From positions 2,859-66,858 of the forward strand of contig CAZOFJ010000005.1 of the NCBI GenBank assembly GCA_964579005.1: DNA of 64,000 nucleotides. The letters are read 5' to 3'. Shown one piece after another: positions 1-64,000 of the stretch (positions within the stretch are counted from its first letter, which is position 1; each line of letters opens with the position of its first letter). The stretch comes from an uncultured Nitrospirota bacterium (GTDB taxonomy: Bacteria; Nitrospirota; Nitrospiria; SBBL01; Manganitrophaceae). Under the pieces are notes generated by a model that had not been told where the DNA came from, made no database searches, and saw only the letters and a list, made by a program, of their open reading frames with translations. Both the position numbers and the translations under genes were made by a program.

Positions 1-2139
1 ATCGGATTGAGCCTGGACGGGGTCGACACATTCGAGGCGGTGAAGATCAAGGAGATCAAGGGAAACACCGTGGTTCTCACCGAACCGGTCAAAAAGAGCC
101 ACAAGAAAGGGTCGATTGCCAGCACGGAGTTCGTCCGCTACCGGTGGTATCCCGATGTGGACCTCGGGCTGGTTTTCTGGCATGACCATGTCTTCGGTCT
201 CGACGGCTGGGGCCATGGATTATTTGCCTCCCTTATCGTTGAGCCAACCGGGTCGACCTATCATGACCCGGTGACCGGAAAAGAGGTCCGAAGCGGAACC
301 GTCGTCGACATTCACACCACCGACCCGGTCTCCGCCAAGGTCTCGGGAAGCTTCCGGGAAATCGTGATGCAAACGATGGATTCCAACCCGAGAACCGCCG
401 AGCTGATTACGGCCGACAACCCGATGGCGGGAAGACCTTCCGTCGATGGGACCCCATCGGCCGTCTATCCTTCACGGCTGAACAAGTCGGCGATGACCTA
501 CCTCAACGGTGGGGAAGCGACGACGGGTGGAGGGTTTGGATTGCGGGTGGAGCCCCTTTCGGTCCGGCTCGCCAACAACCCCGATCCTTCGCAACTTTTC
601 TCCAGCAAGGTCCACAAGGATCCCGAAACGCCGCTCGTCAAGGCGTATTTGGGGGATCCGATCGTCTTCAGGCACATCGGGTGCTGCAACGAGGTTCACA
701 CATGGCATGTCAGCGGCCACTGGTTCCCGATGGAGCGGTACAACGCTGATTCCCTGCCGCGTACCTCCTTCCACATTACCATCGGAGAGCGGCTGGATAT
801 GGTGATCCCGGCTGCCGGAGGCCCGCAGAAGATGGCGGGAGATTACCTCTACTACTCCGGACGGGCGTCTCATTTTTCCGGAGGGGCCTGGGGGCTGATC
901 CGTGTCATGGATAAAGCAGATAAGTCCCTTCAACCGCTTCCGTCGCGGGAAGAGATTCCTGCCTCGGCCAAAGAGCTCTGTCCTTCCGATGCCCCAGTGA
1001 AAAACTTCAGCGTGTCGGCGATTGATTACGCCATGAAGTTCAACAAAGGGGTTCCGGAAGCAATGGAGGTTGATCTGGGCCGAAAACTCTCACTTGGCAA
1101 CGGGAATGGTAAGGTCTACGTTCTCGATGACGAGGTCACCAAGGTCAAGGGAGGGATGCTGCAACCCAATCCGTTGACCCTCCGGGTGAATGTCGGCGAT
1201 TGCATCAAGATCAAGCTGACCAACCGGATGGCCAAGGAGCGGGCCGGGCTCCATGCCGATATGCTGGCATTCGATCCGAAAGACTCCTACGGGGTCAACG
1301 TCGGAAACAACCCCGGCGATCAGACGGTGGCTCCCGGGCAGAGCAAGAGCTACACCTTCTATGCCCATCCGGAGTATGGCGAGAATGGTGCCCTGATCCA
1401 AGACTGGGGGAACGTCGTCGACAATCCCAGAAACGGTCTCTATGGCGCCATCATCATCGGTCCCAAGGGGTCGAAGTATCGTGACCCTGCCACGGGCGAG
1501 GATATTTCGCTGAAGAACGCCTGGCAAGCCGATGTGATCGTTGACCGGACTGTTCCGGGGAACGAAAACAAGAAGAACTATCGGGACTTCGCCCTGATGT
1601 TCCAGGATGAAGACAACCTGATGGGGACCAGCTTCATGCCGTATGCCCAGAAGATCGGCGGGTTGACCGGGGTGAACTACCGGGCCTCCATGCCGATGGA
1701 CTTTGCGCTGGAAAACGGCTGCTCTGTCGGAACAATCTTTCAGTGTGTCTCGGAGAAGGGGGGTATTAATACCCCGATCATCGAGGCACACGCGGGAGAT
1801 TCGGTCCTGATGCATGTCTTCGGGGCCTTCAACGAGCAGGTCGCGGTCTTTGCCTTGGACGGACATGAGTGGGCGGTCGACAAATTCCGAGGAGCGCATC
1901 TCCACAGCTCCTTCGAGTTCGGCGGCAGCTCCTATCTCCGTGTTGATCTACGGGGAGGGGCCGGTGGACCTCATCAGCTTCCGGGAGACTATGTCTACAT
2001 GAACCATCGTCCGGCCTATACTGACGCCGGCCAATGGGGTCTCGTGCGGGTGCTGCCAAAGGGGGACAAGAAAATCTTGGCCCTGAACCCGGTCGATTCA
2101 GATATCCGGACCGTCTCCGTCGGCTCGAACGACCGGTAA
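1..2139 (+). CDS. Giant multicopper-oxidase (MCO)-like protein, C-terminal ~710 aa; 5' end outside window
   Basis: Frame 1 is open from base 1, so the TTG at 7 in the ORF track is only a formal start. It has His-rich copper-site-like motifs FWHDHVFGLDGWGHG and HTWHVSGH. It is colinear with, and roughly four-fifths identical by eye to, the last ~710 aa of the 14190..19016 product. TAA at 2137-2139 is followed by a hairpin terminator. Confidence 0.8.
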   Translation: MGLSLDGVDTFEAVKIKEIKGNTVVLTEPVKKSHKKGSIASTEFVRYRWYPDVDLGLVFWHDHVFGLDGWGHGLFASLIVEPTGSTYHDPVTGKEVRSGTVVDIHTTDPVSAKVSGSFREIVMQTMDSNPRTAELITADNPMAGRPSVDGTPSAVYPSRLNKSAMTYLNGGEATTGGGFGLRVEPLSVRLANNPDPSQLFSSKVHKDPETPLVKAYLGDPIVFRHIGCCNEVHTWHVSGHWFPMERYNADSLPRTSFHITIGERLDMVIPAAGGPQKMAGDYLYYSGRASHFSGGAWGLIRVMDKADKSLQPLPSREEIPASAKELCPSDAPVKNFSVSAIDYAMKFNKGVPEAMEVDLGRKLSLGNGNGKVYVLDDEVTKVKGGMLQPNPLTLRVNVGDCIKIKLTNRMAKERAGLHADMLAFDPKDSYGVNVGNNPGDQTVAPGQSKSYTFYAHPEYGENGALIQDWGNVVDNPRNGLYGAIIIGPKGSKYRDPATGEDISLKNAWQADVIVDRTVPGNENKKNYRDFALMFQDEDNLMGTSFMPYAQKIGGLTGVNYRASMPMDFALENGCSVGTIFQCVSEKGGINTPIIEAHAGDSVLMHVFGAFNEQVAVFALDGHEWAVDKFRGAHLHSSFEFGGSSYLRVDLRGGAGGPHQLPGDYVYMNHRPAYTDAGQWGLVRVLPKGDKKILALNPVDSDIRTVSVGSNDR

Positions 2140-2165
2140 GGTCGGAGGAGATGGACGGGAGTCCT

Positions 2166-2208
2166 AAAAAAACAAGGAGGGGCCTAAAAAACCCCTCCTT
2201 GTTTTTTG
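2166..2208 (+). terminator. Rho-independent terminator of the upstream MCO-like gene
   Basis: Stem ACAAGGAGGGG (2172-2182) / CCCCTCCTTGT (2192-2202), 9-nt loop, T-run. The same stem sequence recurs after the paralog at 19045-19075. Confidence 0.8.
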
Positions 2209-2274
2209 GACGATCGTCATCCGACTCGAGAAGAGGGGGTCATTTCCCAAATCTGATTGAAATGGGGTTTGAAG

Positions 2275-2832
2275 ATGGAGCAGAGTAAGAAAGATAAGAC
2301 GGTTGATGAAAAAAGGGGTCCGACGGAACTGTTAAAAGAGGAACACCAGACCACCCTTCTCAAACTCGACCTCATGGAACGTTCGCTCCACTATCTCTCC
2401 AAACCATCCGTAGAAACCGCTCTCGACCGGGTTGAGGTAGAGAAGCTCCTCCTAAAAGATCTGGCTGTTGCAATTGAAAAAGAGATTGCCCTTCACTTCC
2501 GAAAGGAGGAAGGGGCTCTCTTTCCGGTCCTTGCCGAATATATTGGGAAGGAACATGGAGCGATCGAAGCGATGCTCCATGAACATGAAAAAATCCTCAC
2601 CACCTTCTTCCATTGGAAAAAGACTCTTCCTCCTTTTTGCAGGAGCATCGAGCCGATTGACGAAGGTCTTCGAAAAGCGGTCATTGATCCTGGACTCAAG
2701 GTCATCGGCCTCCTCCGACAACATATCGGAAAGGAAGACGAAATTCTCTTTAAAATCTCCGAGGCCTCCTTGACGGAGAGAGAAAAAGGAGACCTCGCCG
2801 AAAAATTAAAAAGCATGGATAAAATGTCATAG
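2275..2832 (+). CDS. Hemerythrin / HHE cation-binding domain protein (185 aa)
   Basis: ATG at 2275 gives the N-terminus MEQ..., the same as the paralog at 21607. It shows the His/Glu ligand pattern typical of hemerythrin-like domains (EEHQ, HFRKEE, HEHEKI, HIGKEDE). An upstream TTG at 2257 is also possible. Confidence 0.75.
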   Translation: MEQSKKDKTVDEKRGPTELLKEEHQTTLLKLDLMERSLHYLSKPSVETALDRVEVEKLLLKDLAVAIEKEIALHFRKEEGALFPVLAEYIGKEHGAIEAMLHEHEKILTTFFHWKKTLPPFCRSIEPIDEGLRKAVIDPGLKVIGLLRQHIGKEDEILFKISEASLTEREKGDLAEKLKSMDKMS

Positions 2833-2942
2833 TTTTTCCTCTCACTTGCAGCCTCAACACTGTCTATCAGATGTCGATCGTTGACTGAGCCTTTGGATCA
2901 TCAGACACGCCTCGCCTCGGTAAAGCCCGAGGGCACTTCTCT

Positions 2943-2980
2943 ATAAAAAAAAGGAGTTAGCCGGTGTGCGCTAACTCCTT
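2943..2980 (-). terminator. Displaced original terminator of tRNA-Ala
   Basis: Read on the minus strand: 11-bp stem AAGGAGTTAGC/GCTAACTCCTT (2951-2961 / 2970-2980), 8-nt loop, then a T-run (plus-strand A-run 2945-2950). It starts 8 nt after the distal copy of the tRNA 3' end. Confidence 0.75.
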
Positions 2981-2988
2981 GATGATTT

Positions 2989-3033
2989 TGGTGGAGCTGA
3001 GGGGGATCGAACCCCTGACCCCAAGACTGCCAG
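2989..3033 (-). repeat. Distal att repeat: exact copy of the 3'-terminal 45 nt of tRNA-Ala
   Basis: TGGTGGAGCTGAGGGGGATCGAACCCCTGACCCCAAGACTGCCAG is identical to 11222..11266. Identity extends 3 more T residues (2986-2988 = 11219-11221). The sequences diverge immediately beyond 3033. Confidence 0.95.
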
Positions 3034-3146
3034 AATGTTGCTCTCGCCTACATTAATTCCTTCCTATTGCTTTTCTCTTGCATTATCAACTGTTTCACGA
3101 TACCTTAATTCTTGTGGATTACGACAAAGTACCCTCTATTTCTCCC

Positions 3147-3171
3147 TCTACTGCCTACACCATGCCTACAC
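3147..3171 (+). promoter_or_regulatory. Candidate integrase arm-type binding site (left copy)
   Basis: The 25-mer TCTACTGCCTACACCATGCCTACAC is identical to 11132..11156. It contains TGCCTACAC twice, 11 bp apart, and lies 37 nt upstream of the int ATG. Confidence 0.5.
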
Positions 3172-3207
3172 GGGGCGGACACAAGGCTATCCCAAGAAGG
3201 TATCACG

Positions 3208-4401
3208 ATGAATCTGACAAAGAGAATCATAGATCAAACGGCGTGTCCTGAGAGCGGTCAAATCTTCCTTCGGGACAAATCGCTCCCAGGTTTCGGGGTC
3301 CGACTGACAAAGGGGGCGAAGACGTTCATCCTCGAAAAACGAATCAACGGAAGAAATAAAAGGATGGTGATCGGCCCCTATGGTCCTTTGACCGTCGATG
3401 AAGCGAGAAAGAGAGCGGAGAAGCTGATCGGGCGGATTGCATCGGGAGAAGATCCGGCCGAGGAAAGATCCGAGAAGCGGAAAGAGGCGGCATTCAAAGA
3501 CCTGGCGGCGGCGTACCTGGACTATGCGCGGATTCACAACCAACCATCGGCGAAGAATTTTGAGTACGCCATCAACCGGCATCTTCTCCCCGCATGGGAG
3601 AACCGGAAGGTGACGGCGATCAGCAAGGCGGACGTGTCGGCGCTTCATTCCAGGATCGGGAAGGATCATCCTTACGGGGCAAATCGATTGCTGGCGCTGA
3701 TTGGCCGGATATTCTCCCTGGCGGTCGAGTGGGGATACACCCCGGAGGATCACCAGAATCCGGCGCGAGGGATTCAGAAATTCAAGGAGCAATCGCGCGA
3801 GCGATGGGTGACGGAATCGGAGCTTCCGAAACTTGCGGCGGCGATCAACAAAGATCCGAATCCGTTCGTCAAGGCGGCGCTCTGGTTATATCTTTTGACG
3901 GGATGTAGAAAGAATGAGTTGTTTTCTGCGAAGTGGGAGCAAGTCGATTTTGACCGAGCGGAATTAAGACTCCCGAAGACGAAGGCGGGGCGGTCGCACT
4001 ATATCCCCCTCTCCGAGCCCGCTATCCGAATCCTTCGGGCGCTCCCTCGATTCGAGAACAACCCCCATGCCTTCCCCGGCCGCTTTCCGGGCCGACCTCT
4101 GCAAGGGATACGGCGCCATTGGGACGCGGTGAAGAAAGAGGCGGGGCTCCCCGACGTTCACATTCACGACTTGCGGCGGACCCTGGGGTCATGGTTGGCA
4201 ACATCGGGCGAATCTTTGAACCTCATCGGGAAGATCCTCAATCACAGTACCCCGAGGGTGACGGCGATCTACTCCCGCTTATCGGAGAACAAGGTCAAGA
4301 CGGCTCTGGAAGATCATGGCCGGCGGCTGCTGGCGGCGGCAGAGGTAAAGGAAGATCCGGCTGAAAAAATGGTCGATGCGCTGTGGAGGGCGAAGCAATG
4401 A
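3208..4401 (+). CDS. int: Tyrosine recombinase / phage integrase (P4-like, with N-terminal arm-binding domain)
   Basis: The N-terminus LTKRIIDQ...FLRDKSLPGFGVRLTKGAKTFILEKRINGR is typical of the integrase arm-binding (DUF4102-type) domain. The C-terminal catalytic signature is HDLRRT...LNHSTPRVTAIYSR (R-H-R-Y type). GAAGG lies 7 nt before the ATG at 3208. The gene is adjacent to the att repeat. Confidence 0.9.
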   Translation: MNLTKRIIDQTACPESGQIFLRDKSLPGFGVRLTKGAKTFILEKRINGRNKRMVIGPYGPLTVDEARKRAEKLIGRIASGEDPAEERSEKRKEAAFKDLAAAYLDYARIHNQPSAKNFEYAINRHLLPAWENRKVTAISKADVSALHSRIGKDHPYGANRLLALIGRIFSLAVEWGYTPEDHQNPARGIQKFKEQSRERWVTESELPKLAAAINKDPNPFVKAALWLYLLTGCRKNELFSAKWEQVDFDRAELRLPKTKAGRSHYIPLSEPAIRILRALPRFENNPHAFPGRFPGRPLQGIRRHWDAVKKEAGLPDVHIHDLRRTLGSWLATSGESLNLIGKILNHSTPRVTAIYSRLSENKVKTALEDHGRRLLAAAEVKEDPAEKMVDALWRAKQ

Positions 4402-5090
4402 GCCGACCCAAGAAAGTGTCGTCCGCCGAGGAGTGGCGGCGAGCGGGGCTCCCGCCGGAAGTCCTATCTGAAGAGCTTGCGGCGGAAAAGCGCATCCGCA
4501 CATCTATTGAGGTGAAGAAGGCGGTTGAATCCCTGATCGATCGAGGGCTCCCAAGAGAGGGCGTCAATTCCATCATCAAAAACGCTCCGGGGATTATCTC
4601 AGATTTTAAGCTGCGGGTCGGCGGGGCTACTCTGGCGGAGCGGCGGAAGCGAGATAGGAAATTGGCGGCGCTCTTCCGGAGGGCAATCCCCCTATTAGAA
4701 TCCTATGGCGGCGGCGGTGAGGCTCACTTTCTCGTATTCATGTCCGCTATCGCAGAATCAGTAAAGCCGGATGATCCTACCCTCCCGCTCCCGTGGCCGT
4801 TGGCGAAGATGCTCAATCTCTATGTTTTCTGGCTCACCAATGCAGGGAGTTTCTCCCCGTATCAAAATATTCAGGCGGGGCGGCCTAGAAAAGCGAAGGG
4901 GCCAAGCGGGCTTACTATCTATGCCGTGCAGCGAATTCATTTCTCGCTGATCGAGCTCGGAAAGCGGGAAGGGATTCGGCGATCCCAGACCGGTTTCGGC
5001 GTTCCAAGCTATAATCAGGAGACGGCCGCTATCGTCTCCGCCCTTCTCTCCAAAAAAATCACTCCCAATTTCGTCTGCAAAAATTCTTAA
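4398..5090 (+). CDS. Hypothetical protein (230 aa), island-encoded
   Basis: Its ATG overlaps the int stop (ATGA at 4398-4401), suggesting translational coupling. No recognisable motif. Confidence 0.5.
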   Translation: MSRPKKVSSAEEWRRAGLPPEVLSEELAAEKRIRTSIEVKKAVESLIDRGLPREGVNSIIKNAPGIISDFKLRVGGATLAERRKRDRKLAALFRRAIPLLESYGGGGEAHFLVFMSAIAESVKPDDPTLPLPWPLAKMLNLYVFWLTNAGSFSPYQNIQAGRPRKAKGPSGLTIYAVQRIHFSLIELGKREGIRRSQTGFGVPSYNQETAAIVSALLSKKITPNFVCKNS

Positions 5091-5106
5091 TCTCCCTCCC
5101 CCTGCG

Positions 5107-5153
5107 GTGCCGATTCGATAATTAAAATATCATAATCGGCACGTTTTCTTTTT
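5107..5153 (+). terminator. Rho-independent terminator after the int operon
   Basis: Stem GTGCCGATT (5107-5115) / AATCGGCAC (5134-5142), followed by GTTTTCTTTTT. Confidence 0.6.
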
Positions 5154-5220
5154 GCTGACTCGTTTCGATGTAAAGTTGCTCCGTGATGCTCAAGCTTTCT
5201 TAATTTTCGCGGAGGTAGCT

Positions 5221-5415
5221 ATGAATCTCGTGAACGAAAACGGCGCAGGGAATTTCCTCAATGTTTCTGTTCGATCTCTTCAACAATGGCGCGTAAGAGG
5301 ATACGGCCCAAGGTTTATTAAAATCGGCAGACTGGTGCGGTATAGCTTGGATGATCTCCGGGACTGGGTTGAATCGCAGAGGCGGACCTCAACCTCAGAT
5401 CCTGGAAAGGGATAG
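5221..5415 (+). CDS. AlpA / excisionase-family helix-turn-helix protein (64 aa)
   Basis: GGAGG lies 5 nt before the ATG at 5221. The sequence FLNVSVRSLQQWRVRGYGPRFIKIGRLVRYSLDDLRDWV matches the MerR-like excisionase/AlpA HTH pattern. Confidence 0.7.
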   Translation: MNLVNENGAGNFLNVSVRSLQQWRVRGYGPRFIKIGRLVRYSLDDLRDWVESQRRTSTSDPGKG

Positions 5416-5422
5416 GTGACCG

Positions 5423-6835
5423 ATGGCGCGGCGCGGTAAAGACCCCATCGAGCAGCCTCCTCCTCATTCAATCGAGATCGAGCAGGCGTGTCTTGGTTCG
5501 ATCTTTCTGATGGAGGAGAGTCAGGTCCTCGACATTCTCCCAACGATCGATAACTCGCTATTTTATCGGCAATCTCATCGGATTCTGATTGAGGCGATCA
5601 AGGAACTGAGAAACGGTGACTATCTTCTCATTTGCTCTCACCTCCGCGAGAAAGGGCTGCTCGATCAGGCCGGCGGGGTCTCATACCTCGGTGAGATTTT
5701 AAATTCAACAACAACTTGGCGAAACATCCGCTTATACGTGAAGACGCTCCGCGAGTTGGAGGTGAAACGACGGATCGAGACCATCCTTTTATCGCGTCTT
5801 GACGAAAACCGCAACGGGACCCCGGCGGGGGATCTGATCCGGGATCTCTCCGGGGAACTGCAGGGGATCTCTGAGGAATCAAGGACCATTCCTCATCTTT
5901 CTCAATGCCTACTCACGCCAGAGATGTTGAAAACTATCAATATACCGAAACGGGAAGATATTATTGAGCGAGTTCTCCCCACGCAATCGCTTATGATGGT
6001 GAATGCCCAACGGGGTAAGGGTAAGACGTGGCTCGCGCTCGGGATAGCAAGAGCATGTGCGATTGGAGAAGGGACCTTCCTGGGATGGGCGATAAAGCGG
6101 AAAGCGAACGTGCTCTATATCGACGGAGAAATGCCCCTTTCCGATATGCGAGAGCGGATCAACCAACTCGAAATCCCTGGGAAAAATTTCCTCCTCCTCT
6201 CGGCCGAGTGGATGATCGTCAACGGAATTCAGCGGTGTTTGAATATCGCCGATCTGGAAGGGCAAGACGCGCTCGATAAAGTGATTGCGGACTTATCCCG
6301 GGGCGGATTTAGGCCCGACGTCCTGATTCTCGATAACCTCTCCGCTTTAATTCGTGGGATAAAGCAAAACGACAATGATGAATGGGACGGCATTAACGGA
6401 TGGTTTATCCGGAAGCGACATAATGGCCTTTCTGTAATCGTCCTCGACCATGCAGGGAAGGATGAGACGCGGGGGTCAAGGGGAGCCAGCCGGAAAGAAG
6501 ATGTCATGGACACGATCATTCAACTTTCGGAGGTGAAGGGCGCCGAACCGGATGAATGCCGATTCACGATCGAATTTACGAAGACCCGAGGCCGGAAACC
6601 TTCCCCGATGAAATTCGTTGCTTCGCTGAGGGGGGCAGACTTCACGACGGAGGAGATGGACACGAGCAAGCTTGACGAACTGGTTCGGCTGGTCAATGAG
6701 GGTGTGGAGCGGCAATCTTTTATTGCCCTCGAACTGAGGATCAGCCCGGCACATGTCTCAAGGCTCGCAAAGAAGGCCGTTGAGCAGGGGTTGATCCGAA
6801 GAATCGGGACTCGCTTGGAACCGACTCCGAAATGA
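5423..6835 (+). CDS. Replicative helicase-like protein: DnaB N-terminal domain + RepA/AAA_25-type ATPase + C-terminal HTH
   Basis: PPHSIEIEQACLGSIFL is the classic DnaB N-terminal start. Walker A is AQRGKGKTW and Walker B-like is VLILDNLSAL. The C-terminal stretch ISPAHVSRLAKKAVEQGLI is HTH-like. Confidence 0.75.
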   Translation: MARRGKDPIEQPPPHSIEIEQACLGSIFLMEESQVLDILPTIDNSLFYRQSHRILIEAIKELRNGDYLLICSHLREKGLLDQAGGVSYLGEILNSTTTWRNIRLYVKTLRELEVKRRIETILLSRLDENRNGTPAGDLIRDLSGELQGISEESRTIPHLSQCLLTPEMLKTINIPKREDIIERVLPTQSLMMVNAQRGKGKTWLALGIARACAIGEGTFLGWAIKRKANVLYIDGEMPLSDMRERINQLEIPGKNFLLLSAEWMIVNGIQRCLNIADLEGQDALDKVIADLSRGGFRPDVLILDNLSALIRGIKQNDNDEWDGINGWFIRKRHNGLSVIVLDHAGKDETRGSRGASRKEDVMDTIIQLSEVKGAEPDECRFTIEFTKTRGRKPSPMKFVASLRGADFTTEEMDTSKLDELVRLVNEGVERQSFIALELRISPAHVSRLAKKAVEQGLIRRIGTRLEPTPK

Positions 6836-6984
6836 AAGTTACCTGTTACCTCCCCATAGAGGGGGAGGAGGTAACTTTCAGGATGTTACCTGAGAAAGTT
6901 ACCTGGTAAGAGTAGGAAAATCAACAGTTTACAAGAAAAAGTTACCTGAAAGTTACGTTACATGGCATGGATGAAAAGTTACTC
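6835..6984 (+). repeat. Iteron cluster, candidate island replication origin
   Basis: AAAGTTACCTG occurs at 6835, 6895 and 6938. Shorter copies are GTTACCTG at 6885, AAAGTTACG at 6949 and AAAGTTAC at 6975. There is one inverted copy, GGTAACTTT, at 6870. The cluster starts at the last base of the helicase stop codon. Confidence 0.6.
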
Positions 6985-7169
6985 ACTGAAAACCATTAGG
7001 AAACCATCTTTCTCCACCTCGCGTCCTCCCCCCGGAAGAGTACCGGCGCGGGAAGGCGGAGCGGAGACGGAGGCAATTCGGGCAGAGGGAGGAAAAGAGA
7101 CATGGAGTTATCGAGAGGAGAGACTTTATACAACGGGGCGGCGGAGTTTTTAAAAAAGGAGAGGGAAAA

Positions 7170-7460
7170 ATGACAAAAAAAGAGTGGGACCCGATGTTTT
7201 TACCCCGCCTGGACGGGCCGTGTGAGGAGTGCCTTTCGACCCGGGCCGAAAGAAACAGCATGTGGATTCTGATTTACTGTGAGCATCGGCAGTCGGCGGC
7301 GTCAATGTTGGTCGGCCCGGATGGAAAGCTGATTCCAATGTGGCGGATCTTCACGCCGATCGGTCGGGAGGACTTCGAGGTCATCCGAGAGACGATGTTG
7401 CTGGAGTTGAAGCGATTAAAAACCACTCTGACCGGAAAAAAAGAACCGGATGAGAAATAA
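7170..7460 (+). CDS. Hypothetical protein (96 aa), island-encoded
   Basis: Strong SD AGGAGAGGG upstream of the ATG at 7170. No recognisable motif. Confidence 0.5.
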   Translation: MTKKEWDPMFLPRLDGPCEECLSTRAERNSMWILIYCEHRQSAASMLVGPDGKLIPMWRIFTPIGREDFEVIRETMLLELKRLKTTLTGKKEPDEK

Positions 7461-7465
7461 CCCCC

Positions 7466-7494
7466 TTGACCCCGGAAGACTTTCTAAGTATAAT
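7466..7494 (+). promoter_or_regulatory. Near-consensus sigma-70 promoter upstream of the capsid module
   Basis: TTGACC (7466-7471), 17-nt spacer, TATAAT (7489-7494). Confidence 0.6.
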
Positions 7495-7616
7495 TCGTTT
7501 CACAAGCGCAAGGAAAGCGCTCTTTCAACCTTCGATGGGGACATCGGGGGCACATATTTTCATTCCACTCTCTGCCGTCCGGGAACGGAGACGCGGGGGG
7601 TCAAGGAGTCGCGGAA

Positions 7617-7682
7617 GCGCCTCCGGGAAAGCATGACATTCCTTTTCGGGATTGTCCTGTCTTACCGGAGGCGCTTTTTTTT
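7617..7682 (+). terminator. Hairpin + T8 terminator inside the leader of the capsid gene
   Basis: GCGCCTCCGG (7617-7626) pairs with CCGGAGGCGC (7665-7674) and is followed by T8 (7675-7682). It lies about 120-180 nt downstream of the 7466 promoter and 45 nt upstream of the capsid ATG. Confidence 0.55.
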
Positions 7683-7727
7683 GGCCTTCGGCAAGCCGCA
7701 ATCATAAAATCATCATGAGGGAAGACT

Positions 7728-14189: not shown

Positions 14190-17100
14190 ATGAATAAAAC
14201 GAGAAAAATGGGAGGGGACATGCATACCGAAGGAAAATGTCTTTGGAAGAAGATAGGATTTGCTTTCTTATTGATTCTTTTAATGCAGGGGCGCGTCCTT
14301 GCCGAGGAGGCAACGCACCACGACATGCAGGAAATGGTGCAACAAATGGGGATGCCGGAGCGAGGAGCACCGAGCCCGGTGCCGGCCGGAACCATCTCTC
14401 AAAAGGCCGGGACGGAAATGATGAATCGGATGATGAACCGGCTTGATCAAGAAATCGATCGGGCGGGAGGGAAACTCGGAGGGTTTACCGCAGGCAGCCA
14501 AGCGCATGCGACAATGCAAGGAATCCCTCTCCAGATCAGTAATGAGGAGTCGGTGAAACAGGGGGGACGCTGCCCGGACGCGGCCCCGGTGAAGACGTTC
14601 GACATCTCGGCTGTCAACGTGGAGATCACCTTGAGCCGCTTTCTCGACTATTTTCCGGGATACCTTTACGTCCTGACGGAAGAACTCGATCAGGTCCGGG
14701 CGGAGGAGGCGAAGAACAAGGCGGCCCGTGAGAGCAACGATCCCTACCCGGCTGCGGCGGTCTCCACGGGACAACAGGGAGACATGATCGCCCCGTTGAC
14801 CATTCGGGCCAACGCGGGGGATTGTGTCCGGATTACGCTGCGGAATAAGCTGGAGAGCGAGGAGCCGGTCAGCTTCCATCTCCACGGTTCGAACCTCATC
14901 GTGAAAACGAGCGGCCAAGCGGCGACGATGACCAACAAGGACGCGCTCGTCGCCCCCGGAAAGTTTCAAGAATTCGAGTGGTACATCCCGGCTGACGAGC
15001 AGGACAAGGCACATCAATTCCACAGTCATGCGATACGGGAACATTGGAACCTTGGGATGTTCGGCTCTCTGGTGGTGGAGCCGCGCGGCTCTCGGTATCT
15101 CAACCCCTGGACGGGCAAGGAGTTGAAGAGCGGCTGGATGGCGATGATCGATTCCACAGACGGCCCCGACTTCAGGGAGTTCGCTGTTTGGTATCATGAG
15201 ATCGGCGATGAGGTCTTTCGGATTTTAGACAAGAAAGGAGAAATGCTTGGACAGCGCGATCCGGTGACCGATGCTTACCGTCCCGGCGGCCGAGGTCTAA
15301 ACCTCCGAAGCGAGCCGCATGGCACCCGCCTGGCCCTTCAGGTGGAGCGCCACGGAATTCACGACGAGTCGATGGCCTACGGCTCCTACACCTTCGGTGA
15401 TCCGGCCACGATGATTCCCCGCTCTTACGTCGGCGATCCGGTCAAGTTCCGGATGATGGGGGGATCGGAGACGATCCACTCCCACCACCTCCACAGCGGG
15501 GCGGGGGCCCGGTGGCCCCTCTCGCCGAACGCCGTCACCAAGGCGGAGTTCGACTTCGCCGCCACCCGAAACGGGACCGGTCCGGTGAAGTTCCCCCCGA
15601 TCCGGACCTCTTCGGAGCGGGTCGACGTCCAATCGATCGGCGCCGCGGAGTCTTACAATCAGGAGATCGAATGCGGTTCCGGCGGCTGCCAGTACGGGGC
15701 CGGAGACCATGTCTACCACTGCCATATCCCGCAACATTATGTTACCGGGATGTGGGCCTTCTGGCGGGTCTATAACACGCTGCAGACCGCCGACTCCAAA
15801 GATGATGTGATGCCACCGCTGGCCGAGCTCCCCGATCGGAAGGGGATGCAGAAGCTGTCGGTCGATTCCGCCAAGCTGGTCGGAACCACGGTTGACTGGT
15901 TCGGCGGGACGGCGTACAAGATCACCTCCGGCGCGAGCAACTGGAAGGCGAACCCGCCCGAGGTCAACATCAAGGAGTGGGTGCAGATGATGCTTCCGCC
16001 GCAGGGGCTCCCCGGTGGAACGGAAGACGAGCACAAACAAGCGGTCTCCCACGACGGCTCGGTCTTCGACTGGAAGTGGGATGGAAATACCGCGCTGCAC
16101 GAGCCGGAGACGAAGCAGGTCTGGGTCAATTACAAGTCGGCAAATCCCGGGAAGCGGCTTCCGTTCCGGTTTGATCCGAAAACGGGGAAGCTCTCGATCC
16201 CCTGGAACCGGCCTCACCTTGGCAAGCGGGTTAACTTCACCCCGGAACACAACGGGGCGCCGTTCTTAGAGCCGATTCGCCGGATCGCCGGCGACACCGA
16301 GCCGGCGACCCCCGGCGAGCAGGGGCCGTGGAGCCTCTGCCCCGACCGGTCGCCGCGAAAGGCATACACCGTCAACGGGATCGAGCTTCCGATTACCCTG
16401 AAGAAGGCAACCGCCAAGACACCGGCAATTGTCGATCCGGACGGCCTTCTCTATGTTCTTGAAGATCAGGAGGCCGCGATCCGGGCCAACGACGATCTGA
16501 AAAACCCGTTGGTGATCCGGGCCAACGTCTACGACTGCGTCGACGTCATCTACAAGAGCAAGATGAGTGACAGCGGGCGGACGGTCTGGTCGAACAAGAC
16601 CAACATCCACCCCCACTTCTTCCAGTTCGATATCACCGCCTCCGACGGGGTGATTGTCGGCTTCAACTGGGAGCAGTCGGTCCGTCCCTTCACCATCATG
16701 AAAGCGACCGATAAGGAAAAGGGGCATGAGCATGACGGCTTGCCCGTCCCGCAGAACACCCGTCTGGCGAAGGCGGCGAAGGCGGGGGACACCTCGGTTG
16801 AAATCGAATCGAACGTCCGGCATATCGATATCCACGGGACGAAGTTCGACGCCCCGATCTTCCAGACGGGTGTCACCTTCGGCCTGGACCTCGACGGGGT
16901 GGACGAGTTCGAGGCGGTCAAGGTCAAGGAGATCAAGGGGAACACCGTTGTCCTGACCCGGCCGTTGAAAAAGAACCATAAGAAAGGGGGGATCGCCAGC
17001 GTCGAATTCGTCCGTTATCGCTGGTATCCCGATGTTGATCTGGGGATTGTCTTCTGGCACGATCACGTCTTCGGTCTCGACGGCTGGGGGCATGGGTTCT

Positions 17101-19016
17101 TCTCGGCCACGGTGGTCGAGCCCCCCGGGTCGACCTATCACGACCCGACCACCGGCAAGGAGATCCGGAGCGGCCATATCGCCGACATCCACACCACCGA
17201 CCCGGTCGGTCATGCCGTCAAGGGGAGCTTCCGGGAGCTGGTCAGCTTCGTCGTCGACTCGAATCCGAGAACATCCGAGCTGATCACCGCTGACAATCCG
17301 ATGGCGGGGAGACCTTCCGTCGACGGTACCCCGTCGGCGAAATATCCGGCGCGGCTCAACAAATCGGCGATGGCCTTCCTCAACGGAGGGGAGGCGACGA
17401 CCGGGGGAGGATACGGAATGCGGGCGGAGCCGCTTTCGGTGCGGCTCGCCAATAACCCCGATCCATCGAAGCTCTTCTCCAGCAAGGTCCACGGCGATCC
17501 GGAAACCCCCATTCTCAGAGCCTACCTGGGAGACCCGATCGTTGTCCGGCTCCAACAGGGGTCGGCCAACGAGGCCCACACCTGGCACCTCAGCGGGCAC
17601 TACTTCCCGCTGGAGCGCTACAATCCGGATTCCAAGGCTCGCAACACCATGCACATCATCATTGGCGAGCGGTTCAACTTCGTCATCCCCGCCGCCGGAG
17701 GCCCGCAGAAGATGGCGGGGGATTATCTCTACTACTCCGGCCGCGCCTCTCATTTCGCCGAGGGATCGTGGGGAATGATCCGGGTTTTGGACAAACCGGA
17801 TAAGAACCTTCGGTTCCTGCCGTCGCGGGAGGAAATCCCCGCTTCGGCGAAAGAACTCTGCCCGGCGGATGCCCCCGTGAAGGAGTTTGGTGTCTCGGCG
17901 ATTGACCATGCCATGAAGTTCAATAAGGAAGTGCCTGAAGCGATCGAAGTCGATCTCGGACGAAAGCTCTCCCTCGGCAACCAGAGCGGGAAAGCCTATG
18001 TCCTCGACGATGAAGTGACCAAAGTGAAAGGGGGGATGCTACAACCCAATCCATTGACCCTTCGGGTGAACGTCGGCGATTGCATCAAGATCAAGCTGAC
18101 CAACCGGATGGCCAAGGAGCGGGCCGGCTTCCATGCCGACATGCTCGCCTTCGATCCGAAAGACTCGATGGGGATCAACGTCGGAAACAACCCCGGTGAT
18201 CAAACGGTGGCTCCGGGGCAGAGCAAGACCTACACCTTTTACGCCCATCCGGAATATGGCGAGAACGCCGCCCTGATCCAAGACTGGGGGAATGTCGTCG
18301 ACAATCCCCGGAATGGATTGTACGGCGCCATCGTTGTTGGTCCGAAGGGATCGAAGTACCGTGATCCCGCCACCGGAGCGGATATCAGCACGAAGAACGC
18401 CTGGCAAGCCGATGTGATCGTCGACCGGGGCATTCCGGGGAACGAGAACAAGGAGAACTACCGGGACTTCGCCCTGATGTTCCAGGAAGAAGACAACCTG
18501 ATGAACACCTCCTTCATGCCGTATGCCCAGAAGATCGGGGGACTGATCGGGGTGAATTATCGGGCTGCCATGCCGATGGACCATGCCTTGGAGGTCGGCT
18601 GCAATGTCGGGATGATCTTCCAATGCGTGTCGGAAAAGGGTGGCGTTGCCACGCCCATCATCGAGGCCCATGCGGGAGACAAAGTCCTGATCCATGTCTT
18701 GGGAGCGTTTATGGAGCAGGTCGGGGTCTTCGCCTTGGACGGGCATGAGTGGCCGGTCGACAGCTTCAAAGGGGCGCATCAACACAGCGCCTTTGAATTC
18801 GGGGGGAACTCCTACCTCCGGATCGATCTCCGGGGCGGAGCTGGCGGACCGCATCAGTTGCCGGGAGACTATGTCTACATGAACCATCGTCCGGCCTATG
18901 CCGACGCCGGGCAATGGGGATTGCTTCGGGTATTGCCGAAAGGCGACAAAAGCATCCAAGCGCTCAACCCGATAAACACAGAGGTTCGGCCCGTCTCCGT
19001 CGGTTCCAATGACTGA
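14190..19016 (+). CDS. Giant secreted multicopper-oxidase-like protein (1608 aa)
   Basis: Sec-type signal peptide (KKIGFAFLLILLMQGRVLA), then a Met/His-rich stretch. The four canonical MCO motifs occur in order in the N-terminal half (FHLHGSN, FHSHAI, IHSHHLHSG, HCHIPQHYVTGMW). A second set lacking the HCH Cys ligand is in the C-terminal half (IHPHFF, FWHDHVFG, HTWHLSGH). The start is uncertain (ATG 14190, 14208 or 14220). Confidence 0.85.
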   Translation: MNKTRKMGGDMHTEGKCLWKKIGFAFLLILLMQGRVLAEEATHHDMQEMVQQMGMPERGAPSPVPAGTISQKAGTEMMNRMMNRLDQEIDRAGGKLGGFTAGSQAHATMQGIPLQISNEESVKQGGRCPDAAPVKTFDISAVNVEITLSRFLDYFPGYLYVLTEELDQVRAEEAKNKAARESNDPYPAAAVSTGQQGDMIAPLTIRANAGDCVRITLRNKLESEEPVSFHLHGSNLIVKTSGQAATMTNKDALVAPGKFQEFEWYIPADEQDKAHQFHSHAIREHWNLGMFGSLVVEPRGSRYLNPWTGKELKSGWMAMIDSTDGPDFREFAVWYHEIGDEVFRILDKKGEMLGQRDPVTDAYRPGGRGLNLRSEPHGTRLALQVERHGIHDESMAYGSYTFGDPATMIPRSYVGDPVKFRMMGGSETIHSHHLHSGAGARWPLSPNAVTKAEFDFAATRNGTGPVKFPPIRTSSERVDVQSIGAAESYNQEIECGSGGCQYGAGDHVYHCHIPQHYVTGMWAFWRVYNTLQTADSKDDVMPPLAELPDRKGMQKLSVDSAKLVGTTVDWFGGTAYKITSGASNWKANPPEVNIKEWVQMMLPPQGLPGGTEDEHKQAVSHDGSVFDWKWDGNTALHEPETKQVWVNYKSANPGKRLPFRFDPKTGKLSIPWNRPHLGKRVNFTPEHNGAPFLEPIRRIAGDTEPATPGEQGPWSLCPDRSPRKAYTVNGIELPITLKKATAKTPAIVDPDGLLYVLEDQEAAIRANDDLKNPLVIRANVYDCVDVIYKSKMSDSGRTVWSNKTNIHPHFFQFDITASDGVIVGFNWEQSVRPFTIMKATDKEKGHEHDGLPVPQNTRLAKAAKAGDTSVEIESNVRHIDIHGTKFDAPIFQTGVTFGLDLDGVDEFEAVKVKEIKGNTVVLTRPLKKNHKKGGIASVEFVRYRWYPDVDLGIVFWHDHVFGLDGWGHGFFSATVVEPPGSTYHDPTTGKEIRSGHIADIHTTDPVGHAVKGSFRELVSFVVDSNPRTSELITADNPMAGRPSVDGTPSAKYPARLNKSAMAFLNGGEATTGGGYGMRAEPLSVRLANNPDPSKLFSSKVHGDPETPILRAYLGDPIVVRLQQGSANEAHTWHLSGHYFPLERYNPDSKARNTMHIIIGERFNFVIPAAGGPQKMAGDYLYYSGRASHFAEGSWGMIRVLDKPDKNLRFLPSREEIPASAKELCPADAPVKEFGVSAIDHAMKFNKEVPEAIEVDLGRKLSLGNQSGKAYVLDDEVTKVKGGMLQPNPLTLRVNVGDCIKIKLTNRMAKERAGFHADMLAFDPKDSMGINVGNNPGDQTVAPGQSKTYTFYAHPEYGENAALIQDWGNVVDNPRNGLYGAIVVGPKGSKYRDPATGADISTKNAWQADVIVDRGIPGNENKENYRDFALMFQEEDNLMNTSFMPYAQKIGGLIGVNYRAAMPMDHALEVGCNVGMIFQCVSEKGGVATPIIEAHAGDKVLIHVLGAFMEQVGVFALDGHEWPVDSFKGAHQHSAFEFGGNSYLRIDLRGGAGGPHQLPGDYVYMNHRPAYADAGQWGLLRVLPKGDKSIQALNPINTEVRPVSVGSND

Positions 19017-19040
19017 TAGGCGGCCTCTTCAATAAGCAAT

Positions 19041-19081
19041 AAAAACAAGGAGGGGTCTCGAAAGCCCCTCCTTGTTTTTTG
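19041..19081. terminator. Rho-independent terminator after the MCO gene (shared with the convergent gene)
   Basis: Stem ACAAGGAGGGG (19045-19055) / CCCCTCCTTGT (19065-19075), then a T-run, with an A-run on the other side. The stem sequence is identical to that of 2172-2202. Confidence 0.8.
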
Positions 19082-19095
19082 AAGTTTTTTAAAGT

Positions 19096-19674
19096 TTATC
19101 GATTGATCCGGGGAGGTTTGTCAGTCAATTGACGGTAGAGTTCATGGAACTGATCGGTGGTCAGCGTTGGGTCGGAGAGCCGCTTCAACTCCTCCAGGCT
19201 GACCGGGATTTGAAAGGATTCATCGAAGATTGAGACGGCGATCCCAACATAGTGGGCGGCAAGGCGTTTCTCTGGAAGAAGAAATTGAATCCCATCGTTG
19301 TAAGTCAGCGCCAGACGGATTGCCAGTCGGGCCACGTCGGCCGGGATCTCTTTCCCGAAACCGACGTTTTGAGGAGGATGTCCCTTCCGGAAGACTTGAG
19401 CGCGGACCTTGGTGATGGAAACCGTCTCGAATTCTTTTTTGATCGCATCGATGTCGCCTTTCCGTTCCGGAGAAAGGAAGAACTCCACCAAAATGTCGCG
19501 GTTCTTCTCCTCCTTTTCGGCGACGGGGAGGGGATGATTTTCCATCAGGGGAATCGGTCTGCTAGCCGTTCCATTTTTTAGGCTATCGGCAAGCCCGTCC
19601 GGATTGCTTCCGGCCAGGATGAACGGAAAAAGAATCCCTCCAAGGAGTCGAGGGAGGAGGATCGGTTTTTTCAT
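19096..19674 (-). CDS. Secreted/lipoprotein-like hypothetical protein (192 aa)
   Basis: N-terminal hydrophobic signal MKKPILLPRLLGGILFPFILAG. No recognisable domain. Confidence 0.55.
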   Translation of the reverse strand: MKKPILLPRLLGGILFPFILAGSNPDGLADSLKNGTASRPIPLMENHPLPVAEKEEKNRDILVEFFLSPERKGDIDAIKKEFETVSITKVRAQVFRKGHPPQNVGFGKEIPADVARLAIRLALTYNDGIQFLLPEKRLAAHYVGIAVSIFDESFQIPVSLEELKRLSDPTLTTDQFHELYRQLTDKPPRINR

Positions 19675-19864
19675 CAGGTTTTCCTTCTGTTTTTATTTTA
19701 AGGTGAGGGCGTCTGTTTCGAGACATTCTAACAAAAGAGCGGCCCCTTGAGAAGGAATATCTCGCATGCCCCTTCGGTAAAGAAGGATTTTTTTGTCAGA
19801 CCCAAAGACAACCAAATGAAAAAGTTGGACCGAATGTCAACCAACACAATAAAAGGAGACGGAG

Positions 19865-20509
19865 ATGAGAAAGATCCTTCAGATCGCAGTGATTCTGGTG
19901 GGGTTGGTCTCATGGGGAACGTCGGCGTTGGCGGAGATGGGGGGGCAGGTCTTCTACCGCTATGGCTCCGCTTCGCTTCGGGACGACCGGGGGGGAGAGG
20001 TTTTTACCGATACAGCGAATGTTACCGGAGCAGGACTGAATAATGACAAGGGGGGTTATGCCATCGGGGCCGGACTGGATATCCCCTTGGCACAGTTGTT
20101 CGGAAACACCCTCCTCGGGGAGGTGATGGTGGAGTATGCGAAGTTCTCGGACAAGGAGGTCCTTCAGACGACCAGCGCCTTGGATACAGCAGTGGGGGTG
20201 CTTGGCCCGTCGAAATCCAAAGTCGTTGTCTCCGGCCTCGCCGTGGTGATCGCCCCGAAGTATCGTTTCGAGATGGGAAAGCTTCGTCCCTGGATCATCC
20301 CGATCGGCCTTGCCTTCCTGGTCAACTCCCCTCCTTCCAACGACACGACCTATCTTGACTTCGGGCCGCACTTCGGGGCCGGCGTCGAATACCGTTTGAT
20401 CGATCTTGTCAGCATCGGGATCGACTATCGATTGAACCTCGGTTCCGGACAGTCCCGGACGAAGAACGACTATAGCACCTTCGGGGGATATGTCGGGATC
20501 AATTTCTGA
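19865..20509 (+). CDS. Outer-membrane beta-barrel protein (OmpW/OmpA-barrel-like, 214 aa)
   Basis: SD AGGAGACGGAG. Signal peptide ending ALA-E. Alternating amphipathic strands rich in G/Y. C-terminus ...GGYVGINF has the terminal Phe typical of OM barrels. Confidence 0.75.
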   Translation: MRKILQIAVILVGLVSWGTSALAEMGGQVFYRYGSASLRDDRGGEVFTDTANVTGAGLNNDKGGYAIGAGLDIPLAQLFGNTLLGEVMVEYAKFSDKEVLQTTSALDTAVGVLGPSKSKVVVSGLAVVIAPKYRFEMGKLRPWIIPIGLAFLVNSPPSNDTTYLDFGPHFGAGVEYRLIDLVSIGIDYRLNLGSGQSRTKNDYSTFGGYVGINF

Positions 20510-20543
20510 AAAATGAGGCGCCCATTGGACAGGAGGAGAAGCG

Positions 20544-21107
20544 GTGGCCAGTGTTTTCATTCGAACGAGCGAAGATAAGATCTTCGGCGAAGAACCGGTC
20601 GCGCGTTATCTGCACGACCGGGGTATTCTTTATCGATGTTGGGGGGTCGATCGGATCGACCGTCGCCTGAAAACTCTTTACCCGTTTTGTTTCAACGAAC
20701 AGCGCGCGCTCCTCGACCTCTACGCCGAGGAGATCCTCGAATTGAAGGCGAAGCAGGGATATGTGACTCAAGATGTCGTGGCCCTCTCCGCCGAAACGCC
20801 AAACCTGGAGGAGCTCCTTGAGAAATTCAGGCGGGAGCATCACCACCGGGACGACGAGGTCCGGTTCATCGTCGACGGCGGCGGCCGCTTCACGATTCGG
20901 CAGGGCCCCCTGATTTTCGACATTCGGGTCGAACCGGGCGATCTCCTCGTCGTCCCGGCTTATACCCGGCACTGGTTCGACCTGACCGAAGCGCGGAAGA
21001 TCCTTTGCATCCGGATCTTCAAGGACCCCGCCGGATGGGAGGCGATCTACGACGAACGGACCGGGAAATGGAGCGGCCATCCGTCGGCCGAGGCGGTTCT
21101 TTCATAA
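20544..21107 (+). CDS. mtnD: Acireductone dioxygenase (ARD cupin, methionine salvage)
   Basis: GTG start with GGAGG upstream. Motifs FRREHHHRDDEVRFIVDGGGRF and LVVPAYTRHWFDL...IRIFKDPAGW match the ARD family. Confidence 0.8.
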   Translation: MASVFIRTSEDKIFGEEPVARYLHDRGILYRCWGVDRIDRRLKTLYPFCFNEQRALLDLYAEEILELKAKQGYVTQDVVALSAETPNLEELLEKFRREHHHRDDEVRFIVDGGGRFTIRQGPLIFDIRVEPGDLLVVPAYTRHWFDLTEARKILCIRIFKDPAGWEAIYDERTGKWSGHPSAEAVLS

Positions 21108-21128
21108 CCATAACGATAAAGGGGAAAA

Positions 21129-21581
21129 ATGTTTTGGATGATTTTAATTTGGATCCATATCCTTGCGGCGATGTTTTGGATCGGAGGGATGCTCTTCTTC
21201 TCGATGGTCTTGGTCCCTTCCCTTCTCGGACTTCCCAGCGAGCAGCGTACCGAGCTGATCAGCCGGATCGGTCAACGGTTTCGCAAGGCAGGCTGGATCT
21301 CGCTAGGCATCCTCCTGGTCACCGGGCTTCTCCAGGTCTATCATCTCGGCTTGCCGGTGTTCATGGAGGGGTGGCTCTGGGCCAAGCTGTCGATGGTCAT
21401 CCTCATGGTCTCCCTCACCCTTCTTCACGATTTCGTCCTCGGTCCCCGGGCTGTTGAGATCAGCCGCGCCAACCCCGGCCCCCGTTCCCTCCGGGGTACG
21501 GTCCGGTGGTTGCCCCGATTGAATCTGGTGGTGGGGATCCTTGTCGTTTTGGCCGCCGTTTATGTCGCCCGCGGGTACTGA
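21129..21581 (+). CDS. Four-TM membrane protein, CopD-like (family assignment tentative)
   Basis: Four predicted TM helices. The first helix, IHILAAMFWIGGMLF, resembles the CopD / copper-resistance-D signature. Confidence 0.45.
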   Translation: MFWMILIWIHILAAMFWIGGMLFFSMVLVPSLLGLPSEQRTELISRIGQRFRKAGWISLGILLVTGLLQVYHLGLPVFMEGWLWAKLSMVILMVSLTLLHDFVLGPRAVEISRANPGPRSLRGTVRWLPRLNLVVGILVVLAAVYVARGY

Positions 21582-21606
21582 CCAAATCCAATCAGGGGAG
21601 GTGGAG

Positions 21607-22164
21607 ATGGAACAAAAAGAAAATGGGAACAAAATGGTCGAAGAAAGCAGGGAACCGACCGAGTTACTCAAGCAAGAACATCAAGCCACCCTCCTCAAGC
21701 TGGAGTTGATGGAGCGTTCCCTCGGATATCTTCGCTCTCCTCACAAGGAAACGGCATTGGAACGCACCGAAATGGAAAAGACCCTCCTGAAGGATCTCGC
21801 CAACGCCCTTGAGAAAGAGCTCGGTTCCCACTTCCGCAAAGAAGAGGAGGCCCTCTTTCCTGTTTTGGCCGGATATATCGGGCGAGAACATGGACCGATC
21901 GACGTGATGATCCATGAACATGAAAGAATCCTCTCCGTTTTCTCCCATTGGAAAAAGGTCCTCCCCCCGTTCTGCCGAAGCATGGAACCGGTTGACGAAG
22001 GGATCCGAAAAGCGGTCATCGATCCGGGGCTGAAGCTGATCGGACTTCTACGGCAACACATCGGGAAAGAAGATCAGGTCCTTTTTAAAATTTCCGAAGC
22101 TTCTTTATCGGACCAGGAAAAGAAAGATCTGATGGAAAAACTGACTGCGATGGAAGAGGGGTAG
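21607..22164 (+). CDS. Hemerythrin / HHE cation-binding domain protein (185 aa), paralog of 2275..2832
   Basis: Strong SD GGAGGTGGAG before the ATG at 21607. Same length as the 2275 product and about 70 percent identical to it by eye. Same His/Glu motif set. Confidence 0.8.
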   Translation: MEQKENGNKMVEESREPTELLKQEHQATLLKLELMERSLGYLRSPHKETALERTEMEKTLLKDLANALEKELGSHFRKEEEALFPVLAGYIGREHGPIDVMIHEHERILSVFSHWKKVLPPFCRSMEPVDEGIRKAVIDPGLKLIGLLRQHIGKEDQVLFKISEASLSDQEKKDLMEKLTAMEEG

Positions 22165-22414
22165 TCACCCCTGCTCCCACAGTCTCAAAGCCCCTAAAGT
22201 GGTGCGTGGCAATCTCAGCTCACAGCGAGATCGCTTCACTTCGTTCGCAATGACGGCCTTCTATCTCCGTATTAGGGGTTTATCTCCTTGTGAACAGAGA
22301 GTAGTTTGTGAATAATGAGATCGAGCGCCCAGAGACCGGGTGTTGCGCTGGAAGACCCGGCATCCCCTGTTTGGACCGTGCGTGAACCTAAAAAAGCAAT
22401 TGGCGATTTTGTAG

Positions 22415-22432
22415 GTGCGAATTTATTCGCAC
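22415..22432. promoter_or_regulatory. 18-bp perfect palindrome GTGCGAATTTATTCGCAC (operator candidate), copy 1
   Basis: Perfect 8+2+8 palindrome starting 36 nt upstream of the ATG at 22451. Identical copies precede the two downstream paralogs. Confidence 0.55.
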
Positions 22433-22450
22433 ATCACTCAGGAGGGTCGA

Positions 22451-24298
22451 ATGGCATCGGTGGTGGCGTGCTGGAAGCGGGGTCGATTGGCGATTGCCCT
22501 TATCATCTTGTTGACGGCCGGCCTGGCCGCCTGTAGCAGCGAGGGGGGCGGCGGCGGGAGCCCTGCCGAGATGGGGAAGGTGACCCTCTCCCTTCCCTTG
22601 CCGGGGAGCGCCTCCCGTGAGAAGGCCGGTTTGCCGGCGGGCTTCTTTGCCCCGGCCCCCGACACGGTTCAATCGATCCGGGTGGAGGCGAGCGGGCCAG
22701 GGATTGCCACCCCGGTCAGCCGACTCCTGGTTCGAGGGGTCGATTTCACCGAGAGTACCGACCCGGTCACCGTCACCCTGGAAGTCCCGGCCGGGTTGGA
22801 CCGGGCTTTTGTCGCCCGTGCTTTCGCCTCCTCCGACGGGAGCGGGGAGCCGATTTATCAAGGCTCCACCGTGGGGGTGACAATCGTCGCCGGGCCAAAC
22901 CGGGTCGACATTCTTCTCTTCACCCCGCCGTTTGCCTCGCCGACCCTCGCCGACTTCACCCCGACTTCCGGTTGCAACGGAACGACTGTGACGATCAATG
23001 GAACCAATTTTGATCCGATCGCGGGGAACAACACCGTTCTCTTTCTGGGAGAGATAAACGACCCGGCCGATGACCGGATGGCGACGGTTGTGCGGACGCC
23101 CACCCCGACCCGGTTGACGGTGATCGTCCCGCCTGGCGCCCTCTCCGGGCCGATTCAGGTCGGCAACCTGCGTGGGAACGTGGTCAGCGCCGGTTCCTTT
23201 ACGGTATCGACCTGCGCCCAGGGGTCGCTCCTCTTCGGAAACCAGATCAACCTCTCGCACAACGCCGGGAACTCTGGCGGTTCCTCGGTGGCGGCCTCGG
23301 GGAACAGCGTCTTCGTCGCCTGGGCGGATGAGACGCCGGGGAATGATGAGATCTTTCTGGCCCGCTCCGCCGACGGGGGAAAGACCTTCGGCTCCCCGGT
23401 CAACCTTTCCAACAATGCCGGGATCTCTGCCGCTCCCTCGGTGGCGGTCTCGGGGAATACCGTCGTGGTCGCCTGGTATGATGAGACGCCGGAGAATAGG
23501 GAGATTTTTCTGGCCCGTTCTACCGACGGGGGAAAGACGTTTGCCTCCCCGGTCAATCTCTCCAACAACGCCGGGTTCTCTATCTCTCCCTCGGTGGCGG
23601 CATCGGGGAACAGCGTCGTCGTCGCCTGGCATGATGAGACGCCGGGGAATTCCGAGATCTTTCTGTCCCGTTCCACCGATGCAGGCAAGACCTTCACCCC
23701 TCCGGTCAACCTCTCCAACAACGCTGGGTTCTCTTTCTCTGCCTTTCCCTCTGTGGCGGTTTTGGGGGACAGCGTCTTCGTCGCCTGGCATGATCAGACC
23801 CCGGGGAATTTCGAGATCTTTTTGGCCCGTTCCACCGACGGGGGAAAGACCTTCACCCCCCCGGTTAACCTCTCCAACAATGCCGGTTTCTCTCTCGATC
23901 CCTCTGTGGCGGTTTTGGGGGACAGCGTCTTCGTCGCCTGGATGGATGAGACACCAGGGAACTCTGAGATCTTTCTGGCCCGTTCCACCGATGGGGGGGC
24001 GACCTTCAGTCCCCCGGTCAACTTTTCCAACAATGCCGGCCTCTCTGGTGGTGTCTCTGTGGCGGTTTTGGGGGACAGCGTCGTCGTCGCGTGGATGGAT
24101 ACCACGCAGGGGAATTGGGAGATTTTCCTGGTCCGCTCTACTGACGGGGGAGCCACCTTCACCCCCCCGGTTAACCTCTCCAGCAACGCCGGGTTCTCTG
24201 CCAATCCCTCTGTGGCGGTTTCGGGGGACAGCGTCGTCGTTGCCTGGACGGATGACACACCGGGGAATCAGGAGATTTTTCTGGCCCGCGCCGAATAG
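22451..24298 (+). CDS. Lipoprotein with Ig-like + IPT/TIG domains and a seven-bladed Asp-box (BNR) propeller, paralog 1
   Basis: GGAGGG lies 5 nt before the ATG at 22451. Lipobox LTAGLAAC. IPT/TIG-like segment FTPTSGCNGTTVTINGTNF...PIQVGN. Seven 51-aa (153-bp) repeats from 23246, each with an S.D.G.TF Asp-box. Confidence 0.8.
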   Translation: MASVVACWKRGRLAIALIILLTAGLAACSSEGGGGGSPAEMGKVTLSLPLPGSASREKAGLPAGFFAPAPDTVQSIRVEASGPGIATPVSRLLVRGVDFTESTDPVTVTLEVPAGLDRAFVARAFASSDGSGEPIYQGSTVGVTIVAGPNRVDILLFTPPFASPTLADFTPTSGCNGTTVTINGTNFDPIAGNNTVLFLGEINDPADDRMATVVRTPTPTRLTVIVPPGALSGPIQVGNLRGNVVSAGSFTVSTCAQGSLLFGNQINLSHNAGNSGGSSVAASGNSVFVAWADETPGNDEIFLARSADGGKTFGSPVNLSNNAGISAAPSVAVSGNTVVVAWYDETPENREIFLARSTDGGKTFASPVNLSNNAGFSISPSVAASGNSVVVAWHDETPGNSEIFLSRSTDAGKTFTPPVNLSNNAGFSFSAFPSVAVLGDSVFVAWHDQTPGNFEIFLARSTDGGKTFTPPVNLSNNAGFSLDPSVAVLGDSVFVAWMDETPGNSEIFLARSTDGGATFSPPVNFSNNAGLSGGVSVAVLGDSVVVAWMDTTQGNWEIFLVRSTDGGATFTPPVNLSSNAGFSANPSVAVSGDSVVVAWTDDTPGNQEIFLARAE

Positions 24299-24432
24299 CC
24301 GCGGTTGCGGGGGGGCGATTTCAAGTTGTGTGGTAGATCGAGCGCCCAGAGACTGGGTGTTGCGCTGGAAGACCCGGCATCCCCTGTTTGGACCGTGCGT
24401 GAGCCTAGAAAAAGCAATTGGCGATTTTGTAG

Positions 24433-24450
24433 GTGCGAATTTATTCGCAC
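24433..24450. promoter_or_regulatory. 18-bp palindrome GTGCGAATTTATTCGCAC, copy 2
   Basis: Identical sequence starting 37 nt upstream of the ATG at 24470. The preceding ~95 nt (24336-24432) are nearly identical to 22318-22414. Confidence 0.55.
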
Positions 24451-24469
24451 CTAACTCAGGGAGGGTCGA

Positions 24470-26317
24470 ATGGTGTCGATGTCGGCGTGTTGGAATCGGA
24501 ATCGATTGGCGATTGTCCTTATCCTCTTGTTGACGGCCGGCCTGGCGGCCTGTAGCAGCGAGGGGGGCGGAGGCGGGAGCCCCGCCGAGATGGGGAAGGT
24601 GACCCTCTCCCTTCCATTGCCGGGGAGCGCCTCCCGTGAGAAGGCCGGTTTGCCGGGAGACCGCTTCGCCCCGGCCCCCGCCGCCGTTCAGTCGATCCGG
24701 GTGGAGGCGAGCGGGCCGGGGATTCCCACGCCGGTCAGCCAACTGTTGGTTCGGGGGGTTGATTTCACCGAGAGCACCGACCCGGTCACCGTCACCCTGG
24801 AGGTCCCGGCCGGGTTGGACCGTGTCTTCGTCGCCCGTGCCTTCGCCTCTTCCGATGGGAGCGGGGAGCCGCTCTATCAGGGCTCCACCGTGGGGGTGAC
24901 GATCGTCGCCGGGGTGAACCGGGTCGACATCTTTCTCTTCACCCCGCCGTTTGCCGCGCCGGCCCTCACCGATTTCACCCCCTCCTCCGGTTGCAACGGA
25001 GCGACTGTGACGATCAATGGAACGAACTTTGATCCGATCGCGGGGAATAACACCATTCTCTTTCTGGGAGAGATAGGCAACCCGGATGACGACCGGATGG
25101 CGACGATGGTGGGGACGCCGACCCCGACCCGGTTGATGGTGACCGTCCCGGCCGGCACCCTCTCTGGGCCGATTCAGGTCGGCAATCTGCGTGGGAACGT
25201 GGCCAGCGCCACCGACTTTACGGTATCGGCCTGCGCGCAGGGGTCGCTCCTCTTCGGAACCCAGGTCAACCTCTCACACAACGCCGGCTTCTCTGGCAGT
25301 CCCTCGGTGGCGGTTTCTGGGAACAGCGTCTTTGTTGCCTGGCATGATGGCACGTCGGGGAATTTTGAGATCTTTCTGGCTCGTTCCACCGACGGGGGGA
25401 AGACGTTCGGCTCTCCGGTCAACCTCTCCAACAACGCCGGGGAGTCTTTCGATCCCTCGGTGGCGATCTCTGGGGACAGCATCGTCGTCGCCTGGGATGA
25501 TGCGACGCCGGGGAATTTTGAGATCTTTCTGGCCCATTCCGCTGACGGGGGGGCCACCTTCGGCTCGCCAGTCAACCTCTCCAACAACGCCAGGAATTCT
25601 TTTGCCCCTTCTGTGGCGGTCTCTGAAAACAGCGTCGTCGTTGCCTGGAATGATGAGACGCCGGGGAACCAGGAGATCTTTCTGGCCCGTTCTACCAACG
25701 GGGGAAAGACCTTCAATTTCCCGGTTAATCTCTCCAACAACGCCGGGACCTCTTTTGACCCTTCTGTGGCGGTTTCTGGGAACAGCGTCGTCGTTGCCTG
25801 GAATGATGAGACGCCGGGGAACCAGGAGATCTTTCTGGCCCGTTCTACCAACGGGGGAAAGACCTTCAATTTCCCGATTAATCTCTCCAACAACGCCGGG
25901 AGATCTTTCACTCCCTCCGTGGTGGTCTCGGGGGACAGCGTCATCGTCGCCTGGAATGATGAGACGCCGGGGAATTTTGAGATCTTTCTAGTCCGCTCTG
26001 CCGATGGGGCGGGCACCTTCACCCACCCAGTCAATTTCTCCAACAACGCTGGGACCTCTTTAAACCCCTTGCTGGCGATCTCTGAGGACGGCGTTGTCGT
26101 CGCCTGGGATAATGAGAGGCCGGGGAATCATCGGGAGATCTTTCTGGCCCGCTCTGCCGACGGGGGGGCCACCTTCGGCCCTCCGGTCAATCTCTCGCAG
26201 AACAACGCCGGGGCCTCTTTTGGCCCCTCGGTGGCAGTATCGGGGAACAGTGTCGTCGTTGCCTGGAATGATGAGACGTCGGGGAATTTTGAGATCTTTC
26301 TTGCCCGCATCGAATAG
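24470..26317 (+). CDS. Lipoprotein with IPT/TIG domain and seven Asp-box (BNR) repeats, paralog 2
   Basis: Same architecture as paralog 1, with repeats from 25265. The 5' ~0.8 kb is nearly identical at DNA level to paralog 3. Confidence 0.8.
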   Translation: MVSMSACWNRNRLAIVLILLLTAGLAACSSEGGGGGSPAEMGKVTLSLPLPGSASREKAGLPGDRFAPAPAAVQSIRVEASGPGIPTPVSQLLVRGVDFTESTDPVTVTLEVPAGLDRVFVARAFASSDGSGEPLYQGSTVGVTIVAGVNRVDIFLFTPPFAAPALTDFTPSSGCNGATVTINGTNFDPIAGNNTILFLGEIGNPDDDRMATMVGTPTPTRLMVTVPAGTLSGPIQVGNLRGNVASATDFTVSACAQGSLLFGTQVNLSHNAGFSGSPSVAVSGNSVFVAWHDGTSGNFEIFLARSTDGGKTFGSPVNLSNNAGESFDPSVAISGDSIVVAWDDATPGNFEIFLAHSADGGATFGSPVNLSNNARNSFAPSVAVSENSVVVAWNDETPGNQEIFLARSTNGGKTFNFPVNLSNNAGTSFDPSVAVSGNSVVVAWNDETPGNQEIFLARSTNGGKTFNFPINLSNNAGRSFTPSVVVSGDSVIVAWNDETPGNFEIFLVRSADGAGTFTHPVNFSNNAGTSLNPLLAISEDGVVVAWDNERPGNHREIFLARSADGGATFGPPVNLSQNNAGASFGPSVAVSGNSVVVAWNDETSGNFEIFLARIE

Positions 26318-26346
26318 CCGTAGTTGCGGGGGCGGCGATTTTGTAG

Positions 26347-26364
26347 GTGCGAATTTATTCGCAC
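26347..26364. promoter_or_regulatory. 18-bp palindrome GTGCGAATTTATTCGCAC, copy 3
   Basis: Identical sequence starting 36 nt upstream of the ATG at 26383, within a 65-nt intergenic gap. Confidence 0.55.
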
Positions 26365-26382
26365 ATCACTCAGGAGGGTCGA

Positions 26383-28224
26383 ATGGCATCGGTGGTGGCG
26401 TGCTGGAATCGGGGTCGATTGGCGATTGTCCTTGTCCTCTTGTTGACGGCCGGCCTGGCCGCCTGTAGCAGCGAGGGGGGCGGAGGCGGGAGCCCCGCCG
26501 AGATGGGGAAGGTGACCCTCTCCCTTCCATTGCCGGGGAGCGCCTCCCGTGAGAAGGCCGGTTTGCCGGGAGACCGCTTCGCCCCGGCCCCCGCCGCCGT
26601 TCAGTCGATCCGGGTGGAGGCGAGCGGGCCGGGGATTCCCACGCCGGTCAGCCAACTGTTGGTTCGGGGGGTTGATTTCACCGAGAGCACCGACCCGGTC
26701 ACCGTCACCCTGGAGGTCCCGGCCGGGTTGGACCGTGTCTTCGTCGCCCGTGCCTTCGCCTCTTCCGATGGGAGCGGGGAGCCGCTCTATCAGGGCTCCA
26801 CCGTGGGGGTGACGATCGTCGCCGGGGTGAACCGGGTCGACATCTTTCTCTTCACCCCGCCGTTTGCCGCGCCGACCCTCACCGATTTCACCCCCTCCTC
26901 CGCTTGCAACGGAGCGACTGTGACGATCAATGGAACGAACTTTGATCCGATTGCGGGGAATAACACCATTTTCTTTCTGGGGGAAATGAACGACCCGTCC
27001 GACGACCGGATGGCGACGATGGTGGGGACGCCGACCCCGACCCGGTTGATGGTGACCGTCCCGGCCGGCACCCTCTCTGGGCCGATTCAGGTCGGCAATC
27101 TGCGTGGGAACGTGGCCAGCGCCACCGACTTTACGGTATCGGCCTGCGCGCAGGGGTCGCTCCTCTTCGGAACCCAGGTCAACCTCTCACACAACGCCGG
27201 CTTCTCTGGCAGTCCCTCGGTGGCGGTTTCTGGGAACAGCGTCTTCGTCGCCTGGCATGATAACACGCCGGGGAATTGGGAGATCTTTCTGGCCCGTTCC
27301 ACTGATGGTGGGGCCACCTTCAGTCCGCCGGTCAACCTCTCCAACAACGCCGGGAGCTCTTTCAATCCCTCGGTGGCGGCCTCGGGGAATACCGTTGCCG
27401 TCGCCTGGACGGATGATACACCGGGGAATCGGGAGATCTTTTTGGCTCGTTCTGTAGATGGAGGGGCCACTTTCGGCTCGCCGGTGAATCTCTCGAACAA
27501 CGCCGGAGACTCTCTCACTCCCTCGGTGGCGGCCTCGGGGGACAACGTCTTCGTCGCCTGGACGGATGGAATGTCGTGGAGCGGAGCGCTCCTTCTGGCC
27601 CGTTCTGTCGACGGAGGGGCCACCTTCGGCCCCCCGGTTAACCTCCGGTCCGGCTTGATCGAGAACGATCTCCGTCCCGAAGTCGCGATTTCGGGGAACA
27701 CCGTCGTCGTCGCCTGGTTTGATGTCTCAGTGGGGTGGGATATCTTTCTGGCCCGTTCTACTGATAGGGGGGAGACCTTCGGCCCCTCGGTTCACCTCTC
27801 CAGGAGTGCCGGCTTCTCTTCCACTCCCTCGGTGGCGGTTTCGAGGGGCAGCGTCGTCGTCGCTTGGGGGATTTTCACATTGGGGGATCGGGAGATCTTT
27901 CTGGCCCGTTCTGCAGATGGGGGAAGGACCTTCAATTCCCCGATCAACTTCTCGCACAACGCCGGGAACTCTTCCAGTCCCTCGGTGGCGGCCTCGGGGA
28001 ATAGCGTTGCCGTCGCCTGGACGGATGATACGCCGGGGAATAACGAGATCTTTCTGTCCCGTTCCGCCGACGGGGGGACCACTTTCAGTCCCCCGGTCAA
28101 CCCTTCCAACAATGCCGGGAACTCTTCCAATCCTTCTGTGGCGGTTTCGGGGAATAGCGTTGTCATCGCCTGGGCGGATGACACGTCGAGGAATAACGAG
28201 ATCTTTCTGTCCCGTATCGAATAG
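26383..28224 (+). CDS. Lipoprotein with IPT/TIG domain and seven Asp-box (BNR) repeats, paralog 3 (most diverged blades)
   Basis: Same architecture, with repeats from 27178. Blades 3-5 have lost the NNAG / DETPGN consensus. Confidence 0.8.
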   Translation: MASVVACWNRGRLAIVLVLLLTAGLAACSSEGGGGGSPAEMGKVTLSLPLPGSASREKAGLPGDRFAPAPAAVQSIRVEASGPGIPTPVSQLLVRGVDFTESTDPVTVTLEVPAGLDRVFVARAFASSDGSGEPLYQGSTVGVTIVAGVNRVDIFLFTPPFAAPTLTDFTPSSACNGATVTINGTNFDPIAGNNTIFFLGEMNDPSDDRMATMVGTPTPTRLMVTVPAGTLSGPIQVGNLRGNVASATDFTVSACAQGSLLFGTQVNLSHNAGFSGSPSVAVSGNSVFVAWHDNTPGNWEIFLARSTDGGATFSPPVNLSNNAGSSFNPSVAASGNTVAVAWTDDTPGNREIFLARSVDGGATFGSPVNLSNNAGDSLTPSVAASGDNVFVAWTDGMSWSGALLLARSVDGGATFGPPVNLRSGLIENDLRPEVAISGNTVVVAWFDVSVGWDIFLARSTDRGETFGPSVHLSRSAGFSSTPSVAVSRGSVVVAWGIFTLGDREIFLARSADGGRTFNSPINFSHNAGNSSSPSVAASGNSVAVAWTDDTPGNNEIFLSRSADGGTTFSPPVNPSNNAGNSSNPSVAVSGNSVVIAWADDTSRNNEIFLSRIE

Positions 28225-28276
28225 GGCGGTTGTGGGGGGGGGGTATTGAGTGGCCTTGGGAAAAAAGGCCGTTTTG

Positions 28277-28305
28277 TTGCACTGACCGCAGGTTTCCAAT
28301 ATAAT
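28277..28305 (+). promoter_or_regulatory. Sigma-70 promoter placing the TSS at or next to the hutH start codon (leaderless candidate)
   Basis: TTGCAC (28277-28282), 17-nt spacer, TATAAT (28300-28305). The ATG is at 28313, only 7 nt after the -10 box, and there is no SD. Confidence 0.5.
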
Positions 28306-28312
28306 CCCGAAA

Positions 28313-29818
28313 ATGCGCCCCCTGGTTTTAAACGGCCACGACTTAACCCGGTCTGATTTTTATGATGTCGTCTTTGACGGCCGGCCGGTTCGCCTCGGCT
28401 CCCCCGCCAAGAACAAGCTGATCCGTTCCCGTCGTCTGATTGAGAAGATGCTCGCGGAACATCGCGTCGTCTACGGGGTGACGACCGGGTTTGGCAAACT
28501 CGCCGATCAGAAGATTCCGGACGATGATCTCCGCCAACTTCAAGTGAATCTGGTCCGAAGCCATGCCTGCGGCATCGGCCCCCCCCTCTCCGAAACGCAG
28601 GCGCGAGGCATCGTCCTTCTTCGCGCGAATGTCCTTGCCTCCGGTTACTCCGGTGTCCGTCCCGTTGTGGTCGAACGTCTGATTGAAATCCTCAACCGTT
28701 CGGTTTGCCCCTTGATTCCCAGCCGTGGGTCGGTTGGAGCAAGCGGCGATCTCATCCCGTTGGCCCATCTGGCGCAGCTTTTGATCGGAGAAGGGAGCGC
28801 CTTGGTAAAAGGGAAGATCGTTCCAGGGGGACGGGTTCTTCGTTCAAACCGGATCGCGCCGATCGTTTTGGAGGCGAAGGAGGGACTGGCGCTGGTCAAC
28901 GGAACGCAGGCGGCGCTGTCGTTGGGGCTTCTGTCGCTGCGGGCGGCGGAACGGCTGGCGGAGAGCGCCGATGTGGCGGGCGCCATGTCGATCGAGGCGT
29001 TGATGGGAACGCCGGCCGCATTCGACCCACGCATCCAGCGGCTTCGTCCCTACCCCGGACAACAGGAAGTCGCCCGGAGAATCCGGGCACTGCTTGCGAA
29101 AAGCGAGATCCGGGCCTCGCATATCTCCTGCAATCGGGTGCAAGACCCCTATTCTCTCCGCTGTATGCCGCAAGTTCACGGCGCCGTCCGGGATGCGATC
29201 GACCATGTTCGGACGGTTTTAACAACCGAGATGAACAGTGTTACCGACAACCCGCTGGTCTTCGCGGAAGAAGGAGAAGTGATCGCGGGGGGAAACTTTC
29301 ACGGCCACCCGATTGCATTGGTACTCGACTTTCTGGCGATTGCGTTGACGCAGTTGGGGACGATCTCGGAACGCCGGATCGCGCAACTGGTCGATCCGGC
29401 GTTAATCGACCTTCCCCGGTTTCTCACGCGGCGTCCCGGCCTTCATTCCGGACTGATGATGCCCCAGGTCGCCGCCGCCGCGTTGGTCTCCGAGTGCAAG
29501 GTGCTGGCGCACCCCGCCTCGGTCGATTCCATTCCCACATCGGCAAACCAGGAAGATTATGTCAGCATGGCGATGGGGGCGGCCCTCAAACTCGACCAGA
29601 TTGTTTCGAATGTCACCGCCGTTCTCGCGATTGAACTGATTGCGGCGGCGCAAGGGGTCGACTTCCATGCACCGCTTCAGCCTGGGAAGGGGGTGGCCGA
29701 GGCGATCAAACGGCTTCGGTCGAAAATCCCCCCCCTGGAAGAAGATCGCTCTCTCCACGAGGAGATCAAGGAGGTTTGCCAGCTGATCGGCGACGGTTTT
29801 TTTGTCTTTAGGGATTGA
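28313..29818 (+). CDS. hutH: Histidine ammonia-lyase
   Basis: MIO-forming Ala-Ser-Gly triad in GSVGASGDLIPLAHL. Typical 501-aa length and overall HAL/PAL pattern (NGTQA, NFHG, QEDYVSM). Confidence 0.88.
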   Translation: MRPLVLNGHDLTRSDFYDVVFDGRPVRLGSPAKNKLIRSRRLIEKMLAEHRVVYGVTTGFGKLADQKIPDDDLRQLQVNLVRSHACGIGPPLSETQARGIVLLRANVLASGYSGVRPVVVERLIEILNRSVCPLIPSRGSVGASGDLIPLAHLAQLLIGEGSALVKGKIVPGGRVLRSNRIAPIVLEAKEGLALVNGTQAALSLGLLSLRAAERLAESADVAGAMSIEALMGTPAAFDPRIQRLRPYPGQQEVARRIRALLAKSEIRASHISCNRVQDPYSLRCMPQVHGAVRDAIDHVRTVLTTEMNSVTDNPLVFAEEGEVIAGGNFHGHPIALVLDFLAIALTQLGTISERRIAQLVDPALIDLPRFLTRRPGLHSGLMMPQVAAAALVSECKVLAHPASVDSIPTSANQEDYVSMAMGAALKLDQIVSNVTAVLAIELIAAAQGVDFHAPLQPGKGVAEAIKRLRSKIPPLEEDRSLHEEIKEVCQLIGDGFFVFRD

Positions 29819-29974
29819 TTCGAGAAGAAACAGAGGGTTCCGCGCTTCCGAAATAGCGGTGATAAAGAAAAAGGTTGGCCAAGATGAGCGCGACAAAAAG
29901 AACGAGTGAAAAGGCGAAATAATACTTCATCCGGAAGCGGCGCCAGCCTGTGCGTGCTCTCCGCTGCCGTCTCA

Positions 29975-30967
29975 TTACCCTTTTTCCTTCGCGAGATGGG
30001 CCAGCTCCGTATAGAGGCGTCGCTCTTCGGGTGTCAATTGTTGCGGAATATTGATCCTGAGAAGAACATAAAGATCCCCCCTCCCCTCCTTCCGGATCGG
30101 AAGCCCTTTTCCGCGAAGGCGTAACCGCTGCCCACTCCGGCTTCCCGCCGGTACTTTGAGAAGCCCTTCACCGTCCAGGGTTCGGATCGGCACCTCTGCA
30201 CCCAGCGCTGCTTCCCACGGCATGACCTCGACCTCGGTTTGAAGGTGATCGTCCACAATGGTAAAACGGGGATGCGTCCGGAGATGGACCCGGATAAAGA
30301 GATCGCCGGGTGGGCCCCCGGCCTCTCCCGGTTCCCCTTGGCCGGCAAGGCGGATCCGGTCGCCGTCCCGGACCCCTGCCGGGATATGAACCGTCAACTT
30401 TTTTCCCTCGGCGATGCGCCCGGTCCCGCCGCAGCGAGGGCAGATCCGGGACCCGACAATCCCTCGGCCATCGCAGTCGGGACAGGGAGAAGAGGTCGCC
30501 AGCCGGACCTGTCGGGAGGCTCCATGAACCGCCTCCTCCAGGGTTAACTCTATCTCCGATTCGACATCACTGCCGCGGCGCGGGCTGGGCCGTCCGGCAC
30601 CTCTTCGTCCGCGCGGCCGTCTCCCGCCGAAGAGTGTCTCGAAGAAATCGGAAAAATCTCCCATCTCTTCAAAGTGGGCGGTTTCCGCGGTGGGTCCCCC
30701 CGCCCCGGGAGGGGGGGTAAACTCCATCCCCTCCTGCCAATGAGGACCGAGTTGATCATACTTGGCCCGTTTCTTGGGATCGCCCAAGACCTCGTAGGCT
30801 TCATTGATCTCCTTGAACTTTTTCTCGCCCTCTTTTTTCCCGGCGTTGGGGTGGAGGTCGGGATGATACTTCCGCGCCAGTTTCCGGTATGCTTTTTTAA
30901 TCTCTTCGCCGGAAGCGGTGCGGGAAACACCCAACAGATCGTAGTAGTCTCGAAACTTCGTAACCAT
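29975..30967 (-). CDS. DnaJ-family J-domain chaperone with a single zinc centre
   Basis: J domain [32 protein letters not shown]-rich linker. Only two CxxCxGxG motifs ([16 protein letters not shown]). DnaJ C-terminal beta domains. Confidence 0.85.
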
Positions 30968-30997
30968 CCGGTCTCCAAGGGTAAGGATTTAATACGA

Positions 30998-31177
30998 GAG
31001 TTTGTGATTAAATCCCCTCACGGCTACGGCCGCCTCTGGGCGCGCCTGGCTGCGTTGCGAGGCCCCCAAGATCTGGTCATGTAGCGCTGCTACACTCCCA
31101 GATCTTGTGCACCCCCGCGCCTTGCCAGCCACACCCAGTGACGCCCTCGCTTCGCGTTGGGATTTAATCACAAACTC
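30998..31177 (+). repeat. MITE-like element, copy 1 (180 bp)
   Basis: Perfect 19-bp terminal inverted repeats GAGTTTGTGATTAAATCCC (30998-31016) / GGGATTTAATCACAAACTC (31159-31177). Central 10-bp hairpin CAAGATCTGG/CCAGATCTTG. Flanked by direct CGA on both sides. It is the inverted orientation of the copy at 43725. Confidence 0.8.
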
Positions 31178-31246
31178 CGAGGGGAAAATGCGAACTCCGT
31201 CAGATTCTAACATCATCAAACGACTGAAAAAAAAGGCTGAAAAAAG

Positions 31247-31708
31247 TTATTTTTCTGCGGGATCTTTCGAGAGGAGACCGAGCGGGATCGGTTCGAGGGC
31301 GACCGCTTCCGCCGCTTTCCTTCGGAGGGAGCGGCTGGTCTTTAACCCCAAGAGCATGACGAAGGTTCCCAAAACCATATAAAAGAAAGCCAAATAGAAG
31401 TGTGCCCTCAGATCGATCGGGGTCCGCATCGACTTGGAGACGAGGTAGAGCCGGTAGCTCCAGATCATGAGAAGGATCGACCCGGAACGGATGAGGGAGA
31501 GGGCGGCGCGGGGGGTGATCTCTTTTTTTCCCAGACCGACCCGCAGGATCGAGGTGGCGATCCAGACGGAAAGAAGGGTGACCATCAGATGTGGCGCAAA
31601 AAAAGGATCGTCCGTGCGGGCGCGGAAGAGGGCATAAACCCGCATCAGTCCGACGATGCAGAGAAGAAAACCGGAAGCAGCAAGAAACCGTTGAACCCGT
31701 TTGGACAT
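31247..31708 (-). CDS. Integral membrane protein, unknown function (153 aa)
   Basis: Start moved to ATG 31708 (SD AAGGAG). Four to five hydrophobic helices. Confidence 0.55.
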   Translation of the reverse strand: MSKRVQRFLAASGFLLCIVGLMRVYALFRARTDDPFFAPHLMVTLLSVWIATSILRVGLGKKEITPRAALSLIRSGSILLMIWSYRLYLVSKSMRTPIDLRAHFYLAFFYMVLGTFVMLLGLKTSRSLRRKAAEAVALEPIPLGLLSKDPAEK

Positions 31709-31830
31709 GACGCTCCTTTTTTTTGAGGGGGCATCATAACATGCCCCTTCTTTCGGGTAAAGGGGAAAAAGGCTTGACACTTCCCCCGATGGATCGGTAT
31801 GATCCACCCATCCTAAAACAAGGTCCGGCC

Positions 31831-33711
31831 ATGCAACGGGGATCTCCCCTCCTAACCCTTTTTTTCTCTTTTTTCGCGATCTTTTATTCTGCTACTTGCC
31901 CCGCCTTCGCGGAAGCGCCCGCCCCTCCCGCCCCCTCTATTGAGGTCAGCAAAGATATCTATTACGGTACCCCGGGGCCGGTTTCCGGTTCGCCGGCTCC
32001 CAAGATGCGCTATCCGGAGAGTTATGGACGGAGCGGGTGGATCGACGGCCGTTCCCTGCTCTGGCTCTTTATCCAGCAACATTTTTTCTTGGGGAGCTTT
32101 ATCCTCGGGGTTCCGATGATCGCCTGGATGATCGAGCTTTTCGCTCATCTCCGTCGGCGAGGTCACCCGGAGGCGTCTGGAAAACAGGATCACCTGGCGC
32201 GTGAAATCATGGAAATCGGGATGCCGTTTTACCCGATCTCCATCTTCTTCGGGGTCGCCTTGTTGCTCGCTTTCCTCTTCCTCTACAATCAATTTTTTCA
32301 ATACATGGCGTCGCTTTTCCGGCCGGTGGTCTATCTCTATGCCCTCTGTTTTCTCCTGGAGAGCGTTCTTTTATATGCCTACACCCTGACCTGGGGGCGC
32401 TGGAATCGTGGAGATAAAAAGTGGTATCACCTGAGTTTAGGGGCCCTCACCTGCACCAATGGGGTGATCATCGTTTGCCTCGCCAATGCCTGGATGGCGT
32501 TCATGATGTCTCCGGCGGGGATCGATGCCGAGGGGCGCTACCTGGGCAACATTTGGAAAGTCATCCAAACCCCCTTCTGGAATCCCCTGAATGTCCATCG
32601 GGTCTTGGCAAGTATCATGTTCAGCGGGGCGGTGATCGCCGCCTATGCCGCCTACCGCCTGCTCACCACCCGCGACCCGGCCAAACGGGCGCACTATGAC
32701 TGGATGGGGCATGTGACGATGATGATCGCCATCGTCAACCTCTTTCTTCTCCCTTTTGCCGGATATTGGTTCGCCAAAGTCATCTTTATTTTCCGGCAGC
32801 GGATGGGAGTGACGCTGATGGGGGGGCAGCTCTCTTGGCCGTTCGTGGTTCAAGCGATGTTGATCGGCCTTATTTTCATGACGGTGACTTATTACCTCTG
32901 GAGAGGGACGGCCCGGATGAATGGCGCGGAACGGTATCACCCGTTCATCAAATATCTCCTGATCATCCTCACGGTGTCGTTTATGATCTGGACCACCCCC
33001 CACACCCTCCCGGCGAGCCAGAGCGAGTTTAAGATGATGGGGGGGGCGCAACACCCGATCGTCGGCTACTACGGAACGATGGCGGCGAAAAACAGCGCGA
33101 TCAATACCATGATCCTCACCTTTGGCCTCTGTTTCGTCCTCTTCCAGCGTTGCAACAAACGGATCACCGTCCCTTGGAGCCGATGGGGAAACATCGCGTT
33201 GATCGTCTTTTTCGGCGGGGCGGAGGCGATCGTCGTCTATTTGGGTGTTTACGGTTTTTACGTGCCGGCGAATGTTCGGGTCAGTTTGGCCTTCCCGCAA
33301 TTCATGACCGCCATGACGGGGCTGATCGTCGGTTACGGTATCAACGGGTTGATGCTTCGGCGGGCGGAATCGCTCGGGCCGATCCGATGGGGAAGGCTTC
33401 CTTTCGGCGGCGCGGTCGCCCTCTTTTTCTTGGCGGTTTTTATCACGATGACGATGTCGTTGATGGGATTTATCCGCTCCTCCGTTCGGCTCAACTGGCA
33501 TATCACCGAGGTGATGGAAGATGCGACCCCTTGGGCGCAGACCCCCAGCCTCACCTACTCCCTCGGGATGGTTCTTCTGAATGTCGCCATCTTCTGGCTT
33601 CTCGCCGCCCTGATCTTCTGGGCCGGAAGCAGCCGGAGATCGGCGTTCCCCGCTCCCTCCGCCTCCGGCGCGGGCGAACTGGCCAATCCCAAAGAATCAT
33701 TCCCGTCGTAA
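31831..33711 (+). CDS. Cytochrome bd-like oxidase, CydA-family membrane subunit (626 aa)
   Basis: Signal-like N-terminus from ATG 31831. Colinear by eye with E. coli CydA landmarks: QQHFFLGSFILGVP (His19 region), FLLES (Glu99 region), ANAWMAFMMSP (ANGWMQNP), HRVLASIMFSGA (His186 region). About 14 TM helices. No cydB-like gene follows. Confidence 0.6.
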   Translation: MQRGSPLLTLFFSFFAIFYSATCPAFAEAPAPPAPSIEVSKDIYYGTPGPVSGSPAPKMRYPESYGRSGWIDGRSLLWLFIQQHFFLGSFILGVPMIAWMIELFAHLRRRGHPEASGKQDHLAREIMEIGMPFYPISIFFGVALLLAFLFLYNQFFQYMASLFRPVVYLYALCFLLESVLLYAYTLTWGRWNRGDKKWYHLSLGALTCTNGVIIVCLANAWMAFMMSPAGIDAEGRYLGNIWKVIQTPFWNPLNVHRVLASIMFSGAVIAAYAAYRLLTTRDPAKRAHYDWMGHVTMMIAIVNLFLLPFAGYWFAKVIFIFRQRMGVTLMGGQLSWPFVVQAMLIGLIFMTVTYYLWRGTARMNGAERYHPFIKYLLIILTVSFMIWTTPHTLPASQSEFKMMGGAQHPIVGYYGTMAAKNSAINTMILTFGLCFVLFQRCNKRITVPWSRWGNIALIVFFGGAEAIVVYLGVYGFYVPANVRVSLAFPQFMTAMTGLIVGYGINGLMLRRAESLGPIRWGRLPFGGAVALFFLAVFITMTMSLMGFIRSSVRLNWHITEVMEDATPWAQTPSLTYSLGMVLLNVAIFWLLAALIFWAGSSRRSAFPAPSASGAGELANPKESFPS

Positions 33712-33756
33712 CCAGTGGCCGCCGGCGCCAACCCTTGCAATAAGAATGGAGAATCG

Positions 33757-34419
33757 ATGAAGCTGTATCAACACCCGGCAAGTCCTTTTTGTATCGGCAT
33801 TGCCGCCATTTTAAAATGGCGGAAAATCCCGCACGAGATCATGAATATTCCTTATTCCGACCGCCGGATCATCGTTGAAAAAACGGAAGGAAGATATTAC
33901 CGAGTCCCCCTTTTGGAGGATGGGGAGAGGGTGGTGTGGGATCGGACCCCCTTCGGCCAGGAGATCGCCCGCTATCTCGATCAAAAATTCAATCTCGCTC
34001 TCTTCCCTCCCCATTTGGAAGGGATTCAAGCGATCCTGTCCAGATATATCGAAAATGACCTCGAAGCGATCGGTTTCAAGCTGAACGACATCCATTATCG
34101 CGCTTGGCTTTCCGACCTCTATGATCGGACGATGTTCATCCGACACAAGGAGCGGAAATTCGGAGACGGGTGTCTCGACGAATGGCAACAACAGAAAGAC
34201 CGATTACAGGAGACATTCGAGTCGCTCCTGGCTCCCCTTGATCAAATGTTACAGGAATCTCCCTTTCTGATCGACCGGCGTCCGCGGTTTGTCGACTTTA
34301 ACCTTCTCGGAATCTTGGGAAATTATCTGTTCAGCGGTCAGAACACCATCCCAACCCGTTTCAAGGCGATCGAAAAATGGAAGGAGGGGATCTTCCTCGC
34401 CCCGCCCTCCGGTATCTGA
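33757..34419 (+). CDS. Glutathione S-transferase / glutaredoxin-2-like protein
   Basis: Thioredoxin-fold N-terminus MKLYQHPASPFC...VPLLEDGERVVWD, followed by a helical GST-C-like domain. Confidence 0.6.
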   Translation: MKLYQHPASPFCIGIAAILKWRKIPHEIMNIPYSDRRIIVEKTEGRYYRVPLLEDGERVVWDRTPFGQEIARYLDQKFNLALFPPHLEGIQAILSRYIENDLEAIGFKLNDIHYRAWLSDLYDRTMFIRHKERKFGDGCLDEWQQQKDRLQETFESLLAPLDQMLQESPFLIDRRPRFVDFNLLGILGNYLFSGQNTIPTRFKAIEKWKEGIFLAPPSGI

Positions 34420-34464
34420 TTTTGGTTTGCAACTGATTCTAACGAGAACCTTTTTAACAAGAGG

Positions 34465-35331
34465 ATGATCATGGCAGAAATGAAACCAGCGGAAATGATC
34501 GAGCAGCAGCGGCAAGATTGGAACCGGGTCGCCCCCGCTTGGGAGAAGTGGGATGCGCTGCTCCAACGGAATTTGTCTTTCCTCAACTACCGACTGGTCG
34601 GCGATGCCCGGATTCGACCGGGGCATCGTGTATTGGACCTCGGCTCCGGCACCGGCTATCCCGCCATCGTCGCCGCCGAGGCGGTCGGAAACCAAGGGGA
34701 AGTCGTCGGCCTCGACCTGGCGACCGAGATGTTGGAGCGAGCCAAGCGGAAGGCATATGCCTTGGGGCTCTTTCATCTGGACTTTCGCGTCTCCGATGTG
34801 ACCACCCTTTCCGAACCGGATGCCTCCTTTGATGCGGTGATCAGCCGGTTCTGCCTGATGTTCCTGCCCGACATCCCCAAGGCGGTCGGGGAGATCACAC
34901 GGGTTCTCAAGCCGGGGGGCTACCTTGCGGCGGCGGTCTGGTCGACGCCCGAAAACAATCCGTTTGCAAAAATCCCGATCGATGTCCTCAAGCAGTTTAT
35001 CGAGATTCCCCCTCCGCTGCCAGACCAGCCGGGGATCTTCCGGCTTGCAAAACCGGGAGATTTGTCGGGGATGACCGAGAGGGCGGGGCTTCAGAAAATC
35101 GCCGATGAGGAGATTGTTGCCGACGCTCCCTACGATTCGGCGGAGATCTATCTCGAAAATCTTCTGGAGATGGCGGCCCCTCTTCAGCCGCTCTTCGCCA
35201 AGCTTTCTCCCGCTCAGCGGAGCGAGGCTGAGCGGCGGATGAAAGAGGCGGCAGAGCGCTATCGCCAAGGAGACGAACTGGCCCTTCCAATGGCGATCCG
35301 GGTCGTCGTCGCCCGAAAGCCTTGGTCTTAA
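34465..35331 (+). CDS. Class I SAM-dependent methyltransferase
   Basis: Motif I VLDLGSGTGYPA, post-I GLDLA, motif II/III region VISRFCLMFLPD...LKPGG. The ATG at 34471 is an equally good start. Confidence 0.8.
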   Translation: MIMAEMKPAEMIEQQRQDWNRVAPAWEKWDALLQRNLSFLNYRLVGDARIRPGHRVLDLGSGTGYPAIVAAEAVGNQGEVVGLDLATEMLERAKRKAYALGLFHLDFRVSDVTTLSEPDASFDAVISRFCLMFLPDIPKAVGEITRVLKPGGYLAAAVWSTPENNPFAKIPIDVLKQFIEIPPPLPDQPGIFRLAKPGDLSGMTERAGLQKIADEEIVADAPYDSAEIYLENLLEMAAPLQPLFAKLSPAQRSEAERRMKEAAERYRQGDELALPMAIRVVVARKPWS

Positions 35332-35426
35332 ACCCCGATCTCTCTTCCTTGTGCTAAAGTCGGATGGACCCTGTTTCGTCGTCCATCGTCTTGGATCGAA
35401 TCTGAAGTTTTTTTGTTCGAACGATC

Positions 35427-35458
35427 AAAGGCCATGGACCGAATCCGTGGCCTTTTTT
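35427..35458 (+). terminator. Rho-independent terminator
   Basis: AAAGGCCATGG (35427-35437) / CCGTGGCCTTT (35445-35455), with one G:U pair, followed by a T-run. Confidence 0.6.
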
Positions 35459-35484
35459 ATTTTTACACAGAATGGGAGAAAAAA

Positions 35485-35907
35485 ATGCCGCTCCATTTTA
35501 GTGACAGCAAAGAGATCGATGTCGACCAGGTTCTGGCGCTTTACCGTCATACCGATTGGGCCAAAGACCGGACCCGTGAAGAAACCGGGGAGATCCTCAC
35601 CCGATCCAGCCTCGTTTTTGGGCTTTGGGAAGGACCGCGCCTGGTTGCCTTCGCACGTGTCTTGACCGATTTTGTCGCCCGCGCCGGAATTTATGATGTC
35701 ATCGTTCATCCGGAGGCGCAAAAAAAGGGGGTCGGCCGGATGCTGATCGAACAGATGCTGGGTCATTCCTCGCTCCAGAAAGTCCCTGTTTTTCACCTTC
35801 TTACCAAGGACAAACGGCTGTTCTATGAAAAACTGGGCTTTGTGACCGCCGGCGAACGGGGATACAGCGCGATGATCTTCAATCGAGAAAAGGAGAAGAA
35901 AAAGTGA
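35485..35907 (+). CDS. GNAT-family N-acetyltransferase (140 aa)
   Basis: Start at ATG 35485 after GGGAG. Acetyl-CoA-binding motif QKKGVGRMLIEQM. Confidence 0.75.
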   Translation: MPLHFSDSKEIDVDQVLALYRHTDWAKDRTREETGEILTRSSLVFGLWEGPRLVAFARVLTDFVARAGIYDVIVHPEAQKKGVGRMLIEQMLGHSSLQKVPVFHLLTKDKRLFYEKLGFVTAGERGYSAMIFNREKEKKK

Positions 35908-36045
35908 ACCGATCGTGTTTGCTACCGTGTGGGGGAGGATGGGTTGGTTCCGGTTGACAGATTCTTAGGTGTTCCTCCCCCCTTGCGAAGAGAGAAGAGT
36001 GCGGTTAAGATTAAAAATAGAGAGTCGACTTTTTGGGGAAATCAT

Positions 36046-36603
36046 ATGGAAAAATCATTAGAAGTACTAAAGGGAAAGCTCCTGGTCGCCATGCCGATGC
36101 TTCCCGATCCCAACTTCAGGCAATCGGTAGTTTTGATGTGTGAACATGGGCCTGAAGGGGCGTTGGGGCTTGTCCTGAACCGCCCGACCGAAGTGGCGGT
36201 CTCGGTTTTGATTGAAGACTTTCCCAGGCTTGCCGGGGGTGAATGGGTCTACTCGGGAGGTCCCGTTGCAAAGAACGGGATGCTGGTCCTCTGCCGTGGT
36301 GAGACCCCCTTTGAGGATCATCCGGTTTTGAAAGATGTCTATTTGGCGAGAGACCTGGAGAAACTCAAAATGCCGGGGGCCTTGGGGGCCGACGGCGAGA
36401 TCCGTTGTTATTTGGGATATGCCGGTTGGGCCGCGGGGCAGCTTGAAAGCGAAATGGAGTCGGGAACCTGGAGGGTTGTTCCGGCCGATACCGCTCTTAT
36501 TTTTGACGCCGATCCGGCCCTTCTCTGGCCTCAGATGATGCGGCGTCTCGGCCCGGAGTGGGCCTTTTATGCAACCATGCCGTTCGACCCGAGTATGAAT
36601 TAA
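36046..36603 (+). CDS. yqgE: YqgE/AlgH-family protein (UPF0301)
   Basis: LKGKLLVAMPMLPDPNFRQSVVLMCEHGPEGALGLVLNRP is the family signature. Start at ATG 36046. Confidence 0.85.
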   Translation: MEKSLEVLKGKLLVAMPMLPDPNFRQSVVLMCEHGPEGALGLVLNRPTEVAVSVLIEDFPRLAGGEWVYSGGPVAKNGMLVLCRGETPFEDHPVLKDVYLARDLEKLKMPGALGADGEIRCYLGYAGWAAGQLESEMESGTWRVVPADTALIFDADPALLWPQMMRRLGPEWAFYATMPFDPSMN

Positions 36604-37841
36604 TTTAATAGAAGAGATCGGCCCCCCTTTTCACCCCTCTCATTAGATCGGCTCTTACTCCCCCCAATGGCGCTGTTTAGGACTCTCGTGACTTCAGGTT
36701 GGATGATCCGAATCCGGTGGTTCGCGGAATCGGCGACGTAGATCTCTCCCTTTGGATCAATCGCAATCCCGTTTGGAAGATTGAAACCGGACGACGGCCC
36801 GATCCCATCAAGGCCGCCCGGCTGGCTGTTTCCCGCAACGGTTGTGACCCGCCCCGCCGGAAGGGTGATCTTCCTGATCCGATGATTCTGGCTGTCCGAA
36901 AGGATGAGATTCCCCTCCGGATCAATTCCAATCCCGCTTGGATGGGAAAAGGCCGTTTCTGAGCGGAGGCCGTCTTTGTCGCCCGGTTGGCCCGATCCGG
37001 CCACCGTCATCACGATTCCATCCCGATCGATCCGTCGGACCGTATGGGAACCGGTGTCGGAGATGTAAAGATTCCCGACGTCATCAACCGCCACGGCGAC
37101 CGGTTCTTGAAATTGTGCGAAATAACCGAGGCCATCTCGATAGCCGGGCTCGCCCGATCCAGCCACGATCATCACAATCCCATGGGGAGTGAGCCGTTTG
37201 ATCCGATGTGCCCCTTTATCCGCGATATAAAGACTTCCGTCGGGCGCCACCGCCACCCCGGTCGGCTGGACGAACTCCGCCTCCAGAGCCGGTCCCTCCT
37301 TGTTCCCCGGCCGTCCACTTCCCGCGACCGTGGAAACCGTCCCATCCGGGGTGATCTTGCGAATCCGAAAGTTTCCGGCATCGGCGACATAGAGGTTCCC
37401 TCTCGGATCGACGGTGATCATTTCCGGATCGTGAAAAAAGGCCTTTTTCCCCCTTCCCTCTGAAAACCCGGGGCTCCCTCCACCCGCGAAGGTGGTTACC
37501 CAACCGAACCGATCGATCTTGCGAATGAGATGATTTTCACGGTCACTGATGAACAGTTCTCCCATTCGGTTGACGGCCACGCCAACCGGCCGGTTGAAGC
37601 GGGCGGTCCTTCCCGATCCGTTCTCATTTCCCGGTTGTCCCGATCCGGCCAGGGTCGAAACGATCCACGGGGAGGGCCCGGCTCCCAGTTGGAAAGAAGA
37701 AGTTTCCTGGATTGAATGAAGGGACGAAAACGATGGCCTAGAAAATGGTACGGCCACCAGTGGGGGGGCGGAGAAAAAAGAGAGAAATAGAAACGTCAGG
37801 GGCAATGGGATCATCACACTAGAGAGCAAAGATCGCTTCAA
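36600..37841 (-). CDS. Secreted NHL-repeat beta-propeller protein
   Basis: Signal peptide. Six repeats of the type LY(V/I)AD..NHRIRKI. The 3' end overlaps convergent yqgE by 4 nt. Confidence 0.8.
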   Translation of the reverse strand: MKRSLLSSVMIPLPLTFLFLSFFSAPPLVAVPFSRPSFSSLHSIQETSSFQLGAGPSPWIVSTLAGSGQPGNENGSGRTARFNRPVGVAVNRMGELFISDRENHLIRKIDRFGWVTTFAGGGSPGFSEGRGKKAFFHDPEMITVDPRGNLYVADAGNFRIRKITPDGTVSTVAGSGRPGNKEGPALEAEFVQPTGVAVAPDGSLYIADKGAHRIKRLTPHGIVMIVAGSGEPGYRDGLGYFAQFQEPVAVAVDDVGNLYISDTGSHTVRRIDRDGIVMTVAGSGQPGDKDGLRSETAFSHPSGIGIDPEGNLILSDSQNHRIRKITLPAGRVTTVAGNSQPGGLDGIGPSSGFNLPNGIAIDPKGEIYVADSANHRIRIIQPEVTRVLNSAIGGSKSRSNERGEKGGRSLLLN

Positions 37842-38000
37842 GTCAAAAAGCCTCCTCCCATACCGGAAAAAGAGGGTGAAAGAGATAAAATCGGTTTTGA
37901 TAGGCTCTTAAAAGAGTTCTCTTTTGGAGAGGCTATTCTATGGGAAGAAGAGGATGAGGCGCAAGGGGCGGGTGAGAGAGGGCCGATCTGATGAGCCACG

Positions 38001-38252
38001 TTATCTTCTGTGTTGCGCCAAGCGGTGCCGGCGATTCCAGAGAATGATCGGGTCGACAAGCTCGCCGCATTGGACGCAGCGCCGCGCCAAGAGGTCGATA
38101 TAACCGCTGTCTCTCAGAAGATAGAGACATTCTCCGATGATCATGAGCCCTCCGCACCGCCAACACCGCGGCTTGCTCACAAATTTTTTCCACTCGGCGT
38201 TCACCGCCTGTTTCAGATCGTTTCCTTGAAGTTTAGCTACTTTCGGCATCAA
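38001..38252 (-). CDS. Small zinc-ribbon protein (83 aa), unknown function
   Basis: SD GAAGGGGA. Two CxxC pairs (CWRCGG ... CVQCGE). Confidence 0.5.
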   Translation of the reverse strand: MMPKVAKLQGNDLKQAVNAEWKKFVSKPRCWRCGGLMIIGECLYLLRDSGYIDLLARRCVQCGELVDPIILWNRRHRLAQHRR

Positions 38253-38333
38253 AGCTTCCCCTTCACTTCAGTGCTTGTTGCCGCCAATGGACACCAGCGA
38301 TTTTCTCTTCGGGACTAATCCGGCTCCGCCGGA

Positions 38334-38756
38334 TTAGTCGACATGAGCATCTATTGCGGAATGATCATATTGATCAACCATGACCGTCATGGCGGTTCCT
38401 TTTTTTATGTCGATCATTTTCCCCGTCATGGTGTCCTTCATCGTATAAGATTGTGATGTCCCGTTTTTAAGTTTGAGCGTGAAGATCTTCTTCTCTTGGT
38501 CACATTCAATGACCTCACCATGAATCAATACCAACTGATCTTTTTGACCGATATGAATCATGTCGATAATCTGATTCCCTTCATCAAATTCCAATAAGAC
38601 ACGATCCCCGGGCTGAAGAGGAGTGATCGCCGTTTTCTTGGCTTTTTTTGGGGTAAAGTGGCGGGTGGTTCCCCCCTCTATCTCCAATGAGACCCTCTCT
38701 TCCGTAGCCTTACGGACTGTGCCGATGACATTATGTAGAATATTGGGAGCCCTCAC
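38334..38756 (-). CDS. Hypothetical protein (140 aa), AT-rich gene
   Basis: GTG start with a weak SD. Lys-rich beta-type sequence. Visibly lower GC than its surroundings. Confidence 0.45.
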   Translation of the reverse strand: MRAPNILHNVIGTVRKATEERVSLEIEGGTTRHFTPKKAKKTAITPLQPGDRVLLEFDEGNQIIDMIHIGQKDQLVLIHGEVIECDQEKKIFTLKLKNGTSQSYTMKDTMTGKMIDIKKGTAMTVMVDQYDHSAIDAHVD

Positions 38757-38833
38757 CCCGTAAACCTGCCCTGCATGCGATCGGCGGAGTGAATATCGCC
38801 CGCCGCGATGGTTCTGTTTTCATCGGATCTTGC

Positions 38834-39052
38834 CTATCGGTCATCTTTGTTTCCCGTGAGTAGCAACACGATGCCTCCGGCCAGTGCGATCACTCCCGCA
38901 ATCGGCGGGGGTGGGACTGCTCTTGTCGTCTCACTCGCCACCTCGGGATTGAGATGAAGCCTTTTTTGTCGCATGAAAGCGACCCCTTGATAAGCAAAGG
39001 TCACAACTCCCACGGCAATAAAGAGGAGGGCGACCAGTCTGTCCGTTTTCAT
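38834..39052 (-). CDS. Small two-TM membrane protein (72 aa)
   Basis: Start moved to the internal ATG 39052 (MKTDRLVALLFIAVG...). Second helix IAGVIALAGGIVLLL. Confidence 0.45.
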   Translation of the reverse strand: MKTDRLVALLFIAVGVVTFAYQGVAFMRQKRLHLNPEVASETTRAVPPPPIAGVIALAGGIVLLLTGNKDDR

Positions 39053-39057
39053 TTCGC

Positions 39058-39204
39058 TCAACCTCTTGATTTTGGTGTTCCCGGAAACAACCCGGTTTTC
39101 AGAAAAAACCATCGGAGAAAAAACAGGCCAAGAACCCAGAGCGGCCAGAGGAGAATGAGAAAGATCAAGAAATATTGGAAAAGGTCCTTTGCTGAGACGA
39201 TCAT
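39058..39204 (-). CDS. Small membrane protein (48 aa), paralog of 42549..42740
   Basis: From ATG 39204: MIVSAKDLFQYFLIFLILLWPLWVLGLFFLR, aligning with MKDIFHYLLIFLVILWPVWVLAFFFLR of the paralog. Both share the same upstream promoter architecture. Confidence 0.5.
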   Translation of the reverse strand: MIVSAKDLFQYFLIFLILLWPLWVLGLFFLRWFFLKTGLFPGTPKSRG

Positions 39205-39295
39205 TGAAAACCCCGGAAACCTTAAATTCTCTGTTCTGGTTTGAAGCCGCACAAGGCGCTACGAGTTTACCCTAGACCCGCGGGTCTTAAACTTC

Positions 39296-39338
39296 ATTAT
39301 GACGATAAAAGAACAGAAGATCTGATCAAAGTTGCTCA
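39296..39338 (-). promoter_or_regulatory. Conserved activator-site + -10 module, copy a
   Basis: On the minus strand: TGAGCAACTTTGATCAGA (39338-39321), 19 nt, CATAAT (39301-39296). The spacing is identical in copies b and c. Confidence 0.55.
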
Positions 39339-39553
39339 CTTTTGAGATTTTGAGAAATGGACAGAAGGGGGTCGATTCTTGATGGGGATGGGAATATTGG
39401 GGAGTGTAAACATTCTGTTAAATGGGATGACCTTTCGAGGGGAATCGCTCCTTTAAAACTTCAGGTCAGGAAGGACCCCAAAACCAGGCTGTCAGGGTCA
39501 ATCTTCCTGATACCTGGCTTTGGGGCGTGAGAGAGCGTTGGTATTCACGGGAG

Positions 39554-39778
39554 TTATGCTCCTACGAGGAGCTCTTCCGTCATCTTCGGAGCAACCAGAA
39601 CCTTGGGGGTGATGCGTTTCGCCCCATTCATCAGCGTCCCCTCTTCCATTTTTTTAAGATCGAGACGAACCACCTCGAGCCCCGGAGGGGTGTTCATCGT
39701 AAACGTCCAACCCCAAAGCAGATTAATATATCCAAAGGCGACAAGCACCAATCCGAACTCCAAAAATCCTGCATTCAT
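39554..39778 (-). CDS. Small membrane-anchored protein (74 aa) behind a sigma-54 promoter
   Basis: ATG at 39778 with AGGAG upstream. N-terminal TM helix FLEFGLVLVAFGYINLLWGW. The longer GTG-started ORF in the track would swallow the promoter. Confidence 0.5.
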   Translation of the reverse strand: MNAGFLEFGLVLVAFGYINLLWGWTFTMNTPPGLEVVRLDLKKMEEGTLMNGAKRITPKVLVAPKMTEELLVGA

Positions 39779-39826
39779 AGTAGATCTCCTCTGAAACGGT
39801 TTTTTTGTTCTTACACTTGGTATAAG

Positions 39827-39842
39827 AGCAAAGACGATGCCA
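39827..39842 (-). promoter_or_regulatory. Sigma-54 (-24/-12) promoter
   Basis: On the minus strand: TGGCAT (39842-39837), CGTCT, TTGCT (39831-27). This is a near-perfect match to TGGCAC-N5-TTGCW. It lies 100 nt downstream of the activator gene stop and about 50 nt upstream of the ATG at 39778. Confidence 0.65.
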
Positions 39843-39941
39843 AAGAAGACCACTGAGAAATATCCTTACCATTGAACAGGTTACGGATGGGTCGGATCTG
39901 TCGGCCGCAGAAACAGCCGCAAACTGACGCAAGTTGCAGCT

Positions 39942-41291
39942 TCATTGTGAAGCACTTTTTGAGTATTTGATTCCGAACGCCTTCAAGCGCCTCGCAAGGG
40001 TCGAGCGGCTGATCCCAAGCGTCTGAGCCGCTTTGGTCTGATTCCAATCGGTCTCTTTCAATACCTTCATCACCGTGGCCCGCTCTTGTTCGGCCAAGAC
40101 GCCCCCTTCGGTTTGTAAAAACGTGGGAGGTTCTTTCAAAGAGAACGTGGCCGATCTGGGAAGATGTTCGATCAGGAGGGTTGGTCCCGGAGAGGTGACG
40201 AACGCATGCTCGATCATATTCTCCAGCTCTCTCACATTCCCGGGATAGTCATAGGAGAGAAGATACTCCAGCGCCTTCGGCGAGATATTCATGATCTGTT
40301 TCCCCGTCTCCCGGCTGAACTTCGCCATGAAATGTTTAATCAACGGAAAGATGTCATCTTTGCGCTCGCGCAGCAGCGGGACAACGATCGGAAAAACCCG
40401 GATTCGATAATAGAGGTCTTCTCGAAAACGCCCCTCCGACACCTCTTGGGCAAGATCCTTGTTTGTCGCGGCGATAATTCGAACGTCGACGCGGACCGTC
40501 TTCGTCCCCCCGACCCGTTCGAACTCGTGCTCCTGCAACACCCTTAGGACTTTGGCCTGCGCCGCCGGGCTCATATCTCCGATCTCATCCAAGAAGAGGG
40601 TGCCATGATCGGCCAACTCAAACCGGCCGGGGCGATCGTAAATGGCGCTGGTAAACGCCCCCTTCATATGACCGAACAGCTCGCTCTCAAGAAGATCGTC
40701 GGAGAGAGAGGCGCAGTTGACCGCAATAAACGGCTTGTCCCGCCGCGGTCCGGTCTGATGAATCGCGCGGGCGATCAGCTCTTTTCCGGTGCCGCTTCCC
40801 CCTTCCAACAGCACCGTCACATGAGAAGCGGCGGCCGATGCGACCAGATCAAGCGTCTCCAGGAGTTTTTTGCTTTTGCCGATGAGCGATCGAAGACCGG
40901 TGGGACGCGGATCGCCCTCTCCCCGCACGAACGACGCAGCAGTGACTTCGCGAATACTCTCAAATGCCCCAATGACCTTCCCATCCGGATCTAAGAGGAG
41001 ATCGATATGAATATGGACCGGAATCGAAATGCCTTCCGCGTCCCTCAAGATCGCCTCATGCACCGAGACGATTTCACGTTGGAAGATCGCCCGGTCGAGG
41101 AGAATTTCATGATTGAGGGCAAGAAGACTTTTACGGAGGACTTTTTGAACGGTGTCGAGATCGACCTGTTCGGGGTGCTCATGAAACAACATCCGTCTCA
41201 AAACGCGATTCGCGAAGATCACCTTCTTGTGGGTATCGATGGCGAAGACCCCCACATTCATGGCGTTTAGTAGTTCGTGAGCTTCAAGCAT
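39942..41291 (-). CDS. Sigma-54-dependent transcriptional activator (PAS + AAA+ + Fis-type HTH; no receiver domain)
   Basis: Walker A GGSGTGKELIARAIH, GAFTSA sigma-54 contact loop, ESELFGH, RVIAATN, C-terminal HTH QTKAAQTLGISRSTLARRLK, and an N-terminal PAS-like ~110 aa. Confidence 0.92.
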   Translation of the reverse strand: MLEAHELLNAMNVGVFAIDTHKKVIFANRVLRRMLFHEHPEQVDLDTVQKVLRKSLLALNHEILLDRAIFQREIVSVHEAILRDAEGISIPVHIHIDLLLDPDGKVIGAFESIREVTAASFVRGEGDPRPTGLRSLIGKSKKLLETLDLVASAAASHVTVLLEGGSGTGKELIARAIHQTGPRRDKPFIAVNCASLSDDLLESELFGHMKGAFTSAIYDRPGRFELADHGTLFLDEIGDMSPAAQAKVLRVLQEHEFERVGGTKTVRVDVRIIAATNKDLAQEVSEGRFREDLYYRIRVFPIVVPLLRERKDDIFPLIKHFMAKFSRETGKQIMNISPKALEYLLSYDYPGNVRELENMIEHAFVTSPGPTLLIEHLPRSATFSLKEPPTFLQTEGGVLAEQERATVMKVLKETDWNQTKAAQTLGISRSTLARRLKAFGIKYSKSASQ

Positions 41292-41335
41292 CGTGTAAGG
41301 TTCCTAATGCAGTGAGTCGTAAATTTCTTGACAGT

Positions 41336-41414
41336 CCCGTTCGTGGTGAGCGTGTCGAACCATGAACGGAAACCATTGATAGGGTTCACCCTTCGACAGG
41401 CTCAGGGTGAACGG
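41336..41414. repeat. REP-like palindromic element (single copy in window)
   Basis: Two units with CCGTTC...GAACGG-type ends (..GTGAGCGTGTCGAACCATGAACGG.. and ..TTCACCCTTCGACAGGCTCAGGGTGAACGG). The sequence style is that of widespread intergenic REP families. Assignment is by resemblance only. Confidence 0.35.
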
Positions 41415-41495
41415 AAGAGGTAAAGAAGTGTTCGGTTCGCTCTATCATGTTTTCCTCAAGTCGATCGCCGCGTGGCTGTACTCGCTGTGCAGAGA

Positions 41496-41855
41496 TCAAC
41501 TCTCCATCATCTCCAGCCTGGCATCGAATTCATGTCCACACTGGGTACAACGGATGCAATCGCGCTCCACGGTCGGTTCATCGGAAGAAATGCACATACC
41601 GCCACAGTCATGACATCTTGTTAAATGGACCACCTGATCGTCCGAGGTTTCATGCCGGCTCTCTTGCAGGCAATACACCGGTTTATCGTCCAGTAACCAA
41701 GGCTGACCCGCATTATCCAGGGTGGGTAAGGCGAGATAGTGATGGATCGCATAATCTTCCTGCTCCTTTCGCGTGGCGAGTCCATCCTGAATCAGTTTGC
41801 CGGTTTTCACGTCATACAGGGCGTTCCCTTTCACGATTACTTTCGTGGGTCCCAT
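41496..41855 (-). CDS. Hypothetical protein with C-terminal zinc ribbon (119 aa)
   Basis: SD GGAGG. C-terminal CHDCGG...CIRCTQCGH. Confidence 0.55.
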   Translation of the reverse strand: MGPTKVIVKGNALYDVKTGKLIQDGLATRKEQEDYAIHHYLALPTLDNAGQPWLLDDKPVYCLQESRHETSDDQVVHLTRCHDCGGMCISSDEPTVERDCIRCTQCGHEFDARLEMMES

Positions 41856-41872
41856 CTTGCGCCTCCGGGTTA

Positions 41873-41890
41873 TTTGATGATGGTATCAAA
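41873..41890. promoter_or_regulatory. Palindrome TTTGAT-N6-ATCAAA
   Basis: TTTGATGATGGTATCAAA lies 18 nt upstream of the ATG at 41855. The half-sites are those of FNR boxes, but the spacer is 6 nt instead of 4. Confidence 0.35.
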
Positions 41891-41952
41891 CGTCATTCAG
41901 CGGGATATCAGTCCATGATGACACTCCCGTTGTCGAAACGCTTCGCCTCCCT

Positions 41953-42204
41953 TCAAGCCTTTTGGGTTTCCATGACCTTGCCCTTTACCCATTTCTTTCC
42001 ATGCTTAACAATCCTGCTCACCCTCTGTTTTGCCTGATGAGCGATATCTTCCAAATGCTCTCCTGCTTCATCCACAACCCCCCCCAGTCGCCTACGGGTT
42101 TCCCGCCCTGACCGCGGGGCCAGCAGCAACCCCGTTCCTAAGCCTAAGAGGAGTCCCATTAAGAATGGTATTGCGCCGAAGAAAAAACGTATTGGATTTC
42201 TCAT
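41953..42204 (-). CDS. YtxH-domain stress protein (83 aa)
   Basis: Start at ATG 42204 with SD GGAGGGAG. GLLLGLGTGLLLAPRSGRETRRRL is the YtxH signature. Confidence 0.7.
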   Translation of the reverse strand: MRNPIRFFFGAIPFLMGLLLGLGTGLLLAPRSGRETRRRLGGVVDEAGEHLEDIAHQAKQRVSRIVKHGKKWVKGKVMETQKA

Positions 42205-42548
42205 TTCTCCCTCCTTTCCCTCCGAGTACGAAGATAGGCCGACACTTTCAGCTACCTTGTATTTTATCTTGGGACAATCCAGGAAGAATGGGCAATGCCC
42301 CAAAGGGGGGGGTACGAAATAGGAATCATGGGAATGGGACCTTCCGGCTGCATCATGACCGGACCGGCAACAGATTAAAACGGTTTCGATCGGCGAACGT
42401 TGTCGCAACCGATTGTGGAATGGGCATCTAAGTTATTTTGTCACGGGCCCTTGGGTGCCGAGGTGTTTCTTTAGCGCCGCGTTCTCGGTAATTTTGGGAT
42501 TGCTTCCGCCAAACTCTTTTGCCTTCTGGCTCCCGCGATTGGGATCGT

Positions 42549-42740
42549 CTAAGTCCCGATTGGTTTTTCAACCGGATGGGATGGTTCTATCGCGATGGGA
42601 ACCGTAGGTTGTCCTGATTCTCTTTTCTTAAAAAGCGATCCGATTTTCAGGACGAGCAGTCGGAGAAAGAAAAAGGCGAGAACCCACACCGGCCAGAGGA
42701 TGACCAGGAAGATCAAGAGATAGTGAAAAATATCTTTCAT
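42549..42740 (-). CDS. Small membrane protein (63 aa), paralog of 39058..39204
   Basis: See 39058..39204. One TM helix plus a basic tail. Confidence 0.55.
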   Translation of the reverse strand: MKDIFHYLLIFLVILWPVWVLAFFFLRLLVLKIGSLFKKRESGQPTVPIAIEPSHPVEKPIGT

Positions 42741-42828
42741 TGTCAGAGTGACCTTGAAATATCATTATCGTATATTTTGTGAGCCCCGTTCCATCTGAGG
42801 CGGTTTTCTACTCTCTTCTCACAATGAC

Positions 42829-42871
42829 ATTATGGTGCTTCGAGGGCGGATTGTCTGATCAAAATTGCTCA
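42829..42871 (-). promoter_or_regulatory. Conserved activator-site + -10 module, copy b
   Basis: On the minus strand: TGAGCAATTTTGATCAGA (42871-42854), 19 nt, CATAAT (42834-42829). Confidence 0.55.
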
Positions 42872-42929
42872 ATTTGGAAGAATCATTAAAGGTTGGAGAA
42901 ATAATCGTGTGGCAAAATGAAAGGGGAAC

Positions 42930-43619
42930 TTAATCGTGCAGAACGATATTCAGGAGGGAGCTATGGACGCGCAGACCCCCGACGTTGTCGATGAAGCCGA
43001 GCTTTTTAAATTTGTTCATGAAGAAGCCAACTTTGGAACGGGTGGTTCCGATCTTATCGGCGAGCGTCTCCTGGCTGATCTTGGGCAGGATGATCTCGGT
43101 CTTGCTTCCTTTCCCAAAGTGGGCCAGCAGAAGAAGCACTCGGGCCAGTCGCTTTTCGCTTGAATTAAAGAGCTGATCGACCAGATCCTCTTCGATCCGG
43201 ATATTGCGAGAAAGCAGATAGGAGATAAACAGCTCCGAAAAAGTCGGCTCTTCATGAAGCACGCGGACCATGGTCGCTTTTTCGATTCGAATGACTCTGG
43301 ACTCTGTCATAGAAGTCGCGGTCGCGATGCGAACTCGCTGCGCAGTCAGGCAGGATTCACCAAAAAAATGAGAACGTCCCAGAACACCGACGAGCGCTTC
43401 TTTGCCTCTTGGTGAGACCACGATCAGCTTGACCTTCCCCTCCAAGATATAGAACACGGCATCGGAGGCGTCCCCTTGTGAAAAAAGGATTTGATTCTTC
43501 TTGACCCTCAGGATCATTTTTCCGCTGTCGACGACGGTAAGGAGGGTCTTAGTGTCGAAAAGGGGGACCCGTTTGTTCACTCTTTTGCGTGTCATTGATA
43601 CAACTTTCTCCTGTTGCAT
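42930..43619 (-). CDS. Crp/Fnr-family transcriptional regulator
   Basis: cNMP-binding beta-barrel (FSQGDASDAVFYILEGKVKL...FFGE) plus C-terminal HTH (ETLADKIGTTRSKVGFFMNKFKKLGFI). By comparison with the paralog, ATG 43595 is an alternative start. Confidence 0.88.
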   Translation of the reverse strand: MQQEKVVSMTRKRVNKRVPLFDTKTLLTVVDSGKMILRVKKNQILFSQGDASDAVFYILEGKVKLIVVSPRGKEALVGVLGRSHFFGESCLTAQRVRIATATSMTESRVIRIEKATMVRVLHEEPTFSELFISYLLSRNIRIEEDLVDQLFNSSEKRLARVLLLLAHFGKGSKTEIILPKISQETLADKIGTTRSKVGFFMNKFKKLGFIDNVGGLRVHSSLLNIVLHD

Positions 43620-43655
43620 TTTTTTTGCCTTGAGCGGTTGCCTTACAGTAACAAT

Positions 43656-43698
43656 ATTATGCCAGTAAGAAAGTTTGGAGTCTGGTCAAAACTGCTCA
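43656..43698 (-). promoter_or_regulatory. Conserved activator-site + -10 module, copy c (upstream of a crp/fnr gene)
   Basis: On the minus strand: TGAGCAGTTTTGACCAGA (43698-43681), 19 nt, CATAAT (43661-43656). Confidence 0.5.
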
Positions 43699-43724
43699 GT
43701 GTCTCTGGGCGGCCGCAGCCGTGA

Positions 43725-43933
43725 GAGTTTGTGATTAAATCCCAACGCGAAGCGAGGGCGTCATTGGGTGTGGCTGGCAAGGCGCGGGGGTGCACAAGAT
43801 CTGGGAGTGTAGCAGCGTTTACATGACCAGATCTTGGGGGCCCCGCAACGCAGCCAGGCGCGCTCAAGGGCGGCCGCAGCCGCGAGGGGATTTAATCACA
43901 AGCTCTGAGGGGATTTAATCACAAACTCTGAGG
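43725..43933 (-). repeat. MITE-like element, copy 2, with duplicated right end
   Basis: GAGTTTGTGATTAAATCCC (43725-43743) ... GGGATTTAATCACAAGCTC (43887-43905). The end is then repeated as GGATTTAATCACAAACTCTGAGG (43911-43933). The interior is more than 90 percent identical by eye to the reverse complement of copy 1. Direct TGA flanks the element. Confidence 0.8.
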
Positions 43934-43937
43934 AAAA

Positions 43938-44591
43938 CTAATCGTGCAGGACGATATTCAGAAGGGAACTGTGGACGCGCAATTCACCGTTGTACTCGAT
44001 CAGGCCGAGCTTCTTGAACTTGTTTAAAAAGAAGCTGACCCTGGATCGGGTGGTGCCGACCATCTCCGCCAGCGTCTCCTGGCTCATCTTCGGGATGACA
44101 AGTTCCGTTTTGCCTTCTTTTCCAAAGTGAGCCAGGAGAAGAAGCACCCGAGCGAGTCGTTTCTCGCTTGAATTAAAAAGTTGATCGACCAGATCTTCTT
44201 CGATTCGGATGTTGCGGGAGAGCAGATAAGCCATGAATAGCTCCGAGAAACTGGGCTCTTCATGGAGCACGCGGATCATTACACTTTTTTCAATCCGGAC
44301 GATCGTGGAGTCTTCCATCGTGACCGCACTGGCCATTCGGACGAGTTGTCCTCCAAGACAACCTTCCCCAAAGAAATCGGTGGAGCCCAGAACTGCCACG
44401 ACCGCTTCTTTGCCTTTTGTGGAAACCACGGAGAGCTTGGCCTTGCCGGTCTGTATATAGAACACGGCATCCGCCGCATCCCCTTGCGAGAAGATATTTT
44501 GTTTCTTTGGGAGTTTCAGAATTGTTTTTCCGCTGCCGACGATGGTGAGGAAATTCCCGACATCGAAAGGAAGAGGCCGTTTACGTGTCAT
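43938..44591 (-). CDS. Crp/Fnr-family transcriptional regulator, tandem paralog
   Basis: Same domain pattern as 42930..43619. The C-terminal halves are nearly identical (NIRIEEDLVDQLFNSSEKRLARVLLLLAHFGK). Confidence 0.88.
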   Translation of the reverse strand: MTRKRPLPFDVGNFLTIVGSGKTILKLPKKQNIFSQGDAADAVFYIQTGKAKLSVVSTKGKEAVVAVLGSTDFFGEGCLGGQLVRMASAVTMEDSTIVRIEKSVMIRVLHEEPSFSELFMAYLLSRNIRIEEDLVDQLFNSSEKRLARVLLLLAHFGKEGKTELVIPKMSQETLAEMVGTTRSRVSFFLNKFKKLGLIEYNGELRVHSSLLNIVLHD

Positions 44592-44798
44592 CGGGTTCTA
44601 CCCTATAAAAGGAGTGTGGTCTTCATGTTGGGGCATTATCGCACTTTCCAGCCATATTTGGAAGGCATCGATTCGAGTTCCCTATTGCTCTTGTTCTGCA
44701 TTGCGAGTAAACTCCAAACAGGTCCAGCAAACAAAATCGAGATGTCATCGTCCTCTTGATTGTTCCAGATCGTTCCCCCTTTTTGAGAGGAGATGACC

Positions 44799-44969
44799 AT
44801 GATTGTGATCACCCACAAAATTTGCAGTGGACCGGCTCTCGAGACCAACTCCCTCGAAGCCGAAACCTGCGCCATCCTGGCAGAGGATTTTCCCTTTACC
44901 TGCTTTACCTGCCTGGATGATATCCTCGAACAGACGGAGTTGCGGGTTTCCGAGGAAGTCAGGATGTAA
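44799..44969 (+). CDS. Small Cys-containing protein (56 aa), hypothetical
   Basis: Below the ORF-track cutoff. GAGAGGAG lies 6-7 nt before the ATG at 44799. Contains CxxC (CFTC) plus two further Cys. Confidence 0.3.
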   Translation: MIVITHKICSGPALETNSLEAETCAILAEDFPFTCFTCLDDILEQTELRVSEEVRM

Positions 44970-45004
44970 GTCGAGATCCAATCAAACCATCAGGAGCGAA
45001 AACG

Positions 45005-45118
45005 ATGAGCAAGGGCAAGGACGCGAAGAAACAAGAGAAGAAAAAACCGGCCAAAACCATGAAAGAAAAAAAAGCCGCAAAAAAGGCTGCGAAAGAGACA
45101 CGGGGTTCCATCAGGTAA
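45005..45118 (+). CDS. Lys-rich 37-aa peptide, hypothetical
   Basis: Below the ORF-track cutoff. AGGAG lies 9 nt before the ATG at 45005. Sequence MSKGKDAKKQEKKKPAKTMKEKKAAKKAAKETRGSIR. Confidence 0.3.
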   Translation: MSKGKDAKKQEKKKPAKTMKEKKAAKKAAKETRGSIR

Positions 45119-45163
45119 AACGGTTGAAGTGATTGAGCCTTCGATCCAAACGAAGGTGAGGGT

Positions 45164-45412
45164 ATGGACCAAGAAGAAGCAAAACAAGTGATTCTCAATT
45201 TTTATCAAGAAATCGGCGGGAACCAAGACGAACTTCTCTTTGCGTCTGATTGGTTTGACGGCGCTTCTTATAAAGTGACCCGGAAGGGATATGGTTATAA
45301 AGAAATACGCAGAACGTACATGGATGATTATCTTGATTCCAAAGACGAATCTGCAGAAGACTTTATAAAAGGAAAATTAGAGAAACTGTTAGAGATGTCG
45401 TTCACTGCGTAG
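45164..45412 (+). CDS. Hypothetical acidic protein (82 aa)
   Basis: ORF with a GAGGG SD. No recognisable motif. Confidence 0.45.
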   Translation: MDQEEAKQVILNFYQEIGGNQDELLFASDWFDGASYKVTRKGYGYKEIRRTYMDDYLDSKDESAEDFIKGKLEKLLEMSFTA

Positions 45413-45475
45413 GGACAACGGTCATCCACGACCCAGTAACAGCGTAACAGCATAAAGAATTCCAAGGACCGCCCG

Positions 45476-45952
45476 GTGAGGGTTCGTTCACAACCTCGGA
45501 AATTTGCCCGGTGGATTGCCACCGGCTTCGGAATCGGTTATGTTCCGATCTTTCCGGGGACGGCCGCCAGCTTTTTCGCCCTTCTTCTCTTCCTCTTTTT
45601 CCGCCAGCTTTCCCCAATTTCTTACGGACTACTCCTTTTTTTTGCTGTTTTTGGAGGGGTTTTTGTAGCCGATCGATCGGAATCTTTTTTTGGAAAAAAA
45701 GACCCGGGAGCGATTGTGATCGATGAGATTGCCGCCGTGTTGCTGGTTTTGCCGTTTGTTCCCGCTTCTTTTGGTTGGTGGATCGCCGGAGTCGTCCTGT
45801 TTCGTTTTTTTGATATCGTAAAGCCCCCGCCGGTCCGTCTTTTCGAGCGTCTTCCCGGGGGATGGGGGGTGATGGCCGACGATCTGGCGGCGGGAGGATA
45901 CACGCTTTTTTGCCTTTGGGTGGTTCAAATCATCTTTCAGAAGTTTGGATAA
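45476..45952 (+). CDS. pgpA: Phosphatidylglycerophosphatase A
   Basis: IATGFGIGYVPIFPGTAAS ... IVIDEIA ... FRFFDIVKPPPV match PgpA. GTG start. Confidence 0.85.
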   Translation: MRVRSQPRKFARWIATGFGIGYVPIFPGTAASFFALLLFLFFRQLSPISYGLLLFFAVFGGVFVADRSESFFGKKDPGAIVIDEIAAVLLVLPFVPASFGWWIAGVVLFRFFDIVKPPPVRLFERLPGGWGVMADDLAAGGYTLFCLWVVQIIFQKFG

Positions 45953-45964
45953 GAGGGAGCAGAA

Positions 45965-46513
45965 ATGGACCGCCAGAGTGATCCGCTTTCTGAAAATGAC
46001 CGAAGGGACCCAGTATTGGAGGAGGTTGTTGGAAAACTCCTCTGGGAGAAGAAAAAACGGCTCGCCATCGCGGAGTCATGCACCGGCGGTCGGATTGCCG
46101 CGCGCATCACCCGTATTCCGGGGAGCTCGCGTTATTTCGATGCGGCCTGTGTCGCCTATAGCAATCGCTCCAAGGAGGAATTTCTCGGCGTTCCAAAAAA
46201 GCTTCTGATCGAGTGGGGGGCGGTGAGCGCCGAAGTGGCGATGGCAATGGCGGAGGGGATTCAAAAACGGACTGGAGCCGATCTTGGGCTGGGGGTGACC
46301 GGGATTGCCGGTCCCGAAGGGGGCACCCCGGAAAAACCGGTCGGCCTGGTCTATATCGGTTTTTCGGATGGGAAGGAAGCCACCGTGGAACGGCATCTCT
46401 TTGAGGGGGATCGGGAGGCCGTTCAGACCCAGGCGGCGGAGAGGGCGTTGGAGCGGATCAGGAATTATTTGGTGATCAGAAAGCCTTCAAAAAAAAGAGA
46501 GAAAATGGTATAA
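45965..46513 (+). CDS. pncC: CinA C-terminal-domain protein / nicotinamide-nucleotide amidohydrolase
   Basis: LAIAESCTGGRIAARIT.IPGSSRYF...VAYSN..K...LGV....L...GAVSAEVA.AMA.G pattern. Confidence 0.8.
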   Translation: MDRQSDPLSENDRRDPVLEEVVGKLLWEKKKRLAIAESCTGGRIAARITRIPGSSRYFDAACVAYSNRSKEEFLGVPKKLLIEWGAVSAEVAMAMAEGIQKRTGADLGLGVTGIAGPEGGTPEKPVGLVYIGFSDGKEATVERHLFEGDREAVQTQAAERALERIRNYLVIRKPSKKREKMV

Positions 46514-46537
46514 AAGGGGATCTTTCTTGCGAAGGGC

Positions 46538-47104
46538 ATGATGAAAGTCCGTCTGTTTATCGCCTTGCCGATCTCGGACGAGATCCAAAAACAATGTGAG
46601 GTGTTGCAAGAGATCGGTCGGCAGATGAGTGCTCCGGTTCGCTGGGTTGCTCCACGGCAGATCCATCTGACCCTTTTCTTCTTGGGATCGACCGACACGG
46701 CGCTTCAGTCGATGATTGAGGCGGAAATGCGGGAGGCGGCGCATCAGTCGGCCCCCTTTTCGGTCGAAGTGACCGGTTTGGGCGTCTTCCCCCATCTTTC
46801 CGCGCCCAAGGTCATCTGGGTTGGCCTTTCAAGCGAACCGATGTTGCTGACGCTTCAAAAAAACATCTCAATGAGAATGGCAAAGATCGGTTTCCCTCCG
46901 GAAGAACGTCCATATCGACCCCATTTGACCTTGGGGCGGGTGAAAGGGGTTCCCTCGGATACTTTTTCCCGCTGGATCACCGAAGGGCGCGCCCTTCGGA
47001 TTGGACAATGTGCCATGAAGGTTGTTTCTTTGGTGGAAAGTTGCAGGAGTTCCGAGGGGTCGGTTTATATTTCCCGATTTTCCTCGCCGTTAGGGGGTGC
47101 CTGA
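46538..47104 (+). CDS. thpR: RNA 2',3'-cyclic phosphodiesterase (2H family, LigT/ThpR)
   Basis: Two HxT motifs (HLTLFFLG and HLTLGR) at the expected spacing. Confidence 0.85.
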   Translation: MMKVRLFIALPISDEIQKQCEVLQEIGRQMSAPVRWVAPRQIHLTLFFLGSTDTALQSMIEAEMREAAHQSAPFSVEVTGLGVFPHLSAPKVIWVGLSSEPMLLTLQKNISMRMAKIGFPPEERPYRPHLTLGRVKGVPSDTFSRWITEGRALRIGQCAMKVVSLVESCRSSEGSVYISRFSSPLGGA

Positions 47105-47179
47105 GAGAGCGTGACCGGAGGGTCGGAAAGCGTGTCGGAGTTGCGATGGTGCGATTGCACGAAACAATAAGGAGAATCT

Positions 47180-48259
47180 ATGGCGGAACGTGAAGTAAAA
47201 GAAAGAGATGCCCACCGGGAAAAAGCCCTCGAATTGGCCATTTCCCAGATCGAAAAGCAGTTTGGGAAGGGGGCGATCATGAAGCTGGGGACCGGAGAGG
47301 CGGGAACGAGTATCCCGGTGATCTCGAGTGGATCGTTGGGGCTCGACATCGCCCTCGGGGTCGGGGGGATTCCTCGCGGCCGGGTCATCGAGGTTTTCGG
47401 GCCGGAATCGTCCGGCAAGACGACCCTTTGTCTCCACGCCATCGCCGAAGCGCAAAAAGCGGGGGGGGCGGCGGCGTTCATCGACGCGGAGCATGCCCTT
47501 GACATTCACTACGCCGGACGCCTCGGGGTAAAGATCGACGATCTCTTGGTCTCCCAACCGGACACCGGGGAGCAGGCGCTTGAGATCGCCGAGACCCTCG
47601 TCCGAAGCGGGGCGATCGATATCATCGTGGTTGATTCGGTGGCGGCCCTCGTTCCCCGCGCCGAAATCGAAGGAGAAATGGGAGATTCCCACATGGGATT
47701 GCAGGCGAGGCTGATGTCGCAGGCGCTTCGGAAGTTGACGGCGGCGATTTCCAAATCCCATACCTGCGTCGTCTTCATCAACCAGATCCGGATGAAAATC
47801 GGGGTGATGTTCGGGAATCCGGAGACGACCACCGGCGGTAACGCACTGAAGTTCTACTCTTCCGTCCGGCTCGACATCCGGCGGGTGGAAGCGATCAAGG
47901 AAGGGCAGGATGTCGTCGGAAACCGCGTCCGTGTGAAGGTGGTGAAGAATAAGGTCGCCCCTCCGTTTAAACAGGCCGAGTTTGACGTTCTCTTCAATGT
48001 CGGAATTTCAAAATGGGGGGAGATTCTCGATCTCGGCGTCGAAAAGAAGATCGTTGAGAAGAGCGGGGCCTGGTATTCTTACAAGGGGGAGCGGATCGGA
48101 CAGGGACGGGACCAATCGATCGCTTACTTGAAGGAAAACCCGGTGATTGCCTCGACCATCGAGCAGGCGATCCGGGAAGAGGGGGGACTTCCGGCGCCGG
48201 CAAAGAAAGAGGCGGCGGCCACCCCTTCTCCGGTGGGGGAGCGGGGGAAGCGCTCCTGA
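47180..48259 (+). CDS. recA: Recombinase RecA
   Basis: [23 protein letters not shown], Walker [10 protein letters not shown], and the IDAEHALD and [28 protein letters not shown] motifs. Confidence 0.98.
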
Positions 48260-48352
48260 CCAGCGAACGAAGAGAGCGTTGAGGGGGAGGCTCCACCCGC
48301 CTTCGCCGGTGGAGGGGGCGACGCAAGCCCCCGCTTTCCGGCGGAGCCGGAT
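48260..48352 (-). repeat. REP-like structured element, copy B (inverted relative to copy A)
   Basis: Starts at the first base after the recA stop codon. See 12807..12900. Confidence 0.75.
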
Positions 48353-48442
48353 GAGATACTTATTGAGGATGATCCCGAATCGTGAGATTGAGATGGTAAA
48401 ATAGAAGGGATCCGGTTTTGCCATCCATCATGAGGAGGAGAG

Positions 48443-49585
48443 ATGAAGATCGATGAGTTGTTGAAGGCGGCAATGGATAGGGGATCGTCCGATCTCCACC
48501 TCAAGGTCGGCGTTCAGCCGATGTCGAGGGTCCATGGGGCCCTGATGCCGTTGGAAAAGTTTCCGAAATTAACCCAGGAGGAAGCGATCCATCTCGCCTT
48601 CTCCGTCATGAATCCGACCCAGAAGGAGCGATTCAAGGAGCGCTGCGAACTCGACTTCGGCTATGGCGCCGCCGGCTTGGGGAGGTTTCGGGTCAATGTC
48701 TTTCAGCAGCGCGGAACGATCGGCATGGTCCTTCGGGTGATCCCAACGAAGATCCTCTCGGTTCAAGATCTTCTCCTTCCGCCGGTCATCGAGAAGATCG
48801 CCTCCGAGCATCGCGGGTTGATTCTGGTTACCGGAACAACCGGGAGCGGAAAGTCGACCACCTTGGCCTCCATTGTCGATTACATCAACCAGACCCGGAT
48901 GGTCAACATCATTACGATCGAAGATCCGATCGAGTTTCTCCACCGGGACAAGCGGGGGATCGTCAGTCAGCGGGAAATCGGACATGATACCGAATCGTTC
49001 AGCGTTGCCCTCCGATCTTCCCTGCGGCAGGACCCCGATGTCATCTTGGTTGGGGAGATGCGCGATTTCGAAACGATCTCCACCGCGATCGTGGCGGCCG
49101 AGACGGGGCATCTGGTTTTAAGCACCCTCCATACCCTCGATGCGGTGGAGACGATCAACCGGATCATCTCGGTTTTTCCGCCGTATCAACAAAAACAGGT
49201 CCGGTTGCAGTTGGCTTCAATCATCCGCGGGGTGATCTCGATGCGGTTGGTCCCTCGGGCCGATGGACGGGGCCGGGTTCCGGCGGTCGAAGTGATGGTC
49301 GCCACGCAGACGATCCGGGAGGCGATCATCGATCCGGACAAAACCCGGCGCATCCATGACATCATCGCTTCCGGGACCTCGCAATATGGGATGCAAACGT
49401 TCGATCAATCGTTGTACAATCTTTATAAACAGCAATTGATTTCGTACGAAGAAGCGCTGAAGTGGACGAGTAATCCGGAGGACTTTGCCCTGAAGGTCAA
49501 AGGGATTCAATCGACCAGTGAAAGCTGGGATGAGTCGAACGAACGGAGCGAAGGGGATGAGAAACTCCAGGTCGACCGGTTTTAG
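48443..49585 (+). CDS. pilT: Type IV pilus retraction ATPase PilT
   Basis: Walker A GTTGSGKSTTLA, Asp box, Walker B ILVGEMRD, His box HLVLSTLHT, PilT-type AIRNLIRE-like segment TIREAIID. Confidence 0.9.
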   Translation: MKIDELLKAAMDRGSSDLHLKVGVQPMSRVHGALMPLEKFPKLTQEEAIHLAFSVMNPTQKERFKERCELDFGYGAAGLGRFRVNVFQQRGTIGMVLRVIPTKILSVQDLLLPPVIEKIASEHRGLILVTGTTGSGKSTTLASIVDYINQTRMVNIITIEDPIEFLHRDKRGIVSQREIGHDTESFSVALRSSLRQDPDVILVGEMRDFETISTAIVAAETGHLVLSTLHTLDAVETINRIISVFPPYQQKQVRLQLASIIRGVISMRLVPRADGRGRVPAVEVMVATQTIREAIIDPDKTRRIHDIIASGTSQYGMQTFDQSLYNLYKQQLISYEEALKWTSNPEDFALKVKGIQSTSESWDESNERSEGDEKLQVDRF

Positions 49586-50051
49586 CCCGCAGACCGTCGA
49601 TCGTGCGAAGCAGGTCGCTTATCGGATGCTTTCCTACCGTGACCGGAGTGTCAAAGAGATCGAAAACAAGCTTGCGGAGAAGGGATTTTCAGAGGAAATA
49701 ACCGCCGGGGTGGTTGCTTTTCTGAAGGAAGCACATTACGTTGATGACGATCGCTTTGCTTGGGAGTGGGTCTGTTCCCGGTCGGCGCATCGGCACCTCG
49801 GTCCGCTCCGCTTAAAGAGGGAACTGCTTGAGAAAGGGATTTCCATCGATGAAGCCGATCAGGCCGTCGCGCGGCTGACCCGAGAGTACGATCTGCTTGA
49901 ACAGGCGGAAACGCTTCTCCGCCGCCGCTGGAAGGATCCTGCTTTCCTTTCCGATTTAAAAAACAAACAGAGGGCGTACCTCTTTCTGCAACGAAAAGGC
50001 TTCGATGGAGAGACGATTTTAAAAGCGATAAGGAAGATAAAAAGTCAATGA
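49518..50051 (+). CDS. recX: RecA regulator RecX
   Basis: Three-repeat helical pattern (AYRMLSYRDRSVKEIENKLAEKGFS...) and its position next to alaS. The start is uncertain (GTG 49518, ATG 49530 or 49557) and overlaps the pilT 3' end. The stop overlaps the alaS ATG (ATGA). Confidence 0.75.
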   Translation: MKAGMSRTNGAKGMRNSRSTGFSPQTVDRAKQVAYRMLSYRDRSVKEIENKLAEKGFSEEITAGVVAFLKEAHYVDDDRFAWEWVCSRSAHRHLGPLRLKRELLEKGISIDEADQAVARLTREYDLLEQAETLLRRRWKDPAFLSDLKNKQRAYLFLQRKGFDGETILKAIRKIKSQ

Positions 50052-52690
50052 CCTCCTCAGAGATCCGATCCCGATTTATCCGATATTTCGTCGAACGAGG
50101 CCATGCCGAGGTGGCAAGCGCCTCCCTGATCCCGGAAAAAGATCCGACCCTTCTTTTTACCAACGCGGGGATGGTTCAATTCAAATCGGTCTTTCTGGGA
50201 GAGGAGAGACGCCCCTATCGCCGGGCCGCCTCGTCCCAGAAGTGCATGCGGGCCGGTGGGAAGCACAACGACCTCGACAACGTCGGGCAGACCGGACGGC
50301 ATCATACCTTCTTTGAGATGCTTGGCAACTTCTCCTTTGGTGACTATTTTAAGGAAGAGGCGATCACCTATGCCTGGGAGCTGCTCACACGGGAGTTTCA
50401 GCTTCCCCCCGCGCGGCTTTATGCCACTGTTTTTCGCGACGATGACGAGGCGGCCGATCTTTGGAAAAAACATGTCTCGCCCGACCGGGTTCTCCGGCTG
50501 GATGAAAAAGACAACTTCTGGCAGATGGGGGAGACCGGCCCGTGCGGCCCCTGCTCCGAGATCCTGATCGATCAGGGAGAACAGGTCCATCCCGGCTGCC
50601 CCGGCATCGGGCGGTGCGACTGTGACCGGTATCTTGAGATCTGGAACCTCGTCTTCATGCAATACAATCGGGATGCCGATGGGAAACTGACCCCCCTTCC
50701 CAAACCGAGCATCGACACCGGGATGGGATTGGAACGGATCACCGCGGTTTGCCAAGGGGTGTTGAACAATTACGAGACCGACCTCTTTCAGCCGGTTTTC
50801 AAGGCGATTTCGGAGCGCGCGAAAAAGCCTGAGAAGGAAGTCCGGGGAATGATGGCGGGGCGGGTGATCGCCGACCATCTGCGTGCCATCACTTTCCTCA
50901 TCAATGACGGGGTCCTCCCTTCGAACGAAGGGCGGGGTTATGTCCTTCGTCGTGTCCTCCGTCGGGCGGCCCGGTTTGGAAAACAGCTCGAATTCCACGA
51001 CCCGTTTCTTCACGCGATGACCAGCGTTGTAATAGATGCGATGAAAGGGGCCTATCCGGACCTGGAGCAACGCCAACGGCAGATCGAGCAGGTGGTTCTC
51101 TTGGAGGAGGAGCGGTTCGTTCATACCCTCCATCAAGGGGTTCAGCTTTTGGAAGCGATCCTCGCCGAGGTGAAGGGGCAAGGGGATACCATCGTTCCGG
51201 GGGAGAAGCTCTTTACCCTTTATGATACTTATGGTTTCCCCCTCGACCTTGCTGTAGAGATGGCGCGGGAGGCGAAGCTCGGAGTTGATGAGCCCGGCTT
51301 TCATGCCGCGATGGAGGTTCAACGGGAGCGGGCCCGGAAATCGTGGGTCGGCGCCGGGGAAGGGGAACGGGGCGAACCGATCTATCGGGCCCTGGTGGAA
51401 GAGACTGGAAAGAGTCGATTCACCGGATATGAACATTTTGAGGAAGAGGTCACCCTCCTGGCGATTCTCAAGGGGACCGAGCGGGTCTCATCGGCAAAAG
51501 GAGGTGAGACGGTCGATCTTGTTTTCAACCCCACCCCGTTCTATGCGGAGGGAGGGGGACAGGTTGGCGACCGGGGAACCCTCTCGTCCGGGACGGCGTT
51601 GGTTGAAATCGACAACACCGTCAAGCCGGTTTCCGATCTTCATCTACATCGAGGCAAAGTGATCCAGGGAACGATCACGGTCGGTGTTCGGCTCCATGCC
51701 GCCGTCGATCCCGAGGCGAGAAAAAACGCGGCGCGGAATCATACCGGGACGCACATCCTTCATGCCGTCCTACGGGAGATCCTCGGCGATCATGTGAAGC
51801 AGGCCGGTTCGCTCGTGACGCCCGATCGCCTCCGGTTCGACTTTTATCACTTTGCTCCGCTGACCGAAAAAGAGATCGACCGGATCGAGGTGCGGGTCAA
51901 CGAGCGGATTCGGCAAGATGCCGATGTCGAGACCGAAGTGATGGAGACAAAAAAGGCGATCGCCGCCGGGGCGATGGCCCTCTTCGGTGAAAAATATGGC
52001 GAGAAGGTCCGCGTGGTCCGGGTCGCTGATTTCAGCCGGGAGCTCTGCGGCGGCACTCACTGCCACGGCGCCGGTGAGATCGGTCTCTTCAAGATCGTGA
52101 AGGAGGGGAGCGTCGCCGCCGGTATTCGCCGGATCGAGGGACTCACCGGTCCGGCCGCTTATGACCATGTCAAGAATCAAGAACGCGCGCTCCGCAATCT
52201 CTCTTCCCTTCTTCGGGCCCGACCCGAAGAGGTCGTTCAGAAGGTGGAGCGCCTGAATACCCAGCTTCAAGAGAAGGATCGGGAGATCGAGCGGCTGAAG
52301 TCCCGCGCGGCGACGCCGACCTCCGACCCCATTGCCGATGTCCGGAAGATCGGGCCGGTTTCGGTGATCGCTCAAAAAACTCCTCCGGCCGAAATTAAAG
52401 AAATCCGCGCCCAGGCCGATCGGCTGCGCGATCGTCTCAAGTCGGGGATCATCGTTGTCGGCGCCCCTGATCCAAAAGGAGAAAAGGTCTCAATCGTCGT
52501 GATGGTGACCCTCGATTGGGCCCCACGGATTTCGGCGGCAGCCATTGTCAAGGAGATCGCCGTTTTGATCGAAGGGACCGGCGGCGGAAAGCCGGAGATG
52601 GCGCAGGCCGGGGGCAAACGGGTCGAAAACCTCGATGCCGCGCTCTCCGAGGCGGCGAGGGTGGTGGAAAAGATTCTAGGAACAGGTTAA
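50048..52690 (+). CDS. alaS: Alanine--tRNA ligase
   Basis: SSEIRSRFIRYFVERGH, FTNAGMVQFK, HHTFFEMLGNFSFGDYFK, editing-domain HTGTHILH and CGGTHC motifs. 880 aa. Confidence 0.98.
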   Translation: MTSSEIRSRFIRYFVERGHAEVASASLIPEKDPTLLFTNAGMVQFKSVFLGEERRPYRRAASSQKCMRAGGKHNDLDNVGQTGRHHTFFEMLGNFSFGDYFKEEAITYAWELLTREFQLPPARLYATVFRDDDEAADLWKKHVSPDRVLRLDEKDNFWQMGETGPCGPCSEILIDQGEQVHPGCPGIGRCDCDRYLEIWNLVFMQYNRDADGKLTPLPKPSIDTGMGLERITAVCQGVLNNYETDLFQPVFKAISERAKKPEKEVRGMMAGRVIADHLRAITFLINDGVLPSNEGRGYVLRRVLRRAARFGKQLEFHDPFLHAMTSVVIDAMKGAYPDLEQRQRQIEQVVLLEEERFVHTLHQGVQLLEAILAEVKGQGDTIVPGEKLFTLYDTYGFPLDLAVEMAREAKLGVDEPGFHAAMEVQRERARKSWVGAGEGERGEPIYRALVEETGKSRFTGYEHFEEEVTLLAILKGTERVSSAKGGETVDLVFNPTPFYAEGGGQVGDRGTLSSGTALVEIDNTVKPVSDLHLHRGKVIQGTITVGVRLHAAVDPEARKNAARNHTGTHILHAVLREILGDHVKQAGSLVTPDRLRFDFYHFAPLTEKEIDRIEVRVNERIRQDADVETEVMETKKAIAAGAMALFGEKYGEKVRVVRVADFSRELCGGTHCHGAGEIGLFKIVKEGSVAAGIRRIEGLTGPAAYDHVKNQERALRNLSSLLRARPEEVVQKVERLNTQLQEKDREIERLKSRAATPTSDPIADVRKIGPVSVIAQKTPPAEIKEIRAQADRLRDRLKSGIIVVGAPDPKGEKVSIVVMVTLDWAPRISAAAIVKEIAVLIEGTGGGKPEMAQAGGKRVENLDAALSEAARVVEKILGTG

Positions 52691-52709
52691 AAGCGCTTAG
52701 GGAGGAGCC

Positions 52710-53027
52710 ATGTTGACGACACTGAAGAAAGCGGCCCTGATCGGACTCGGTTTTGCCGAACGGGCCAAAGAGCTGGTCGACGAGTTGGCCAAGCGGGGAG
52801 AGACAAGTGAGAGCGAAGAGGCCCGGCGGGTCCGGTCTTTTTTCGAAACGGCCGAAAAAGGCGGGAAGGAGTTCGGTCAGAAATGTTCTGACGTCGGCAA
52901 ACGGATCGCCGGGAGTATCCGGATTCCTTCCCGGTCCGATATCGAGCGGCTGGAAAAAGAACTGGCCGATCTCACCGCGCAGTTCCACCGCTGGGAGGCG
53001 GGACAGCAGGGGAAGGGAGATCGGTAG
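52710..53027 (+). CDS. Phasin-like / PHA-granule-regulator-like small helical protein
   Basis: AALIGLGFAERAKELVDELAKRGE...SRSDIERLEKELADL resembles the COG3937 phasin-type family. Confidence 0.45.
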   Translation: MLTTLKKAALIGLGFAERAKELVDELAKRGETSESEEARRVRSFFETAEKGGKEFGQKCSDVGKRIAGSIRIPSRSDIERLEKELADLTAQFHRWEAGQQGKGDR

Positions 53028-53108
53028 GGTATTTCACCCGTTGACGGTATATCCATGTGTCTTAAATTGTGCAAAGCCACTTCTCGCATCGTGAGCTAGC
53101 CAACCATC

Positions 53109-54113
53109 ATGACCAAGTTTTTATTCACGCTTCTTTGTCTCACCCTCTTCGTCGCGGTCGGCGCTGTGGGGGGGCTTTTCTTTCTCAACGATCCTCCTTC
53201 ACAAGCCGAAACATATAAAGTCGTTGAAGTTCCCGAAGGGACGACTTTCAGCGCCGTCTCCGATCTCCTCAAACGGGAAGGATTGATCACGAACCGGGTC
53301 TATTTCCGTCTTCTCGGCATCTGGACGCAGAGCGAGAAGAAGATCAAACCGGGGGAGTATGCCTTCCATACGGCGATGCGGCCGACCGAAATTCTTGACC
53401 TGATGGTACGGGGGAAGATCGTCCAGCATCAGGTGGTGATTCCGGAAGGATCGACCGCGCGTCAGATTGCGAGAATCCTGGAAGAGGCAAAACTTGCTTC
53501 CAGCGAAGCGTTCCTGAAGGTCGTCGAAGATCCGACGTTGATGAGCGAGGTCGGCATCGAGGGGGAAAACCTGGAAGGGTATCTCTTTCCAGATACCTAC
53601 CAATTCGCGAAGAGAACCCCGCTCCGCGATATCGTCCGGCGGATGCTGATGCAATTCGTGATGGTCTACGACGAATCGCTCCGGAAACGGGCGCAGGAAC
53701 TCGGAATGACGCAGCAGGAGGTGATGACCCTCGCCTCGATCGTTGAGAAAGAAACGGGTCATCCGTCGGAGCGGGCATTGATCGCCGCCGTTTTTCACAA
53801 CCGGCTCAAGAAAAAGATGCGCCTTCAGAGCGATCCAACCGTCATCTTCGCGATGGCCGACTTCAACGGCAACATCACCAAGAAGGATCTGTCGATCCCT
53901 TCCCCCTACAACACCTATCGTTTTGGAGGTCTTCCCCCCGGCCCGATCGCCAACCCGGGAAAAGAGTCGCTCCGCGCCGCCCTTTATCCGGCCGAGGTCG
54001 ACTACCTCTACTTTGTCTCGAGGAACGACGGCACCCATTTCTTCTCCAACACCCTTCGGGAACATAACGGGGCGGTCAACAAATACCAAAAACAACCGCG
54101 CAAGAGAGTGTAA
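53109..54113 (+). CDS. mltG: Endolytic murein transglycosylase MltG (YceG-like)
   Basis: N-terminal TM anchor, [17 protein letters not shown] and QSDPTV motifs. Confidence 0.9.
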
Positions 54114-54124
54114 GGTTTAAACCG

Positions 54125-55321
54125 ATGTCTTCTCGCACGAGGAAAAGGGTGATCCTCCTCGTTCTCGACGGGGTTGGCGTCGGCGCCCTTCCCGATGCCG
54201 ATTTATACGGCGACGCCGGGAGTGACACCTTGGGCCATCTCTCTCGCGCGGTGGAGCACTTTCGCCTACCGATGCTGGAGAAATGGGGGCTAGGACGAAT
54301 CGGCCGGTTGGCCGGGGTCTCGCCGGTGGCCGATCCGATCGCCCACTTCGGCAAGATGGCCGAACGGTCCGCCGGGAAAGATACGATCATCGGCCATTGG
54401 GAAATGATGGGGGTGATCACTCCGATCCCCTTCCCGACCTACCCGAACGGTTTTCCGCCGGAAGTGATTGCCCTTTTCGAAGAGGCAATCGGGCGAAAGA
54501 TCTTGGGGAACAAGGTTGCCTCCGGAACGGAGATCATCCAGGAGTTGGGCGGGGAGCATCTGGCGACCGGCGCGCCGATCGTCTATACCTCCGCCGATTC
54601 GGTCTTTCAGATTGCCGCGCATGAGAAGACAATCCCGCCGGAGAGTCTCTATCAAATTTGCCGGATCGCGCGAGAAATTCTGAAGCCGCCGCACCAGGTC
54701 GCCCGTGTGATCGCCCGACCGTTCGTCAGCGCGCCGGGGCGATTCGTCCGGACCGACCGCCGGCGCGATTTCTCCGTCGCCCCGCCGACCGAGACGCTGC
54801 TCGACCGGCTTCGGGCCGCATCGATCCCGGTGATCGGGATCGGAAAGATTGAAGACATCTTCTCGGGCCGAGGGATTTCCGAGGCGATCCACACGCACGA
54901 CAATAACGACGGCATCGACCAAACGGTCCGTTCCCTTGAACGGACCGACAGCGGATTGATCTTCACGAACCTGGTCGATTTTGATATGCTCTACGGCCAT
55001 CGCAACGACGCCGTCGGTTATGCCAAGGCGCTGGTCACGTTCGATCGACGCCTTCCAGAGATCGTCTCGAAAATGCGGAAAGATGATTGGTTGATTCTCA
55101 CCGCCGACCACGGGAATGACCCCCTCTTTCCCGGCACTGATCATACGCGCGAGTATGTGCCGCTGTTGGTTTTTCAAAAAGGAATTCAGTCCGGCGTTGA
55201 TCTCGGCACGCGATCGACCTTTGCCGACCTGGGCCAGACACTCGCGGAGATTTTCGGGGTGGGACCGCTCCCGGTCGGAGAGAGCGTTCTTCCCCAGATC
55301 GAAACACCCTTCGGAAAATAA
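54125..55321 (+). CDS. deoB: Phosphopentomutase
   Basis: [29 protein letters not shown]-terminus, with TADHGNDP near the C-terminus. Confidence 0.92.
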
Positions 55322-55344
55322 AAATTTTATTGGAGAGTCCCTCG

Positions 55345-55806
55345 ATGGAATACGAAAAGAAACTGCAATCGCTCGGATTTACCCTTCCCCCCCCGCCCAA
55401 GCCGGTGGCAACCTATGTCCCGGCGGTTCGAAGCGGGAACTTTCTTTTTCTCTCCGGGATGATTCCAATGGTCGAAGGAAAGATGGCGATGGTGGGAAAG
55501 CTGGGGAAGGAGCTGACGGTGGAGCAGGGGCAGGAGGCGGCCCGGATCACCCTGCTCAATGCGTTGGCGGTCATCAAGGCCGAGCTCGGCTCGTTGGATG
55601 AGATCAAAAAAATCGTCCGGATCGGCGTCCATGTCGCATCGAGTGAAGGGTTCACCCAGCAACCGGCGGTCGCCAACGGCGCGTCGGATCTCCTGGTCCA
55701 GATTTTCGGCGAAGTTGGCCGCCATGCACGCCTGGCGCTCGGCACCGCCGAACTGCCGCTCGGCGCCCCGGTAGAGTTGGAGATGATTGTGGAGGTGGGG
55801 GGATAG
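55345..55806 (+). CDS. RidA/YjgF-family protein
   Basis: GGAGAG lies 7 nt before the ATG at 55345. The SGQ-type segment LFLSGMIP and the C-terminal LPLGAPVELEMIVEV are as in RidA-family proteins. Confidence 0.8.
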   Translation: MEYEKKLQSLGFTLPPPPKPVATYVPAVRSGNFLFLSGMIPMVEGKMAMVGKLGKELTVEQGQEAARITLLNALAVIKAELGSLDEIKKIVRIGVHVASSEGFTQQPAVANGASDLLVQIFGEVGRHARLALGTAELPLGAPVELEMIVEVGG

Positions 55807-55856
55807 AAGATTGATCTTTCATTGACTCATTTACGTCAAGCTGGTATGTTGTTGAG

Positions 55857-56108
55857 GTGTCTTCCAAACCGGTCCGATATCACCGCCACGCCAAGAAGCG
55901 AATGAATGAGAGGACGGCCACCTCAGTGGAAGTGGAAGAGGTCCTCAAAAATCCAGATCGATTGGAACCGAGTGTCAAAGGAAGGTACAATGCTTTTAAG
56001 TTTATGAATGGGCGGTTTGTGAGGGTGACTTATCAGGAGATTGCGGATCATTTTCTGGTGATTACGGTCGTCGTGAGAAGAAGGCCCTTTCAGGGAGCAA
56101 CGAAATGA
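55857..56108 (+). CDS. DUF4258-family putative toxin (83 aa)
   Basis: YHRHAKKRMNERTATSVEVEEVL pattern (HA..RM.ER.I). GTG start. 4-nt overlap with the next gene. Confidence 0.55.
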   Translation: MSSKPVRYHRHAKKRMNERTATSVEVEEVLKNPDRLEPSVKGRYNAFKFMNGRFVRVTYQEIADHFLVITVVVRRRPFQGATK

Positions 56109-56323
56109 AGATTGAATACAGTAAAGATATCGATGCACTCTATATCAAGCTAAAAGAAGCGAATGTTGCTGACTCATTGGACATTGAAGAGGGAGTCACG
56201 GTGGATCTGGATGAGAATCGCCACATCATCGGGATTGAAATCCTCGACGCCAGCGAGAAGTTGGAACTCTCCAATCTCGTGAACATCACCATCGAAAACC
56301 TTCCTGTCGAAAAGGTGTCGTAA
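56105..56323 (+). CDS. DUF2283-family putative antitoxin (72 aa)
   Basis: MKIEYSKDIDALYIKL...VDLDENRHIIGIEILDAS is the DUF2283 signature. Confidence 0.6.
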   Translation: MKIEYSKDIDALYIKLKEANVADSLDIEEGVTVDLDENRHIIGIEILDASEKLELSNLVNITIENLPVEKVS

Positions 56324-56539
56324 GTTCCATGATGACCCCCCATCATTTCAACACCCAATGACTTTCCCTTCCTTTTCCATTTACTGATCTGAATTACTCC
56401 AGCAGGAGATCCCCTCATGGCTCGCCGGAAGAATACGGGGTCGAGAAGTCTGACAAAAAGCCGATCGTTCAATATGACCATCCTGGAAAAACACGTAGGA
56501 AAGATTCTTTTACCTTAACCTGTCCGTTGCTCAAGCGGT

Positions 56540-57772
56540 TTATCGAAGCGCCTTCTCGATAATGGCCAGCCCCTTCCGCATCTCCGGTTCGGAGAGGGTC
56601 AGCGGCGGGGCGATCCGGACGACCGTTTCGGTATGGAGGGTCCAGCCGAGGATCAGGCCGGCCTTCCGGCATCGACCGACGAATCGCGCGGTCCGCTCCG
56701 GGTCGGAGAGTTCCAGACCGATCATCAATCCCTTTCCCCGGACGTCGCGGATCGCATCGCTTTTTTCGGCCATCTTCCGAAGCGCGGTTCGAATCTTTTC
56801 CCCGATCCGGCTGGCCCGCGCCGGGAGGTTTTTTTTCACGACCAGATCAAGCGCGGCAAGCCCCGCGGCACATGACACCGGATGTCCCCCGAAGGTGGTG
56901 ACATGGGAGAGGGGAGGATCGACCGAGAGGGTTTTCATGATCGCTGGGCTTGAAATGAAGGCGCCAAGCGGCATCCCTCCCCCCATCGACTTGGCGACGG
57001 TGAGAATGTCGGGGACCACCTTCCAATGTTCCATCGCGAAGAGCTTGCCGGTTCGTCCGAAGCCGGTTTGAACCTCGTCGAAGATCAAGAGCGCCCCGAC
57101 CTCGCTGCAGCGGGCGCGAAGGGCGGGAAGAAACCGGTCGTCCGAGATTCGAATCCCCCCTTCCCCCTGGATCGGCTCGGTGATGACAGCGGCGACCGAC
57201 CGGTCGATCTTGCGAAGCGCTTTCAGATCATCGAACGGGAGGAAGACCACCTCCGGAAGAAGCGGCTCGAACGGCTTGCGGTAGACCTCCCGGCCGGTGA
57301 CGGAGCAGGCGCCGTGGGTGTCGCCGTGAAAGCTCCCCTCAAAACCGATCAGCCGTTTCCGCCCGCTGAACTTCTTCGCCAGTTTCAACGCCCCCTCGTT
57401 TGCCTCGGTCCCGCTGTTGGTAAAATAGACCTGGGAGAGCGGTTTCGGAAGGAGCTGTGCCAATCGGGTTGCCAGATCGATCTGGGGGGCCTGAAGATAT
57501 TCGCCGTAGACCATCACATGGAGATATTTCTTGGTCTGGGCTTGGATCGCTTTTACGACCGCCGGGTGGGTATGGCCGATATTTGCCACGCCGATGCCGG
57601 AGATGAAGTCGAGATAGGCCTTCCCGTCGGTGGTGTAAATGTACGACCCCGAGGCGCGCTCTATTTCAAGGCCGATCGGGTTGGGGGAGGTTTGACACAG
57701 GTGTCTGAGAAAACGGCGGCGGAGGGGGGTCATGGTTTCCGTGTCTGTCTCCAACCATTTCCCGAAGGTCAC
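56540..57772 (-). CDS. Class-III pyridoxal-phosphate-dependent aminotransferase
   Basis: GIGVANIGHTHP, FTNSGTEANE, DEVQTGFGRTGKLFA, and the PLP-Lys context TVAKSMGGGMPLGAF. Confidence 0.85.
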   Translation of the reverse strand: MTFGKWLETDTETMTPLRRRFLRHLCQTSPNPIGLEIERASGSYIYTTDGKAYLDFISGIGVANIGHTHPAVVKAIQAQTKKYLHVMVYGEYLQAPQIDLATRLAQLLPKPLSQVYFTNSGTEANEGALKLAKKFSGRKRLIGFEGSFHGDTHGACSVTGREVYRKPFEPLLPEVVFLPFDDLKALRKIDRSVAAVITEPIQGEGGIRISDDRFLPALRARCSEVGALLIFDEVQTGFGRTGKLFAMEHWKVVPDILTVAKSMGGGMPLGAFISSPAIMKTLSVDPPLSHVTTFGGHPVSCAAGLAALDLVVKKNLPARASRIGEKIRTALRKMAEKSDAIRDVRGKGLMIGLELSDPERTARFVGRCRKAGLILGWTLHTETVVRIAPPLTLSEPEMRKGLAIIEKALR

Positions 57773-59127
57773 GGATTTTCCCAGTCAACGAAGCGGAGGA
57801 GGTCGAGGAGCCGGAACCGTCCGTCGTGATGCCAGGTGAGGGGGGGCGTCTGCATTTCTCCGATCGGGCAGATGCGACTGACCCCCATCGAAGCCAAGGC
57901 GGTGACGATTTTTCCCTGCCGTGCCTCCGGAATGGCGATTCCGACTGCTTGAAGAAAAGACCGGATCGGTTCGAGAAAGCGGATCACCTCGGAAAGATCG
58001 GGGAGCGGCTTGACCCAGACGGTTCTCGATAGCGGGGAAACCGAGAAGGCCGGATCGGGATCATAGAGGACGGTCCAGTCGCACCCTTGGGGGCTTTCGA
58101 AGACCCGGCCCCCCGCGAGCGGGATCGTCCCCCGAAGCTGCTGGATCCGGGACGCCTCGCCGGGAGAGGTCATTCCTTTAGGGAGTTGAACCGCGGCGGT
58201 GGAGAGTGCTTCTGCCAGCCATTGGGCAAATTCGAGGGGGGTCGATCGGCCCCCCGCTTCGACATAATAGAGATGCGGCGAGAGGCATCCGCGCTGATCG
58301 TAAGGAACAACGTCGGTTGCCGCCCGCGTAGCAGCATCTTTGTTGATCAATTCCCGAGCGATCACTCCCAAGCTCAAACGATGGCCGTGAAAGAGTGTCC
58401 GGGCCGTTGCGGGGATCTCCTTCCGAAGTGTCTCAATCGTCTCTCCCCCCCCATAAAGGATGACGCAATCGGCCTTCCGCAAGACGGCACGGGTCAGTTC
58501 GATTGCCCCGTTTTCCCAGGTGAGGATCGCCAGGCACTTCGCCAGATCGGGGTGGATTTTCAAAAGCGACTCGGCGAAGAGGACCGGCAGGAGGAATTCT
58601 TTCCGGCTGACCTTCGCAAGGCTCGACGACTTTGTAAGGAGGGCGCAGACGAGGCTGAGGATGGCGGTTCCCGGGAGATTCCCCGGGAGGATGTGCGCGG
58701 TCAGCCGGGGACCGACGGCGCGGGTGAACCCGACTCCTTTCGGCTTCGGCCGGAAATGATCGAGGAGGGAGGGATCGCCCAACTCCGCTTCGAGAAGCTG
58801 CATCAGGAGCGGACGGGTCAACTGTTTGAAGAGGTCGTCGAGGGCGAATCGGACCATTTGGGGCGAATCGCCGGTGATCCGGGGGAGGAGCGATTCGGCC
58901 TCCCGCCGGATCGAGTCGTTCGGATCGGTCCAGCAGCGGGCGGCGGCGTCGATCCAGTCGACGATCTTGAAGATCGATTCGGCGGCCAACCGTTTTTGAG
59001 CCGCGATCAGCCGATCCGAGAGCAAAACCATTTCCGATGCTGTAAGACACGGAACCCGGATTGGAACACCCCGGTATTCTTGTTCCTCTTCCTCAACGGA
59101 GAAGGCGGGTAGATAATACCCTTTCAT
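57769..59127 (-). CDS. LuxC-family acyl-CoA (acyl-protein) reductase
   Basis: ILPGNLPGTAILSLVCALLTKSSSLAKVS and DQRGCLSPH (catalytic-Cys context) resemble the LuxC/aldehyde-dehydrogenase-like family. It overlaps both neighbours by 4 nt. Confidence 0.6.
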   Translation of the reverse strand: MKGYYLPAFSVEEEEQEYRGVPIRVPCLTASEMVLLSDRLIAAQKRLAAESIFKIVDWIDAAARCWTDPNDSIRREAESLLPRITGDSPQMVRFALDDLFKQLTRPLLMQLLEAELGDPSLLDHFRPKPKGVGFTRAVGPRLTAHILPGNLPGTAILSLVCALLTKSSSLAKVSRKEFLLPVLFAESLLKIHPDLAKCLAILTWENGAIELTRAVLRKADCVILYGGGETIETLRKEIPATARTLFHGHRLSLGVIARELINKDAATRAATDVVPYDQRGCLSPHLYYVEAGGRSTPLEFAQWLAEALSTAAVQLPKGMTSPGEASRIQQLRGTIPLAGGRVFESPQGCDWTVLYDPDPAFSVSPLSRTVWVKPLPDLSEVIRFLEPIRSFLQAVGIAIPEARQGKIVTALASMGVSRICPIGEMQTPPLTWHHDGRFRLLDLLRFVDWENP

Positions 59128-60248
59128 CTTTCTTTCGCCTCCCTATCAGTTTGCAATAAATCATCAAGGGTGATGGAGCACCCCTTCGCTTCCGCCCCCG
59201 GCGCCCGGCCAAGGAGAACAAATCCCCCCTCGACCTCCCGGCCAAGATCCTCGGTGAGAATCGCCAGGGCTGAGTCGATGTTGGCGAGATCGTAGTGGGC
59301 GAGAAGGCCGACCTTCCCTTTGGAAACCGGTTCCAGTGTCTCCGGATGAAGAAACCGGGTTCGAACTTGCGGCGGGGCGACATAAACGCGCCGGCCCGAT
59401 CTTCCGGCGATGCCGTCATAAAACTGAGAAGAAATCTCCGACATTCCATATTCGTTGATACAGTATTCGGGGGAAAGGCCGAAGTTTTCTCGGTAGAGGG
59501 AATAGAGTTGCTCGCGCGGGATCTCCCGCGATCTTCCCTTGAAGCCGCCGGTGTCCATCAACCGGCTTCCCGCCGGGAGTGGCAGGCGGAGTGACCGCTC
59601 CCGCAAGAAGTCGAGGAGGTGGACGAAGGAGAACGAGGTTCCGAGGAGGGCCACCGGCTCCCGGAGTGTTGACAATGCTGTGATCAACGGCTCGAAAAGG
59701 AGGCGGCCGTTCTCAATATAGTATCGGCTTTCATCGGTTCCGTAGGCATCGCGGACCACCCCCATCATGTGCGCCAGAGAAGAGTCGGGGGTCTCTTCCG
59801 GAGACGGGGTGAGAATTGCCATCCGGATCGGTTTTCCCTCCGGCAGCAGGTGTCTTTGAAAATAGCGGAGAATGGCGGCTCGGGCGAGTTCGAGATCGAA
59901 GAGCGCATGGCGGCTCCGCTGGCCTAAAAAATATGAAGGCCCCCCGTCCCTTCCAATCGGTTCGCCGAGAGTTCCGCCGGTCGTCCCGCTCGACCGGAAG
60001 ATCCGCGATGCCTGCGCGATCGGCCGGCATGAGATCTCCGCGATTTTGAAAGCGGTCGCCGGGAGAGGTGGAATCTCTTGCCACGATCGAACGGTTTCCG
60101 GATTCCGGTTTCTGGAAAGACAAAACTGCCGGTAAGGGGGATTCTGATCGAACTGGTATCGGAAGAGGTCGCGCGCCGCCTCTTCGAAGCAGGGATCGGG
60201 GAGGGGTGCCTCCTTCGATTCGATGATCTGCCGGATCTTTTCTCGCAT
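59124..60248 (-). CDS. LuxE-family acyl-protein synthetase / adenylate-forming enzyme
   Basis: LFRYQFDQNPPYRQFC...WQEIPPLPATAFK...FRSSGTTGG is the LuxE N-terminal signature. Start at ATG 60248 is preferred; GTG 60311 is possible. Confidence 0.65.
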   Translation of the reverse strand: MREKIRQIIESKEAPLPDPCFEEAARDLFRYQFDQNPPYRQFCLSRNRNPETVRSWQEIPPLPATAFKIAEISCRPIAQASRIFRSSGTTGGTLGEPIGRDGGPSYFLGQRSRHALFDLELARAAILRYFQRHLLPEGKPIRMAILTPSPEETPDSSLAHMMGVVRDAYGTDESRYYIENGRLLFEPLITALSTLREPVALLGTSFSFVHLLDFLRERSLRLPLPAGSRLMDTGGFKGRSREIPREQLYSLYRENFGLSPEYCINEYGMSEISSQFYDGIAGRSGRRVYVAPPQVRTRFLHPETLEPVSKGKVGLLAHYDLANIDSALAILTEDLGREVEGGFVLLGRAPGAEAKGCSITLDDLLQTDREAKER

Positions 60249-60529
60249 AGGTTGTGATACACCATGCGCCGAACGGCTGTCAAGATCACTTCGAAGGCCC
60301 ACCGCGATCACCAGACTCGATTCGATACACCCCGTATCTCTTTCCCTCGATCACCGTCCTCGTTTCTAAATGATTTTACCTAAGATACTTCTTGTGTATT
60401 TCTCTTTCTCACTCGCTTATAACCTGGTTCTTAGGGGACGGCATTTTGATTGCACTAAACATGTAATAAATGAAGAAAAGGCGCGTCGTGAGGGACAACC
60501 ACGATAGGGAAGGGAAAAAGGAGGTGGCC

Positions 60530-61417
60530 ATGTCAAAAGTCAAATTGTTTTGGGACCCGGTTGGATTTCAGCTCAACACCCTTGGCACGAACAAGCTTGT
60601 CCGGATCACCGACGGCGATACGCCGTATGTGTCGATGTCAATCCGAATGCTCAGCATCGATACGCCGGAGGTTCATTACCCCGGGAACAGTGATCCTTCT
60701 CTCCATGATGAAAAATTGGTTGAACTGGCCGATTGGATTCAGACCGGAAAGGCCCCGATCCATTCCGGCCTGGCCGCTTATCTCCATCCCAAGCTTGCCA
60801 CCGGAAGCGCCGGCAGTCTGCAGAAACAACAGGGAGACGCCGCGACGGAGGAGTTCCAACGGCTTTTGGATGCAAAACTGACCCGGCCAAACGGAGAGAA
60901 GCGCTCCCTCTTCCTCCGCACGGCCAACCGTCCGTTCGATGAATATGGTCGGTTGCTGGCCTATGTCTCTCCCTCTTACACCCAAACAGAGCTGGCGTCG
61001 CTGAGCCCGCGGGAACGGGCGACCTTCAACCTGATGCTGATTGAATCGGGGTGGGCGGCCTCGTTCCCAATCTATCCGAGTCTTCCCCGATACACCGATC
61101 TGACCCTCCTTCAGGAGGTTGGGAAGGAGGCACAGGAAGGGGGGAAAGGGGCCTGGTCCGATCCGATGATGCTGACCGGCTATGAGTTTCGGATGTGTTT
61201 CAAGCTCTGGGAGGTGACGAAGAAGCTCGTCAAGGGAGAGAAGATGACGACCAAGGAGAAATATGGGTGGATCGATCGGTATTGCGCCGATATGACCACC
61301 GGCGAAATTTTCTTCCCCCAGGAATATTACCGGGTGTCGGCCTATAACCGAATCTTTATTTGGCCCCAGGATGTGACAGAAGCGGTCGGAAAACTGAATC
61401 TTGTTCCGGGGGGATAG
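60530..61417 (+). CDS. Thermonuclease (SNase)-like protein with C-terminal extension
   Basis: GGAGGTGG lies before the ATG at 60530. VRITDGDTPYV...IRMLSIDTPE matches the SNase calcium/active-site pattern. Confidence 0.6.
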   Translation: MSKVKLFWDPVGFQLNTLGTNKLVRITDGDTPYVSMSIRMLSIDTPEVHYPGNSDPSLHDEKLVELADWIQTGKAPIHSGLAAYLHPKLATGSAGSLQKQQGDAATEEFQRLLDAKLTRPNGEKRSLFLRTANRPFDEYGRLLAYVSPSYTQTELASLSPRERATFNLMLIESGWAASFPIYPSLPRYTDLTLLQEVGKEAQEGGKGAWSDPMMLTGYEFRMCFKLWEVTKKLVKGEKMTTKEKYGWIDRYCADMTTGEIFFPQEYYRVSAYNRIFIWPQDVTEAVGKLNLVPGG

Positions 61418-61455
61418 GGTCAAACGGATAACACGTATAACGAGGAGAATCACGA

Positions 61456-61683
61456 ATGATCTCTGAGATCATTCGTGCAATGGGAAACCACCCGACGCTT
61501 TCCTTTTTGCTTGTTGCCGGGCTGCTTGTTTTCATGACCGGGTTGTTTCGAACCATCGGTTTCTATGCCTGGTATGTCGTGGTGATTCTGCTCGCCTGGG
61601 GCGGTGCGTTCTTGGCGGGGAACTTTCTTTATTTCTGGGTTTTTGTGTTGGGAATGGCGACCGCCTTTGCCGAAATCAGTTGA
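61456..61683 (+). CDS. Small three-TM membrane protein (75 aa)
   Basis: Hydrophobic ORF. No recognisable motif. Confidence 0.45.
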   Translation: MISEIIRAMGNHPTLSFLLVAGLLVFMTGLFRTIGFYAWYVVVILLAWGGAFLAGNFLYFWVFVLGMATAFAEIS

Positions 61684-61761
61684 ACAAACCTCACCGGTTC
61701 GAAAATTAGAGGCGGTCGGAAGTTCTTAAAGAGCGATATTGCCGGTTTAGAGGGGACGAGC

Positions 61762-62610
61762 ATGTGGGAAAAACAGTCAACTCATTTCAAGGTCGATGAG
61801 CAAGCGTTTTTGCTCGATGAAGCGCGGATGCGCCTCTCTCATCGGTATTCTTCTCGGATTGGGGTCGATCCCGGCTTGGAGCGGCTGACCGATATATTGA
61901 GCGGGGCCGCGCTGAACGGTTTTCTCGCAAAATACCTCCCGATCATCGCGGCAGCCAGAAAGCTTTTTTCCGAAGTCTATCAACTGCTCCCCGATCCATC
62001 TTGCGCGTTTGTCTTGACCGATTCCACGGGACGGATGATCGACCTCTTTTCGGCGCCGGAACTGATCTTCCTGTGTGCCGAAAAAGGGGTTGTTCCCGGG
62101 GCCTCTCTTTCCGATCAGAGTTGCGGGACCAACGCGGTTGCATTGGCGCTCGACGATGGCCGGCCGGTCATGGTCAAGGGCCGACAACACTTTTGCCGCC
62201 TGTTCCACGACTGGTATTGTGTGGCGGCGCCGGTCCTTGACACGGCAGGGGAGCCGGTGGGGTGTGTCGATTTTTCAACCGGTCATGAAGCTGGAATCGG
62301 CGAGAAGCGGCCCCTCTTGACGATGCTGGCGGAAAAACTGGCGGCCTGGTTTCCACGCGAAAACGATCTTTCCGCGGAGGTGACCCCTCATCCTGCAGCG
62401 CCCGCGGCGACACCCATTTTTTCTTCGCGCCAGATGAGAATCTTGGCGATGGTGGCAAAAGGACTCACGAGCAAAGAGATCGGGGCGGTGCTTGCGATTT
62501 CGGCCCGGACCGTTGAGACCCATCTCGAACGGATGCGGACGAGAGCCCGGGCAAGAACAACCGCCCAGTTGGTCGCCCTGGCCTTTCATCCCGACCGGAT
62601 CTCGATCTGA
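61762..62610 (+). CDS. LuxR-family transcriptional regulator with N-terminal GAF-like sensor domain
   Basis: C-terminal HTH SSRQMRILAMVAKGLTSKEIGAVLAISARTVETHLERM. The N-terminal ~190 aa resemble the AcoR-type GAF region. Confidence 0.75.
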   Translation: MWEKQSTHFKVDEQAFLLDEARMRLSHRYSSRIGVDPGLERLTDILSGAALNGFLAKYLPIIAAARKLFSEVYQLLPDPSCAFVLTDSTGRMIDLFSAPELIFLCAEKGVVPGASLSDQSCGTNAVALALDDGRPVMVKGRQHFCRLFHDWYCVAAPVLDTAGEPVGCVDFSTGHEAGIGEKRPLLTMLAEKLAAWFPRENDLSAEVTPHPAAPAATPIFSSRQMRILAMVAKGLTSKEIGAVLAISARTVETHLERMRTRARARTTAQLVALAFHPDRISI

Positions 62611-62970
62611 CCTGTAGTAATCCCCTAGAACTGGATAGGTGGCTTAGTGACGAAGTATGATCCTGTCCAAGAAAGGGGGAAGAGATGCAATGCAGGAGAT
62701 TTAGGCCTTCCACTATCATTGGAACCAAAATGTAGGTTAAGGATCTGTAAAATGATAATATGCGACCCCCGCGTTGAAGGACAAGTACCGGCCCCGGAAC
62801 CGAGAGTTTCTACTCTTTTAGACCTTCTTTCCGTTTTCAAAGAGCAAACTTTAAACGCGATCGCAAATGTTCGGCAAGGGTCTCGCCTGCTCTGGACTTA
62901 CAGGCCGTTTGCAGCCCAATTCTCCACATGACTTTTTACGGGACCATCAGAACTGGTTACACACTGTATT

Positions 62971-63480
62971 CTATCGGTTGGCTCGCTGCAGCACCATCTG
63001 CGGCTCGACGTTTTCAACATCGGCGATCCTCTCCAGCGCCGAAATGTCTGTAAGCGCGTCGGCGATCTCTCCCGAACGCGCCTGCAGCCAGGCCGCGTGC
63101 GGCGCATATTCGAGGCGCTGCACAATCTCGTAACCGGCTTGCTCAATTTCCTGGAGGCGTTGTTCAACCGGGATCTTTTCTTTGAAGCGGATGAAGATAC
63201 GCCCCGTCGGGACGGCGGGCGCGCCGCCTGGTGGCAGCGTGTAGACCGGGCCGATTTTGCCGGGGGCGTTGTTCTTCTTTTCCGCTTCCCCTCGGAATAT
63301 CTCGATCCGATCTTCTCCTTCACCCATCGCGAGGACCGGGTTTTCAGCGGGGGGCCGGTCGGGCTGCGGGCCATGGACGGCGTAGTGGTCGGGCAGGCGG
63401 GTATAGACCGTGACGGGCGGTTGCGTGCGGCTCCGCACTTCACGGGGAAATTTGGGAAGGGGATTTTTCTCGGAAGCCAT
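62971..63480 (-). CDS. Hypothetical protein (169 aa); C-terminal part resembles a subtilase pro-region
   Basis: ...VPTGRIFIRFKEKIP...LEYAPHAAWLQARSGEIADALTDISALERIADVENVEPQMV resembles, from memory only, the segment preceding the catalytic domain in one S8 peptidase family. No catalytic domain follows. Confidence 0.4.
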   Translation of the reverse strand: MASEKNPLPKFPREVRSRTQPPVTVYTRLPDHYAVHGPQPDRPPAENPVLAMGEGEDRIEIFRGEAEKKNNAPGKIGPVYTLPPGGAPAVPTGRIFIRFKEKIPVEQRLQEIEQAGYEIVQRLEYAPHAAWLQARSGEIADALTDISALERIADVENVEPQMVLQRANR

Positions 63481-63615
63481 CTCAACACCTGCAACGGAGA
63501 TGAAGCCGGCAAACGCCGTTCCGTTTTGAATTTGGATGCCTGATCAGTTTTATATATATAGAGAGGATACGCGCCGTGCAATCAAAAAACAACCCACACA
63601 ACAGGAGGTCAATCT

Positions 63616-64000
63616 ATGTACTCGTTCCGATATGGTGGCAAGACCGGCAAGCGGTACTCCCTCACAACGAGCAACGAACACGTTGTGGTCCGCACAACCC
63701 ACCGAGCACCCGTGCTTACCGAAAGAGCGTTCGAGGTAGCACCGGTGTCGGCCGAAGCCCGCGCCCTTCTCCGTAACTTCGACCTGGCGGTCCGCTTTCG
63801 TGAGGCCGGGGTCGATGTCCTGCGCGCGATGCCGACCCGCCGCGCCAAGAACCTGCGCGACCGGGCGCGCGAGGTGTTGAAACACGAGCCGGAGATCGAA
63901 TTTGCCGGCCGGGTTCTCGTCGATCCGAAGGCCGGTCGGCCGGTCATCTATACCGAAAACTTCTTCGTCAAATTCGACGGCGACGAGAGCGCCACCGCCT
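63616..64000 (+). CDS. Hypothetical protein, N-terminal 128 aa (3' end outside window); possible S8-peptidase N-terminal region
   Basis: Not in the ORF track because it has no stop within the window. AGGAGG lies 7 nt before the ATG at 63616, and the frame is open to 64000. MYSFRYGGKTGKRYSL..EHVVVRT...FAGRVLVDPKAGRPVIYTENFFVKF. Confidence 0.5.
   Translation, partial: MYSFRYGGKTGKRYSLTTSNEHVVVRTTHRAPVLTERAFEVAPVSAEARALLRNFDLAVRFREAGVDVLRAMPTRRAKNLRDRAREVLKHEPEIEFAGRVLVDPKAGRPVIYTENFFVKFDGDESATA

What the first reader, a model, noticed from the sequence alone, without database searches (positions are those of the whole stretch)
1..19081. Two paralogous giant (about 1600-aa) two-module multicopper-oxidase-like genes
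Seen:
- One complete 1608-aa ORF, with a Sec-type (not twin-arginine) signal peptide followed by a Met/His-rich stretch (HHDMQEMVQQMGMPE...TEMMNRMMNRL).
- The last ~710 aa of a second copy at the window start.
- The N-terminal half of the complete protein carries the four canonical MCO copper motifs in order: FHLHGSN, FHSHAI, IHSHHLHSG, HCHIPQHYVTGMW.
- The C-terminal half carries a second set without the Cys ligand (IHPHFF, FWHDHVFG..GH, HTWHLSGH), plus repeated DY.Y......G.WG.(I/L)RV strands.
- The copies share long runs of identical DNA (e.g. around 1190-1250 versus 18070-18130), the same terminator stem, and a neighbouring hemerythrin paralog.

Established: ordinary bacterial MCOs (CueO, CotA) are ~500 aa. 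The few characterised MCOs well above 1000 aa (MnxG, MofA) are Mn(II) oxidases.

Inference: these are candidate extracellular metal (Mn/Fe/Cu) oxidases with a non-standard domain architecture, duplicated and possibly homogenised by gene conversion.
Basis: partly seen in the sequence, partly recalled or inferred. Interest (0 to 1): 0.7.

Follow-up and report, generated by a model that had tools for sequence, protein, structure and literature searches.

The report
Paired MnxG-type six-domain copper oxidase genes
The two giant genes are real, anciently duplicated members of a known but never biochemically tested family of manganese-oxidase-like copper enzymes found throughout Nitrospirota, here in a relative of the manganese-eating Manganitrophus, so this is a well-anatomised ordinary case rather than a new kind of protein.

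Summary
The interpretation needs correcting.

- **Architecture.** The protein has three tandem modules, giving six cupredoxin domains (d1-d6). That is the architecture of Bacillus MnxG and ceruloplasmin, not two modules.
- **Catalytic centre.** The only copper ligands invariant across the family are the His/Cys motifs of d2 plus the two HxH motifs of d3. Bacillus MnxG keeps the same set.
- **Extra His cluster.** They are kept only together with His1566 in d6, in Manganitrophaceae-type lineages. Nitrospira copies have lost them.
- **Distribution.** At least 569 loci in GTDB species genomes encode relatives. The best 80 are all Nitrospirota, often as same-strand tandem pairs.
- **Duplication.** It is old: 79% amino-acid and 59% third-codon-position identity, and each copy has its own orthologs. 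Gene conversion is limited to short tracts inside a roughly 300-nt stretch.
- **Regulation.** A sigma-54 type promoter motif lies upstream.
- **Prior literature.** Lücker 2013 and Yu 2022 already noted these oxidases. Their substrate is untested; Mn(II) is the best guess.

The parts
1..2139 (+). Copy A: last 712 codons plus stop, covering part of d3 and all of d4-d6. The full protein is P0129, 1591 aa.
   Evidence: Translation. 100% identical to P0129 residues 880-1591. Pfam Cu-oxidase_3 hit.
1130..1420 (+). Stretch of copy A containing candidate gene-conversion tracts with copy B (B coordinates about 18010-18300). It includes the 56-nt identical run at 1192-1247.
   Evidence: A-B identity here is 0.86-0.94, equal to or above the identity of A to its own orthologs. 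A and B share the derived string ACGGTGGCT at A nt 1326. The site-pattern segment 1326-1425 gives permutation p = 0.0002.
2167..2207 (+). Intrinsic terminator hairpin after copy A
   Evidence: Folding energy -30.6 kcal/mol, z -4.98. Repeat family D6.
2257..2832 (+). Hemerythrin-domain protein downstream of copy A
   Evidence: Pfam PF01814, E = 3e-11. The same gene follows the oxidase in L001, L002 and L003.
14045..14060 (+). Sigma-54 type -24/-12 promoter motif GGGCATCCCTTTTGCT, 145 nt upstream of the copy B ORF
   Evidence: Found. The strict motif occurs upstream of 10 of 52 family genes, against 0 on the reverse strand and 0.05 per set in shuffles. It is also present upstream of the A orthologs L002, L006 and L008_up.
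14190..19016 (+). Copy B: complete MnxG-type multicopper oxidase gene. The ORF is 1608 aa; the likely start at 14220 gives 1598 aa.
14220..14303 (+). Sec-type signal peptide, residues 11-38, with cleavage predicted after VLA
   Evidence: Read from the sequence. There is no twin-arginine motif. Most relatives have similar N-termini.
14304..14444 (+). His/Met-rich N-terminal tail. H43 and H44 are about 90% conserved.
   Evidence: Low model confidence (pLDDT) in this region.
14562..15209 (+). Cupredoxin domain d1, residues about 125-340. It carries H230/H232 and H278/H280, which are variable ligand-position residues.
   Evidence: Pfam Cu-oxidase_3 covers 197-299. Secondary structure from the model. 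Conservation 64-96%.
15285..15785 (+). Cupredoxin domain d2, residues about 366-532. Blue-copper (T1) ligands are H430, C511, H516 and M521. Trinuclear-centre (TNC) ligands are H433, H435, H510 and H512.
   Evidence: All are 99-100% conserved (M521 seen in every sequence). They align to the two-domain laccase ligand motifs and to MnxG 281-345.
15795..16355 (+). Family-specific linker domain of about 185 aa between d2 and d3
   Evidence: Folded with pLDDT 80-94. The query that contains it finds 311 representative proteins, mostly 1000-3800 aa.
16356..17264 (+). Cupredoxin domain d3, residues 723-1025. It carries invariant H807/H809 and H957/H959, and a beta-rich insertion of about 100 aa at residues 835-935.
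   Evidence: Conservation. Insertion relative to d1, d5 and MnxG. Model.
17442..17789 (+). Cupredoxin domain d4, residues about 1085-1200. The site is degenerate: H1130, H1133, H1137 and H1188 remain, with no Cys.
17853..18494 (+). Cupredoxin domain d5, residues about 1222-1435
   Evidence: Pfam Cu-oxidase_3 hits the equivalent region of copy A.
18537..18944 (+). Cupredoxin domain d6, residues about 1450-1585. It carries H1566, which occupies the position of H512, and H1530/H1532.
   Evidence: H1566 is present in 64 of 65 sequences with a full d1 His set and in 1 of 62 without.
19041..19081 (+). Intrinsic terminator hairpin after copy B
   Evidence: Folding energy -27.7 kcal/mol, z -5.21.
20544..21107 (+). 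Acireductone-dioxygenase-like cupin (ARD), also found downstream of copy B orthologs
   Evidence: Pfam PF03079, E = 4e-30. ARD lies downstream of the oxidase in L004 and L005.
21129..21581 (+). CopD/DUF4149-like four-helix membrane protein
   Evidence: Pfam hits. It is adjacent to the oxidase in L001-L003. In strain Mn1 it is co-expressed with the oxidase, r = 0.97.
21541..22164 (+). Second hemerythrin paralog, 71% identical to the one at 2257-2832

Best explanation
The window comes from a Candidatus Manganitrophaceae (Nitrospirota) genome. It carries two old paralogs of a large periplasmic multicopper oxidase of the MnxG type.

Shown:
- Each protein is a Sec-exported chain of three tandem two-cupredoxin modules, giving six domains (d1-d6).
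- Its nearest solved relative is the Bacillus Mn(II) oxidase MnxG.

Inferred architecture:
- There is a single catalytic unit. A blue (T1) copper in d2 is bound by H430, C511, H516 and M521.
- A trinuclear copper cluster sits at the d2/d3 interface. It is bound by H433, H435, H510 and H512 of d2 and by H807, H809, H957 and H959 of d3.
- The enzyme takes single electrons from a metal substrate near the T1 site and reduces O2 to water at the cluster.
- The three conserved Cys pairs form disulfides.
- Copper is loaded in the periplasm, possibly helped by the His/Met-rich N-terminal tail and the neighbouring CopD-like membrane protein.

Inferred substrate and role:
- The substrate is most likely Mn(II), oxidised to Mn(III).
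- The role is more likely protective or conditional (handling O2 or reactive oxygen species, or depositing Mn oxide) than energy-conserving.

Inferred regulation:
- Transcription is inducible from a sigma-54 promoter.

Other features:
- Manganitrophaceae-type members, including both copies here, keep an additional Cys-less His cluster: four His in d1 plus H1566 in d6. By its position this is a relic trinuclear site at the d6/d1 interface and may still bind metal.
- The duplication predates the divergence of several species. Later exchange between the copies is limited to short tracts.
For: Family and fold:
- Pfam Cu-oxidase_2 and Cu-oxidase_3 hits.
- phmmer against PDB finds MnxG 9bxa_A at E = 2e-101, in stretches covering all parts of the protein.
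- AlphaFold2 models have pLDDT 72.5 for residues 100-1200 and 83.8 for residues 700-1608.
- Foldseek finds 9bxa_A at E = 1.5e-42 and 5.4e-64 (query-normalised TM-score up to 0.66), followed by the six-domain proteins ceruloplasmin and factors V and VIII.
- The three-fold internal repeat is visible in a direct alignment.

Ligands:
- The d2 and d3 ligands are 99-100% conserved in 127 relatives. The d1 ligand-position residues are 64-96% conserved.
- Bacillus MnxG has HxH motifs only in its d3, and has the HxxHxH and HCH motifs in its d2.
- The d2 motifs align to two-domain laccase ligands.
- A full d1 His set co-occurs with H1566 in 64 of 65 sequences, against 1 of 62 without it.

Organism and distribution:
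- The identical protein is annotated as Candidatus Manganitrophaceae.
- At least 569 GTDB loci encode relatives. The best 80 are all Nitrospirota.
- Thirteen loci carry a same-strand tandem pair.

Age of the duplication:
- The copies are 79% identical in amino acids and 59% identical at third codon positions.
- In a neighbour-joining tree A groups with L002, L006 and L008_up, and B groups with L004 and L007.

Regulation:
- The sigma-54 motif is strongly enriched upstream of family genes.
- A PAS sigma-54 activator lies next to the oxidase in L001-L003.
- In Ca. M. noduliformans Mn1 the oxidase varies 62-fold across Mn-oxidising cultures. It co-varies with the activator (r = 0.96) and with the CopD-like gene (r = 0.97).

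Literature:
- Lücker 2013 (PMC3578206) described this periplasmic oxidase in Nitrospina and Nitrospira as MnxG-like.
- Yu 2022 (PMC9040806) reports 'two novel MCOs each' in Manganitrophaceae.
Against: - No member of this family has been assayed, so the substrate is inferred only from 21-23% structural identity to MnxG.
- The score against NCBIfam's MnxG equivalog model is 129 bits, against a cut-off of 3100.
- No mnxE- or mnxF-like accessory genes flank copy B.
- The family is near-universal in Nitrospira, which is not known to oxidise Mn. This argues for a more general role.
- Placement of the cluster at d2/d3 rests on conservation and homology, not on measured distances. d2 itself (residues 425-524) was modelled with low confidence.
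- The His co-occurrence statistic is not corrected for phylogeny. It reflects perhaps three or four independent losses.
Confidence: 0.6

Rival explanations
1. The N-terminal half is a self-contained multicopper oxidase that uses its four motifs (d1 plus d2). The C-terminal half is a second, Cys-less, degenerate oxidase module.
For: All four canonical motifs occur in order in residues 229-522. In Manganitrophaceae-type sequences all four d1 histidines are present.
Against: - The protein is a three-fold repeat, not a two-fold one.
- The d1 HxH motifs are missing in every Nitrospira copy and in Bacillus MnxG, yet the d3 HxH motifs are invariant everywhere.
- From established knowledge, in two-domain and six-domain multicopper oxidases the trinuclear cluster lies between an even domain and the next odd domain, as in ceruloplasmin d6/d1. 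The fold search supports that topology here.
Confidence: 0.06
2. The enzymes are periplasmic copper- or iron-homeostasis oxidases, working as a cuprous oxidase or ferroxidase like CueO or ceruloplasmin, rather than as Mn oxidases.
For: - The N-terminal tail is rich in His and Met.
- A CopD-like gene is adjacent and co-expressed.
- A small metal-binding protein (SMBP) gene lies between the Nitrospira tandem copies.
- Weak profile hits to CopA and CueO models.
- The family occurs in organisms that do not oxidise Mn.
Against: - The closest relative by sequence and by fold is MnxG, by a wide margin.
- In CueO the Met-rich segment covers the T1 site. Here it is a disordered N-terminal tail.
- CopD-like and SMBP neighbours are equally expected if they only supply copper to a copper enzyme.
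Confidence: 0.2
3. The oxidase is the primary Mn(II) oxidase of manganese lithotrophy. It passes Mn-derived electrons to periplasmic carriers and the neighbouring Rieske/cytochrome b complex instead of to O2.
For: - The host is a Manganitrophaceae genome.
- Rieske, cytochrome b and cytochrome c genes lie in conserved synteny upstream of the oxidase in L001-L003.
- Expression reaches the 95th percentile in some Mn-oxidising cultures.
- The Manganitrophaceae-type lineages keep an extra His cluster.
Against: - A complete, invariant O2-reducing trinuclear cluster is retained, so electrons would normally go to O2.
- Expression is very low in three of seven Mn-oxidising cultures, which is unlike an essential catabolic enzyme.
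- The same family is present in nitrite oxidisers.
- Yu 2022 favour Cyc2 and a porin-cytochrome complex (PCC) for this role.
Confidence: 0.06
4. The two copies are similar because of a recent duplication, or because of ongoing concerted evolution by gene conversion.
For: - A 56-nt identical run.
- Near-identical terminators.
- A stretch of about 300 nt in which A-B identity is 0.86-0.94, with shared derived bases.
Against: - Overall nucleotide identity is 79% and third-codon-position identity is 59%.
- A is 87% identical in nucleotides to its ortholog L002.
- A and B fall in separate ortholog groups.
- Within the similar stretch, B keeps B-type codons, for example ATG against TAC at A nt 1288.
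- Third-position identity is raised in all pairs in the same regions, which points to shared constraint.
Confidence: 0.1

Closest known systems
MnxG of Bacillus sp. PL-12 (Mnx complex, PDB 9bxa), a Mn(II) oxidase
   Same: - Six cupredoxin domains.
- The HxxHxH and HCHxxxH...M motifs lie in d2 and the two HxH motifs lie in d3. d4 and d6 are degenerate.
- It is the best sequence hit (E = 2e-101) and the best fold hit (E down to 5e-64).
   Different: - About 380 residues longer. It has a linker domain of about 185 aa between d2 and d3, a beta-rich insertion of about 100 aa in d3, and a His/Met-rich tail.
- It keeps ligand-position histidines in d1 and d6 that MnxG lacks.
- No mnxE or mnxF genes are nearby.
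- It is a Sec-exported periplasmic protein of a Gram-negative bacterium, not a spore-coat enzyme.
- Structural identity is only 21-23%.
The 'periplasmic multicopper protein' of Nitrospina gracilis and Ca. Nitrospira defluvii (Lücker 2013), annotated 'mnxG' in Nitrospira genomes assembled from metagenomes
   Same: Same protein family, 52-62% identical, about 1600 aa, often in same-strand tandem pairs.
   Different: The Nitrospira copies have lost H230, H232 and H1566, the d1/d6 His cluster. Their tandem pairs are separated by genes for a CarboxypepD_reg protein and an SMBP.
The 'two novel MCOs' of Candidatus Manganitrophaceae (Yu et al. 2022, gene cluster GC_00000008)
   Same: Same family and same lineage, with two to three copies per genome. 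The surrounding genes match: sigma-54 activator, CopD-like protein and hemerythrin.
   Different: The Ca. M. noduliformans gene that has expression data belongs to a different paralog clade, 52% identical. The window's two copies both belong to the other clade.
Human ceruloplasmin (six-domain ferroxidase)
   Same: A ring of six cupredoxin domains. Fold match at E about 1e-30 with a TM-score of 0.5.
   Different: From established knowledge, ceruloplasmin has T1 copper in d2, d4 and d6, and its trinuclear cluster lies at d6/d1. Here there is a single T1 copper in d2 and the cluster is inferred at d2/d3.
MnxG of Pseudomonas putida (NCBIfam NF041487)
   Same: A large multi-domain multicopper oxidase. 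Local matches around the HCH motif.
   Different: The score is 129 bits against a cut-off of 3100, so this protein is not an equivalog.

Membership tests
Multicopper oxidase superfamily | Cupredoxin-fold domains | tested here: met
   Pfam Cu-oxidase_2 and Cu-oxidase_3 hits above their cut-offs. Foldseek matches to MnxG, ceruloplasmin and laccases.
Multicopper oxidase superfamily | T1 copper ligands: His, Cys, His, with an axial Met | tested here: met
   H430, C511, H516 and M521 align with the two-domain laccase HTFHMH and HCHVQSHSDMGM motifs. They are 99-100% conserved.
Multicopper oxidase superfamily | Eight histidines, in four HxH-type motifs, forming the trinuclear cluster | tested here: met
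   H433, H435, H510 and H512 in d2, and H807, H809, H957 and H959 in d3, are all invariant in 127 sequences. Their spatial clustering was not measured.
Multicopper oxidase superfamily | Copper content and O2-dependent oxidase activity | not testable with these tools
   Needs purified protein.
MnxG-type six-domain Mn(II) oxidase (Bacillus Mnx) | Six cupredoxin domains, with T1 copper in d2 and the HxH motifs in d3 | tested here: met
   Three-fold repeat. Motif-by-motif alignment to 9bxa_A.
MnxG-type six-domain Mn(II) oxidase (Bacillus Mnx) | Accessory mnxE and mnxF genes in the same operon | tested here: not met
   Upstream of copy B there are 560 nt with no co-oriented ORF, and the nearest gene is a divergent GDSL hydrolase. 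A terminator follows the gene directly.
MnxG-type six-domain Mn(II) oxidase (Bacillus Mnx) | Mn(II) to Mn(III/IV) oxidation | not testable with these tools
   No member of the Nitrospirota family has been assayed, according to the papers read.
NCBIfam NF041487, copper_ox_MnxG (Pseudomonas-type equivalog) | Whole-protein score of at least 3100 bits | tested here: not met
   128.8 bits for copy B and 71 bits for the copy A fragment.
Ceruloplasmin-type six-domain oxidase | T1 sites in d2, d4 and d6, with the trinuclear cluster between d6 and d1 | tested here: not met
   Only d2 has the Cys ligand. At the HCH position d4 has YSG and d6 has MNH.
Two-domain laccase (SLAC type) | A chain of about 300 aa with two cupredoxin domains that forms homotrimers | tested here: not met
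   This is a single chain of about 1600 aa containing three such modules. It resembles a fused trimer.

The most novel reading that the evidence does not exclude
The Cys-less histidine cluster at the predicted d6/d1 interface consists of H230, H232, H278 and H280 in d1 and H1566 in d6. In the A/B clade H1530 and H1532 are present as well. It is kept as a unit only in Manganitrophaceae-type lineages and is lost as a unit in Nitrospira. The novel reading is that it is a working second metal site. It could be a second copper centre, or a site that binds Mn or nucleates Mn oxide. Either would adapt this branch of the family to life on manganese and might link the enzyme to manganese lithotrophy.
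Probability: 0.12. Interest if true: 0.75.

Novelty: new member of a known kind. Interest (0 to 1): 0.35.

Why it matters
Candidatus Manganitrophus is the only cultured organism known to grow by oxidising Mn(II). Its Mn-oxidising enzyme has not been identified, and its MnxG-like oxidases have been set aside because a normal multicopper oxidase passes electrons straight to O2.

This analysis offers three things to test:
- A ligand map: one T1 copper plus one trinuclear cluster at d2/d3, and a lineage-specific His cluster at d6/d1.
- A regulatory handle: a sigma-54 promoter, a PAS activator, and a 62-fold swing in expression.
- A paralog and ortholog framework for the family.

The same family is also near-universal in Nitrospira, and a related oxidase is abundant in marine Nitrospina proteomes. 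Settling its substrate would therefore inform models of the Mn, N and O2 cycles. As a genome feature, however, it is already in the literature.

Tried and rejected
- An exact-sequence look-up for contigs encoding P0001 returned nothing, so context came from relatives.
- The paper describing PDB 9bxa and Yu & Leadbetter 2020 are not held in the library. MnxG ligand positions were therefore taken from the alignments, not from the authors.
- Comparing third-codon identity of B with its ortholog L004 was uninformative. B looked closer to the A clade in DNA than to L004, probably because codon usage differs between genomes. I switched to site patterns and multi-ortholog windows.
- The sigma-54 activator inside the window (39942-41291, minus strand) is only 44% identical to the activator linked to the oxidase in L002. 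I do not assign it as the cognate regulator.
- No sigma-70 type promoter was found on the plus strand upstream of copy B.
- Rfam found nothing except tRNA-Ala.
- The cupredoxin-like CarboxypepD_reg partner gene seen beside paralogs in other genomes is absent from this window.
- Relatives that share the linker domain are also not equivalogs of the Pseudomonas MnxG model.


Full report
**Observation**

The sequence features are all present.
- ORF 14190..19016 (+) encodes 1608 aa.
- A GGAGG box lies 5 nt before the ATG at 14220, and the identical public protein P0001 is 1598 aa. Translation therefore probably starts at Met11.
- Window 1..2139 encodes the last 712 residues of a second copy. It is identical to residues 880-1591 of P0129, a 1591-aa protein from the same 68.6-kb contig.
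- Full-length A and B are 79% identical in amino acids.
- The motifs, the 56-nt identical DNA run (1192-1247 versus 18072-18127), the shared terminator hairpin and the two hemerythrin paralogs are confirmed.
- The identical protein is annotated as coming from a Candidatus Manganitrophaceae genome assembled from a metagenome.

**What the protein is**

- Pfam finds Cu-oxidase_2 and Cu-oxidase_3.
- The only strong solved relative is MnxG of the Bacillus Mnx complex (9bxa_A), at E = 2e-101, in stretches that cover all parts of the protein.
- Two AlphaFold2 models were made: residues 100-1200 with pLDDT 72.5, and residues 700-1608 with pLDDT 83.8.
- Their best fold matches are 9bxa_A, at E = 1.5e-42 and 5.4e-64 with a TM-score up to 0.66. 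The six-domain proteins ceruloplasmin and factors V and VIII come next.
- Aligning residues 120-535, 708-1200 and 1215-1600 shows a clear three-fold repeat with 30-33% identity. Each repeat holds an odd and an even cupredoxin domain, and each holds its own invariant Cys pair: C128/C212, C717/C783 and C1224/C1298.
- The architecture is therefore six domains in three modules, not two modules.

Compared with Bacillus MnxG the protein has three additions:
- a folded linker domain of about 185 aa between d2 and d3;
- a beta-rich insertion of about 100 aa in d3;
- a disordered His/Met-rich tail after a Sec-type signal peptide.

The linker is not unique to this genome. A query covering it finds 311 representative proteins, mostly 1000-3800 aa long. 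Those tested are also not Pseudomonas-type MnxG equivalogs.

**Copper sites**

Conservation was measured in 127 relatives that are 50-100% identical to copy B.
- Residues conserved at 99-100% at ligand positions: H430, H432, H433, H435, H510, C511, H512 and H516 in d2, and H807, H809, H957 and H959 in d3. M521 is present in every sequence tabulated.
- The d2 motifs align residue for residue with the T1 and trinuclear ligands of two-domain laccases.
- Bacillus MnxG lacks HxH motifs in its d1. Its only HxH pair is in d3, and that pair aligns with IHPHFF and FWHDHVFG.
- From established knowledge, in two-domain laccase trimers and in ceruloplasmin the trinuclear cluster lies between a T1-bearing even domain and the following odd domain.

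From this I infer a single T1 copper and one trinuclear cluster at the d2/d3 interface. The distances were not measured, and d2 itself was modelled with low confidence.

**A lineage-specific His cluster**

- The four d1 histidines co-occur with H1566 of d6, which occupies the position of H512. The count is 64 of 65 sequences with the full d1 set, against 1 of 62 without it.
- All Manganitrophaceae-type sequences keep the set. The A/B clade also has H1530 and H1532.
- All Nitrospira copies have lost H230, H232 and H1566.
- By its position this is a relic trinuclear site at the d6/d1 interface. Whether it still binds metal is unknown. The statistic is not corrected for phylogeny.

**Distribution and history**

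- A scan of GTDB species genomes found at least 569 loci encoding relatives. The best 80 are all Nitrospirota: Manganitrophaceae, Troglogloeales and Nitrospira.
- Thirteen of the fetched loci carry two same-strand copies 1.4-4 kb apart.
- In a neighbour-joining tree the Nitrospira upstream and downstream copies form two separate old clades.
- Window copy A groups with L002, L006 and L008_up. Copy B groups with L004 and L007. The Ca. Manganitrophus SA1 protein (L001) belongs to a third, more distant clade.
- The A/B duplication therefore predates the divergence of several species.

**Gene conversion**

- Over the shared 710 codons the copies are 78.7% identical in nucleotides and 59% identical at third positions.
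- One stretch stands out, at A nt about 1130-1420 and B nt about 18010-18300. A-B identity there is 0.86-0.94. That equals or exceeds the identity of A to its own orthologs.
- The two copies share derived bases there. A site-pattern segment at 1326-1425 is significant by permutation, p = 0.0002.
- B-type codons persist inside the stretch. Third-position identity is raised in all pairs in the same regions.
- The exchange therefore looks patchy and lies on top of strong shared constraint.

**Context and regulation**

Orthologs of copy A and the Manganitrophus paralog sit in a conserved locus. Its gene order is:
- Rieske / cytochrome b / cytochrome c;
- a TPR protein;
- a PAS sigma-54 activator;
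- the oxidase, with a CopD-like gene on one side;
- a hemerythrin;
- a Crp-type regulator.

In the window, copy A is followed by a terminator and a hemerythrin. Copy B is followed by a terminator, an outer-membrane beta-barrel gene, an ARD cupin, a CopD-like gene and the second hemerythrin. ARD also follows the B orthologs.

- A -24/-12 motif, GGGCATCCCTTTTGCT, lies 145 nt upstream of copy B.
- The strict motif occurs upstream of 10 of 52 family genes, against 0 on the opposite strand and 0.05 per set in shuffles. It is also found upstream of the A orthologs.

Expression values for strain Mn1 come from Table S6 of Yu 2022; the ratio and correlations were computed from them.
- The oxidase ranges 62-fold across Mn-oxidising cultures.
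- It co-varies with the adjacent activator (r = 0.96), the CopD-like gene (r = 0.97) and a CarboxypepD_reg protein (r = 0.84).
- That Mn1 gene belongs to the more distant paralog clade.

**Function**

Shown:
- membership of the multicopper oxidase superfamily;
- MnxG-type architecture;
- a signal peptide of Sec type.

Inferred:
- one-electron oxidation of a metal, most likely Mn(II), at the d2 T1 site, with O2 reduction at the d2/d3 cluster;
- copper loading in the periplasm;
- sigma-54 dependent induction.

The role is probably conditional rather than catabolic, for three reasons:
- the O2-reducing cluster is intact;
- expression is very low in three of seven Mn-oxidising cultures;
- nitrite oxidisers carry the same family.

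A copper- or iron-homeostasis role cannot be excluded.

**Novelty**

- Lücker 2013 described this periplasmic MnxG-like oxidase in Nitrospina and Nitrospira and proposed Mn(III)-based defence against reactive oxygen species.
- Metagenomic studies annotate it as mnxG in Nitrospira and in Nitrospinae.
- Yu 2022 report 'two novel MCOs each' in Manganitrophaceae.

The window therefore holds new members of a known but uncharacterised family. The ligand map, the correlated d1/d6 His cluster and the sigma-54 motif are incremental additions.

Noticed in passing
window 2983-11297: An integrated element of about 8.3 kb sits between the two oxidase genes at tRNA-Ala(GGC) (11222-11297, minus strand). It is bounded by 63-nt direct repeats, 92% identical, at 2983-3045 and 11216-11278. 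It encodes a tyrosine integrase (3205-4401), a DnaB-N/AAA_25 helicase (5423-6835) and a phage capsid-family protein (7728-9524). A HicA/HicB-like pair at 10278-10774 was read by eye only. Its size and gene content resemble a phage satellite or a small prophage remnant.
   Followed up: partly
L017 5959-7778; L032 7882-9739; L008 18945-19877; L001 14985-15914: In Nitrospira tandem pairs, and beside the Manganitrophus-type paralog, the oxidase is accompanied by three genes. One encodes a protein of about 260-310 aa ending in a CarboxypepD_reg domain. That protein carries a conserved C-G-M-H-x-[YF]-M string, which looks like a cupredoxin C-x2-H-x2-M copper loop. The second encodes a small metal-binding protein (SMBP). 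The third encodes an unannotated 203-aa protein. None of these is present in the window.
   Followed up: partly
window 22415-28224: Three tandem paralogous genes of 615-627 aa encode TIG plus BNR/Asp-box beta-propeller proteins. They lie in the most G+C-rich part of the window, at 0.60-0.63.
   Followed up: no
window 31723-33711: A 662-aa protein with a partial match to cytochrome bd oxidase subunit I. This is the 'bd-like' oxidase type discussed for Nitrospira, Nitrospina and Manganitrophus.
   Followed up: no
window 39827-39842 (-) and 39942-41291 (-): The best sigma-54 motif in the window, TGGCATCGTCTTTGCT with one mismatch, lies just downstream of a PAS sigma-54 activator gene, on the same strand. 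That activator is only 44% identical to the oxidase-linked activator of L002. The downstream ORFs are small and unannotated.
   Followed up: partly
window 19096-19674 (-): A 192-aa ORF directly after the copy B terminator, on the opposite strand, has no Pfam match. It may not be a real gene.
   Followed up: no
L008 (OY970371.1, complete Manganitrophaceae chromosome) 7209-18862: This genome carries an A-type copy and a Manganitrophus-type copy in tandem, separated by a PQQ-like beta-propeller gene. This suggests that the ancestral locus held both paralog types, and that the window genome may have a third copy elsewhere.
   Followed up: partly
window residues 845-885 of copy B (nt about 16722-16844): Part of the d3 insertion, including H846, H848, H878 and H882, is present in only 27-36 of 127 relatives. 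It is an extra segment of about 40 residues, rich in histidine, that is specific to the A/B clade.
   Followed up: no
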